DNA of 64,000 nt, taken from contig JAUCBJ010005958.1 of NCBI GenBank assembly GCA_032718475.1, positions 21,146 to 85,145 on the forward strand, given 5' to 3'. Source of the DNA: Nemertoderma westbladi (Eukaryota; Animalia; Xenacoelomorpha). The notes under the pieces were generated by a model. That model was not told the DNA's origin. It did not search any database and was given only the letters and a program-made list of their open reading frames with translations. The translations under genes were made by a program, and so were the position numbers. Positions 1 through 64,000 of this stretch are shown here, piece after piece (positions within the stretch are counted from its first letter, which is position 1; each line of letters starts with the position of its first letter).

Positions 1-387
1 CTCCGCTTAAGGTCTTGAAGATGCGGTGATCTCGTGAATGTTATGAGTGTTGTTATGTTGTGCGAGATGTGGCGGCCCAATTGTTTTGATATGGTGTGGC
101 ATAGCATTATCAATGCTATGCCGTTTATAGATAGGAGGAATCTGGAAGATCTCAAGAGGAACTACATCAATACCTCATGTATACCTTATGCTGCTCCTGG
201 TATTAAGGCCCCGGTAGCGCTACTTCAATCATTTTTTCAAAATTTTTTTTTAATTTCATCTAGAGCAGCATCTTTATCAAGATTCAAAATTTGAAAACCT
301 TTTAGCAAGATCTGTCTTACTTCTCGAGATATTGCTGTCTGTTCGTTTTACTGTCGGTTTTTCCGTCAGTATGTCTGTCCGTCAATA

Positions 388-3138
388 CTACTAGTATCGG
401 CATGGTGCATTATTCACTCCATGAGGCTGCCAAAGTACAAGATTATGCACTGGCTGGTCCTCACGGCGAAAGCAATGTCCTGCAAAGCGGAGGCGAGTTT
501 GTTCTAGTGTCAAGCTTGGGGAACCAATGAGACACCTCCAATGTTATATAGTGTCTGGTTGGAGATGTTTGCATTGTACTTGACACAATGAACCCGGCGT
601 AGCATTCTTGTGAATGTGCCATCCAGAGATTTGGTGTCCTCAGCAGTTAGAGCCCAGCATGGACTCCCATAGAGGAGTACTGGAACTACTGCTGCTCTAA
701 ATAATCGGACCTTAAGTTTCCGATTAATTCTCGGTGACTTCCAACTCCTGGAAAGCCTATTCAAGGCTGCCCATGCCTTTCCCTTACGTATTCGAAGGTC
801 CTCACCTGACTTCCGGATCCATGATCCCAGGTAACAGAAGTCGTCCACATGCCCAAGCATACCATCCTGCAAGGTTGACACTGTCGATCACAAAAAACTA
901 ATATATATTATGGATAATTGTATTGGGGTTCGTGGGACGGCATTGGACTGGTTCACATCTTATCTCCATGGACGAACACAAGGAGTCAGGATTGGGGAGT
1001 CTTATTCAAAGCACCAAGATATTAAGTTTGGATTACCCCAAGGATCAGTGCTTGGTCCACTACTTTTTTCGATATATACTCGTTCACTATCACAGGTAAT
1101 CAGGAAATACGGTCTTTCTCTCCATTTGTATGCTGACGACACGCAGTTGTATATATCATTCAAACCTATAAATTATGTGGATGCTGTAAGTATAACCGAA
1201 AATTGTCTCAGAGATGTAAGAATTTGGATGAAGGACCATTTTTTAAAAATGAATACAGATAAAACCGAGGTACTATTACTGCAGTCACGATTTGGTGACC
1301 AAGTTGCCCCCATCAAAGTTAATATTGGAAATGATTTTATATCTAACAGCGATCACGCACGAAATATAGGTTTCATCATGGACTCGCACCTTACCTTTAA
1401 AAAACAAATCTCCAATGTTGTACGAGACTCGTTCTACCATCTTCGGAACCTATCTAAAATCAAGCGATATCTCTGCAAACCCGACTTAGAAATCTTAATA
1501 CATGCTTTCATTACAAGTAAATTGGATAATAATAATTCTCTTTATTATGGATTGCCTTCCAAATATATGAAAAAGCTGCAATATGTACAAAACTCTGCCG
1601 CGCGACTATTAGAAAGTGTCAAGAAGCGAGAACACATAACTCCCGTTCTAAAACGACTTCATTGGCTCCCTATTATTAGACGGGTGGAATTCAAATTGGC
1701 AATGTTGTGCTATAAGTGTCTGAATGGCTTGGCACCGCACTATCTCAGCGACTTATTGACGCCATACACACCCGGTAGAGAATTACGCTCGAGCGCGGGT
1801 AATCTTTTGGTAACCCCTCGGTACTCGCTAGAGAACTATGGCAGGCGCGCATTCTCCATTGCCGGGCCACGTGTTTGGAATTCACTACCTTATGGCGTGC
1901 GATCAGCCACCACATTGACAACTTTTAAATCGAAACTGAAAACTGTTTTATTTCAACGCGAGTACCATGATGCGCCTTTTTAACTCATTTTAACTCATTG
2001 TATATATGTTTTTATGTCAACATGTTTTTACTGTTTTTTACCGTATTGTTAATTTTTATTCAAAAGCGCCTTGAAATATGCCTAGAAAGGCGCTATATAA
2101 ATAAATATATATTATTATTATTATTAAGGATGAGCTTATGCTCATCCGACCAGAGACTTGCTGAGACTTTCAAAGTTAACTGTCAAAATTTTGGTCTTTC
2201 TGGAGTTAATAAAAAGACCAACACTAGAAGCAGCATGTTCTAATGAGCTGAGGAGCCGTTGGGCTCCCTCTAGAGATTCTGAGAGTACTCCTAAGTCATC
2301 AGCAAACTCTAGATCAGTTAGGTACTTGGCAGGAATTCCTCGACTTCTGGAGCCAGTAGGTGGAGTTATCATCACCCCATCATCATTATGATGATCTAAG
2401 GACATGCGTAGAACATAGTCAACCACAATTATGAACAAGAATGGTGTAAGTGTGTCTCCCTGGAGGACGCCCCATAACACTTCAAATGGTCTGTGTCACC
2501 ATCAACAGTAGACACAAATGTTGTCGAACCATCGTATACTGATCTGATTGCTGCAATAATTTCATCAGGAATCCCATATAATGAAAGTATGCTGAACATA
2601 CGTGAGCGGGAGACTGAATCAAAGGCCTTGAAGATGTCAACAAAGATAACTTCAAGTGTAGACAGGCAACTTCATGTCTTTCTTTTTTGATAACTATTCA
2701 ATTATCCTTCTAAGTGCCAAAATGGGCTCCATGGTCCCACGACCTTTACGAAACCCATTCTGATTTCCACGGAGCAGTCTCTCAATGGGATCCCTGATGC
2801 GATTTAATCGAATTCTATTGTATAGCTTTGCAGCAATCGAGATCAATGAGATTCCCAGAAAAGAACAATAGAGTGTTAGGTTGCCCTTCTTGGGAACTGG
2901 CACCTTACTTATTTGTTTTCATTTCTTGTGGGACTCTTGTTGTTCGGTACATGTCTACTATGATGGGATAGATGAGCTCTAAACACTCAGGTATTTTAAA
3001 GACCTCAGGGGAACACTATCTACTCCACTGGCACGATTGGTCTTAATGCTCTTTGCAGCAGCCTTCACTTCTGCAAAGGAGATATCGCCAATGGGAATAT
3101 CTGGGAGAACAGACTCAGACACTTTTACTTCTATAATA
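388..3138 (-). mobile_element. 5'-truncated, degenerate RTE-like non-LTR retrotransposon (family A), split by an L2 insertion
   Basis: RT motifs in ORFs 2694-2903 (PKKGNL..QNGFRKGR), 2142-2480 (GVLQGDTL, FADD) and 510-881 (FCYLGSW). 11-bp TSD GTCCGTCAATA at 377-387 and 3139-3149, with a short (TAG)n-type tail at the left end. Confidence 0.85.
869..2126 (+). mobile_element. 5'-truncated L2/CR1-group LINE (RT C-terminal half plus 3' UTR)
   Basis: Open frame from DTVDH (877) through GLPQGSVLGP, YADDTQLY and HITPVLKRLHWLP to the stop at 1983. 3' stem AGCGCCTT(2065-2072)/AAGGCGCT(2087-2094) followed by AATAAA and an (ATT)n tail, typical of L2 3' ends. Confidence 0.88.
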
Positions 3139-5040
3139 GTCCGTCAATAAAAACATACGATCTGTCTAAAAAATGTCCTGTATGGGTTTTCGTGGTCGGT
3201 GAATTCATTTCTGATGTCTTTAATCAAATTTGGCATCGTCGGTTCTGCGCCCATGTGAAGAATACCAGGATTTCACTTTTCGGTCGACTTTTTATTGGAT
3301 TTTTATATATGAAGATTTTTAATTTTTTTTTAATTTATCTTTATTAAGTGTTTTATAGCGCTTATTTCTGTCTTATAACCTGTACATATACTAAATCGTT
3401 TATTGTTTTGGTTAGAATCAGCCCTTGTGTAACCTGTGTTTTTGGTGAAAACCTGGTATTCTTCACATGGGGGCAACTGCAAAGGAAAATATAACGGCAG
3501 AAAGTCTGGTATTCTTCACATGGGCCTTTTGTCTGTATGCCTGTCAGTCTGTCTGTCAAAATATAACCGACAGTCTGACAGCCAAACAGACAATTTGGAA
3601 GTCATCAAATGTTAAAATTGACACTCGAAATTAATTCTGCGACCAGGAAAACCCCTATAGGTAAACTTTTAGCTCAATGCTGTGCCTTTTTCTAATATTT
3701 GTCAGACAGACAAGTCGGATGGTCCATGGTCAGAAAGACCGACAGACAGACATACAGACAAACTAGATTTCATTAAAATTGAAAATTGACCTCAGAAATG
3801 AAATCAGCGACCAGGAAAACCGCCACAGCAAAATTCTTGACATGGTTTTATGCTTTCTTGTTGATAGATATATATTGATAGACTTTCTCACATATTAACA
3901 GACAATTTTTGCGCGGGAAGGTTCAAATTTTAAAGGCAATTATCTCGGAATGGTATTTTTTGGCCTAAAAAAAGCTTCAGACAATTTAATTTTCAACAAA
4001 TTTTCAAAAATTTTGCTCAGAGGGGTTCTCAGATGTGCTCTCTTCAGATATCTCGATCTCGAATTCTCATTGTTTTTTCCAATAAGGAAATAAATGGCCA
4101 AAATTGAATCAAATATTGATAATTTTTAATTTGTCACATTTAAACAATAAACAAAACAAAAAACAGCACCAAAGTGACAATTGTTAATTAATTTTAGAAA
4201 TTTTGCTTCGAGATATCGAAAGAGCATAAATTTTTGATGCGATTTGAAAAATTAAAAAGAAAAATACTCAAGATTGAATCTGCGGAAGGTTTTTGGATTT
4301 TTGTCAAAAATTTGTCAATATTAATTTTTCCAAATTTTTGAAAAATTTGAATTTTTTATTTTTATTCATAATTACAAATCTTCCATTGACCTTCATACAA
4401 ATATTATAGGAAGGGATATAGGGGTCTTTACCGCGAATGATAAGTTTATTTTACCGAAAATAACTTATCTTTTATTGGCGCAATTGTAGGACTAATACCT
4501 CTAAATACAGTTTGCCAACACATTGTTACTATCAATAACCTTCATACAAAGTTATGGTCGTTTCTGACAATGAGAAGTTGCTCTAACAAGACAATATAAT
4601 AATTATGTTCATGTAGCGCTACCGGGGCCTTAATGTTATTCTCAGTGGACGGACACGGGTTAGCATTAATGTGCAATGATCTGACATAGTTTGTTGTACA
4701 GTTTGTGAAATTGTTGTATAAAGTCTAGTTTCTAGTATCAGTGGATGTTATGGTGTTTATTATAGGAAGGGATCTAGGGGTCTTTACCTCAAGTACGACA
4801 AATACAGCTTGCCAACACATTGTTACTATCGATGTTATGGTGGGTGGATCGGTAAGATATTATTTATATATATTTAATTTACTGCTAAAAACGAAGATGG
4901 TTATAAGATAAGTAGTTAAACATTTCTATAATTATCTTTAAAGCAGCACCGAAATTAAATATTTAAAACATTAATCAAACAATTAAATTATTGATTATAT
5001 TCCCTTATACTTGAGGAAATTACATTAGTACTCCAATAAG

Positions 5041-5919
5041 TTATTTTATCTTGCAAGAACTCTTTAGAGTTTCCTTATCACACTTTTTGTCATAGATACC
5101 ATCATCGGGACATATGTTTCCATCGTCTTTATCGCTTCCAGGAACCTCACAGGCTGGCTGCAGTAAACCCAAACTATACTGACCATCTTTTGGAGTAGCT
5201 TCTGGAGCCTGGAAACAAAACGACGGTTTTCCGGTCTCTTCCAACACGTTAGTCGGGCCACGAACAGCGCAACTACGCAGATAATCACGAGCTAGCCCTG
5301 ACTCGACCTTCCTCATCTCCAACCTACAACCCCACGTCACTATGACATAGGGTCGTTGCCGAGAAACCAATTTCGATGGCGTAATGATGTGTTTCCTAAG
5401 ACAAGAACGAGCTACTGCCTTCAATTCATCAACCTGTTGTTTTGAAGCGCATGGATGGTATAGAAACACAGCAGCCCCATGTTCCAATGAGTGGATCCAT
5501 CTTTGTGGTGGGCAATATTCATATTCCCCATAGCGTGGCCACAATGGGCGATGGGGACCGCTCATCGGTAACCCATGGTAACAAATTTCCTCCGATAGAC
5601 ATTTGTGAAGAGGCTCTTTTGTTTCGTTTTCACAAATTATTTCCGAGATGATTTCCTCATCACTTGATTCCTCGGAACTTTCTTCACTCGAGTCGGAGGC
5701 TTCATCACAGCTGTAGGCCTCCTTATTGCAGTACCAGTCAACCTCGATCCCATGATTAGCATCATCACAGTCGCTGTCTGAAATACCCATAGAGATACCA
5801 CCATGCTCCGTGTCTGCAGGATTGATCGCACTACCTGAATTAGCATCAATGGCGAACAATGCAGTGTTCATAGAGAGCGCGAATATAGCAGCCAAATAAA
5901 GTCTAAAGAGATAGCCCAT
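5041..5919 (-). CDS. TP53I13: TP53I13-like / DUF3105-domain secreted protein, single exon
   Basis: ATG at 5919, hydrophobic signal-peptide-like N-terminus, conserved SGPHRPLWPRYGEY..PPQRW.HSLEHGA.VFLYHPC and CLRKHIITP..WGCRLEM motifs. The symbol denotes homology; orthology is not shown. Confidence 0.8.
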   Translation of the reverse strand: MGYLFRLYLAAIFALSMNTALFAIDANSGSAINPADTEHGGISMGISDSDCDDANHGIEVDWYCNKEAYSCDEASDSSEESSEESSDEEIISEIICENETKEPLHKCLSEEICYHGLPMSGPHRPLWPRYGEYEYCPPQRWIHSLEHGAAVFLYHPCASKQQVDELKAVARSCLRKHIITPSKLVSRQRPYVIVTWGCRLEMRKVESGLARDYLRSCAVRGPTNVLEETGKPSFCFQAPEATPKDGQYSLGLLQPACEVPGSDKDDGNICPDDGIYDKKCDKETLKSSCKIK

Positions 5920-6506
5920 TATCAAGTTTGACTATATCATATTATATTAATTCACACAACACAGCTCGTTGTGATTTAACAACTAAATTAAAGTATTAAA
6001 TTACTGATTATATACCTCTTTGTTTTCAAAAGTACTTTATCATTTATTTATTTGTTATTATACCTTTTGCCACCCATAGCCAATTACTGGCGAACCCTTT
6101 CAGGTTGGCTGTAACTGTTGTAAAATACGGATTTGAAGTAAAATATAGCAATTTATGCAAAATCTGGCATTTTTTTGGGACTTAGGGAACATTTATCCTT
6201 ATCTTAATGTATCTTTAGATTTCATGTGACCCAAATATGTTTGAATGCCCCCAATTTTCATGCAGTCCAAGACACAGGTACATAGGGATATTTCACGAAA
6301 AAGTTGTTGGGTTTGGGGGTAACAAGATGCCCTGAATCGAGCCGCGGGGTGTTTTTGTTGAAAATGTGGAAACGGTCGATGGAGGGATGAAGTTATCCAA
6401 TATGAGCCTAATTTGAAAGCAGGAGCTATTGGCTATGGCAGAAGTGATGTCATAAAATATGGAAATCTGCCTGTAGGCTATGGAGAGTGATTCAAATACA
6501 TATTAA

Positions 6507-7996
6507 CCCTATTAGTACCGGGCTATAAAATGTTGTACAAATACCGGGGGTGTGGTCATATTGACCCCTCACTCAAAAATCTACAAATTTTAACAAAACG
6601 TCCGATTTTTTGTTTGTCGTAGATCTCACTAGTACAAATCCGACCGAGAAAAAAATGTCGAATAGAAGTACTGGGGTGGTAATATTGCAGCACCAAAATT
6701 ACAAGTAGTGCACAATTTTCATAAAATTTGAAAGTTATAATTTTCGGCTAATTGTTTTTCAATACAGGTTTTTTGGGCGCAAAATCCATTGGAAACTGTT
6801 TAAAAATGATCTGATTACTATGAATGGCTGTTTTAGTCCTCTACTTATGCAAAAAATGAAAAAAACAAGTAACCATCAGTTTTCAGTTTGAACACAACAT
6901 TTTTAATTCACTTATACGATGCTATAAATTCACATTTTTTAGGTTATCTTGGGCGCTGATTCTAATGGAATACATTTCTAATTTGCTAGATCACTGCTAA
7001 TTGTATTTTAAAAGTACAAGTTTGAGATGTCCAGTGCTGTTTTTATTGATTCCATCGGATTCAGGACCCTCATAAACCCGTATAACGCAAGAAAGAAAAA
7101 TGATACTATCCTTTGATCAAATTTGCTTATTTTCAAAAATTTGGTGCTGGCACAACAATTTTCACCCACCGGCGAAAAATACAGGTTTGAAAACTCTTAT
7201 GGAATTTGTACATATTCCATTGAATTCAGAACCTTAACAAACCCATATAACGCAAGAAACAAGGCGATACAATCAATTAATATATTTGGTGGTTTTCAAA
7301 ATTTGGTGCTAGCACAAAATTTTCCACCCAGTTCCGAAAAATACAAGTTTGAGATGTCTAGTTAGATAATTATTTATTTCATTGAATTCAGAATCGCCAT
7401 AAACCTCTAAAACGCGAGAAATAAGTTGTCAAAATCAATTTAACTATTGAATGGATTTTCAAAATTTTGTGCTGGCACCAAATTTTGCACACTTTTTTGC
7501 ACACAATTTTGATACTCCTGGTGCAACTCGTATATATTCCATCGAAATCTGAGCCCCAAAAAACCCCTATTGCGCAAAAAAAGGTTCAAAAAATCAATTT
7601 ACGAAATTGACATATTTCAAAATTTGGTACTAGCACCAAAATTGGCACCCGCCGAAAAAAACAAGTTTGAAATTTCTAAATTTATTTAGAAGAATTCCAT
7701 ATAATTGCAATCACCAAAAAAACCGGTGTAAATAAAAAATAGAGATGTTACAAATAATATTTAATGAAATGTAATATTCAAAAAACGCCTCAAAAAAAGT
7801 GCCAAAAGAAGGGTTAAAAAATGGTGCTATAACTCGAAAACTTCCCAATATTTTTGAAAACCGTTTTCACTATTACGAAGACAATAGATTTTTAGGTAAA
7901 GTAACAAAATTTCAGATCCCCAACTGCGTTTGTTTCAGAGTTAATACAAAAAAACCACGGGAGGGGTCATATTGACCCACCCCGGGTTTAATAGGG
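6507..7996. mobile_element. Non-autonomous piggyBac element with internal ~163-bp tandem repeats
   Basis: TTAA|CCCTATTAGTACCGGG ... CCCGGGTTTAATAGGG|TTAA (TSD at 6503-6506 and 7997-8000), subterminal GGTCATATTGACCC at both ends, and about 4 repeat units at 7015-7680. Confidence 0.88.
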
Positions 7997-9428
7997 TTAA
8001 ATGTCAATCTTTCCACACCTGTTTTATAACAATATGAGAGATTCTTGTGCGTCTTTTGCTATTCATGAAGAGGAACGTTCACAAAATGAAAAGAAGTTTG
8101 ATCTCACACTTTATTAAACTACAACATTTCCCACTTTATTAAACTACAACATTTCCAAATTTAATTAAACTACGTTTCAGCTAAATTTTCCGACCTTCAA
8201 AGACTAATAATCTGCTTGTTATAAAGTCATCCTTATAATATCAAATCTACCAGAAAAGGACAAATTTTGGTTTAACTTTCAAGAGTTTTAATTAAATTGT
8301 CGAGAATTTTATGTAAAATACAAAACGACATTTTATTAAAAGTTTGGCATTTGGCAGCATTTTGGTCAAATAAAATTTACGGTGTTCATGAAATAATAAT
8401 AATAGGTCTATAATATCATAGATATCTTTATCACGAGCATATTGGAGTTTTGCTTTGATTATCAAAAAAATTCATCATAAATCTGTTCATATTCCCATGA
8501 TTCACTGCCATTATTTATCATATAGATAAATGATAACAATTCTGAATAGGCCTACATATTTATATATCTGATAAACAATGACAACATCTCGAAGGATACA
8601 ACCAAATTTGGTCAGTTCTCATGTTGGTTAAGGGCCCCCCTATTGTTGCATTATAGCCATATTACACGATTCCGCCCTCATCAATAACGTCATGGAGTCA
8701 ACCATGACTTTATTTTATTTATTTACGTTAAACATTATGGCCATGTATGGCCATTTCCCATGACTCTAGAACTATCATTCAGACTCAGGAGTCCATAATA
8801 ATGTGGGGCGAGTCAAAACTGCGAGCCATCAGCAAACTGTTTTAATTATACTTGGCCATTTTCTGAAAGTCTGTGTTGGGGTGTGTGTGTCAGTGTGTCG
8901 GAAGCCATAATATTGTCGGAAGCCAATATCAGAATAGGCCTATATAACTAGCCATAGTATAATTATAACTGTTCTCTTAGATGTCTTGCAGCTTTTGCTG
9001 CACGAACGCCCCACACGTGTACCGTGTGTACTGCATTGTACTGCACAACATCAGCTTTTACATGCTTGACAACAACACACTGATCTGTTTCTGATTCTGA
9101 TCTGATAACATTCTGATCTGTGTGAGGTTGGAAATATAAATCTCGTGCCAAATAGAAAGAGGAATCACCTTCTCCAATTTACTTTCAGTTAATTTGGCCA
9201 CTTTTCTATAGAGCCTGGTCCACTGTGACACGGTGCGGCTGTTTTATCAAATGTTCTAAAACATTAACAACGGCAACCACATTGTTCAACAGTTCCTTCC
9301 TTGAACCTTTGCGCATAACCGCATCTTGATTACCATAAACACAACAAGCAAGGTGCAGTTCACCCAAATGCAAAGTAAAATTTGCGGGTAACCTGCGGTA
9401 TACACTATACAGTTCTTCTCTCTATATA

Positions 9429-9877
9429 TTTAATCCAAAATTATTGGCCGTCGATTCGATCTTAGAATTCAGACCAAAAGGCTTTTTATAGTCAGTAAAT
9501 ACACTTCCTTAAAATCATCACTCACTCGCAGCTACTTCCTTCTCTCATATGGACGACTTACTTTTCACTTCCTTTACCGGTGTTATTTTATGATTATGAT
9601 TACGGCCACAATGATTAATTATACACTTTAACTATAAATTTAGGCGGACAGCTACTTCCTTCTCTCATATGGACGACTTATATTTCACTTCCTTTATGAT
9701 GACCAGGAGTGATAGTGCAGGACCAAGAAAGAGGAAGTGAAATAAGTCATCCATGCGAGACAAGGAAATAGTGCTAGTAGGAGAGGGTTTTAGGAAGTTT
9801 TCTTTACTGACTATAACTATAAGCCTTTTGGGTTGAATTGTAAGAATTTTGAGACTGCCAATTATTTTGGATTAAAT
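9429..9877. repeat. Degenerate foldback/MITE with ~150-bp imperfect inverted arms
   Basis: TTTAATCCAAAATTATTGGC...CACTTCCT (9429-9575) is mirrored by AGGAAGTG...GCCAATTATTTTGGATTAAA (9730-9877). Internal direct repeat at 9529-9575 and 9649-9695. Confidence 0.6.
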
Positions 9878-10689
9878 GTTTTGAATGCTATTTGAAGATA
9901 ATAATTTATTACTCGGGAAAACGTATAATTTTTTCACTAATCTCGAGGTATTTCAATTAGCGAATGCCAGCGAGTTTAATTAAGGGTCGAGATAAATCGA
10001 AAAAAATAATGTTCTACGTTTTTTCCCATGTAATACAGTACGTAATTTTATTTGTAATTTTAATACGTAATTTGTACGTGTTTTAAATACGTACTTTTGT
10101 TGCTTTTAAGTCTTTAATAAAAGATAGAACGAAATAGTGTTAGAAAATAAATTGAATTGCAGTGTTTTACTAAATTTCTTCCTTAGATACTATAACAGCT
10201 TTTGAATGTGTGCATAAAATAATAAATATCGTACAACACAATTTAACAATTTAAAGTAAATCAAATATCTCGAATGTTCTACATTAATTAACTCAAATAA
10301 ATAATTATTATTAATCTGCCTAGACTTTATTTTTGCGCACGTTTGTGGACAAAATGGGGATATTTTAAAGATAACGTTTATTTATATAGCTATACAGTAA
10401 CTTAAGGTTATTATTAGAATCACATAGTTTATTACTGTATTTAAATTTGAATGAATGATATTATTTATGACTTTATTATGTAATATATAAGTGATAATGT
10501 ACAGTTTGAGTACTGCAGTAGGCCTAGTGCTGTTTGGTTTTTGCTAATAAACACTTTAATCTACTCTAAAATTTAACGATATAATATTTTATATATTTGA
10601 TATTTTGTTGATGAGTTCAGTTTCGTGACCGCGAGTCTCTCTCCTTGGATGGTTTGTCTGGATCGATCGGTTTGTCTATTCGGTCAGTT

Positions 10690-13600
10690 ATGTCTCAGGG
10701 CTCAGGGCAGTCGTCGTCCCAACGGTGCTGTCAGTGTGGGATCCGCGCTTGTACCACTTCTAGTCGTTGTCGTTGTGTCCGTGCCGGGCAACCCTGCACC
10801 AGCTGCTCGCCTTTGTCTGTTGGCAATTGCCTGAACCCGCATCTCATATCGGGGGCCTCCATTAGTCCCATAGTGGATGACACTCTGCCGCATGAATCCA
10901 CTGGCGACAACTCGGATGGGGATAGCTCGGATACTGATTCGTTTTCGAGTGCGATAATGCAGATAACTCAGATTCCCCGAGTCGTCGACACCGTTTTTCC
11001 TCCGTTATCTTTGCCTGGGAGTGCGAGTTCTCCTCCTTTCCCTACCACTGTGGAGCTTTTGGAGTCGGCCTTCGGTGGCCAGTGGTTAAACTCTCCTGGC
11101 TCTTCCACCGATCCGTATTGGGAGGCCAATTATTCCCGCCTCACCTGCCTTACTTGTTGCCAGTATATTGTGCCGGGTGGCAATGTGGGACGCAAAATCG
11201 CCGACTTAGTCGCTCGCGAGCTGGTATTTCTGACGGACGGTATCCACCCCTCGGAACGATCACTCTGTTGCGTGGCTACCATATTCCAGCGAGACCCAGA
11301 CGTGACAAAAAGTGCGGATATTCGGCGTACTATGCTGCGCCGGATTGGCATGTGGGAGCGAGAGGAGTATAAGCAGCTGGTGGTGGAGGCGGAGCGCTGC
11401 AGCTCCAAGTTCGCTAAGTCCCGGGGATCGGCAAAAGTAAACCCGGGTCGGTTGTATAATCGGAAAATACTGGTGGGACAGAATCGGGCGGCAGTTCGTC
11501 TCATTACCGAGAGGGACAGTGGTGGAATTTTAGACCCCAATTCCCAGGCAGAGGGGCGAGCACCTGGGATTACCGTACGTGAGGTTCTGGCGGAAAAACA
11601 TCCCCCTCAGATGCAGGTTTCGCCGGACGCGTTTGAACCCTGTGACGACCTACCAGCCTTCGAGGATGTCGACATTACTGGTCAGCACGTCCTCAAGGTT
11701 ACTCGAGTGCTACGTGGTGGAGCTGGTCCGATCGGCGGAGACGCCGAATTATGGAGTGCGTTGCTTACCCGCTACGAGGCGCACAGCTCCCGCCTCAGGG
11801 AGGCCGTCGCCGGGTTGGCTCGACGCCTCGCCAACTCGGTGGTACCTTGGGGCGAGATCCGCGCGCTGCGTGCCTGTCGCCTCGTCGCAATTGACAAGGA
11901 ACCCGGTGTCCGCCCCATCGGCATTGGGGAGGTCCTGTACCGGCTGCTGACTAACTGCCTCACAGCCGCCACCAAGATGGATTTCATCGTGGAATGCGGG
12001 GCGGATCAACTCTGTGCGGGTGTTAAGGCGGGTGTTGAGGGCGCCGTCCATGCGATGGCTTCATTGTATGAGGACGACTCCACCGAGGGGATGCTCCTCG
12101 TAGACGCCTCTAATGCCTTTAACAGTTTGAGTCGCCCCGTGGCCCTGTGGAATGCGCGGGTCTACTGGCACCGGTGTTCCCGTTACCTCTTTAATGCATA
12201 CAACGGCCACGCCGCTCTCTTCTTACAAGGGTCTGATGTACCGCTCTGGAGCAGGGAAGGGTACACCCAGGGCGACCCGGCCGCCATGCTTGGGTATGGC
12301 TGTGGGACCCTTCCCATGATACGGAGGCTACGGGACATCCGGAGACCTGAGTGTCCTGGCAACCCGCCGTCGTCCCTACCTGGCATCCCTTCGTCGACCC
12401 TGCCTGGTAACCTGCCGTCGACCCTGCACGGCGACTCGCCATCGACCGTACCCTGCAACTCGCTGTCGACACTATCCGGTAACTCGCCGTTGACCTTACC
12501 CGGCAACCCGCAGTCGACCCTACCCGGCAACCCGCCGTCGACGCTACCCGACAACCCGCTGTCGACCCTACCCGGCAACCCGCCGTTGACCCTATCCGGC
12601 AACCCGCCGTCGACCCTATCTGGTAACCCACCGTTGATCCTACCTGGCAACCCGCCGTCGACCCTACCCGACATCCCGCCGTCGACCCTACCCGGCAACC
12701 CGCTGCTGACCCTACCCGGCAACCCGCCATCGTCCCTGCTTGGCGACCCGCCGTCTACCTTACCCGATAACCCGCCGTCGACCCTACCCGGCAACCCGCC
12801 GTCGACCCTACCCGGCAATCTGCCGTCGACCCTGCCTGGGGACCCACTGTCAACCCTACCCGGCAACCCACCGTCGTCCCTGCTTGGCGACCCGCCGTCT
12901 ACCTTACCCGATAACCCGTCATTGACCCTACCTGGCAACCCGCCGTCGACCCTACCTGGAAATCCGCCGTCGACCCTGCCTGGTGACCCGCCGTCAACCC
13001 TACCCGGCAACCCGCCATCGACCCCGCCTGGCGACCCAACACCGCACCACCAAAGACAGTGCTGGTATGCCGATGATGCCTCATCTGCTGGTTCCCTCGC
13101 TGGTGTGCTCCGTTGGTGGGAGGAGTTGCTCCTCAGTGGACCCCGAATTGGGTACAACCCGGAGCCCACCAAGTCCTACTTGGTGGTGAAACCGGCGTAT
13201 GTTGAGCAGGCACACGAGATGTTTGGGAGGTCGGGCGTTCGGATCGTCTCCGGTCACAGGTTTCTGGGCGGTTATGTTGGTGATTCCCAGGGGCTACGGG
13301 GTTTCATCGCGGAGAAAGTTGCGGGGTGGGTCTACAGTATCGGTAGATTGGCGGAGGTGGCCGAGGATTATCCCCAGACCGCTCATACGGGAATGTCCCG
13401 CTGCTTACAAGCGGAGTGGGACTTCCTGCTCCGGGTGGTTGAAATCGACGATGAGGATTTGGCTCCGATCCGGGAGGCGCTGCAGCACAGTTACATCCCG
13501 GCATTGTTCGGGATACCCCTTGGTGCTGTTGACGAAGACTTGGTTCTTTTGCCAGTCCGACACGGTGGGATCGGGATTCGGGACCCGTTAATGCGACGGT

Positions 13601-14592
13601 GCCACGCTAGAGAGGCGTCGCTGGCCGGCACAGCTGGGGTGGTTGATGCGCTGCTGTCGGACCGCCCCCTCCAGGTCGCAGACCACGCCACGTGTCTCGC
13701 GTCGGCCCTCGCTGAAAGCCGCATTACCCAAGAAGCGGCTTACAAGGCGAGACTGGAGTCCGCCCTCCTCGCTGTTCCTGCCGAACGGCGCCGCACGGTG
13801 GAGCGCACGGTCTCCCACAAGACGGGAGGGTGGCTGACCGCTCAGCCTTCGGCGGTGGACCACACCGACCTGGACCCCGAAGTGTTCCGGGACAACCTTG
13901 CCTTGCGGTATGGGTTGACGCCGCCCGGCCTCCCGGCTAAGTGCGAGGGGTGTGGGGAGTCTTTTTCGACGTCCCACGCCCTTAATTGCAAGTCGGGGGG
14001 CTTGATTATCAAGCGGCACAACGAGGTGCGGGAGGTCTTCGGGGACTTAATCGCGTCCGCGTTCGGGGGCTCGTGCGTCCAGCGTGAGGTTACGCTGGCG
14101 TCCGGCTACCTGGACAGACAGGGCCGCGAGGTGGGTGGAGTAAGGGCGGACCTTCTGGCGAGGGGAGTCTGGGCCGAACAGAGGGTGGCGTCATTTGACA
14201 TTGCGGTTGTAAACGCTGACGCCCCCTCTTATGTTAACCGGTCCCTAGACTCCGTTCTCCAGCAGAGGGTCCGCGCCAAGAAGGTACACTATGCCGCAGT
14301 GTGCGAGGACCGTCGGATCTCCTTCACCCCCCTAGTCGGAACCACCGACGGGGTGTGGTGCAAGGAGGCCGATATCCTAATCCGCCACCTCGCGGAGACC
14401 CTGGTGGCCCGGCAGCGTGGGATGCGCGAGCGAGGCCTAGCCTGTGTGCTGGGCGGAGTGCGGAGGCGCCTATTGTTTGCGCTGCTGCGCTCAAACTCCC
14501 TGTGCCTGCGTGGCGGTAGGCGGCCATGGAGGGCGCTCGGGTTTGGGGACGGTGCCGGTCTGCGGGGGTTTGACCTCCAAGACCGGTACTGA
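10690..14592 (+). CDS. Intact single ORF of a CRE-clade-like non-LTR retrotransposon (Cys-rich N-terminus, RT, CCHC knuckle, restriction-like endonuclease)
   Basis: First ATG at 10690. RT motifs GVRPIGIGE, LLVDASNAFN, QGDP, WYADD and FLGG; CEGCG..HALNC zinc knuckle; RHNEV and RADL..FDIAV PD-(D/E)xK RLE motifs. No stops over about 1300 aa, and GC-rich relative to the flanks. Confidence 0.9.
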   Translation: MSQGSGQSSSQRCCQCGIRACTTSSRCRCVRAGQPCTSCSPLSVGNCLNPHLISGASISPIVDDTLPHESTGDNSDGDSSDTDSFSSAIMQITQIPRVVDTVFPPLSLPGSASSPPFPTTVELLESAFGGQWLNSPGSSTDPYWEANYSRLTCLTCCQYIVPGGNVGRKIADLVARELVFLTDGIHPSERSLCCVATIFQRDPDVTKSADIRRTMLRRIGMWEREEYKQLVVEAERCSSKFAKSRGSAKVNPGRLYNRKILVGQNRAAVRLITERDSGGILDPNSQAEGRAPGITVREVLAEKHPPQMQVSPDAFEPCDDLPAFEDVDITGQHVLKVTRVLRGGAGPIGGDAELWSALLTRYEAHSSRLREAVAGLARRLANSVVPWGEIRALRACRLVAIDKEPGVRPIGIGEVLYRLLTNCLTAATKMDFIVECGADQLCAGVKAGVEGAVHAMASLYEDDSTEGMLLVDASNAFNSLSRPVALWNARVYWHRCSRYLFNAYNGHAALFLQGSDVPLWSREGYTQGDPAAMLGYGCGTLPMIRRLRDIRRPECPGNPPSSLPGIPSSTLPGNLPSTLHGDSPSTVPCNSLSTLSGNSPLTLPGNPQSTLPGNPPSTLPDNPLSTLPGNPPLTLSGNPPSTLSGNPPLILPGNPPSTLPDIPPSTLPGNPLLTLPGNPPSSLLGDPPSTLPDNPPSTLPGNPPSTLPGNLPSTLPGDPLSTLPGNPPSSLLGDPPSTLPDNPSLTLPGNPPSTLPGNPPSTLPGDPPSTLPGNPPSTPPGDPTPHHQRQCWYADDASSAGSLAGVLRWWEELLLSGPRIGYNPEPTKSYLVVKPAYVEQAHEMFGRSGVRIVSGHRFLGGYVGDSQGLRGFIAEKVAGWVYSIGRLAEVAEDYPQTAHTGMSRCLQAEWDFLLRVVEIDDEDLAPIREALQHSYIPALFGIPLGAVDEDLVLLPVRHGGIGIRDPLMRRCHAREASLAGTAGVVDALLSDRPLQVADHATCLASALAESRITQEAAYKARLESALLAVPAERRRTVERTVSHKTGGWLTAQPSAVDHTDLDPEVFRDNLALRYGLTPPGLPAKCEGCGESFSTSHALNCKSGGLIIKRHNEVREVFGDLIASAFGGSCVQREVTLASGYLDRQGREVGGVRADLLARGVWAEQRVASFDIAVVNADAPSYVNRSLDSVLQQRVRAKKVHYAAVCEDRRISFTPLVGTTDGVWCKEADILIRHLAETLVARQRGMRERGLACVLGGVRRRLLFALLRSNSLCLRGGRRPWRALGFGDGAGLRGFDLQDRY
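12355..13038 (+). repeat. 24-bp coding minisatellite (~28 units, consensus PGNPPSTL)
   Basis: Unit CCCGGCAACCCGCCGTCGACCCTA repeated in frame; a 144-bp block is duplicated (landmarks 12733 and 12877). Confidence 0.95.
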
Positions 14593-15885
14593 ATCCAAGT
14601 TTTAGACTTGTGTTTGGTGGAGGGATGTAAAAATTCTTACTAAATTTAATTTTGGTGGTGGTGGAAATTAAAATTAAAAATTGTATTTGTACAGGATAAC
14701 TCCAAAATTTAAATTTGAATTACATAATTTGTACTTTTGGTAAATAATTAAATAATATTTCGAGGCTTAGAAGCGAAACATTTTCATATATTATATCTTT
14801 ATTGTGGTTGACTGTGGTTATTAATCTTATTCTGTCTTATGTAAGACAAAGTTATTTTATTTCCTACTGTACATAAATAGCAAAATGAACATTGTTACAG
14901 TATTACCGTAGTACAGTGCAACACAATCTGAATTACCGGTAGTGCATTAGTAGGCCTATATTTTCTATCACGAATTATGAGAAACAAATAAATACTGTAG
15001 TAATAAATCACTTCCGAATGAGAAGAATTCATCCATTTCAAAGGCTTTTCAGACAGATGTATAGCTCGAGAAAGGATGCGATGTAGTGATAGCAATCATT
15101 AGTGAGTCAGCTTACGTCGACATAGCAACGAAATGCAGCGGATTAATGGAATAAATTAAATATATACTGTACGCCTCTACACGATAATATGGACAGCTGT
15201 GACATATCTTAACATAGTGTAGCATTCAACAGTTAATCTATTCTAATTCATAGGGAAGTGAAACCAAGACTTAGGCTGTTTGGTGTGGAAAACATTTTAA
15301 ACTATCGATTGTTTCATTTAATTGGGTGGTGACAATTCAAAAACATTTGAGGGGATTATCGACGGAAATAATTCCACAGTTAATTACTCCCGAAATAAAA
15401 CTGTTACCTTTCTATTGACTTTCGTTTATTGTTTGGGTTGGAACAACGTGGATTTGACTTCCTATGTTTTTTTCATTTATAAATAAAATTATGTTAAAAA
15501 TACTCTTTGTTGAGGCGTGTCAAATCGATAAAAGTAATATTTTGCTATTAATAACTTTATTACAGTACTTAATTACATATTACATTATGACCCAAACGAA
15601 AACAGTATGTGCCATGGCAAAACTCTGAGGTTACTTGTAAGAGAGAAGATCTTAAGATAACCTACAAACTTAAAACCGAACAACCAACAACCGAAAACAT
15701 TAATCGTATTAAACCCCGGGGGGGGGGGGGGGGTAAATATGAACCCCCCCGTGGTTTATTTGTTATAATTCTAAAACAAACGCAGTTGGGAATCTGAAAT
15801 TTTTTGACTTTTCCTAAAAATCTATTGTTTAATATGTTATAGTACATTATGATAATGCTCTCCATGGCGAAAAATATAGGCTCGA

Positions 15886-15929
15886 ACCCGGTACCTAGGT
15901 TTCAAACTTCCGGTTATCATCAGCCGAGT
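15886..15929 (-). ncRNA. Putative minimal type I hammerhead ribozyme
   Basis: ACUCGG-CUGAUGA-U AAC CGGAA GUU U-GAAA-CCUAGG-UA|CCGGGU: 6-bp helix I, intact core, palindromic helix III (ACCUAGGU) and a GUA triplet. Helix II is weak (U-U closing). Confidence 0.6.
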
Positions 15930-16103
15930 GTGTGTCCTCTAAGACCACTGAGCTACCAGGGCGGTAGAAGATTTATTCGCTATGGAGTGGGCTACGTTGT
16001 ACTTTCCTATGAGTGATTGAAAAAAGGCCTAAATATGATAGCCCACTCCATAGCGAATAAATCTTCTACCGCCCTGGTTGCTCAGTTGTCTTAGAGGACT
16101 CAC

Positions 16104-16147
16104 ACTCGACTGATGATAACCGGAAGTTTGAAACCTAGGTACCGGGT
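16104..16147 (+). ncRNA. Putative minimal hammerhead ribozyme, second copy
   Basis: Same core (CTGATGA 16110-16116, GAAA 16130-16133, GTA 16139-16141), with one mismatch in helix I next to the core. Confidence 0.5.
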
Positions 16148-19100
16148 TCGAGCCCCAATAGGGGCGGTTGATATTTTTCGCTATGGAGGAGCATTATCAT
16201 AATGTACTATAACATATTATATTTAATTCGCCGTCACCCACCCCACAACAATTCATTTATAAAAATCTATTGTCTTCCTAGTAGTGAAAACCGTTTTCAA
16301 AAATATTGGGTAGATTTCGAATTATCGCACCATTTTTTAACCCTACTTTTGGCACTTTTTTGAGGCGTGTTTTGAAAATTATATTTCATTAAATATGATT
16401 TGTAACATCTCTATTTTTGATTTACACCGGTTTTTTGGTGTTAGCTATTGTATGGAATTCATATAAATTAATTTAGAAGTTTAGTTGTTTATAAGAGATT
16501 TAGATTTTTGTTCTGAATTCAATGGAATATATAATTATCGAACTAGACATCTTAAACTTGTATTTTTCGGAAGTGGGTGCAAAATGTGGTGCTAGCACCA
16601 AATTTTGAAAACCATCAAATATATCAATTGATTGTGTCACCTTGTTTTTTGCGTTATACGGGTTTGTGAGTGTTCTGAATTGAATGGAATCAGTAAAAAT
16701 TTCCTAAGAGTTTTCAAACTTGTATTTTTCGCCGGTGGGTGAAAATTGTTGTGCCAGCACCAAATTTGAATCTGAAAATATGAATTTATAGAATCTTATA
16801 AGTGAATTTAAAATTTTGTGTTCTAACTGAAAAGTGCTGGTTACTTGTTTTTTTCATTTTTTTCCCACGCAGAGAGGACTAAACAGCTATTTATAGTAAT
16901 CATATCCTTTTTAAATATTTTCCAATGAATTTTGCGCCCCAGAAAACCTGTATTGAAAAACAATTAGCCGAAAAATGTAACTTTCAAATTTTGTGAAAAT
17001 TGTGCACTACTTGTAATTTTTGTGCTGCAATATAACCACCCCAGTACATTTTTTCGAAAATGTTTTTGGTCGGATCCAGACTAGTGATACCTACGTACAA
17101 ACAAAAAATCAGACGTTTTTGTAAAAATTTGTTGAGAAGTGGAAAAATCACTTCAGCAACTTGCTTGGGCAGCCACCAAACATCGAGGTCAGCCCTACAA
17201 GGAAAATACATGACAAGACACTACACTATCTATAGAAACAGGGGACTTCACACTTGCCGAACTCCAAAGAAGCATTAAAAGCATGTCCAATAATAAATCG
17301 AGTGGATTAGATGAAATCCCAGCGGAGGTATGGAAAACCGGAAAACCGGAAAACAGACCATTATTGAATGTTTGCAACCGGATGTTAAAAGGGGAAAAGC
17401 CAACACCAATTTGGACTAAAGGTCAACTAAAGCCTCTTCCCAAGAAAGGAGACCTCGGCATACCAACAAACTATCGTGGGATCTGTCTGCTTGTGGTAGC
17501 TGCCAAAATATACAATAAAATGATTCTATATAAGATTAGGCCTCACATAGAGAAACTACTGCGTAAGAGCCAAACGGATTTCGACCAAGTAGATCAACAA
17601 TAGCTCAGATACTTGCACTACGGAGAATGATTGAAGGAATTAAGTCAAAGAATCTCCCCGCAGTCATGACTTTTGTGGATTTCAAGAAGGCATTCGACTC
17701 CATCCATAGAGTTAAAATGCTTGAAATCCTAAGAGCTTATGGAATACCAGAAGTAATTGTTGCTGGCATTGGATTGTTATATTGTGACACAGAAGCGCAG
17801 GTACTCTCACCAGATGGTGAAACTGAGTTTTTCTCAATCCTGGCTGGCGGACTGCAAGGTGAGACATTAGCACCATTACTATTTGTAATTGTGCTGGATT
17901 ATGCGATGAGGACGGCCACAAAGGGTGAAGATCTGGGATTCCACTTAAGAATGCAGAAGCAGTATAAATCCGGCAACTACAGTCACAGACACCGACTTTG
18001 CGGATGACATCGCCCTGCTCTCTAATACGCTAGCAGATGCACAGCTTCAACTAAATAAAGTGGAGAGGGCTGCTAAGGAGGTTGGATTGCATATAAATGC
18101 TACCAATACCGAATTCATGACCTTTAATGTTGATGGAAACCTGACAACCATTGATAATAATCAACTAAGGAAGGTCGACGACTTCCAGTACCTTGGATCA
18201 TGGATAGAGAGTAGTAAAAAGGACATAGAAGTTAGGAAAGCAAAGGCTTGGGTAGCTCTATCAAAAATGGATACCATCTGGAAATCAGATCTCACCAGGC
18301 ACCTGAAGACTAAGTTATTTCAAGCCACAGTGTAAAGTGTATATTTATACGGGGGTGAGACCCGGACACTGACTAAATCACTTGAACAACGAATTGATGG
18401 TTGCTACACACGACTACTAAGGGCAGCCCTAAACATCAGCTGGAGACAACACATGACAAACGCCGAGCTTTATGGTACAATACCACCTGTATCAACCACC
18501 ATCCGTGAACGCAGATTAAGATTCAGTGGGCACTGCTGGCGAAGTAAAGACGAGGTCATACCAGATCTACTTCTCTGGCAACCAACTCATGGAAAGCGTA
18601 GCCGTGGACGACCTGCCATAACATATGTAGATCAACTTGAAAGGGATACTGAACTTGGGAGAAACGAAATTGCGACAACTATGGAGAATCGGGAAGCCTA
18701 GAAGGATCTCATTTCCACTGTCCGAGTTCGCTCGACCTAGTAGTAGTACATTATGATTTACCGAGAGAAAGCCGCCCCAATATTAGATTATTACAACAAC
18801 ATATCCATTGGGTAAGAAAGTGGAGGAGAGCCAGCCCGTCTCTTAATTTTTTACTTTATATTACGCGATCAATTTTCACTCATCTCGTCATGAACCCAAC
18901 ATGTATGTAACCTTTTGTTAAATTTGTTGGCTATGCGTTTGCGGTTGTTTGGGCGGAGTGTGGTAGGCCTACACTTTTCACACTTAAATATTTTGGTTGT
19001 GAAATGTTACAGGGCATAGCTATCTGAGATATTTCATTTATATTTTATTATGAGAGGAAGAAGAACATACAACGTTATTTACTATATATGTAACAAAATA

Positions 19101-20267
19101 ATTGTTTTCGGGTTTAACTTGGAAGCCTCCCCAAATAGTTGATATACAATTATATTTAAAATTATTTCCATGGTCATGGTCATTCACCCGTCTTTAGTTA
19201 GAAATTTGTTTGCATGAAAGACAGTTTAGTTTAGTTTTTACTGATTTATTATCTCTTATCTGACTGGGGTAATAATAAAGGATAGGATAAATGGAAGCAA
19301 AGTGTGACAGTAACAAATATTTCCCCGTCACCCTAGCATGTCTTAAGTATATGATATATCAAAGGGGGAAGTTTGGATTCACTGCATAAATGCAGTTCAC
19401 CAAACTTCCCCCGAATGCACACTGTAACTTCCCCCTTCCCCCAAATACCCACTGTTGAATTAATTTGAAGCGATATAATAAGTACAAAATTGTGCGAGTT
19501 TTTAATTGTGTGGTCCATTTGTTATTTGATCTCTATTTATTATTTAAAGTGCATTTAATATCACACTGGTTTTTAGAATATTATACTATACAACCTTATG
19601 TTTTATTAATTTACCCAATCGAAGCCTCATAAGGGCCGGTTATTTGTACGCATATCCCCTAATGCGCTCAGTAAGGTTCAAACAACATATTAATATGAAA
19701 ATAAAGTATCTGCAAAGAAAATAACCCAATACTATATAATTTGACCTTATTAAAAAATTTGCACTTTTGCACACTTATTTGTACAAATGCACTTTAGCAG
19801 ATCGTAATGGTGGCTCTTATTTAACAAACTTATGTTTATCCTCTACCGATCTACGATGGTGTATGATCAAGTGTCAGTCGCTAAAAGTGTCAAAAATCCA
19901 ATTTAATAAATCTCGATTTGCGATTTTGGACCATATTCATGGACATTTTAAGTCACTTTATAGACATAAAAAGTTAAACAAATGTTACGATTATAGTTAG
20001 AAATCATTCCAAACTACATTTTAATCCAAAAAATAACATTCTACGATGAATAGAACTGGAAATAATAGTGTTTGAAATATCGAAAAAATGTCCACTATTT
20101 AAGTGCATTTTGCACTAAGTGCTCATAAGTCTTTTCCCAAGTTTTATCCTATTTCACACACTACAATCTATTCTCTGTCCAATGAAAAAAGTTTCAGATT
20201 AAACGGCCCTGTAGAACCGAAGTTATTTATGTTTAAAAATAGTCACTCGAAAATTTCAAATTCTCTT

Positions 20268-20340
20268 GGTCACATAGTCTAGTGGTTATCAATCACGTTA
20301 ATGAAACCTAAGTTCGCGGGTTCGAAATCCAATATTGACC
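20268..20340 (+). pseudogene. tRNA-like / SINE-head remnant
   Basis: A-box-like TAGTCTAGTGG, B-box-like GGTTCGAAATCC and GGTCA/TGACC terminal pairing; no clean anticodon arm. Confidence 0.45.
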
Positions 20341-22776
20341 TGACCATTCTTAATTTTTTTGCAAAAAAAATTATTTTTATTTTTTCACTAAAATCGCTCT
20401 AACTTCGGTTCTGGTGGTCCAAATTCAATAAAATTGGTATATTCTTTGCCGTAATTTTTTTCTTAATCTTTTGAGAAGGGGTTATTTTTGGCCCCAAAAA
20501 AATTAAAAAAAAGGGTCAAAATAACGCGATATTTTTCGACCCTTAAAATTCGTAATTTTAATTATATATGTTAAGATAAAAGATAGCGGAGTTAATTTGA
20601 TACTTTTTACAGGTACTTTTGGCGCAATACGCTAAATTATAATGGAATAGCGATTTGTTAAAAAAAAAATTTTTTCGTCCCTTTTTATAAATATTATATT
20701 TCACACGATCGCCTGCCGCTCCAGTTTTATAATACCTCCGGCGCTGTGATTAACGCTGTTAGATAGATAATTTAACGCACTATAAGTCTGTGTAAACAAA
20801 TCTCCCGTAAGTTAAGTAGTTTTCGAGCTAGACGATTTCCCGCGAAGCAAGTTTGAAGCGCGAAATTATAATTTTGGCCCTCATTTTTTTAATTTCATCC
20901 TTGGAGCAAAACCGATAGCATATTTGAATTCCCCGTATGGATATTGACTGTATAGAATGTACCTTAACCAACTAAAGTTAAAAATAAAAAATTATTCGAT
21001 AAAAACTACGTTACAAATTCTGGCCCTTTTTGGCCCCTATTGCCGACATATTTTTTGTACCCCCATTCGATAGGAACGTAGCCCCAATGGTCTTCTACGA
21101 GTTTCATAAAAGAATTAGTGGATTCCTACCCGCGTTGTCGAATTAAACATTTCGGAAATACGTTTTCCAAAAAAGACGGACAAAAACGTACAAATTTACA
21201 GCCCCTTTTTCCACCCGAAATTTTAATAAATATCTTACCCCCATTCGATACGAAGGTAGTACCACTCTTCCCCTTTCCAACCGCGTTACTTTCGTCCCCG
21301 TACGATTAATATTAGCCGAGTTATAGCGGATCCCGCAAAGTCATTTTGTCCGTTTTTTCAACTTTGACGGACATTTTCGGAAAAAAGGCGTGGTAATATT
21401 TTTTGAAAAAAAAACGAATTCACTAATTAATCCCTTCTATCGTATCCCGACGTCGGCTAAGCAATAACCTAGGGTTTTTTCGAGCCACTGTAGAGCGCCT
21501 TTCAAAAAAATTTTAAAATTGTCGAAAAAATGACGGTTTTTTGTCCGCCGTGTCCGTCGAAGGGTTAGATTTAATAATGTTAGAGTTGCTAATATCTTAG
21601 AATTCCGAGCCGCTCCCCTGGCGAGAAAATAAAAAAATTTGGTCAGTTCCTTCATCGAAAAGTCCCCCAGAATCCCAAGTTAACCTATATAGTTAGCGAT
21701 GGCCTGCGGCTTTAGGAGCGGCCGCGGTATTCACCTCCCTCATAGCGGCCGCGGCGGTGTTGCGTCAAATGGAGAAATATTTATCCCACCAAGCGTTATG
21801 AAAACTTCATAATGATGCTGAGTACAGTGATTTATAAGATAAATATGCAAAGCATATAATGCATCTATTTAAATCTAATTAATGGATGACATTAATTAAC
21901 ATAGTAAAAGACATATTATGAGATTACATTTTCTAGCTGTCATGAGTATATTTATTAATTACATATTGCATTATGAGTTATGAATACTCAATAGCGAGAG
22001 AGAATGTTGAAATAAATTATTATACTTTATTATAAGTCAATTTATCATATTATGTCATATTATTCAGAATGATTTTGGTAGTAAAAGTAAAGGCTTGCTA
22101 AACTATGGGTCGGATTTTTTTCAAATTGATGTTAATCTGCATTCGCTTATTTTAAGCAAAATACCATCACCCTCATATCTATCATAACATTCTAGTTTAC
22201 GACGATTTATGGATGAAATTCTCGAACACCTACTTAAACGATTACAATTTCAATTTTAAGAAAAAAAATTTGTGGGTCAAATGAGTCTAGTGTGGGTTCA
22301 ATTGGGTCTAATTCAGTATACTCAAATTTTTACCCGCCAATCAAGCGTATTCTGTTAGATCAAATGGGTGGAGGAGTACAGTCTGACCATATATGTCCAT
22401 CTATATGTCATACGAAGGAAGTGCTTCCTAGGGGCTGGAGGGGGGTGGAAATGAGGTGAGGGCTGATTTAAAAAAAATGTTTTATATGTCCGGATGCGCA
22501 TTTTGCCCATTGCGGGTGTCCTCAGCCGATGGTATTTATTAAAATAAACAAATTAAAATAAAATTAAAGTAATTTATAAATAAAACATCCAAGGGTGTTA
22601 GCGGAAAGTCAGGTGCAGGCGGTAGACTTCCACCTCCCTCCAGCCCCCGAAAATCAAATTCAGTAATATTCCAAATATATTTATAACCACAATTGTATAG
22701 ATATTAATTTTATCTATATAACTATAACAGCACATTGAGATGCTATTAATTAAAATATTTAGTCACCACCATGCAA

Positions 22777-23385
22777 TCCACAATAGGCAAGCCCAATGCA
22801 GCATGCATTAAGAATGCTACGCCGGCTTATCAACAAAGTTGCACCGCCACAACACCCAATCCACCATTGCTTTCGTGAGATTATCCGCATCTTCAACGCC
22901 AGTGTCCTTTAAGGTTCGTCTCAAGAAAGTCATGGGCTGTCCACTATGGTTACTTTCTCCATGGGGCTGCCAAAGCACTACATTGTGCACAGGCTGGTCC
23001 TCAGGGCGAAAACAATGCCCTGCAAAGAGGAGGCGAGGCGTCTTTGTTGAAATGTCAAGCTTGGGGGAAGCAATGAGACACCTCCAATGATATGATTGGA
23101 GATGTGTGCAATGTACTTGACACAAAGAACCCGATTGTGAATGTGCAAATCAAGAAATTTGTTCATGCTTTTCCCTTGTATATTTGGAGGTCCTCACCTG
23201 ACTTCCGGATCCATGATCCCATGTAACAGAAGTCGTCCACATGCTCAAGCATACCATCTTTTTAGCTCATGCGCATACGCTATGAGATTTCCTGAGGACT
23301 TTCAAAGTTAATTGTCAAAATTTTGGTTTTCTTGGTGTTAACAAAATTCAATCACTAGAAGCAGCCTTTTCTAATGAGCTGTGAG
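22777..23385 (-). mobile_element. Internally deleted RTE family A 3' fragment
   Basis: Nucleotide similarity to 32100-32820; FAGHCFR..QPVH motif. Confidence 0.8.
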
Positions 23386-24050
23386 CTGAGCTGTTCTCAT
23401 GCTCATATCTTTCAGTTCGGGAGTAAACTGCTTGTGGTCGCAACTCCTACAAGCTTCTTCACAGTAGGTCGAAGTTGGTTGATTATCTTCCGCTGATCTT
23501 GTCAGCATGTCTAGCCGTTGGTTGATTACCTTCCACCTATCCAATGCCTACAGCCCAGCTGCCGACTATAGACGTCCTTTTGTTACACCCTAAACCAAGC
23601 GTGCCTCCTGGGTTAGGTTACCTATCACTGGTAGATTAGCATCCAGTATTGTGTCGGGATCCCGGTTGGCCTGAGATCCCGACCGATTGACTTTATGATT
23701 GTTCCATACGCGCGCGCGCTAGCTATTGGCTGGGTGGATAGACTGACTAGGCTTGGCCGTAGGCCGGTAAAATAATAGAGTTTGTTTGCTAGACGTTTCT
23801 ATTAATAGGCTGTAGTAGAGTGTAGCTGTAGTGATGATAGCACACCGTATGCGGTGGAAAACTATTTCACCTCTACTACAAGGCATAAAATGCCAGCTGA
23901 TTGCACAATGCATGTGACCATTAATATAAAGGGGAAAATACATTGCCCATAAGCTAACACATTACATTGGCCTCTGGACGATACAACATTCTAAACCTCC
24001 AGGTGCAGCCATCCTATTGGCTACCTTATCGGTACGAACTAAAATACTGA

Positions 24051-24130
24051 ACCAGCTGAAACCAGCTGAAACCACCTGAAACCAGCAGTAAACCACCTGA
24101 AACCAGCAGTAAATCACCTGAAACCAACTG
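24051..24130 (+). repeat. 10/11-bp minisatellite (ACCAGCTGAA-like)
   Basis: About 8 directly visible tandem units. Confidence 0.8.
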
Positions 24131-24145
24131 TGAAAAACAATAATA

Positions 24146-24915
24146 TTAGTTTCTAGGGGAACTCGGCTGGGAACCAGGGATGCTACCTTATATCCTAGAC
24201 ACGAACTTAGATCCTGGGCTCTATCTAGTTGACGGCCTTAGATCCTTGGTGTGATATTACTGATTCGACCAGCGACCTTAGATCCTAGATGCGAACTTAG
24301 ATCCTTACGATTGTCTCAGAACCTTACTTAGATCCGAACTTAGATCCTACACACGAACTTAGACCCTGAGAAAATAGATACGAACTTATATCTTGAGACC
24401 TGAGATACTGCAATTCTTGGCAGTTCAGCAGTTTGGCTATATTACAACAATTACGGTAGGCCTAGTACAGCAGTACGCTACAGTTCAGCAGTAGTGACAT
24501 TAACCAGTCTTAGCATCTGTACTGTCTAGCATCTCTGGAATACAGGAATAGCATATGTCTTTACAGCTGTATGTTCTGTTCTGTTCATACCCTGCATTCG
24601 TAGGCATACTACATCAGTACATTACATACAGATCAGTCTGACAGCACTGCACACTGTCTGACTGCACATACTGTAGGCTTCATACTGTAAAAATATTTAG
24701 CCATATTACAGGGTAGGGTAGGCCTACAGTATTTAATTTTTATTTAATTTAAATTTATATTTTTAGTTTCTAAGTTCGAATGCAACAATCAAGGTCGCAC
24801 CTGTAGATCGCACCCAGGATTTAAATTTGCATTTAGAATCTAAGATTGCCCCCAGTTAGTGTCTAGGATGTAAGGTAGCACCCCTGGTTCCCAGCTGAGT
24901 TCCCCTAGAAACTAA
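24146..24915. mobile_element. MITE with ~56-bp TIRs and internal GAACTTAGATCCT repeats
   Basis: TTAGTTTCTAGGGGAACTCGGCTGGGAACCAGGG..CCTAGACAC is mirrored at 24859-24915; about 7 short repeats at 24200-24395. No TSD resolved. Confidence 0.75.
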
Positions 24916-26499
24916 CACTGCTCCAACACCCACTCTTGACCAACTAAAATGATGAATAGGCTATTCCAACTTCTGCCCAAGACCATCAGTGGCCAGAGAT
25001 GGTCATGTCAGGGATGTAGAAACATAGTAAATTATCTCACCACTTACGGCAGTCAGTCTCGACACTCTCTACACAGCACTGCATGTGCTGTAAGCACATC
25101 CTGACATCTAAACCCCGGATTGTTGTAACGGAAAACATCTGACTGCTGATTAACTGCCGGCACCGCATATTTTATACTGTTATTCATTGTTGTTTGGTAA
25201 CATATTTAATGGATGTTTATATTTGGAGAATACGTATGAATAAATCAATAATCCCCACTAACTTTCTTTATTATTGAGGTAAGCAAGGGAACATTAGTAA
25301 CAATTGCTTGGCTCAAATTCTATATGAATTTTATACTATTTCATAACCCCAACGTAAGCGAGCTAAGTTTCTCCTTATATATGAGTAAAATTGGTAACAG
25401 TCGGCAAATTAACGTGTTTCAGTATTATTGTCAGTAAAGTGAGTGTGAGCGAATAATTACACATTCCTAAAGAATGTAAAACTGTGATGTTCCATAACCC
25501 TCCGTTGTGATTAGTATAAGTCATAACTCTGTCTGATATTTAAAGCGCAGCATCTAAAGTACTCAAAACTGTTGATATTGCCCTGAAAATAAACATAGTT
25601 TTTGGAGATTATATAGTAGAGATCAATCGAATAATGCAAAGTAGCCTACCCACTGCCACTCTCGGCTATAGAATTTTACTGTGGTCATATTTTGTGCGGG
25701 CTGTCAGACAACATAAGACACATAAATTAGCAGGTTAAACTCTAGAAGGTCTAAAAGCGCGAACAACAATCGATACAAATAACATCGGATTAATCACAAA
25801 AATCAAACTGTAACCGTGTCATTGACTTTAATTGATTGTTTTGGTTAGAATAACTAGCCACTACTGTAACCCACTCCTCTCCCTCAATTGATAATTTAAT
25901 CATGGATTGTAATCATGGATACCGGATATTAATATACCTACAGTAGATGCGAATAGCGTCCATTTACCCCACCTGTCTCTACAACGTAAGAAGTTGTGGC
26001 ATTCGAAGAACAGGAATTAAATATTTGGTGTAGAAACAAAATCTATCTAAAAGTCTAAAAAAATCTAAAAACAGAAATTTGATTTTATCGGAAAATTTTA
26101 AGCGTTTATAAATTTATTTTATCATTTACATGGTTGGGATTTTTCAACACAATATTTGAAAAAGAATTTGTTTTCAAACCCAGACCTTATTTATCAATAA
26201 TGTTATCATCTTTCATGTGTAATCATCTTTTTTTCATTATATATTAGATTATCAAGATAAATTATAAGTGATTCATGAATGAGTATTAGTCATCAAATCA
26301 TCAATAATGATAAATCCTTCAAAGCTTACAAATAATTAGCTATCAAGAAATTGTTCTCTAGAGATTCATAAATTTTAGGTAACGGTGGACACAAAATGCG
26401 ATATGGACGGGCAGATTGTACTGTGTAGAATTGTGTACCCTGTAGGGGGTGGTTGGGGGGGGGGGGGGGGTGGATATTGGGAAGTAGATAAGGGTTTAA

Positions 26500-28107
26500 G
26501 GGGGGGGTACACCCCCCTATGGACCTTTTTTGCAAATGGCTATAATTTCTGCTTGTGTGTAATTTTGTATATTTTATACCTTTCGGGGGATTAACATATG
26601 GCCAAAGATTGGGTTCAAAAAAAAAATTTTCAAATTTGCGTCGCCCTCTAGCGGCCACCAGCGAAATTGTTAATTTCACTAAAAACACTACTAGTCTCAC
26701 AATTTTGGGCGAAAATTTTCGAAACTTGGTTTTTCTGAATCAGCATCCTCGGCTCCACAAAACTTATCGGTTACATTTTTTATTTAGGTCTTAAATATTT
26801 TTTAAATATTATTAACTAATATTAATTATTACTTAATAGATATTAACTAATTTCAAGAAATTAATATGGCACAATTCAAAATTCTAACCGATAACTTTTG
26901 ATCAAAACCCGAAAAGAAATCAAACAAAAAAAAAATTTCGAAAATTGGTTAAGAAATGGCTGAGTAGTAGTATTTTGAATGTGAAAAATACAATTCCGAG
27001 ATAAACGCATTTAAAGTTTAAGAACAATATATTTCAAATGTTCCCGCTATTTTCAGTACTGGTATCTCCTTTTCTTTTCCCATTGGTTATCCCCTATCCA
27101 TATTTTGTGATTTCTCAATGGATTTCATGAAATTTGGTTCAAAAAAACCCCTACCCACTTTTAACAACCTGTTAAAATAATTTTAGAGTGCTTGCCAAAA
27201 AACACTTCGCGCAGCACGTGAACAAATTACATTTTGGCGTATTGATTTGATCGCATACTATTTCGTCATTTAGTAATAAATAGTCATGGAATAATGAGAT
27301 AACCTTAAGAAACATTCAAAATTATATAAAAATTTCCACATAATTTTATAATAAGCCTTTACACAGAACATTAAGCTTTGCGCAGCACGTGAAACCTTCG
27401 CGCAGCACGTGAGACATTTGCGCAGCAGGTGAAGGTTTCACGTAGCACTTAAATTCTTCATAAAGCACGTTAATTAATCGAGCACCTCGGAAAGCTTTTT
27501 GATCAGAATGAGAAGCCTTCACGCGGCACATGAAAAGTTCATGCTGCACATGAAGACTTCGCGCAGCACGTGAATTATTCTCAGAGCCTGCGGAATTAAA
27601 AAAAAATAAGTTTATGGTTGTTTCCCAGAATAATTATTACTAGCTATTGTTATATGATGGTTCACATTTGTTATTACTAGTAGACAACTAGTCCATTAGA
27701 CAACTGTTCAATATGTAATACAAAACTCACAAATATCTATTAAATATATATTAATTAAAATTTGACGGACATGTTGACAGACAGACAGACATACAAACAG
27801 ACAGACAAACTGAGAGACAGACTGAGATACAGACATAGTGATTAGATAATTCCAAATATTAAAACAGACATCGACATTAAGAAAAATCCTAACAGTAAAC
27901 ATTTCAGATTGCTTATTTTATGCCCTTTTTAATATTTCGATGGACAGACAGACAGACATACAGACGGAAAACCAGCCATTACTCGAGAAGTAAAAGAGAT
28001 CTCGCTAAGCCGTTTCCAGATTTGAAATCCGCATTAAATTCTACTCTAGATGAAATAAAAAAACAAAAAATGAAAATTTTGACCTGAGGGGGGGTGTACC
28101 CCCCCCC
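26500..28107. mobile_element. Non-autonomous Kolobok-type element
   Basis: TTAA|GGGGGGGGTACACCCCCC ... GGGGGGGTGTACCCCCCCCC|TTAA (TSD at 26496-26499 and 28108-28111). Confidence 0.75.
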
Positions 28108-29054
28108 TTAAGTGGGGGGGGGGGGGGGGGGGGGGGGGGTGTGAGGGGGGTATAATTATGTATATAACCAGACAAAAGTTGATTGACTGTATATAGAATG
28201 TTATCTGATGACAGGGATCCATAGCTATTCGCTTAGAATTTAAACATCATATTATATAGGATATATTTACAATCATCAACTATCCAGTACAGTACCATTA
28301 TCTACTTACAGCAAATAATAAAAAAAAACAATTATCACATAAACCTCGGCTAATCACTTTCAGACAGATTCTGTGAAGGTAATTTCCAGACTGAAATCTG
28401 ACAGCAAAGATCAGGAAACATTAGTATTCTTCCTGCAGTTTGAAGTAGCGACCATTTTATGGTTCCGTATTATTCCGTAATCCTTGTAAATCTTTGAGCT
28501 ACAAACTGATGCGTTACACAGTTTGATGGGAATAAATTCAATCAGTAAAGCCTAAACCACTTATATTATTATGTATATTAAAAATTCAGGTAGGGCATGG
28601 AATACTAAATATAGACGGAACCGCATTAGTGTTATTTTTTCGGCCCCGATATTTTTTTCAATAAAGTGGTAGTATATGCCATAGAAACCCCAGAAAAAAA
28701 ATTTAAGCAAATTCGACCGGAGCGTTCTCGAGATATAATCCGTCAAAGTTTTCAAATTTGCCAACAAGAAATGCAGTGTTGGGGGCGATTTAAGCTTATT
28801 TGCGATATATTTCTATGGCAACAAGTAGTACTGCCATTATTCTTGAACTGCGCTGTTGTAAAATTGATGCGTTGGTTTGTCAACAATATTATTATTACCA
28901 CAACTAGCTACAGCTGCACTATTTTAAAACAATATTTTAACCGATAATTTTTCGATTACAATTAACCAGTAGGCCTACATCGCGGTAACCTTTAGTCTCT
29001 ACACAGTAGGGTCTTCATTACTTCACTGGCGACACATAGTGAACTATCTACATC

Positions 29055-29169
29055 ATGCCACGTACTTGTTTAGTTTGCAAGTCAAAAGACCATTTGCACC
29101 GGTTTCCTATTGATGTTGCTGTTTGCAATGAATGGAAACAAGCGCTTCGTCAGGGGCTGAATACGCCAG
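29055..29169 (+). pseudogene. First exon of a THAP-domain (P-type) transposase remnant
   Basis: MPRTCLVCKSKDHLHRFPIDVAVCNEWKQAL matches the THAP N-half (C..C, HRFP, W) and ends at the donor CAG|GTAAGG. Confidence 0.65.
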
Positions 29170-29769
29170 GTAAGGAATGTTCTACGACATGTTATCTATT
29201 TGGTACTACTATAGTATGTGTGTAGCCATGGTACAGCAAATTTATAAAATTTGTATGTCTTTTTATTTGGTTTTATTGCATTTTATTATGTTCTAGAACA
29301 TTGGTGATTGTTCTAGAACCTTAGTAGACATTTTTTCTGACATCTAGTAGTATTTTTGAAAATAAAAAAAATAATATTTTATTTAGTGTTTTTTTAATAT
29401 TGGAAAACATTCTAGAATCAATGTTTTCACATTTTTTTATAATTTCAAAAAATACTAGCTAGTTAAAAAAAACGGTAAACAACAAGAACAAAGCGAGTCC
29501 AACATTACATAGACTACTAATAAACCAAATAGATACCACTGAAGTTGTCTGCTCTGAACACAGCGAGAAATTCAAACCAAAATTACTACAAAAACTGGTA
29601 AACGTTTTCCTTAAGGCTGAGGCTAGTCACATGAAAGAAATTATTGATGAACAGGAAATGTATAAAACGGGACTGAATGGATTTAAAGCGCCACAGTTAT
29701 ACAAGAAAAAACGGATTCTTTAGTCAGATATTAATCAAAATAACATCCATCCCTTTCAAAACTGCCTGG

Positions 29770-30350
29770 CACTGGCCTGTCGTCTCTACTACCACTGCCA
29801 CCCTGGCTGTTGTTTCTACTATCACTCCCACCCTGGTAGTTGTTTCTACTACCACTGCCACCATGGCTGTTGACTCTACATCCATTGCCACCCTGGCTGT
29901 TGTTTCCACTACCTACCACGTTGCCACCATGGCTGTTGTTTCTACTACCACTGCCACGTTGCCACCCTGGATGTCATATCTACTACCACTGCCACCCTGG
30001 TAGTTGTTTCTACTACCACTGCCACCCTGGTAGTTGTTTCTACTACCACTGCCACCCTGGTAGTTGTTTCTTCTACCACTGCCACCCTGGCTGTTGACTC
30101 TACATCCATTGCCACCCTGGCTGTTGTTTCCACTACCTACCACGTTGCCATCATGGCAGTTGTTTCTACTATCACTGCCACCCTGGTAGTTGTTTCTACT
30201 GCCACGTTGCCACCCTGGCTGTCGTTTCCACTACCTACCACGTTGCCACCCTGGCTAGTTGTTTCTACTACCACTGCCACGTTGCCACCCTGGCTGTCAT
30301 CTCTACTACCACTGCCACCCTGGCTGATGATTCTACAACCACTGCCACCT
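29770..30350 (+). repeat. 30-bp minisatellite (ACCACTGCCACCCTGGTAGTTGTTTCTACT) with 9-bp indel variants
   Basis: Directly visible; it explains the overlapping low-complexity ORFs here. Confidence 0.9.
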
Positions 30351-31914
30351 GGAGACTCTGCCAGCAATCAGAATAATAGGAGAATCGCCACTCGTATCTT
30401 GACAATCACCACTACTAGTGACAGCTATACATCTTTGGAAATGGGGTGTCCAGTACTTGGCAGTACTGCTGAAGAGGCCTAAAGCCGGCCGAAACGCCGT
30501 TTCTATTAATGGTTTATTATTATTATACTGCATAAAGAATCAATTACATAGCCTCCCTATACATACTGTATATATTACATTATATAAAGTAGGATAGAAT
30601 AAATTACTGTTTTCGACACAATGTAGTGCCACAATCACTACACAATTATATTTAATTATAAATTGAATTGATATTATATTGTATCAATAGGGTGGGGGGG
30701 GGGGGGGGGGGGGGGGAGGGTAATATATAAAACTAATAAAAGTGTCAAAATTAGCTTCCACAGCAGTGTTTATTTAAATATATTTAATATATATATTATT
30801 AATAGATTTTACCTCGTTGCTATAGTTACCTGTGCTAGAAATAAAAATAAATAGGATAAAAATAAATAGGGTAGTAGATGCAAAAAATAATTAATTCATG
30901 GCAAAACCTAGAAATTTTATGTTTGCCCGGTTTCCATGGAAACGCTCCGGTCAAATTTGCTTAAATTTTTTTTCTGAGGTTTCTATGGCATATACTACCA
31001 TTTTATTGAAAAAAATTTCGGGGCCGAAAAAATAACACTAATGCGGTTCCGTGTATATTTAGTATTCCATGGGTAGGGGGGTAACTGGACGCAATAAATT
31101 TCATCCCTCTCCAGGGGAAATTCGACGCAAATAACAGATGATTATTCTCAAAAATAAACTCTAACCTGTTCTATTGTGTTTAGTTTATTGTTTTGGTTAA
31201 AATAACGTGCCACTGTAACCTGTTCCTTTCCCGAAATTGAAAATTTAACATTGAGGCGGGATATCAATTCGTCAAGATGGGATTTGCGTCCAGTTTCCTC
31301 CCTGTCTCTAAAAATTCTGTCACCACCCAAATCAATGGAGTGAAAAGCATTATATTGCTCAGTAATGCATATTGACCATAAAGCAAGTTGACGGTTATGT
31401 CGTTCCAAAAGCACGTAAGATCCAACTACCCTCCAGACAAGTACTACAAAGATATTGATATTACCATTTATAATACAGTCATCTCATCAGGAAATGTCTG
31501 ATGTTATGAGCACTACTACTATTAATACTACTATAATCGGCCTGCTGCATTTTAGCGCACTTGATATGCTATGCTGACTTACAAACAACTGGTTTAAATA
31601 AAACAATGCAATCCACAAACGGTATGCTGATAATGCAGTATGCATTAAGAATGCTGTCATCTTATCGACTAACTTGTACGCCATAACTATCTATCCCACA
31701 TGATGTTCGCGAGATTCTCCCCCATTTTTAAGGCCAGTCACATTTAAGAGGCGTCTGAAGAATATCATGGGCTGTCCACTAGAGTCCAGTGTCCACCATG
31801 CTTATTCTCTCCATCAGGATGCCAAAGCACACGATGGTGGAGCACACACACAGTCTGGTAAATTTTCGAAAGCAATGTCGTGCCAATATGAGTCCCCTCC
31901 AATGATATATTAAT

Positions 31915-32870
31915 TGTGCTGTTCTACGCATGTCCTTAGATCATCATAATGATGATGGGGTGATGGTAACTCCACCTACTGGCTCCAGAAGTCGAGGAAA
32001 TCCTGCCAAGTACCTAACTGATTTAGACTTTGCTGATGACTTAACGAGTACTCTCAGAATCACTAGAGGGAGCCCAACGGCTCCTCAGCTCATTAGAACA
32101 TGCTGCTTCTAGTGTTGGTCTTTTTATTAACTCCAGAAAGACCAAAATTTTGACAGTTAACTTTGAAAGTCCTCAGCAAGTCTCTGATCGGATGAGCATA
32201 AGCTCAAAGGATGGTATGCTTGAGCATGTGGACGACTTCTGTTACCTGGGATCATGGATCCGGAAGTCAGGTGAGGACCTTCGAATACGTAAGGGAAAGG
32301 CATGGGCAGCCTTGAATAGGCTTTCCAGGATTTGGAAGTCACCGAGAATTAATCGGAAACTTACGGTCCGATTATTTAGAGCAGCAGTAGTTCCAGTACT
32401 CCTCTATGGGAGTCCATGCTGGGCTCTAACTGCCGAGGACACCAAATCTTTGGATGGCACATTCACAAGAATGCTACGCCGGGTTCATTGTGTCAAGTAC
32501 AATGCACACATCTCCAACCAGACACTGTATAACATTGGAGGTGTCTCATTGCTTCTCCCAAGCTTGACACTAGAACCAAGTCGCCTCCGCTTTGCAGGAC
32601 ATTGCTTTCGCCGTGAGGACCAGCCAGTGCATAATCGTAGTGCTTCGGCAGCCTCATGGAGTGAATAAGCATGGTGGACAGCCCATGACTTTCTTGAGAC
32701 GCATCTTAAAGGACACTGGCTCTTGAAGATGCGGATGATCTAGCAAATGTCATGGGTGATAGGGAGTTGTGGCGCCGCAGTTTTGTCGACAAGCCGGCAC
32801 AGCGTTCTTAAAAATGCAGCTAAGGCCTAACTAATATACGACACCCGATACTGCGACACACACTAGTAAC
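31915..32870 (+). mobile_element. 5'-truncated RTE family A copy; an older inverted 3' remnant lies at 31605-31900
   Basis: Nearly identical to the reverse complement of 410-868 plus 2127-2420, and uninterrupted at the L2 site. Confidence 0.88.
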
Positions 32871-35340
32871 GTTAGTGATCAGTTATAATTAGTTTGTCAG
32901 CATGTCTCGGTATAGATGGGGTTCCTTAGGGAATCGAATTGTCTTTTTTACATTACATTCAAACTCTTTTGATGTCCTATCATTGGGGAAGAAGAACAAC
33001 AAATTACAGGTATTACTGTAGTGTATAAGAGATATAACCTTACAGTAGATAACACGTACTATTCTAACATTTGAATGCTGTATTATGGTTAGCATTAAGT
33101 TGTATAGAGCCTGATTGGTGATGTGTTTGTGGGGCGAGCCACGAAAGCGAGCTTAGCGTGGGTACCACTAACTCAATCGGTGTGTCTGTTGTTCTGTCGT
33201 TCTGTTGTGTTCAATTTTAAAAGCACTTTCAAGCCTGTCGTTTAACGGAAATTAATTAGCTTATAGTATAAGATTTCAATAATTATACTTAAAAATTATA
33301 CAGCTGTATTCCCCATACCCCATCCCATTATAGTTTTTAATTATTTCAAGTGATTTGCTTTAAGAAATGTGTTTTTAATTAATCTAAACGTAATTAAGTT
33401 AACAAAATGGCACTTCCAGCTCCCTTATTCATTGTCATGCTTGATATTGCCTATAGCCTCTAGCTGCTGGCGCTGGGGGAACCAGTCCAACCACCTCACA
33501 ACTACTTGGCCATGAGTAATTACATCAATAGGACATGGATTGCTTTATCTTGCAAATTGATTGGCTGAGTATTTAATCGTGATTCTTTAGAATAATTAGC
33601 TAAATAATTTCGTTGAGGTGTTGACATGATAAATTAATATTTCATTATCAATTATATCGGCATAAGGTAAGTTTTAATAATTTTTACAAATTGGGTCGCC
33701 TCTATGCCTAAAATTTAAAACACAAATTTCCTGTTAATACCTCTGCCTTTCATTAATCCTCTGTGCGCCTTTGGATTGGGGTGCGGTGGTGCAGTCCGGC
33801 AGTCGTGCAGATTAAGAGGGGGTTGAAGGGGGGAACTTTTCTCTCTTCTTTGATTTATTCTTATTATTGGTTGTTTGGTTAAATTTCTTAAATGACGATT
33901 TTGGGATAGAATTGCTCAATTTTAATCTGTATCTGATAACTGAGCCTCGTGTTGCGCAAAGGCCCCACGAACGTGTTGTACTCGACACAATGAACCTGGC
34001 GTAGCCGTGGCTAGGGTAGGGTTGCTTCCACTGTTTCATGTTTATGTGCACGTATCACTTTTCTTACTAAGTAGGCGCTCCATATTAATAAACACATTAA
34101 GCCCCGTAATGGGATCACTAGGGCATCCCTACTCACTGCGTCACTTTCAATCATTTTCTGTCTCATTGCATCTTCTCTTTTAAATGCGGCGAAGAGGTTG
34201 CAGAGGTGCCAGTCAATAATTATTCGTGCTCTTAGACTGTCTGCATCCCATTCAAGCGATTTCCAGTTTGTTAATTTTTCACGAAATTTTAGAAGGTTTA
34301 AAACCTCATTAAAAATAAAGCCAACCCAAGCCCGGATGGAAACGATTCAAAAATGAAAGTTTGAAGTGTCTAAAACAAGGGAATTTTTAAGATTTCAATG
34401 GAAATGAACTTGATTTTCACTTTTATATTTTATCACTTTTCTATCAGATGTATAACTGTGACGTGATAATTTATCCTCAAAAAATTATAATTTGCTACAT
34501 AGCTAATCACTGTTAATACTAACTGACTTACGTAATTTTGGAATTTTGGGATAGAAATTATGACTTCAGTATAGCTGGGATATTCTGTTTTCCGTGAGTC
34601 TGTATTTAATTACCACATATTCGAGACGCGACAACAATTTCCTCCCAGTTTCAGCGAGTTCGTGGGGAACACAGAAATCTGAAGTGCCGGACAATTAAAT
34701 TAATAACTCTTTCGAGACAGTTTACATAGTGAGTAACGTAGCTAACTTTTTTCCAGTAACTAATCATGATCAACCATACAAAACACAAAGTTAGGGTGAT
34801 TAAAGGAATTGCTATTTGTTTAATGCCCCGCTTATTCTTTACAAAACATGTTTTCCTGACATTTGCGAACAATGGGGTGGAATACAAGTAATTATGAAGA
34901 TGTTATTGTGGAAATTTATTCACGAGGGATAAAGGAAGCAAACTAGTAAAACATATGTTATTTTAGTCAAAAAAAAATATGAGTAGATTATGTTGAACAT
35001 AATAATTGCAAACGAAACCACACCCTGCGATATATTGACCAATAGGAAGCTAACACTGGTAAAAGAGAGAAACTATTTAAATGGAGGCTGGGGGATGGAA
35101 CACACCCTTGCAAACACTTTTAGAATATCCGATGCATCTTTTATTTCTAATTAAAATTTAAAAAATATATTATTTCTAAAATATTGTATATAATTAATTT
35201 TTATATATTTGCTTAGAATTAATTACTGATTATAATTAAAAAATCAGTAAAAATCATTTGTACCCCAGCCTTTTATGGGTATGAGTGTCTCATGTGTGTA
35301 TGATATGAGTTAAGTTAAGTTAAAGTATAATCAATTAAAT

Positions 35341-35569
35341 TGATATAAAAAATGTAAAGTATTGAGGGTCTCTAGCTGGTTATATTATATTAATTAAAGT
35401 ATTAATTAAAATATTAATTATAACTTATATATATAGACCCCCACCTTTTCCTGTTAGTTGCCAGTACATAGTCTGATGCAGACCGGTAGGTCGAAAACGT
35501 TTACTATTGTATCTTTATCTAATATAATATAACCAGCTAAAGACCCTCAATACTTTATTTTTTCTATCA
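35341..35569. repeat. ~50-bp inverted repeat enclosing a Penelope-type minimal hammerhead-like motif
   Basis: Arms at 35341-35392 and 35520-35569; the interior reads ACATAGT-CTGATGCA-GACC GGTA GGTC-GAAA-ACGT-TT-ACTATTGT (35466-35510). Confidence 0.6.
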
Positions 35570-36640
35570 TCTTTACACTATGCTGCCGCTGGTGAATGCC
35601 TACCACTTCATCCGTTCGTTCAATTAATTTGACATCAATAAAATAAAATAAAATTGCACAGCATATATTGCATAAAATAAAATCTGATTATTCCTTCAAG
35701 TACATACAGTCAGTCGTACACACAATCGTAAATAATAATGATTTTCTGATACGTTAGGGAGTTGTAAAGTTAGTTTAACTATTATCAATATGTTAGTTAT
35801 TAAGCTATAATTTTTGTTAGCTATAATTTTGTCGTGTTTTTGTTTTGAAGTTAATTATATCCAGGTCATACTCCCTTATATTTCTCGCTTGCCTCTACCT
35901 TAGCCGAAAGTGATCCATTGCTAATATTTTCTAAGAGAGTTTTTTTACTGTATTCATATTGTAACAGATGTTAGCGAAGGGCAGGGGAAATACTTCTTAC
36001 ACTTTGTGGAGGCGAGACCCTCGAATTGCAAATTAATTGCACCGTAGAACTGGTTGTATGCCTATTATAACTTTGGTATATATAGTTGTGCCTATCCCAT
36101 ATACCTGTATAATATTTGAATCCATAGGCCTACTATAACTGTTGGTATTATATAGTTATAACTATTACGTATTCCGGTATTCATACTGCTGTAGTATATA
36201 TCTCCAAGAACAGTATTATAATAATTAATTTCTGGCTTCAAACAGATATATGAGTGTCTCATGTGTGATGAGTGACTTATGTGTAGGTGAATGCATTTGC
36301 GAACTCTATTGAATTACAGAGGGCACGTGTTGACTGTGGTCAACATTTTACATTATCCGCTCACAGATAATTCATAGAAGAAAATATATTATATATAATA
36401 CATAGAACTAAAATAAAAACGGAGGAGAAAAGTCCAAAATTGCAGTTTTGATAAACTTAAACTACCTGATAGCTTGTATATCCGCAATTTACGTCCTTAT
36501 GGCGTTTCAAAGACGGCCAAGTACAGTAGGTTTGAGAACAGTGGTCTCAGATGTGTGGTTTGAACGATGGGAGGCCATAGGACATAAATTGCGGACATAC
36601 AAGGTATCAGGTAGTATTTCCAGGTCTACCTTTTGCATGT

Positions 36641-36712
36641 GCCGCTAGTGGAATGGTTAGAGCGTCAGACTTCCAACTCGGAGGTCGCCAGTTCGATCCC
36701 ACCTTAGGGTCA
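36641..36712 (+). pseudogene. tRNA-derived SINE head / tRNA pseudogene
   Basis: A-box-like TAGTGGAATGG, anticodon-arm-like TCAGACTTCCAACTCGGA and B box AGTTCGATCC; the acceptor stem is broken. Confidence 0.55.
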
Positions 36713-37719
36713 ATGACGAATTTGCTAATCTGTGCCCAACGAAATTAATAATAAACAAAGAACACGCACAGTGCAGTTATCGGGAAAGACTAATGAGGCC
36801 TTCCAGCAAGGTGGAGCTAGCTAGGTTTTATAAAAATATGCTGCCGAGGTTGTACAACAATGCCTCATTAGTTAAAAATAGGACACAGAATGTTAATTTT
36901 TTTGTCCATTTCTGATGCGTTAATGTAGTTAGTTAGAAAAAATAATACTTTTAATTAATATAGTATAGTTGGTACCTTCAATCTCAATTCTGCGAAATAA
37001 TTTGTTAACATCCCCCAACAGTAAAGTGCATGCCTCCCCTAAACACGCTCTAGACGAAAATCAGAAGCTTTACAATTATAGTTCAATCTGAGTTCACAAT
37101 CATAGGAAGTGTTACTAAAGCCAACCTTACGGCGTAATAATCCTCATTATTTCTCACCAGACACCTACTCTAAACGATAAGGAAAACACATGCGTTCCCT
37201 TTCTATTGTTAGATTTTTTTCTCAAAGGGTAAGCTCTACCTTCATATCTATTATTTATGCTTTTATTGATTAGGTTTTACACTGACATATATTCATATTA
37301 TATATACTGTATATACATATTGTTGGGGTGTAAACGTTACGACGACAGCCATGTAATTAGCTTTAATAATGGTTGTCGGCGTATCGTTTACACCCGCTTG
37401 GTTATTTGCTCTTACATGTTATCCATCAAAATAATTATTGTTTTACAATATCTTAAATATTGCCAATTTAAACTAGTTCACTATACTTTTGGTTGATGAG
37501 AGTTATGCCTTTAATTAATATGATCTGTGTAATTAATTGCCAAATATGTTTTGACGTTCAGTTACACAAAAACAACACGTTCGTTGGGCCTTCACGAGGC
37601 TCATTAATCAGATACAGATTAAAATTGAGCAATTCTATCCCAAAATTGGTATTTAAGGAATTTAAATAAATAAAAAAGAAATTTAACCAAACCGCCAATA
37701 AGAATAAATCAAAAAAGAT

Positions 37720-38185
37720 TGCTATGGAGATGGTATCTAATGACCCTAATACACTGCATGTACTGGTATCAATGTGTGAGATTTTACTACAATTAGTATT
37801 AAACCAGAGAAAATTTATGGTTGAGGACAAATTTTTTGTGCAAATGCGAGGGTTGCTTATGGGAAATCCAATTCCACCTATTTTAAGCTGCCTTTTTATC
37901 TGTCGCGGATCGCTTAGAGGATAAAGCTTGTAAAGGGTTGGGCTTTCTTCCAAATGTTTCAATGGTTCAGTTTGACGAGTTATCGGACCAGTTATAGATG
38001 ATAACTGGACTCTGGTAAATAACGACAAGGTCGATATGTTGCATAATCTTAACAAATTAAATAAATATATACAATTTACTGTAGAAAAACAGACTGAAAA
38101 CGACGATCTACCATTTATTGATACGCTGAGACACTATAAATAGCTATGGGCTAAAATACTACTGTATACTAGAAAGCCACGCATT
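37720..38185 (+). mobile_element. Penelope-like RT pseudogene fragment
   Basis: FFVQMRGLLMGNPIPPIL and IQFTVEKQTENDDLPFIDTL match the PLE RT motifs GxxMGxP and I.FT.E.E....LPFLD; disrupted by frameshifts and stops. Confidence 0.75.
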
Positions 38186-38425
38186 CGATTATATTGCGTT
38201 CAAATATATACGCATTCATTGGTTTATCTCAGAGAATCAATTACTGCCAATCCTTACACATGGTAGGCTCTACAATGTTGAAGCGAAATCATTGTGTTCA
38301 ATGTGTTTTAGGAAACTAAAAAGTTTATTGTGTCAATTGTGACAATTCCCTTACTGTATTCACTGCTCACTCCGTTCAAATGAAAATAATGAGATATAAA
38401 TTAAATTAATTTGCTGACAAAAAAA

Positions 38426-38544
38426 GCCTACAACACTTGGTGTTCCCTGGCGGTCTCCCATCCAAGTATTAACCAAGCTCGAAGGGCCTTAACTTTCGCT
38501 GATCGGACGAGAAGCGGTGCTTTCCCCTTGATATGGTCGTAGGC
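38426..38544 (-). rRNA. 5S rRNA: Orphan 5S rRNA gene or recent pseudogene (119 nt plus T7 terminator)
   Basis: GCCTACGACCATA...TTCTCGTCCGATC...AGTTAAG...TTGGATGGGAGACCGCC...GTTGTAGGC followed by TTTTTTT; helices I, III and V pair. Confidence 0.92.
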
Positions 38545-41500
38545 GAAGTAATTTACTCAAAAGTCAAACTCTGTAGAATCTTAAATCCGCTCGATGTACT
38601 CTAGAAAGTTTTAAAGGGAGACCTTATTTGTACCACATTGTATTGTAGATAATCTTTGGCAGATGATATTATCTTCCAGTCACATGAAGGAATTTGAATA
38701 CAATAATGACTTCCTTCCTGTGTTCGATTATTTATAAACAATGGTGGCAGTAAATCTGCAACACAGAACAATAAAAAATAAAATATCGAATGATGTGGCG
38801 CCGTTATGACTTGCAATTTGACCTGTAATCGTAGTCGAATTATCAGCATCCCGAAATAACGAGTTCGAGTGAATGAAAATGAATAGAACTGCTACTGACC
38901 TGACCTGCAATACGCAGATAATGATAATATGCCCCCAGAACCTTCCTTGCCAATCGCTGTCCACAATCGATAATAATAATTATCGAAATATGAGATGCTA
39001 GCAGAGGCATGGTATTAGATTCTTTATTTGGGTGTATGTTTGTGACATGTGTGCTGGGATGTATCTTTGTGTATTAGAGAGTTTTAAATCATTCAATATA
39101 TTTCGTGCTGCGCTCTTGAAGTTATTACCTATTGTATGTTACTGATTATATATTGTTGTTGCTGCTGATAATTTCTAGGTAGAAGCCACGCCCAGTATAC
39201 AAGATGTCATGCTTTTGGGTCGCTAGTAGAGAATATAACAAAATTAAAAGACAGTCTTAAAAAGGATTTTACTATCAGTACTATATTATGCGCTTTTGTC
39301 TGGGGTTTTCATGTTATGATCGTTGACTACTCAGGTAAACATGACATAGACGCAACCATCAAGGGAGCCTACCTTACATACACACCAGTACTTCCAATTT
39401 GGCATTCGTCATTAATTAGCTGACAATTGTGGGAATTAGCAATACCAAAGGGTCATAAATATTGTGACAGTCTCGGTCAGTCCGATATTTATTTATAAGA
39501 TACTGATATTCCGACTGGGAACTCCCAACAGACTGCGTCTGTTGGGCTACTGAAAGGTTGTCGAGTGGTTCTGAAAGGCCGAAGGCCGGTTAAATAACTA
39601 GGCCGGTTTATAGTTACAGTTGTTCGTAATGTCAGATTCAATAAAGCACAATCAGTCATATAATAATAGCAGTACAATGACGGTCGACGACGGTTAAAAA
39701 CCGTCTGACTTCTACACTCAATATAGCCAACTGAAGCACAATTAACAGAGTAACGGTTATATATATTATATGGGATACAAATTCGTACCTATGTTTGACC
39801 TACCAATGAATGCGTGATAATTAATTGTAAACCACCCCATCATTGGTTGATCCATTCCCGGGCCAAACCCATTTTCCCTGGCCCTATGATAGCTTCCTCC
39901 TGAGATGGGCTAATATGCATCTCTCTCTCTTTCTGGTAATGCATATTGCCCTGGTGTCTTCGGTATGCGATATTATATTGGTAATATCGCATATCCGATT
40001 AGGATTTGTAAATCATACCTTTCCCCATTTTCCACTGGGGGTGCAGCGAATTGGATACGCTAACATTGGCTAGGGGCTTTTCTTGTTCAGTCAATTCATT
40101 TCTGATGTCAGTTTTAACGGTGTACGAAATCTTATCCCACTGTTTTATTTTATTGCGTACCATTGCTTATGGATCACCTGGGTGATCCATAGTAACTAAA
40201 GGGTTAATTATTCAATCATTATTATTAAAATCCGTCACTTTTTAGTATTTTTAAATTCATTAATTAGCTATACCATCATAATTATCAGCAGTTGTTAATG
40301 AAAATCTCACTGACGATTAATTTACTGGTGTTAAAAAGCTTGTTTTATATATAATACTACATAATAGTAATTTTAAAACTTATAAAATGTTCAAATTTTG
40401 AGTATGGGATGAGGTTACTATGTGTGCTATTAACCTTTTTACAAAATTGAATTTTACAAAATTCGCAAATGCAAATTGGATCATCACTGCGAATGAGTGT
40501 ACTTGTATGTACGCGATTGGGTTACATTGTGTTTGTTTAACTTATAATATAACAAAGTATAGGAATGATGCAAAATTATACCCCTTAAGCCTTAAATTAC
40601 CCAAACCTGTTTGTTGGTCATTCTTACACTATTATGGAATCGCATACCTTTTATCTCTAATTGATAGGAATAACAGCATATCAGCTCAGAGTGCCCAATC
40701 CCCCCAATAGTCAATTCCCCAATAACTGTGTAGGAGTGCATTAGATCTCGTTTCAAGTGATTGCACACATGGGAATAATTTTAATGGGAACCATTTATTT
40801 TATAGCAAATCAATTACGTATTGTATAAATAAAGTAAATGGGAATGAATTAAAGTAAAGTTCTACATTATATTATAGCTGAAATGAATTATTTTTTATTG
40901 ATATTTATTATCATTTCATGAAAATAAGATGAAAGATCGTTTTATTGATAAAAGGTAACGTAATTTACAAAGGAAGCGTTTCCATTGTAATATTAATAAT
41001 TAATAATAGCTGCGAGGAAATGACCAGATTTAGATGATGGAGCAGTTAAATTATACAAGCGCCATGGATACTGTAGTGTAGTGTAGGTATTGTTGTTGGG
41101 ATGCTATCATTTTATTTCCTAATTCACCAGCCCAGCGGGAAGAAGTGATAAACAGACGATTTAGTTTCTTGCCCCTAAAAATACAAGGGGAGGGATGGGT
41201 TTCAAATATCCATCCAATTAACCAACATGTTTCTATTCAAATGAAACATCAAATAAAATAAATAATATATTTACCATCAACTGATATAAGCTATTTTGTA
41301 TTAACTATTAAGTATAGGGTGTTAGTGAGAGATTATACAATTTACCAGATTAGGCCAGCCAAAGGGATATTACGCTTACGCACAAAGTCTGACGACTTAT
41401 TTTCGGTCCCCCCCCCCCCCCCCCCCCCCATAGGAAATTCTTGTATTCGTTTAGATACCATTAAGGATGCAAGACAGAGATGCGCCCTGACTAGAAAACA

Positions 41501-41671
41501 AAGAAACATAAAAGCAATAAAGGGAACAATATACCCGTTTCGTGACACTACAATTGTCAACCGGATAACTGCACCCCCCCCCCCCCCGGACAATTGCCCC
41601 CCGAGGACAAATGCCTCCAGACAATTGCCCCCCAATGGATTCAGCGCCCGAAAACCTATATTGGAAAAAGA

Positions 41672-43320
41672 TTAGATAATTCTATATAGAATCATTTTGT
41701 TGTATATTTTGGCAGCTACCACATGCGGACAGATCCCACGATAGTTTGTTGGTACACCGAGGTCTCCTTTCTTGGGGAGAGGCTTTAGTTGACCTTTTGT
41801 CCAAGTTGGTGGTGGCTTTTCCCCTTTTAACATCCGGTTGCAAACATTCAATAATGGTCTGTTTAGCACTTCTGTTTTCCATACCTCCGCTGGAATTTTA
41901 TCTAATTCATCTAATCCACTCGCTTTAGTATTGGACACGCTTTTAATGCTTCTTTAGAGTTCGGCGGGTGTGAAAGTCCCCTGTCTCTATAGGTAGTGTC
42001 TTGTCATATATTTTATTCCTAAATTGTAACATTACTCAACGCCGTTAGTAAAAGCGAGTTGTTATTTAGCACTTTACAACTTTAGAGGACATTACAGCAG
42101 CAGTATTGGCCTGTACATTTAGTATTATATTTGGTGAACAATAGGTGGAAATTTGCCTGACAGCCAGATAGGCCTACTGCATCACCTACTGGTAGGCGGG
42201 GTATAGCTATTAATAACCAGTAGGGCCTAGCTATATTATTATAACATGGCTCCAAACGCCACCATAAATATAAGTTAACTTATTTATAACATAATTTATG
42301 TCATTTTTACATTTATTTATACAGCAACTAATGTAATTTGTGCAGTTTCTATCACTTATAATGTATTTGTACAATCATTTCGTAATGTTAAAATTTTGGA
42401 ATAAAACTACAGATACTTGTTGCAAAGTACTTTACAGTGTTCTGTTCCTCGTGGCTTTATTTTCACTCACTCACTAACGTTCGTTCGTGTAACAAAGCCA
42501 CTCGGATCATCACACTGTAAAGTGCTACTTTACACAGAAGTATGTAAATAGTTATTCCTTGTTGTAGGGCTCACCTCGATGTTTGGTGGCTGCCCAAGCA
42601 AGTTGCTAAAGTGATGTTTCCCTCTCCCAACACATTCTTCAGGACTATCAGCTTTGAGGCGCCCCTTAGCACAACTTCTCCGACCTGCTACCTCATTTAC
42701 AGTTTGGCAGGTAAGTCTTGATTGTTGCTGTATGTGAGCAGTTGTAATTTATTAAATCTTGTCCTGTATGTACTTCTCCTGGCTGATGTTGTAGGCCAAT
42801 TTAAGATCGTCCTTAGCTTTCTCAACCTTGTTAATGTTTTCGGTTGTTGGTTGTTCGATTTTTACTTTGTAGGCTATCTTAAGATCTTCTCTCTTACAAG
42901 TAACCTCAGAGTTTTGCCATGCACATACTGTTTTCGTTTGGGTTTCTGGGGGATATGCCGCTTAGCTGATTCCTTGTGGGCTGTTATTATATTCTGGTAT
43001 ATTGAATCAGTGGACTGGTCTTCATCCATTGACTGAATTACTTCAAAGCGGTTTTGAACTTCTACTATGTATTCATCCTTTACTGCATTGTTAGTTCTGA
43101 GTTTCTCCCAGGCATAGTTGATTCGCTTGCTTGTCCTGGGTTTGCTGGCTCTCAAACTGAGTGTGACCTCTGCAGTCACAATTCTGTGGTCCGAACCAAT
43201 TAGGTTGAACGTGCTGTATGCCTCACAGTTAATCATGCTGTTTCTCCACTTTTTGTTTATAAGGATGTAATCCAGCTATGATTTGGATCGATTAGGGTAT
43301 TGAAAGGTCCATAGCTTCCC
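41672..43320 (-). mobile_element. RTE family B fragment (EN end to RT start) with an insertion at 42021-42551
   Basis: SDHRIV endonuclease motif and the linker/RT start, matching 17131-17540. The insert is flanked by TTATTCCT (42013-42020, 42552-42559) and has an internal hairpin at about 42424-42530. Confidence 0.8.
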
Positions 43321-45884
43321 CTAACTATGAGCGTGTTAGTTGGAATACTTAGCCAGCTCACTATTTTTCTATTGGTTTAATAATCCTTAGCGATGGAACT
43401 TAATTTATTTGTGAAATGGCGTGGTTCTTCAGTAAAGTGCATCTACGTAATTCCGATGATCCATTAGATGAATGCGATGAACAAGGGTACCTGATGTTTC
43501 GCCATGTAATTTTCCTTTAGGTGTGGCTATATAGTTATATATTAGTTCATATATCACATATATTAGTTGCGGTTGAATAGTCATTGCAATCTCATGGCTG
43601 CAATTTTACTATGGTATACCCTAAGATGATGTGTATGGGTTACCAGTCAAGCTGCCTTGTATCAGCAGTCATTTAAGGGTGGATACCAACTTTGCTTCAA
43701 TGGTAATCTGAATGATTCCTTGGTAGTTTTCAATTAGAGTGAAGTTTCCTTTGTTGGTAACATGGACTCAACTCACTCTGACTTCTTGTTTGTCTCCAGT
43801 TCTTAAGACGCTGATTTTGATTGTTACATATATAAATTACGGGAAGACCTGTATTGGGTGCTGCACTTCGTTGGTTTTTATACATTTGGAGGCCATTTTA
43901 TGGAAGCCCATAGCGGTTTTACGGTGGCCACCTTATATCATTAACTTCAAACAATGTTGATTATCAGCTGTATAAAAGAGCTCGAGAAAAAGCACACACT
44001 CTCTTTTCGGCACAATCGAATCACATGTATTTGAGGTACCACTACCTGTACTACTACTACTACTACTACTACTCGTTAGTTACGTTAGGTCTTATTACTG
44101 TAAAAGTATTATGTTTGTATGTTTGTGTGTATGTATATAAGTATGTATGTATATAATGTAAACCCCCCGAAGCTATAGCTCGTCCGTCAATGAAAGTTAT
44201 ATCCATCGACGCAGCTCAACCTCAGGATGTGGAAAAATAAGTTTCGAAAAAAAAATTTATTTAAGTGTCTTTTTTTATTTCGAAAAATAGCCCCATAACA
44301 CCCAAATTGCCATAGACTCAATGATAGAAACAGCAGCTGCTGGTGCTCGTGAGGGTCTAGTAAGCTCACTACTACTATTGAATGGATAGGCCCAAACTGC
44401 AGATAAGTACATTACCTATTTGCCAAGTTCAGTTTATTACTCTCCCACTCTACCCCAGACAGTAAGCAAACATCAACTGTTACTTTGTAATGTATTACCC
44501 CGCCAGCTGAATAGCTCTTTCCAGTGAATCCTATGGGAATATCACTCAGTGATGAATCACTATCACAAGGTTACTCACTGCTATGTTAGGTAGCAGGCCG
44601 GCTGATTGAATTTTAAGCACTGGTCCGTTTAAATATTTTATAGGTTAATAATAATGACATTAAGGGGCTGGGATTACTCTCTCTCTCCCTCTCTCTCAGA
44701 CTGTAAGCAAAGCTGTTCAATGTGGAGTAACCCAACTAGACTACATTTGTCTATGGACGGTCTTCTTATAGCCAGCTTGCTGGTGCCCTAATTTATATTC
44801 CAATCTTCTATCATATTTCTTGGAAAAACTTGAGCAATAATATTTCGTTTGTATGCCTTATTAATACCACAGACTGCCTATATTATTGGATGTGCAGTGC
44901 AACAATGCTAAAACAGTATTATTGTAGCACACTGTACGGTCTATTACACATACTTGTGGCATGTGACATTTAGTGAAACCATCTGGCCCAATTCACCATT
45001 CACCATACTGTATGCCTGAATAAGCACCAAACAGGCAACCCAATACGAGCAAATATGACGACCGTATGTATCCTGTATATTGATCGTATAAGTGACCATT
45101 GGCTTGTATTAGTGAGTTTATGTTAGAATGCGCCCATGCTGCCATTAGACTTGCAACTATTTAGACCTCAGGCAAAGAGTTTACCAATAGTGGTGATTAT
45201 AAACTTTGCTGAAAATATCTGATGGGATGAACGGGTCGTGGAATGAAACTGCATATAAACTCCTCTACCTACACCCACCCCAGTGCTCCCTCTATTTCCA
45301 CAATATATGGCTTGTAGTTTACTAATGTGTTACGTCCCTCCCCCATTTTGCAGCTGCTGTGCTTTCACCCCCAGCCTGTCACAGAAGCTTCCACAAATAA
45401 CACGACTCCTTGAAAGCTTGTTGTTGTGCTATTGCTGGAATGTAAGCAATCCATGAATCAATCAAAATATATATAGTCAATACTGTATTCTATTTCCATA
45501 TCTAACCACAGTTTGTGCATTACTTACATACTGCAGATATTTATTTTAGCTGTAACTCATTTATAATTACTATTCAGGCTACAGTGATTGGTTTAATTAC
45601 ATATATTTTTTTCATAAAATTCAGCTTATCATAATTTTGAGCGTGTTAGGCAATATATCACGTTATAACGTACTATTATTATTATTGATAAAAATATATC
45701 TTCTAATATTTTTCATAATTATTCATGTTAGTACAGTAACTATGTAATATGAAAAGTGCAGTAACAGCTCCTACGATTATTTAACACATGTTGAATGTAA
45801 CACATGTGTAACACATTGCCAAATGTTTAATTTGATATGATAAAATAGAAATCACAATGTGTACGTAGTGACTAACTAATACTA

Positions 45885-46170
45885 TCCTACTACTAGGTCG
45901 AGCGACCTCGATGTGATCCTTCCAGGCTTCCCGATTCTCCATAGTTGTCGAAATTTCGTTTCTCTCAAGTTCAGTATCCCTTTCTAGCCAGACTATAGTA
46001 TATGACATAGTCTGTCGTCCACGGCTAGGCTATCCATATGTTGGTTGCCAGAAAAGTAGATCTTGTATGCGACCACATGTTTACTTCTACAGCAGGGCCC
46101 ACTAAATCTTAATCTGCGTTCACAGAGTCTGGTTGATACAGGTGGTATTGTACGCTCGGCGTTGGTCATG
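45885..46170 (-). mobile_element. RTE family B 3' fragment
   Basis: Reverse complement of 18452-18745, including the GCTCGACCTAGTAGTAG end. Confidence 0.8.
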
Positions 46171-47135
46171 TTGTGAATATATATAAAGCTGAAAATAATA
46201 GTTTAATTAACTATCTTATTAAGCAATTCGTTTTCTCTTCTTACAAAATAAATGTATTATTATATGAAAATTGAAATTGAAATACGCAGTTGAGCAGAAT
46301 TGAGAAGTACACAGAAGCGACAATTTCCCTCCAAAAGGTAAGACTGCAATAAATAGATTTATTTTTACGTGGCGCGTTGCACAGTTTCTATTTATTAAAT
46401 TATTTGAATCACCTGGCATTTACTTTTGAGAGTGTGTTTTATTAAGTAACATTAATTTTAAATAAAATTTAATTAAAAATTAATATAAATTGATATTAAT
46501 TTTCTGGAGATTTGTATGAGTCAAAAGGAAATACCTAGGAAAGGCATTAAATTACTCATTTAGCAACCATTAATGTACAGATGACTTATAGTTCCTACTC
46601 AACACTCAGTGTTTGGTTCATCATAATGAAGGATTTTTTTGTCGATACGAAATTGTTAGGTCCTTGAAAAGAATTAATCTATAGTCCAATATACTTCATC
46701 CCCCATATTAAATATGTAGTTAATTCAAGATCTCACAGGAGAGGTTGTCTAAATCTTATGTGATTGATGAATTTTACCTCGCAACACTGATATACGTGTA
46801 GAATTTTAATATATTTAGGGTAATAAATAAGTCAAACTAACTCCCTCCACTTACATCGAGGATGAAAAGGGAGACTCGTTACATTTTAGGCACAAAATAC
46901 AATTTCCTGGACAAATGAAATGATTTATTAATATGTTGAGTTTATCTCCGTTTCCGTACCTATAGGGTGGTGCATTGACGAGATTATTGAGTGTTTTGTA
47001 CGCACAACACAAAGGCATACAACAAAATATAAGGAACATTTTAGTGGCTCTATTCTATATTTGTTTAAATCCTTATTAAATTCCATAAAAATTGGATCAG
47101 TATTAGTTTACCTATTTTTGAGGGGCTTAGTGTTA

Positions 47136-50100
47136 TTTAATTTAATTTAATTCTTTAATCCAGGCCAGTGGTACAGCCCATATAAAAACATATTGTATCA
47201 TGTATACTACAAAGAAAAATAGAGCACAATATTTAAATTAGTTCCTACTGTAAACCCTACTGTAATATTTATATATAAAACTAATGCCATATTAAAGTAA
47301 ACACATCGGGGCCCCGGGTCGTCGTATAAAATAGATGACACACAACGAATAAACATTCGTCACTATGTAAATAAACACGTTACTATATAAATAAATACAT
47401 ACGAAAAATATATCAACAGGTATTCACAATGTGAATAATGTTAAATAATAATTAATAAATAATTAATTAAATAATTGATTAATAATGTTGTATGGTTAAT
47501 ATTAAAAAAAAACCGAAAAATATTTATATTATTCATTAAATTAGTAAAAAGAGATTTAAAAAAAACGAAGAAAGTTGGCCTATTTAAGTATGTCATTCAA
47601 CAAACAAAAATACAAAAAGTTAAGACGCGTGGTCTACACCAAAGATACGGCTCGTCCGGTGAGTTACAAGGTTTACTACTTGAACAATACTATTTCCAGA
47701 CTCCCTCACACGTTGCAATAACGAACATCGTGCATTGTAGCGGATATGGACGACCTTAGGCTGATTGAGTGATCCACACATGTATGACACACTGCAATCA
47801 TACTTGAAACCAAATAGCTGTCTGATAATGTTATTGTAGGCTACTCTGTACCTATCGTAGATGGACTGCGTGTAGTTGCGACGAGCCCACACAGCGTTAC
47901 AGTAAATCTGTGTGCAAAAAGCGCGGAATAGCCTAATTTTGACACCTTTGCTACAGTTTGCGAATTTCCTAATTAAAAAATTCCCTCTCCTATAAAGGCT
48001 TGTCAGTTGATTAAGTATATCATAGCTGTCATCTGTCGTGTTATGAAAAATTTGTCATAAGTATTTATACTTCTTAACTGTCTCTAAGTTAGTGCCGTTG
48101 ATGGATATACTAGTTACTAATTCATTTTTATACGATTTAGGAACTAAATACATGAACTTTGATTTTTTTACATTTATAACTATAGAATGCCTGATTGCGT
48201 AATCCTCGTACGTTTTTATCAGTTTCCTCATCCCTGATATCGAGTTTGAGGCTAGAGCTAAATCGTCTGCGTACATTAAGTGATTACATCTAGAATAATT
48301 TAATTGGCAGCCTACATTTGTACCCGTAAGTTCCATACTTAAGTCATATATGTACACAGCATAAAAGTACCCGGAGAGTATCCCACCCTGTTTTGTTCCG
48401 TTTGTAACCCTAAAACTATTAGAAGTACACCCCCCCCCATCTAACCGATAAATGTTGAAAACGATACCAGAACCTAAGTAACCTAATGTCAAATAAAGGA
48501 ATGTCACGGTCGATTAACTTAGAGAACAGCTTGTAGTGGTTAACCAGGTCGAAAGCCTTGCTACTGTCAATGAAGCATATGTAAACGGGGCTGTCGTTAT
48601 CTAAGTAGTGTTGTATGACCTCTTTCAAAGTGTACACACAGAGTTCAGTACCCGACTTTGGTTTGAAACCAAATTGGGAGTCGCTAGTTTTGAGTTTGCT
48701 ACTGAATCTTTCTAGATATATTAATTCTAGAATTTTACTACTAACACTTGCAAGTGCAATTCCTCTGTAATTGTCAAAACTAGTGATGTCGTCATTTTTA
48801 TCTTTTACAATGGGGAGGATATTGCAACGTATGAGGTCATCAGTGATGTAACCATGTACATTGAACGCACTAAAAACCGCAGCTAGATGAGAATACAGAC
48901 GGCACGTACCGTTAGTGTAGTGTTCGCTTGTCAGTCCATCTGGACCGACCTTACCATTAAATAGTCTACCTATTGCAAATGCGACATGTATATCAGTGAC
49001 AATCATATCATTATGAAAAGCAATAGTGTCAAATTTGGATTCGACGGTAGCCTTCGCAGAATCATTGTTGACTCTATTGTATAGGTTGTCGAACCGTTCT
49101 TTAAATAAATTACAAATATCAGGTTCGCCAACAGCGTTACCTACTTTACTAGAAAGCGGAACATTCGTGTTACAATGTTTCTTAACGTTATTCCAAAATT
49201 CACCCTGCTTGTGCGAGTACAATGATTCTGCTAGCTTATCCGCTTGTTGTTTCTTTCCGTTTACATTGTTTTAGTGCACGCTTAAATTCAAACTTTGACC
49301 GATAGTACTGTTGAAAAATAGGTCCGGCTCGGGGGCACCCGTGTGTTCGCCAAATTCTAAAAAATAACCTAGATTCCTTATACACCTCCTTTAATAAATC
49401 GTTCCAACCGGGAACGTTCTTGGACTTAGGGTTAGGTCCTTTCATTTTTGGAATCGAATGATCTGCAGCTAGCTTTAGAGCACCGATTATATCGCTATAA
49501 TATTTGTCAATGGCACATGTGTGTGAACTATTTTTACATTGTGCATTAGTGCAATTATATACGTCTGATGGTGTCGAAATATTGCTTAGCAGTTTATTTA
49601 AAACAGATTGATACTCGGCAATATTGGCGTTAGATGCCTTATTCCAAGCGCACCTCCTAGTAGTTAGTAGTATTACCATTACCACCTTGATGATCGCTGG
49701 TCGCTGATGCGGGATCACAACCCGCATCAGTATCGCAAGCGTCAGCGGTAATATTAAAAGTACACGTAATGGGTAAATGATCAGTCACACACAAATCATA
49801 ATGAATATTTACAGATGACACAAGTGGAGTCATACTACCTGAACAGACCAAATGTACCGAGCCATGAACAGGTATTGTGTGCTGCAGAAATGAATGAACA
49901 AGAATCGGCTGGTAAGAATTTGGCATCACAAATTGACATATTAAGATCATTGCACCAACAATCAGTAAACTTATAATATCTAGACTTAACATCAGCATTG
50001 AAATCTCCTATAACAACACAATGGGAACTATTCTCGCAATCGATAATACTACTTAGCTTTCCTAAAGTTTCTAGAAACTCATCATCGTTAATACTACATT

Positions 50101-50520
50101 CGTAAGGCAAGTAAATATTAAGAAATAGCACGGATACATTACCAGCAGTTCTTAAACGGAGACCAAGAATTCTCGCTTCTCCGTAATCAACGCTTTCGAC
50201 AGATCGGGCGATACTTTTTTTGTATAGGAAACCAAGCCCACCGAATGGCCTACCCTGCAGTAAACACTGACTGTAGTCAACGGGAGAGGTTCCTCTAGCA
50301 AAATACCTATCATCCAACGTTGATAGAATACCTAAATCTTGTACAGGGAGCATGTGCTCCTGTACACATATTAAATCGGTCGATAAATTACATAAATCGT
50401 TAATCACATTCCTGTACACCGCAGTACGAATCGAATTACAATTATAGGATGCCACTGAAAAATGGTCTTGCACAGGTGAGAGGTTTGCCATTACTAAGAT
50501 AATAATTAATAATAGATAAT
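47136..50520 (-). mobile_element. APE-type LINE ORF2 (RTEX-like), near full length, several frameshifts
   Basis: EN motifs SYNCN, VQEH, GRPFGG, GDFNA and TDHLP; RT motifs NYRGIAL, QFGFK, DSSKAFD, QGGILS and YADD; 3' stem GGGCT..GGCCT plus an (ATTAA)n tail at about 47136-47180. Clade assigned from remembered motifs. Confidence 0.8.
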
Positions 50521-50653
50521 ACTAGAATAAACTAAGATAATAATAGATTATTAAGAATTTTTAATTGCGACCTCATAATATTTACAAGCGTTTGTAAACA
50601 TTCTCCATGAAAATTGGGTATTATATATAATATAACATGACAATTATAATTTG

Positions 50654-50806
50654 TTTTAATGCATAGCTTAGCTATTCGTTAAACTGGTGGAAATACATCA
50701 GAATTCAATTCGGGAGAATTGTAACATAGGCTATATTACAATTCTCCCGAATTGAATTCTGATGTATTTCCACCAGTTTAACGAATAGCTAAGCTATGCA
50801 TTAAAA
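50654..50806. repeat. Near-perfect 153-bp palindrome
   Basis: 71-bp perfect arms at 50654-50724 and 50736-50806, centred on 50730. Confidence 0.95.
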
Positions 50807-51475
50807 ATATTGAAGGCCAATAATTATTGACAATATTGAACGGGAGTTCTAATTATTTGTATTCAATATTATAATTTTTACTATTGAATGTGCGTGCACG
50901 TTGGAGCTGCCTGCTGCTCGCAGAACACATGTTGCAGCACATCATTAATACTGCGACGATCCATCCTATCCCGCCTGTTCTTCCCTGGTTGCTGCATTTT
51001 GAATTATATTAGTCCATTCAGTTTATTGATGTTTCCCTTATTGCACTCCATCTATAATATTATGATGTTCCTTGATATGATGTATCTTCAAATTTACGCC
51101 TTTGAAAGTAAATAAATTGACAATTTGTTTCAAAAGTTGATTTACATTAAAAGGTTATAACTCTGGAATAATAATTATTAATAATATTAGTTTTAGTAAA
51201 TATTTATTTAAATCAATTTCACTTTCCACTATTATTATGATGGAATTTATAGTTTGTTAGTTAATTAAATATAATATATATATATTATTATATATATAAT
51301 TAATCATATTATTTTTATATATTGTAGGGAGTCTCTTATTCAGTGATTTTATTGATTAAGGAAAATTGATTTGTAATTCTTGATATAATTATCATTAAAC
51401 ATAATTTATAACAATTTACACATCACTGAAAATGGTGCAACTGTGATCTCTCCGATGCTTATTGACTAAGGAGTA

Positions 51476-54184
51476 ATGGCATGGAATTTTGTCACTTATT
51501 CTATTGTGGTGATCTTAGCTTTTATCGCATACATTCCATTTGGAGAAGGGGCGACTTGTTCCGCTCTTGTAAAACCATGCAAAGAGAATGGTGGCATTCT
51601 GATTCCGGCATGGAAACCAATACAAACTTCACGAACAGATACAGCATTCCGGGCCATTGTCTACTTCCTCTCTTTGTGCTATTTGTTTGTCGGAATCGCC
51701 ATCGTCGCAGACAAATTTATGGCTGCAATCGAGAAGATTACCTCAAAGGAAAAACTCGTTACAGTGAAGCGACCAGATGGGTCTAAAGTTATTCTAAGTT
51801 TGCAGGTCTGGAATGAAACCGTCTCCAATCTTACTCTTATGGCTTTGGGTTCCAGTGCCCCAGAGATTTTACTGTCTGTTATAGAAATTATTGGTAATGA
51901 TTTTCAAGTTGGAGAACTTGGTCCATCCACTATTGTCGGGTCGGCTGCATTCAATATGTTTGTTATTATCGCGATCTGTGTGGTCAGCATCCCTAAGGGT
52001 GAAATACGAAAAATCAAACATCTTCATGTATTTTTCGTAACAACTACTTGGAGTCTATTCGCATATATATGGCTATTACTTATTATTTCTGTTATATCTA
52101 AAAAAGAGATGGATATTTGGGAAGCTATTATAACATTAATATTTTTTCCAATTCTTGTTATAATTGCGTACTTTGCGGATAAAAAAATTTACATGTTTCA
52201 TTTTTTGCAGAAAAAGTTTAAGCCCAAGAAGATGGAATATTTAAATGGACCTAAAGGTGAAACTAATCATGGTGCTAACAGTTCAGCACCAGCAGTGACC
52301 AACCATGCCAATGGTGAACCAAAAGTTGAAATCATTGTCAGTCCACCGACAATGCCGCCTATGGACATGACGAATAGAATAGCACATGAGAAACAAATGG
52401 AATACATGAAAATAATTCGAAAAATGAAACATCTTCACCCAATGGCCGATGCTGACACTCTGCAGACATTAGCAGAAGATGAACAACATGCAGGTAAAAT
52501 AAAGTCCAAAGCTTATTACAGAATGAACAAAAAGAGAAAATCTCTTTCAAGGACGAGCGTGACCAAACCCAGAGCATCTGATCAAGCCGATACTTCACCT
52601 CCAGCCGACAAAATCTCTGTTAAACCAGATCAGTACACTGTTTTGGAGAATGTAGGAATTGTGAAAGTCATAGTTGTGCGCGAAGGACCTAGTTTAGCAT
52701 CAAGGGTGAGTGTAGATTATACAACTGTCGATGGCACAGCTACAGCTAACAATGATTATATTCCAGTCTCTGGAACCCTAACATTTAAACCAGGTGAAAC
52801 AACTAAGGAAATTCCAGTTAATATCATTGATGATGACGAGTTTGAAGAAGATGAGCATTTTCGGGTAATTCTAAGCAACATTCGTGAAGAATCACCAAAG
52901 CCTGGCGATCCTCCCACTGAAATTGCCTTCCCTAATGCAGCCTTTATTACAATATTGGACGATGATCATTCTGGAATTTTCTCGTTTGCACAGCATAAAA
53001 TTAATACACCAGAGGACTGTGGCACTGTTGAACTGAAAGTTGTGCGCCATGGTGGAGCCAGGGGCTGCATTCATGTACCTTATTTTACAGTAGATGGAAC
53101 TGCAGAAGGACAAGGAAAAGACTACATTGATGAGAAGGGAACATTGCAATTTGCCAATAATGAAACTTGGCAAACACTACAAATTTCTATTATCAATGAT
53201 GATGAATATGAAAAGAATGAGCATTTTTTTGTTGAGTTAGGAAAACCTCAAAAGGTAAAACGAAAAAATTCTGATTCTGGATCTATCATTTATGACAGCA
53301 AAGCTTCAGACATGAATGAATCGACACATCGAAGCGATAACAATGGATCTGTTGATTCTGCTACTGACACTCTTACTGGTATGCCGATTCTGGGTTCAGT
53401 GTACCGGTGTATGATAGTAATTGAGGAAAATATAGAATTTAAAAATGCTGTTGATCGTATGTTGAGAAGCACAAAGCAAATAGCAACTGGTGAATCAGCA
53501 TCTGATTATATGAAACAATTTACAGATGCATTTAAAGTTCGCCCAGATGCTGAGGAAGATGACGACTCAGTTCCATCTTATGGCGAGTACGTCGGACACT
53601 TTTTTGCATTATTCTGGAAACTATTATTCGCATTTATTCCCCCAGCCGGAATTTGCGGTGGTTGGTTGTGTTTCATAACCTCCATTGTTGTTATCGGTGT
53701 AATGACAGCAGTAGTGGGGGATGTAGCAGGTGCTTTCGGGTGCACAATCGGCCTAAAGGATTCGGTAACGGCCATATCTTTTGTCGCTGTCGGGACAAGT
53801 GTCCCTGATACATTCGCCAGCAAACTCGCCGCGATTGGTGACCGCTGGGCTGACAGCAGTATAGGCAATGTAACTGGTAGTAACGCTGTCAATGTGTTCC
53901 TGGGTATAGGAGTGGCCTGGTCTGTTGGGGCCATTGTTAACGCTGCAAGAGGGAAAACCCTAGAAGTCGACCCAGGACCTTTAGGCTTTTCCGTTGGTCT
54001 GTTTTGCGGTTTCGCAGTCTTTTGCGTTATTGTGCTGATGGCTCGTCGTTTTACTCCATCAATTGGAGGCGAGCTTGGTGGTCCTACGGGTGTAAAGTAT
54101 TTTACGGGTTTATTGTTTTTTGGGATTTGGGTAGTTTATATACTTCTATCCGGGCTTAAAGATTACTGCTATTTTGATGATTAA
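51476..54184 (+). CDS. SLC8A: Sodium/calcium exchanger (SLC8/NCX/Calx family), intronless CDS, 902 aa
   Basis: Signal peptide, alpha-1 ALGSSAPE, two Calx-beta domains (IIDDDEFEEDE, ILDDD; IINDDEYEK), alpha-2 GTSVPDTFASK..NVTGSNAVNVF and C-terminal GGELGGP. Confidence 0.97.
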   Translation: MAWNFVTYSIVVILAFIAYIPFGEGATCSALVKPCKENGGILIPAWKPIQTSRTDTAFRAIVYFLSLCYLFVGIAIVADKFMAAIEKITSKEKLVTVKRPDGSKVILSLQVWNETVSNLTLMALGSSAPEILLSVIEIIGNDFQVGELGPSTIVGSAAFNMFVIIAICVVSIPKGEIRKIKHLHVFFVTTTWSLFAYIWLLLIISVISKKEMDIWEAIITLIFFPILVIIAYFADKKIYMFHFLQKKFKPKKMEYLNGPKGETNHGANSSAPAVTNHANGEPKVEIIVSPPTMPPMDMTNRIAHEKQMEYMKIIRKMKHLHPMADADTLQTLAEDEQHAGKIKSKAYYRMNKKRKSLSRTSVTKPRASDQADTSPPADKISVKPDQYTVLENVGIVKVIVVREGPSLASRVSVDYTTVDGTATANNDYIPVSGTLTFKPGETTKEIPVNIIDDDEFEEDEHFRVILSNIREESPKPGDPPTEIAFPNAAFITILDDDHSGIFSFAQHKINTPEDCGTVELKVVRHGGARGCIHVPYFTVDGTAEGQGKDYIDEKGTLQFANNETWQTLQISIINDDEYEKNEHFFVELGKPQKVKRKNSDSGSIIYDSKASDMNESTHRSDNNGSVDSATDTLTGMPILGSVYRCMIVIEENIEFKNAVDRMLRSTKQIATGESASDYMKQFTDAFKVRPDAEEDDDSVPSYGEYVGHFFALFWKLLFAFIPPAGICGGWLCFITSIVVIGVMTAVVGDVAGAFGCTIGLKDSVTAISFVAVGTSVPDTFASKLAAIGDRWADSSIGNVTGSNAVNVFLGIGVAWSVGAIVNAARGKTLEVDPGPLGFSVGLFCGFAVFCVIVLMARRFTPSIGGELGGPTGVKYFTGLLFFGIWVVYILLSGLKDYCYFDD

Positions 54185-56612
54185 TAATTCGCCATCGATA
54201 GTGATTTATTTTAAATTAATTAGCTAATTAGAGTGAGATTGTTTTACCTAAATGTTTTGCCACACTTACTTTGTGTTGTAGCATTTCCACCTTTATAAGA
54301 TGTGTCAACCAGTTCAACAGTTATCCTAATTTGTTAAATTTTTTCAACAATAATAAGTTTTATACATGTTAACAATTCGTAATAGCTTTAGATTAATTGC
54401 TAATATCTCACTATAATGATAATGTATTTCTTATCTAATCTTTATATTACTTGACAATCTCTCTGAGAAACCGAGATACCCTATATTCCTGTATATTGTT
54501 TTAATATTATTTCAATGGTCACATTTAAATGTACCACACCACTATTGTTCCGTGACAATATTATTGGTATTTTTGTGATTTTAATGTGATAAATGGATTT
54601 CCCAAATTCAATGCAAAAATTGTTATGTTTTATTAAATCTTTTTTTTAAGTATAGGAGGGTACTGATTAAATATTATACAAATAAAAAAATTAGCTCTTA
54701 TTGAACTAAGGTTAACATTATTGTTATTATATTTATCAATGTACCGGTCTAATGTATCTATTAATTGTTAATAGTCAAGTACATGGCCTCTTAGTGATTG
54801 ATTCCTAAACCGGAAAGCCACCGCATTTAGTATCAGTGCTGGCGGATTTATAATATCTATCTATATCTAGTCTTTATTAATTAACATTTGCCACTAATTG
54901 ATACTAAAATTATATTGATATTGAAAATTTCTGAATTTTGTATTTCTTTATAATATCTGATAAATAAGCGACCAATGAGCGGTAATTAGAACCAAGTATT
55001 CATATCGGAAATAATAACATAGTATTATAATACTATTATTAATTTTAAGATTTTTCACCTATGGGTGGCCTCAAGAGTGAAAGCCAAAAATACTCAGATA
55101 TATATATATAAACTTGGCCTTTTTATTTGATCAATGTTGTTTGAAAAAATGTGGAACAATCCAGGAATGTTATTCCTAGTCCTAGAAATATCAAGTGTTT
55201 GTACGTTTCGAATTGATATAATTAAAATAAATAATTTATTGAATTTCGCAGGGAAAATATTTAAAAATGAAAGGTTATTTTGTTAATAATGAGATATTAA
55301 AATGGTTTCAGAAAAACGATTAGACATTCTTATTTGTACCGGAAAAATTTGTATCTAATTTAATTTTTCTTTAGTTAATATCTGAGAAAGGCAACTTATA
55401 TAATCGCATTTTTAATAAAAAATTTAAATAATCACCATTATTCATTATTTTACAGAAATAATGTAATTTCTACATCCTGGAAGCACTTCAGTCTGAAATA
55501 CATTTTAGAGAGAAAATCATTCTACATCTGATTTTCTAACCAATGCAATACGATGGCAAATGAAAACCATTTATTTACAGTTTGAGTATCCTTTAAATGT
55601 TGTCATTATTTTTCTATGCCAAAGCTTTCATAACGCGAGTAGGAATATTTAGTCATGAAATAATGTTGTTTTTTTTTTTATATAAAGCCTTTACTTGATT
55701 AATTGAATAGGAATACATTTTCTTTAGTTTATTAAGGTCACCGATAAAATACCTGTAAAATAACAGTGTAAAGTGTTTTACTTCACTTGTATCAAGTACA
55801 TACATAGTTGTTACCGTAAGTTGTCGCTTGCTTAGTGGTTGTGGTCCGCATACCCAGTCGTGCTCACAGTGTTCACCAACCCGTGTGGTACACCCACAAA
55901 TAATTTATAGAAAAAAGTCCGTGTGGCCTTCGCGCAGTACAAACTCTATATATGAGCCTTTGCGTGGTAGTACAATTAGTGGACTCAGCCTAACAGCTGA
56001 CAGATGAACTATTGAAGTCTGTCTGTGTGCAGATTTTCTAAACTTTTAATAGACTACAATATGTGTACCAGTGTACCAAGTTTGTTTCCGGATGGTACAC
56101 TAATTATACCGCTACGCTACCTAAGGCTCACAGAGACTTCGTGGCTCTCCCCACCTGGATTTAGCAACGAACCTTCTTAGTACCCAGTCATTACCCAGTT
56201 TGCTAAAATGGGATCATGTCTTTAAATAATTGTCGAATAATCTGCTTGCTTATTCCTTAATCAAAATATTGACAATATTTATTAGTTCGCCTTTTCTTCC
56301 CTTTCAAAGAATTTTATTCCATAACTAATGTTATATAATCATGAACCCTGTCCTATATTATAGTGTTATAATGTAGTTTTGTTATTTTGACTTTGTTTGT
56401 AATCGTTTCTATATTTCATTATAAGCATTATTAACATCGTATGAAATGAATTAAACTATAAATCTCAACAACTCCAGCGGCCACCTGACCCCAGACCCCC
56501 CGCTCTCCAAAAAATGCTGCATATTGTAATAATCTCAATTATATATGATGAGAGCCGATAGAATCGTTGCGTTTGAGAATTACTTACTCAAACCACTCCT
56601 ATCCATGGAGAC

Positions 56613-57401
56613 GGGTCAGTAGAAAACAAAGACCCAAAACCAAAGACTCAATACCTGTACAAAACACATGTGTTAACTTTCGTTTATTGTTTTGGCTCCC
56701 CCAATACGGCTCTGTAACCTGCTCCTTTAATTGGCAATGGGAGCTAAAAAAACAAAGAGGTAAAGTCGCGTTAGGTCCCAAAGAGCGTTAGGTCCCAAAG
56801 AGCGTTAGGTCCCAAAGAGCGTTAGGTCCCAAAGATCGTTAGGTCCCAAAGAGCGTTAGGTCCCAAAGAGCGTTAGGTCCCAAAGAGCGTTAGGTCCCAA
56901 AGAGCGTTAGGTCCCAAAGATCGTTAGGTCCCAAAGAGCGTTAGGTCCCAAAGAGCGTTAGGTCCCAAAGAGCGTTAGGTCCCAAAGAGCGTTAGGTCCC
57001 AAAGAGCGTTAGGTCCCAAAGATCGTTAGGTCCCAAAGAGCGTTAGGTCCCAAAGAGCGTTAGGTCCCAAAGAGCGTTAGGTCCCAAAGAGCGTTAGGTT
57101 CCAAAGATCGTTAGGTCCCAAAGAGCGTTAGGTCCCAAAGATCGTTAGGTCCCAAAGAGCGTTAGGTCCCAAAGAGCGTTAGGTTCCAAAGATCGTTAGG
57201 TCCCAAAGAGCGTTAGGTTCCAAAGATCGTTAGGTCCCAAAGAGCGTTAGGTCCCAAAGAGCGTTAGGTCCCAAAGAGCGTTAGGTCCCAAAGAGCGTTA
57301 GGTCCCAAAGATCGTTAGGTCCCAAAGAGCGTTAGGTCCCAAAGAGCGTTTTGTACAGGTTTTGAAACTTTGGGTCTTGGGTCTTTGTTTTGTACTGACC
57401 C
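56613..57401. mobile_element. MITE with ~55-bp TIRs carrying a 17-bp minisatellite (~34 copies, 56768-57350)
   Basis: GGGTCAGTAGAAAACAAAGACCCAA..CCTGTACAAAAC is mirrored at 57348-57401; unit CGTTAGGTCCCAAAGAG; CCATGGA in both flanks is a possible TSD. Confidence 0.85.
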
Positions 57402-58978
57402 CCATGGACAGGGACCCCCATGGAGACAGCATTTAATAATTCTACTACAGATAGATGATAATTGCATACAAGAGGCAATAATCCCGCGTTTCTGGAGGTG
57501 ATGGCCATAGGACCTGTTGGTTGCTGTTAATATTACTCTCAGGTAATTATAGGAACTATCAAATTCCAGTTTATCTCCATTTTGCTCTAAAATATATTTA
57601 ATATATGTGATTAGAAAATATATTATTATCTAAGATACACATTAAGGACTGTGGGGAGTGTGAATGAAAACATAAACAGTTGTTACACATTTATTAGCGG
57701 GATGATAACTATCCCTAATGCTGGGCTACGGCCAAAAAAGTTATTTTGCCCTAGGGCAAAATAACCATGTTATTCCCTCTTAGTAGTGAAGTGTATATCG
57801 TGACACCACATACTGACATACAAACATAGGAACCGGTAATGCTGCTGTACTCGTCTTAGGTCTGCTGTGTGTCCCATCAAGTGTAAATCAGGTATTCAGA
57901 CCACCAACTAGTTTTGTACTTCATGTTTTATTATTATTGGGCGTTTTGTATTTCATGTTTCATTATTATTGGGCTGTGCTCCAGACGGAACTGACCTATG
58001 ACTAAACTTTCAATTTCCATGGCAAATTAAGAGGTACCGGTACAGTAGGCCTACATAGTGTCACAGTCCAGAGTCGCACCGTACCAGGTCTGCAGCATGC
58101 AGCCCTGCAGGTAGGTCTAGTTTGCCTGTATTTATATAGGCTGCAAGGTACCGTACTACCTCGTACTGCAGTGAGGCGTTTCTCCAGTTCCTTCCTCCTA
58201 AATGGTAAAAAAATATATCTAAGAATGTCGTTTAAATACGTTCGCCCCTTTCTGCCTTTTCCTTTTTAATACAGACATTGAAACGATTTAATATTAAAGT
58301 AAAGTAAAAAAAAGTATTAACCGGTCTTCTAAGCGGAAGGTCTAGTGTTGAAGCCCCAGAACAGAATTGTTGCTAGCTTCCAGTTGTACTGTAGGCTAAT
58401 GGCAACCTGTCATGAGTTAAGGAGTAAAGAATATGGTTAGATAACCAGAGTGCTCGACCTTGGGAGTAGTGTGGTGCCTTCCCTGCGTTACAGATAATAG
58501 CCAAGAGAATGGAGCCTTTGGGTTGTTGCCTCGGGTGTTTCTTCTTACACGTTTGAATATAACTTTACTTTACTTTTATGCAGTTCTTAGCCAAAACTAC
58601 ATTTTCTAGACCATACTTTGATATAGTGGAGCGGAGATAGGTGTTGGTCGACTCTAAGTGACATCATTCTTTTAAAACTGGCATAACAACCCGTTTCTAT
58701 GGGAATATTAATGTTATTCTTATAATGTTACTATTTAGTTAGCTCAAATATAGCTCAAAATGTGGAGAAAAAGAAGTACCTACTTTTTTCCCTAGGGAAT
58801 AATAGTTAATCATATAGTAGGCCTAGGATTGCATTGAACTTACTTTTCCCGGCGAAAAATGTAAATGTGAAAATATTTTTCGTGGAATTTCTTAAACTTT
58901 ATTACATGTGTTGAAAGAGCATCGAAATAGAAAATTTTTGTAGAGCTTTCCACGTATATATTAATATATATATATATA

Positions 58979-61367
58979 CTAGAAAGCCAGTGACCCTTCG
59001 GGCCACGGCTTTCTAGTTCACAAGCCTATTCACCATTCCAAACATTAATTAATTAATTAACTTAACAAAACTTCATATGATTGAGAGTGTTCTCTCAAAC
59101 AAAAGGACTGATACTGTTTTACTTTTCAGATATCTACACTGGTCAACGTCCTTCACATAGATGTAGCCTTATGATGTAGTACAGTAGACCTCTGACAATT
59201 ATCAGTGTAAAAGCATTTTTAATAAATAAATGTGAGAATGTTTGTAGTTTTCAGATTCAGATTTTTCGCACCCTAGCAGTAGACTGGAAATCCGCAGACT
59301 GGTTAGGGTCCTCCCCATACAAACAGCCTATGGTCAAGCATGCCTTTCCCAAGTATAAGCAAAAAAGCATTAGAAACAATGAAATTGGAGAAGGATTTCA
59401 CTTGAGACATTTCACCCTCTAGCGGCAGACTGAGAAATTGCAGATTGGTCAGAGTTTTCCACAAACACGCAGTCTATGGTGTAGTAGACCTCTGACAAGT
59501 ATCAGCCTAAAAGCATTAGAAACAACGAAACGGGATAAGGTTTTCACTTTCAGACATTTCGCCCCCTAGCGGCCGAATGGAGAACTGCAGTTTGTTCGGC
59601 GTCTTACCTAGACACACCCTATGGTGTACTACACATCTGGCAAGTGTCAGCCTGAAATCATATTAATAACGAAATGGGATAAGGTTTTCACTTTCAGACA
59701 TTTTGCCCCCTAGCGGTAGACTGGATAAATGCAGACTGGTTCTAGCTCCTCCCCAAACACACAGTCTATGGTGTAGTAGACCTCTGCCAAGTATCAGCAA
59801 AAAAGCATTATAAACAATGAAATGCATAAAGGTTTTCACTTTCAGACATTGCGCCCCCTAGCGGCAGACAGAGCTATTGCAGATTGGTCTTAGTTCTCCA
59901 CAAACACGCAGTCTTTGATGTAGTAGACCTCTGACAAGTATCAGCCTAAAAACATTATAAACATCAAAATGGAATAATGTTTTCACGTTCAGACATTTCG
60001 CCCCCTAGCGGCCGAATAGAGAACTGCAGGTTGTTCGGCGTCCTCTCCAGACACACACCCTATGGTGTAATACACATCTGCCAAGTGTCAGCCTAAAAGC
60101 ATTATTAATAACGAAATGGATAAGGTTTTTACTTTCAGACATTTGGCCCCCTAGCGGCAGACTGGAGAAATGCAGACTGGTTCTAGCTCCTCCCCAAACA
60201 CGCAGTCTTGGTGTAGTAGACCTCTGCAAAGTATCAGCAAAAAAGCAGTATAAACAACGAAATGGGTGAAGGTTTTCACTTTCAGACATTGCGCCCCCTA
60301 CCGTCAGACAGAGGAATTTCAGATTATTCAGAGTTATCTACAAACACGCAGTCTATGGTGTAGTCGACTTCTGACAAGTATCAGCCAAAAACATTATAAA
60401 CATCAACATGGGATAAGGTTTTCACGTTCAGACATTTCGCCCCCTAGCGGCCGTAAAGAGAACTGCAGGTTGTTCGGCGTTCGGGATAAGGTTTTCACTT
60501 TCAGATATTTCTCCCCCTAGCGGCAGACTGGGGAATTGCAGATTATTCAGAGTTCTCTACAAACACGCAGTCTATGGTGTAGTCGACTTCTGCCAAGTAT
60601 CAGCCTAAAAGCATTATAAACAACGAAATGGGATAAGGTTTTCACTTTCAGATATTTCTCCCCCTAGTGGCAGACTGGGGAATTGCAGATTGGTCAGCAT
60701 CCTCCGAAAACACAGCCTATGGTGTAGTAGACCTCTGCCACGTATCAGCTAAAAGGCATTAATAATAACGAAATGGGAGAAGGTTTTCAGTTTCTGACAT
60801 TTCGCCCCCTAGCGGCAGACTGGAGAACTCCAGATTGATCAGTGTCTTCCCAAACACAAAGTCTATGGTCAGGAACGTATCTGCAAAGTATCATTTAGAA
60901 CAGATTGAGTCTGATGGTGCAACCGCTGTTATAGAGTTTCCTGCTGGTTGACAAATTTGGCTGAAAATGGTTATGGAATAATAGCCCAATTTGACCACAA
61001 ATACGCATTCACGCATAAATGATGCATAAAATTCGCCTCGATATAACGACGTTTCGCGTCCATGTACTCGGGGCAGTCTGCATCACGTAGATGCGCATCA
61101 AAAAGTAGCATAATAGTCGAGACTCAACATGTAGAGTGACAGAATGAACTGCTAGGCCTACTGCGCTACCGGTACCAAATTCACGAAATCTGCATTCACG
61201 CAAACAAACGCGTAAAATAAGACTCGAGATAGCGACAGTGCACGTGCTCGTGACGAGAGCTTTCGTTCGATGTATCGCAAGCTCAGATTGGTGCTTGTGT
61301 GTAGAAACGTATAGCTTGGACAGACAAACAAACAAACAGACAGACACATGATATTTATATATATAGA
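58979..61367 (-). mobile_element. Non-autonomous Helitron copy 1 with an internal 146-bp satellite array (~59120-60870)
   Basis: On the minus strand: 5'-TC start (61367-61366) followed by (TA)n and a TGTC/TGTT microsatellite; 3' hairpin GTGGCCCGAAGGGTCAC, then CTAG (58982-58979) followed by T. Confidence 0.8.
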
Positions 61368-64000
61368 CTAGAAAGCCTGTGGCCCTTCGGGCCACAGCTT
61401 TCTAGTGCACGTGCAGATGATATATGAATATGTGTGGGAGATTTGAGAACTGCATACGGAACAGACACCATCATTAAATAAAACACCACCCCCATAAGAG
61501 ATAACTGTCAAGTTTCAACTTTAGGCACATTGTAAACAACAAAATTTCCAGAAAATGATCACTTTCAGATCCACCCTCTACCTGCGGACTGGTGAAATGC
61601 AGACGGCGCTGCAGTTTGGTAAAGATGGGGTTTATGGTGAAGTAAAATGCCTGCCTTTCAAGTTTCAGCTTAAACAGATTGTAAATAACAAAATTGATGT
61701 AGATGTTCACATTCAGACATTTCACCCTCTAGCGGTAGACTGAAGAACTGTGGACGACTCTAGGACTCCGTAAAGATACAGAATATGCTGTAGTAGATTC
61801 CTGCCAAATTCCAGCTCAATAGGATTAAAAAGAACCAAATGGGATGAGGTGTTCACTATCAGATATGTCGCCCTCTAGCGGCAGATGGGGGGACTGTATA
61901 CAACTCTGTGACTCCGTAAAGGTACAGCCTATGCTGTAGTAGATGCCTACCAAGTTTCAGTCTAAACCGTTAGTAAATAACAAAGTTGGAGAAGATGTTA
62001 ACTTTCAGACATTTCACCCTCTAGCGGTAGACTGGGGAAGTGAATAGAATTCTGCAACCCCGTAAAGATACAGCCTATGATGTAGTAGATACCAACCAAG
62101 TTTCAGCTCAAAATGATTAAAAAGAACCAAATGAGATGAGGTGTTCACTATCAGATATGTCGCCCTCTAGCGGCAAATGGGGGGACTGTATACAACTCTG
62201 TAACTCCGTAAAGGTACAGCCTATGCTGTAGTAGATGCCTACCAAGTTTCAGTCTAAACCGTTAGTAAATAACAAAGTTGGAGAAGATGTTAACTTTCAG
62301 ACAATTCGCCCTCTAGCGGCTGACTGTGGAACTGTAGACGACTCTACTACTCCGCAAAGATATAGCCTATGCTATAGTAGATGTCTACCAAGTTTCAGTC
62401 TAAAAGGATTGTAAATAACAAAGTTGGAGGAGATGTTAACTTTCATACATTTCGCCCTCTAGCGGCAGACGCGGGTAATGTAGACAACTCTGCGCGACTC
62501 AGTAAAGATATAGCCTATGCTGTAGTACTGTAGATGCCTACCAAGTTCAGTCTAAATGGATTATAAATAACAAAGTTGGAGAAGATGTTAACTCTCAGAC
62601 ATTTAGCCCTCTAACGGTAGACTGGGGAACTGTGGACAACTCAGTGACTCCGGAAATATACAGCCTATGCTGCAGTATATAGCTACCAAGTTTCAGCTCA
62701 AAAGCATTAAAAACAACCCAATGAGATCAGGTTTTCACTATCGGACAATTCGCCCTCTAGCGGCAGATGGGGGAACTTCAGACGGCTCTGAGTATTACGT
62801 TGCAACGAGTTAGGGCGAGACCTATCTAACGAGCTATAGTAAGCGAGATTTCATCGAGATTAGATGTATAATATTAGATAAAATAATAATACAGTAAGTA
62901 TAGGCCTACAGAAATAATTATTTTACTTTTAATATTCATAACAGTAAAACAAAAATGTTATAAACCTCTCCTTCCATGCAACCAATGATTGAGAAAGCAG
63001 AATTACTCTTGAGCAATTCGCAACAGACAACCCAATCAGACATTGGGCCCCCTAGCGGTAGACTGGTGAAATGCAGACTGGTTCTAGCTCCACCCCAAAC
63101 ACGCAGTCTTTGTGTAGTAGACCTCTGCCAAGTATCAGCAAAAAAGCATTATAAACAACGAAATGGGTGAAGGTTTTCACTTTCAGACATTTGGCCCCCT
63201 AGTGGCAGACTGGAGAAATGCAGACTGGTTCTAGCTCCTCCCCAAACACGCAGTCTTTGTGTGGTAGACCTCTGCCAAGTATCAGCAAAAAAGCATTATA
63301 AACAACGAAATGGGTGAAGGTTTTCACTTTCAGACATTGCGCCCCCTAGCGGCAGACAGAGGAATTGCAGATTGCTCAGAGTTCTCCACAAACACGCAGT
63401 CTATGGTGTAGCAGACCTCTGCCAAGTATCAGCAAAAAAGCATTATAAACAACGAAATGGGTAAGGTTTTCACTTTCAGATATTTCTCCCCCTAGCAGCA
63501 GACTGGGGAATTGCAGATTGGTCAGCATCCTCCGAAAACACACAGCCTATGGTGTAGTAGACCTCTGCCACGTATCAGCTAAAAGGCGTTAATAATAACG
63601 AAATTGGAGAAGGTTTTCAGTTTCTGACATTTCGCCCCCTAGCGGCAGACTGGAGAACTGCAGATTGATCAGTGTCCTCCCAATCACACAGTCTATGGTC
63701 GGGAACATATCTGCAAAGTATCATTTAGAACAGATTGAGTCTGATGGTACAACCACTGTTATAGAGTTTCCTGCTGGTTGACCTGTAATTTGGCCGAAAA
63801 ATGGTTAGGCCTATGGAATAATAGCCCAATTTGACCACAAATACGCATTCACGCATAAATGATGCATAAAATTAGCCTCGATATAATAACGTTTCACGTC
63901 CATGTGCTCGGGGCAGTCTGCATCATGTAGATGCGCATCATAAAGTAGCATAATAGTCGAGACCCAACGTGTAGAGTGACAGAATGAACTGCTAGGCCTA
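61368..64000 (-). mobile_element. Helitron copy 2 (runs off the window) with 146-bp satellite arrays (~61540-62790 and 63040-63720)
   Basis: 3' CTAG at 61368-61371 with hairpin CTGTGGCCC-GAA-GGGCCACAG; 63690-64000 is nearly identical to 60870-61160. Confidence 0.8.

What the first reader, a model, noticed from the sequence alone, without database searches (positions are those of the whole stretch)
15829..16259. tRNA-framed hammerhead ribozyme, duplicated as a mobile foldback: candidate Pol III retrozyme/SINE
Seen: each arm reads GCCCTGG, A box (TAGCTCAGTGG in the left arm), hammerhead core (CTGATGA..GAAA-CCTAGG-TA), then B box (GGTTCGAGCC); the right arm ends in AGGGGCG. The ribozyme motif therefore lies where a tRNA anticodon arm or intron would be, and its helix I 3' strand overlaps the T-arm/B box. 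The right unit is further closed by outer stems (ACCGCCC/GGGCGGT; TCCATAGCGAA/TTCGCTATGGA), giving a ~145-nt rod. The two units point away from each other, and the whole insert has a 14-bp TSD. Known: minimal hammerheads with palindromic helix III occur in Penelope-like elements and metazoan non-LTR retrozymes, where they can cleave as dimers; Schistosoma Sm-alpha links a hammerhead to a SINE-like repeat. Inference: a Pol III-transcribed, self-cleaving small mobile RNA that may switch between tRNA-like and ribozyme folds. I do not recognise this architecture as described. Weakness: helix II has only 3 bp with a U-U closing pair.
Basis: partly seen in the sequence, partly recalled or inferred. 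Interest (0 to 1): 0.85.

Follow-up and report, generated by a model that had tools for sequence, protein, structure and literature searches.

The report
Hammerhead nested inside a tRNA promoter
This is one mirror-image insertion of an abundant small jumping repeat of an invertebrate, in which a predicted self-cutting hammerhead RNA sits in the middle of a tRNA-derived promoter sequence, and its ends suggest that a Penelope-type retrotransposon enzyme likely copied it.

Summary
The 431-bp insert sits between two 14-bp repeats, and a paralog of the host repeat shows the empty site. It is a 265-nt unit plus an inverted partial copy. Each arm carries a type I hammerhead between the A and B boxes of a tRNA-Lys-like frame. 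Hundreds of contigs from the same species hold the family. Common variants lie at tolerant hammerhead positions (N7, loop II, a helix I wobble).

1. The layout is not a foldback. An inverted arm, a one-sided 40-nt AC-rich tail and a long TSD are the Penelope-like (PLE) insertion signature.
2. A tRNA/ribozyme fold switch is unsupported, because the cloverleaf pairs are broken.
3. It is not a plain SINE. About 75 nt of family sequence lie upstream of the tRNA start, and a T5 terminator precedes the tail, so a simple Pol III transcript cannot be the template.

Best reading (0.55): a PLE-mobilised retrozyme carrying its own Pol III promoter, which the predicted cut would split. Main rival (0.27): the end repeat of a coding PLE. 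Cleavage and expression are untested. The scan noted the same nested design on other DNA of this genome.

The parts
15815..15828 (+). Target-site duplication, left copy (14 bp, AT-rich, inside an abundant host repeat)
16260..16273 (+). Target-site duplication, right copy; the element's 3' end is ambiguous by 1-3 nt (other copies align to 16260-16262)
15830..15994 (-). Inverted, 5'-shortened, tail-less arm (165 nt). Intact A box, 6-bp helix I, core, B box and T5; lacks 15 nt holding the T-stem and acceptor 3' strands
15995..16259 (+). Direct arm (265 nt), the longest part of the family unit seen here; four substitutions private to this copy (16079, 16087, 16100, 16109)
15995..16070 (+). Family sequence upstream of the tRNA-like start; includes the 44-nt 'spacer' 15995-16038
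   Evidence: covered by many contigs in all four runs
16046..16188 (+). Outer 12-bp stem (16046-16057 with 16177-16188) closing a 147-nt rod
   Evidence: one possibly compensatory variant pair 16054/16180, not phased
16071..16166 (+). tRNA-Lys-like frame: acceptor strands 16071-16077 and 16159-16165, with the hammerhead in place of the anticodon and variable arms
   Evidence: 48 of 52 viral loci with the same frame motif are tRNA-Lys; pair table
16078..16088 (+). A box; two private changes in this arm, consensus form in the left arm (15955-15945) and in the family majority
   Evidence: box consensus recalled
16104..16147 (+). Type I hammerhead motif, right arm: helix I 16104-16109/16142-16147 (base pair mismatched in this copy), core 16110-16116, helix II 16117-16129, GAAA 16130-16133, palindromic helix III 16133-16140, predicted cut 16141/16142
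15886..15929 (-). Type I hammerhead motif, left arm, all helices paired; predicted cut 15892/15891
16145..16154 (+). B box; overlaps the 3' strand of helix I and is predicted to pair with the GAAAC strand in an inactive hairpin
16174..16178 (+). T5 run, the only T4+ run in the unit: predicted Pol III terminator
   Evidence: PMC3141230
16220..16259 (+). One-sided 40-nt tail, 65% A+C, absent from the inverted arm: PLE-type tail
   Evidence: PMC11167929, PMC3846280, PMC8557442

Best explanation
The insert is one Penelope-style insertion of an abundant repeat with no long reading frame in the part seen, in which a predicted hammerhead ribozyme is nested inside a tRNA-Lys-derived promoter sequence, and it is likely a non-autonomous retrozyme copied by a Penelope-like reverse transcriptase. 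Shown: the insertion anatomy, the family's abundance, the nested motifs and the pattern of variation. Inferred cycle: (1) Pol III likely starts near 16060-16071 of a master copy; the A and B boxes act as DNA signals and the RNA need not fold as a tRNA. (2) Most transcripts would stop at T5, giving a ~110-nt RNA that cannot be the template. A minority would read through into a tandem neighbour, or a Pol II read-through would supply the long RNA. (3) Hammerheads in successive units would cut after 16141, most likely as dimers through the 8-nt palindrome and perhaps with protein help, and a host ligase would close the monomer. (4) The cut falls between the boxes, so a linear monomer starts with the B box and ends with the A box; only a circle, a multimer or uncut RNA gives back a whole promoter. 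(5) A PLE protein would nick AT-rich DNA, start reverse transcription at the AC-rich tail, run back through the unit and beyond the Pol III start, and leave a 5'-truncated arm, an inverted tail-less arm and a 14-bp duplication. This copy has since decayed; its right arm is probably dead.
For: PLE signature: inverted 5'-truncated arm, optional 30-40-nt tail and long TSD as described in PMC3846280, PMC8557442 and PMC11167929. In runs X3/X4, 8 of the 15 joints shown (16 found) are strand inversions at different points. 15 of the 32 pieces listed end at 16246-16262, 8 of them at 16260-16262 (some are one locus seen in several runs). Ribozyme constraint: the family majority makes helix I fully Watson-Crick (16106 T>C 71% of depth, 40 contigs; 16109 A>G 99%, 49 contigs in X3). 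The common changes inside the motif are at N7 (16114; 8/3/7/1 contigs in X1-X4) and loop II (16122; 46-67% of depth). No variant row falls at 16130-16149 among those shown. Promoter constraint: the majority A box is consensus, and the one B-box variant listed is the tolerated purine exchange (16150), while cloverleaf pairs are lost. Non-coding: the only ATG frame through the motif closes after 29 and 27 codons, the N7 variant destroys that ATG, and 1-3-nt deletions are common downstream. The canonical 6/4/2-bp motif is the retrozyme type, whereas animal PLEs mostly carry minimal motifs (PMC4209133, PMC7761336). Retrozymes are linked to PLEs in bioRxiv 10.64898/2026.07.22.740005. The left-arm double hammerhead scores -22.4 kcal/mol against -3.5 per monomeric hammerhead.
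Against: No head-to-tail joint is among the 15 shown, though one would be invisible if the monomer is longer than the 265 nt held here. What lies upstream of 15995 and beyond the tail in master copies is unknown, so a coding parent is not excluded. T5 stopped human Pol III completely in vitro, with some leak in cells (PMC3141230). The hammerhead fold costs 9-14 kcal/mol over the free ensemble in a monomer. The best dimer is an inactive duplex (-34.2 against -22.4), and the B box pairs with the GAAAC strand in three of four contexts folded. Rfam scores are below threshold. Eight of nine Xenopus retrozyme dimers did not cleave in vitro. No two-sided covariation in helices I-III was seen. Rare breaking variants exist (C3, U4, A6; at most 2 contigs per run). 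Summed depth over short overlapping contigs hides rare variants in the core, and only contigs at least 80% alike were laid. No PLE protein gene was tied to the family.
Confidence: 0.55

Rival explanations
1. The unit is the pseudo-LTR of a protein-coding Penelope-like element that built a tRNA-Lys frame around its hammerhead; this insert is a severely 5'-truncated stump of it.
For: The anatomy equals PLE stumps. A9 lies 26 nt before the cut, the same distance as from the start codon to the cut in the anole element PAc. The tail spans 104-144 nt from A9, near PAc's RT start at 111-118 nt. An in-frame ATG sits in the core. Earlier unchecked notes on other genomes found tRNA-headed pairs to be ends of coding PLEs.
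Against: The frame closes after 27-29 codons in both arms. It would have to run through the B box, acceptor strand and T5. The N7 variant removes the ATG and frameshifting deletions are common. The long contigs listed at the tail have low depth (about 20-50 in X3, against thousands summed over the unit) and no shared continuation showed among the loose ends displayed (12 of 180 shown). The motif is canonical, not minimal.
Confidence: 0.27
2. A conventional tRNA-Lys SINE transcribed by Pol III from dispersed copies; the hammerhead is a relic or a passenger.
For: Consensus A and B boxes, tRNA-Lys-like frame, many dispersed copies, long TSD.
Against: About 75 nt of shared sequence precede the tRNA start; T5 precedes the 3' end; no poly(A) or LINE-like tail; frequent inversions. 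Variation spares the catalytic core.
Confidence: 0.08
3. A bistable RNA that switches between a tRNA-like cloverleaf and the ribozyme.
For: Helix I uses the anticodon-stem 5' strand and the T-stem 5' strand, so the two folds exclude each other; both cost a similar 14 kcal/mol in the right arm; some copies restore the D stem (16097 G>C, 7 contigs in X3).
Against: No tRNA call by ARAGORN or Rfam. Two of five T-stem pairs are broken with no restoring variant listed, there is a 6-nt insertion after the D arm, and the major 16122 variant breaks the anticodon stem. The predicted competing fold is a rod, not a cloverleaf.
Confidence: 0.05
4. A foldback or MITE-type DNA element with a chance hammerhead match.
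For: 31-nt perfect inverted repeats near the ends.
Against: A 40-nt one-sided tail separates the right repeat from the TSD; inversion points vary between loci; the descriptor has 0 hits in 100,000 shuffles.
Confidence: 0.03

Closest known systems
Sm-alpha / Sj-alpha SINE-like hammerhead retroposons of Schistosoma (passages in PMC6765202, PMC2770079; Ferbeyre 1998 and Laha 2000 not read)
   Same: tRNA-derived Pol III promoter plus type I hammerhead in a small, abundant non-coding repeat; promoter ends up mispositioned in the cleaved monomer, so multimers are needed.
   Different: Described as a promoter followed by a hammerhead, tRNA-Gln-derived and often still called as tRNA by tRNAscan-SE. 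Here the hammerhead lies between the boxes of a tRNA-Lys-like frame, the T-arm strand forms helix I, the cut would split the promoter itself, and no tRNA is called.
Metazoan non-LTR retrozymes (PMC7229834; PMC7761336; bioRxiv 10.64898/2026.07.22.740005), notably axolotl HHR_Amex2
   Same: Canonical type I hammerhead, 2-bp helix III with tetraloop, U-U at the base of helix II, non-coding unit of a few hundred bases, long TSD, PLE link.
   Different: Those are said to carry no promoter (PMC7761336) and are defined by tandem units and circular RNA, neither shown here; their circles are mostly predicted to leave the ribozyme unblocked, whereas here the B box is predicted to block it.
EN+ Penelope/Poseidon elements (PAc of Anolis, PMC11167929; Pen2a of Adineta, PMC3846280) and non-autonomous PLEs such as MRC1 (PMC8557442)
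   Same: Inverted 5'-truncated arm, optional 30-40-nt AC-rich tail, long TSD at an AT-rich site, hammerhead about 100-140 nt upstream of the tail.
   Different: No RT/EN frame seen; tRNA-derived A/B boxes and a T5 terminator instead of a TATA/Inr-like promoter.
tRNA-derived SINEs; Helenus/Ajax small-RNA-derived non-autonomous LTR elements (PMC10886601, listing and two passages)
   Same: tRNA-derived internal promoter in a non-autonomous retroelement.
   Different: The 5' end does not coincide with the tRNA start; no LINE-type tail; no LTR structure; carries a ribozyme motif.

Membership tests
Type I hammerhead ribozyme | Conserved core CUGANGA / GAAA / UH with helices I-III | tested here: met
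   Left arm meets the descriptor; right arm has one mismatch at the base of helix I, repaired in the family majority
Type I hammerhead ribozyme | Rfam gathering score | tested here: not met
   HH9 18.8 and 13.7 bits against 52
Type I hammerhead ribozyme | Two-sided covariation in the helices | tested here: inconclusive
   Only one-sided compatible change in helix I; contigs cannot be phased
Type I hammerhead ribozyme | Self-cleavage | not testable with these tools
   Folding predicts competing inactive structures
PLE-mobilised element | Inverted 5'-truncated arm next to a direct arm | tested here: met
   8 of 15 joints shown are inversions
PLE-mobilised element | One-sided 30-40-nt tail and shared 3' ends | tested here: met
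   16220-16259
PLE-mobilised element | Long TSD at an AT-rich site | tested here: met
Autonomous PLE | RT plus GIY-YIG reading frame linked to the repeat | tested here: inconclusive
   None in this copy; no genome is held, so other copies could not be read
Non-LTR retrozyme | Non-coding unit of about 150-450 nt with a type I hammerhead | tested here: met
   At least 265 nt, non-coding in the part seen
Non-LTR retrozyme | Head-to-tail tandem copies | tested here: inconclusive
   0 of 15 joints shown go back; invisible if the monomer is longer than this copy
Non-LTR retrozyme | Linear and circular monomer RNA in vivo | not testable with these tools
   No RNA run could be laid
tRNA-derived SINE | A and B boxes in a tRNA-derived region | tested here: met
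   box consensus recalled
tRNA-derived SINE | 5' end at the tRNA start and no terminator before the 3' tail | tested here: not met
   About 75 nt upstream shared by other copies; T5 at 16174-16178
Sm-alpha / Sj-alpha family | Complete tRNA-derived promoter followed by the hammerhead | tested here: not met
   Hammerhead lies between the boxes; Sm-alpha layout taken from a review, primary papers not read
Foldback / MITE | Inverted repeats at both termini, fixed structure | tested here: not met
   One-sided tail, variable inversion points

The most novel reading that the evidence does not exclude
A self-promoting animal retrozyme whose ribozyme is built out of its own promoter. The B-box strand is at once Pol III signal, helix I and a lock on the catalytic core. 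The cut splits the promoter, so only re-ligated circles or multimers found new active copies. Most Pol III transcripts stop at T5 as ~110-nt half-ribozymes made from dispersed copies, which would act in trans as dimer partners that trigger cutting of the rare long template. A Penelope enzyme then copies the circle from its tail.
Probability: 0.25. Interest if true: 0.8.

Novelty: new variant of a known kind. Interest (0 to 1): 0.52.

Why it matters
Two open points about animal retrozymes are what transcribes them (a 2020 review says they seem to lack promoters, PMC7761336) and which enzyme pastes them back (PLEs were proposed from co-occurrence and homology). This family offers a built-in Pol III promoter and a Penelope-type insertion footprint in one 265-nt unit, so both become testable. 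The nesting, with a promoter box serving as a ribozyme helix, was not found in my literature searches. The tRNA-plus-hammerhead idea itself is known from schistosomes, which caps the novelty.

Tried and rejected
No genome is held for this window, so copy number, tandem arrays and a coding parent could not be read; the window holds no other copy. No RNA holder was listed. Pattern scans for relatives gave only chance matches: 0 of 17, 0 of 13 and 0 of 67 loci hold a hammerhead by a relaxed descriptor that does find the left arm; these collections hold little animal DNA. Look-ups of earlier findings by sequence and by relatives found no look-alike, so I cannot say that the arrays noted elsewhere in this genome are the same family. 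Depth was not used as copy number. The higher depth over the core than over the A box may reflect 5' truncation, inverted arms that start inside the core, diverged heads or contig overlap; not resolved. Whether copies tend to begin at the cut site is unclear: one solo copy starts at 16139 and joints lie at 16143, 16145 and 16149, but others at 16101-16124 and 16151. A rod spanning the whole 265 nt was rejected (33 of 300 shuffles). The pairing of A box with CUGA seen in the right arm rests partly on its private changes and is absent in the left arm. The host could not be placed: its Na/Ca exchanger has best hits at 42-49% identity, led by hemichordate, acoel and echinoderm proteins and one mite record. 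Lunse 2017 was not available and the supplement of PMC7229834 could not be read; either may hold similar motifs.
Full report
Setting. The window is animal DNA (LINE fragments, an intronless Na/Ca exchanger whose best database hits are at most 49% identical). The host is an invertebrate that I could not place. No genome is held, so the family was studied through Logan contigs of four coded runs of one species, three samples.

Observation. The sequence is as described. A 431-bp insert, 15829-16259, lies between two copies of a 14-bp AT-rich motif. A second copy of the host repeat at 7780-8010 (-) has the motif once (172 of 199 bases identical), and contigs skip from 15814 to 16260 (4, 3, 7, 0 contigs in X1-X4). 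The host repeat is very abundant, so these show the empty state but not polymorphism at this locus. The insert is a direct arm of 265 nt (15995-16259) and an inverted arm of 165 nt (15994-15830) joined head to head. The inverted arm lacks the first 44 nt, an internal 15 nt and the last 40 nt.

The hammerhead motif. Both arms hold CUGAUGA, helix II (U-U plus three pairs, 5-nt loop), GAAA, a 2-bp helix III inside an 8-nt palindrome, GUA and a 6-position helix I (numbering recalled). A descriptor finds only the left arm in 64 kb, with 0 hits in 40 shuffled windows and 0 in 100,000 shuffles of the stretch between the boxes. Rfam's best match on each arm alone is Hammerhead_HH9, aligned over the whole model but under threshold (18.8 and 13.7 bits against 52); the 3-kb scan did not report it. 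By the definitions in PMC4209133 (passages) this is the canonical metazoan type I motif, expected to need dimers. The U-U closure with a 2-bp helix III occurs in axolotl HHR_Amex2 (PMC7229834, passages and part 4 of 6).

The family. 2,277, 1,390, 1,243 and 88 contigs lay on the 571-nt stretch, flanking host repeat included; 608 and 59 lay on the 296-nt stretch without it (X3, X4). Copy number is not determined. The right arm's odd letters are private: the majority restores the A box (16079, 16087) and helix I (16109), and turns the U-G pair at 16106 into C-G. Within the motif the common variants are at N7 (16114; 8/3/7/1 contigs) and loop II (16122; 46-67% of depth). Breaking changes at C3, U4 and A6 occur in at most two contigs per run. 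No row at 16130-16149 is shown (42 rows hidden, 4). The one B-box variant listed is G>A at the purine position (8 contigs in X3, 1 in X4). This pattern fits selection on both ribozyme and promoter in the master copies. It is not proof: only contigs at least 80% alike were laid, depth is inflated in the core, and no two-sided covariation was seen in helices I-III.

The tRNA frame. A pattern taken from the frame matched 52 viral loci; ARAGORN tRNA-Lys, 3 Arg and 1 Met, and the arms align to them with the hammerhead replacing the anticodon and variable arms. These are viral tRNAs, so the isotype is a likely assignment only. The cloverleaf is not kept: 1 of 4 D pairs, 2 of 5 anticodon pairs and 2 of 5 T pairs are broken in the right arm, ARAGORN finds nothing, and the 16122 variant breaks one more. 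The T-stem 5' strand is instead complementary to the anticodon-stem 5' strand, forming helix I. I read this as a tRNA kept as a DNA promoter and remodelled as a ribozyme scaffold (inference). A fold switch to a tRNA shape is not supported.

Folding. The unit folds as a rod closed by a 12-bp outer stem (z -5.1; 0 of 300 leader/trailer shuffles). One variant pair, 16054 C>T and 16180 G>A, has similar depth in X3 and would be compensatory if linked; 16051 T>A has no listed partner. Against easy cleavage: the monomeric hammerhead costs 9-14 kcal/mol over the free ensemble, the B box pairs with the GAAAC strand (probability 0.9-1.0 in three of four contexts, 0.4 in the fourth), and the best dimer is an inactive duplex (-34.2) rather than the double hammerhead (-22.4, left arm). 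These models ignore tertiary contacts. PAc's hammerhead cleaves only with its protein (PMC11167929, parts 1-2 of 4), and 8 of 9 Xenopus dimers did not cleave (bioRxiv 10.64898/2026.07.22.740005, parts 1-3 of 5).

How it moved. An inverted 5'-truncated arm, an optional 30-40-nt tail on one side and a long TSD are the PLE signature (PMC3846280 and PMC8557442, passages). In PAc the tail is the stretch between two internal RT start sites in an AC-rich region, and the endonuclease prefers AT-rich DNA. The tail here is 40 nt and 65% A+C, though it has no predicted stem-loop. Other loci agree: 8 of 15 joints shown are inversions, six joining 15994-16049 to 16101-16149, and one loose end reads as the reverse complement of the spacer, that is head to head. 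15 of 32 listed pieces end at 16246-16262. This rules out a foldback element.

What the template was. A Pol III transcript would start near the tRNA start and stop at the T5 run at 16174-16178, the only such run; T5 was a complete stop for human Pol III in vitro and slightly leaky in cells (PMC3141230, passages). Yet inserted copies carry about 75 nt upstream of the tRNA start and about 80 nt beyond T5. The template was therefore longer than a single Pol III transcript on both sides. Either it is a multimer or circle made by read-through, as proposed for Sm-alpha and retrozymes (PMC6765202, PMC7761336, passages), or it is the RNA of a coding PLE. I favour the first (0.55) because the part seen is non-coding and the motif is of the retrozyme type. 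The second (0.27) stays open: the spacing from A9 to the cut equals PAc's start-to-cut distance, no tandem joint was seen, and I could not read beyond the ends of the unit.

Comparison and novelty. It works like Sm-alpha and the metazoan retrozymes, and it was inserted like a PLE. It fails the tests for SINE, foldback and Sm-alpha membership; retrozyme membership is inconclusive. Sm-alpha is described as a promoter followed by a hammerhead and is tRNA-Gln-derived (PMC2770079, passages). A hammerhead nested between A and B boxes did not appear in six searches (listings, plus two passages of PMC10886601). The library lacks most subscription papers; Ferbeyre 1998, Laha 2000 and Lunse 2017 were not read, the supplement of PMC7229834 could not be opened, and Repbase could not be checked. 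Earlier unchecked notes of this scan report the same nested design in tandem arrays elsewhere in this genome, and tRNA-headed PLE ends in other genomes; I could not verify them or tie them to this family.

Verdict. A real, abundant mobile element with an unusual nested promoter-ribozyme; a new variant of a known kind; interest 0.52.

Noticed in passing
window 10615-14592 (+): A 1,325-codon open frame in a GC-rich stretch that reads like a non-LTR retrotransposon with a C-terminal restriction-like endonuclease (CRE/NeSL-like by eye, recalled motifs). An in-frame minisatellite (about 12355-13040) interrupts the presumed RT domain without closing the frame. Pfam gave no match to the whole or to two parts.
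   Followed up: partly
window 30469-30505 (+): A second hammerhead-like core with a 4-bp G-C helix II but no helix I; it fails both descriptors. It lies at the end of a Thr-rich repeat frame; possibly a decayed PLE-type motif.
   Followed up: partly
window 38425-38544 (-): A lone 5S rRNA gene, 99 bits.
   Followed up: no
window 51470-54184 (+) and 5041-5931 (-): Single-frame, apparently intronless genes for a Na/Ca exchanger (no relative above 49% among the listed hits) and a DUF3105 protein.
   Followed up: partly
window 6580-8000 (-) and 15700-17135 (+): The host repeat: a very abundant family with internal ~162-bp subrepeats, two copies in the window; unclassified.
   Followed up: partly
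window 56768-57350 and 58964-64000: Minisatellite and satellite arrays, the second with a period near 147 bp.
   Followed up: no
runs X3/X4 laid on window 16062-16168 and 16251: Four joints leave the unit at the same point, 16062, and rejoin at 16124-16168, deleting the A box and part or all of the ribozyme; one copy has a (CAA)n expansion in the tail.
   Followed up: no
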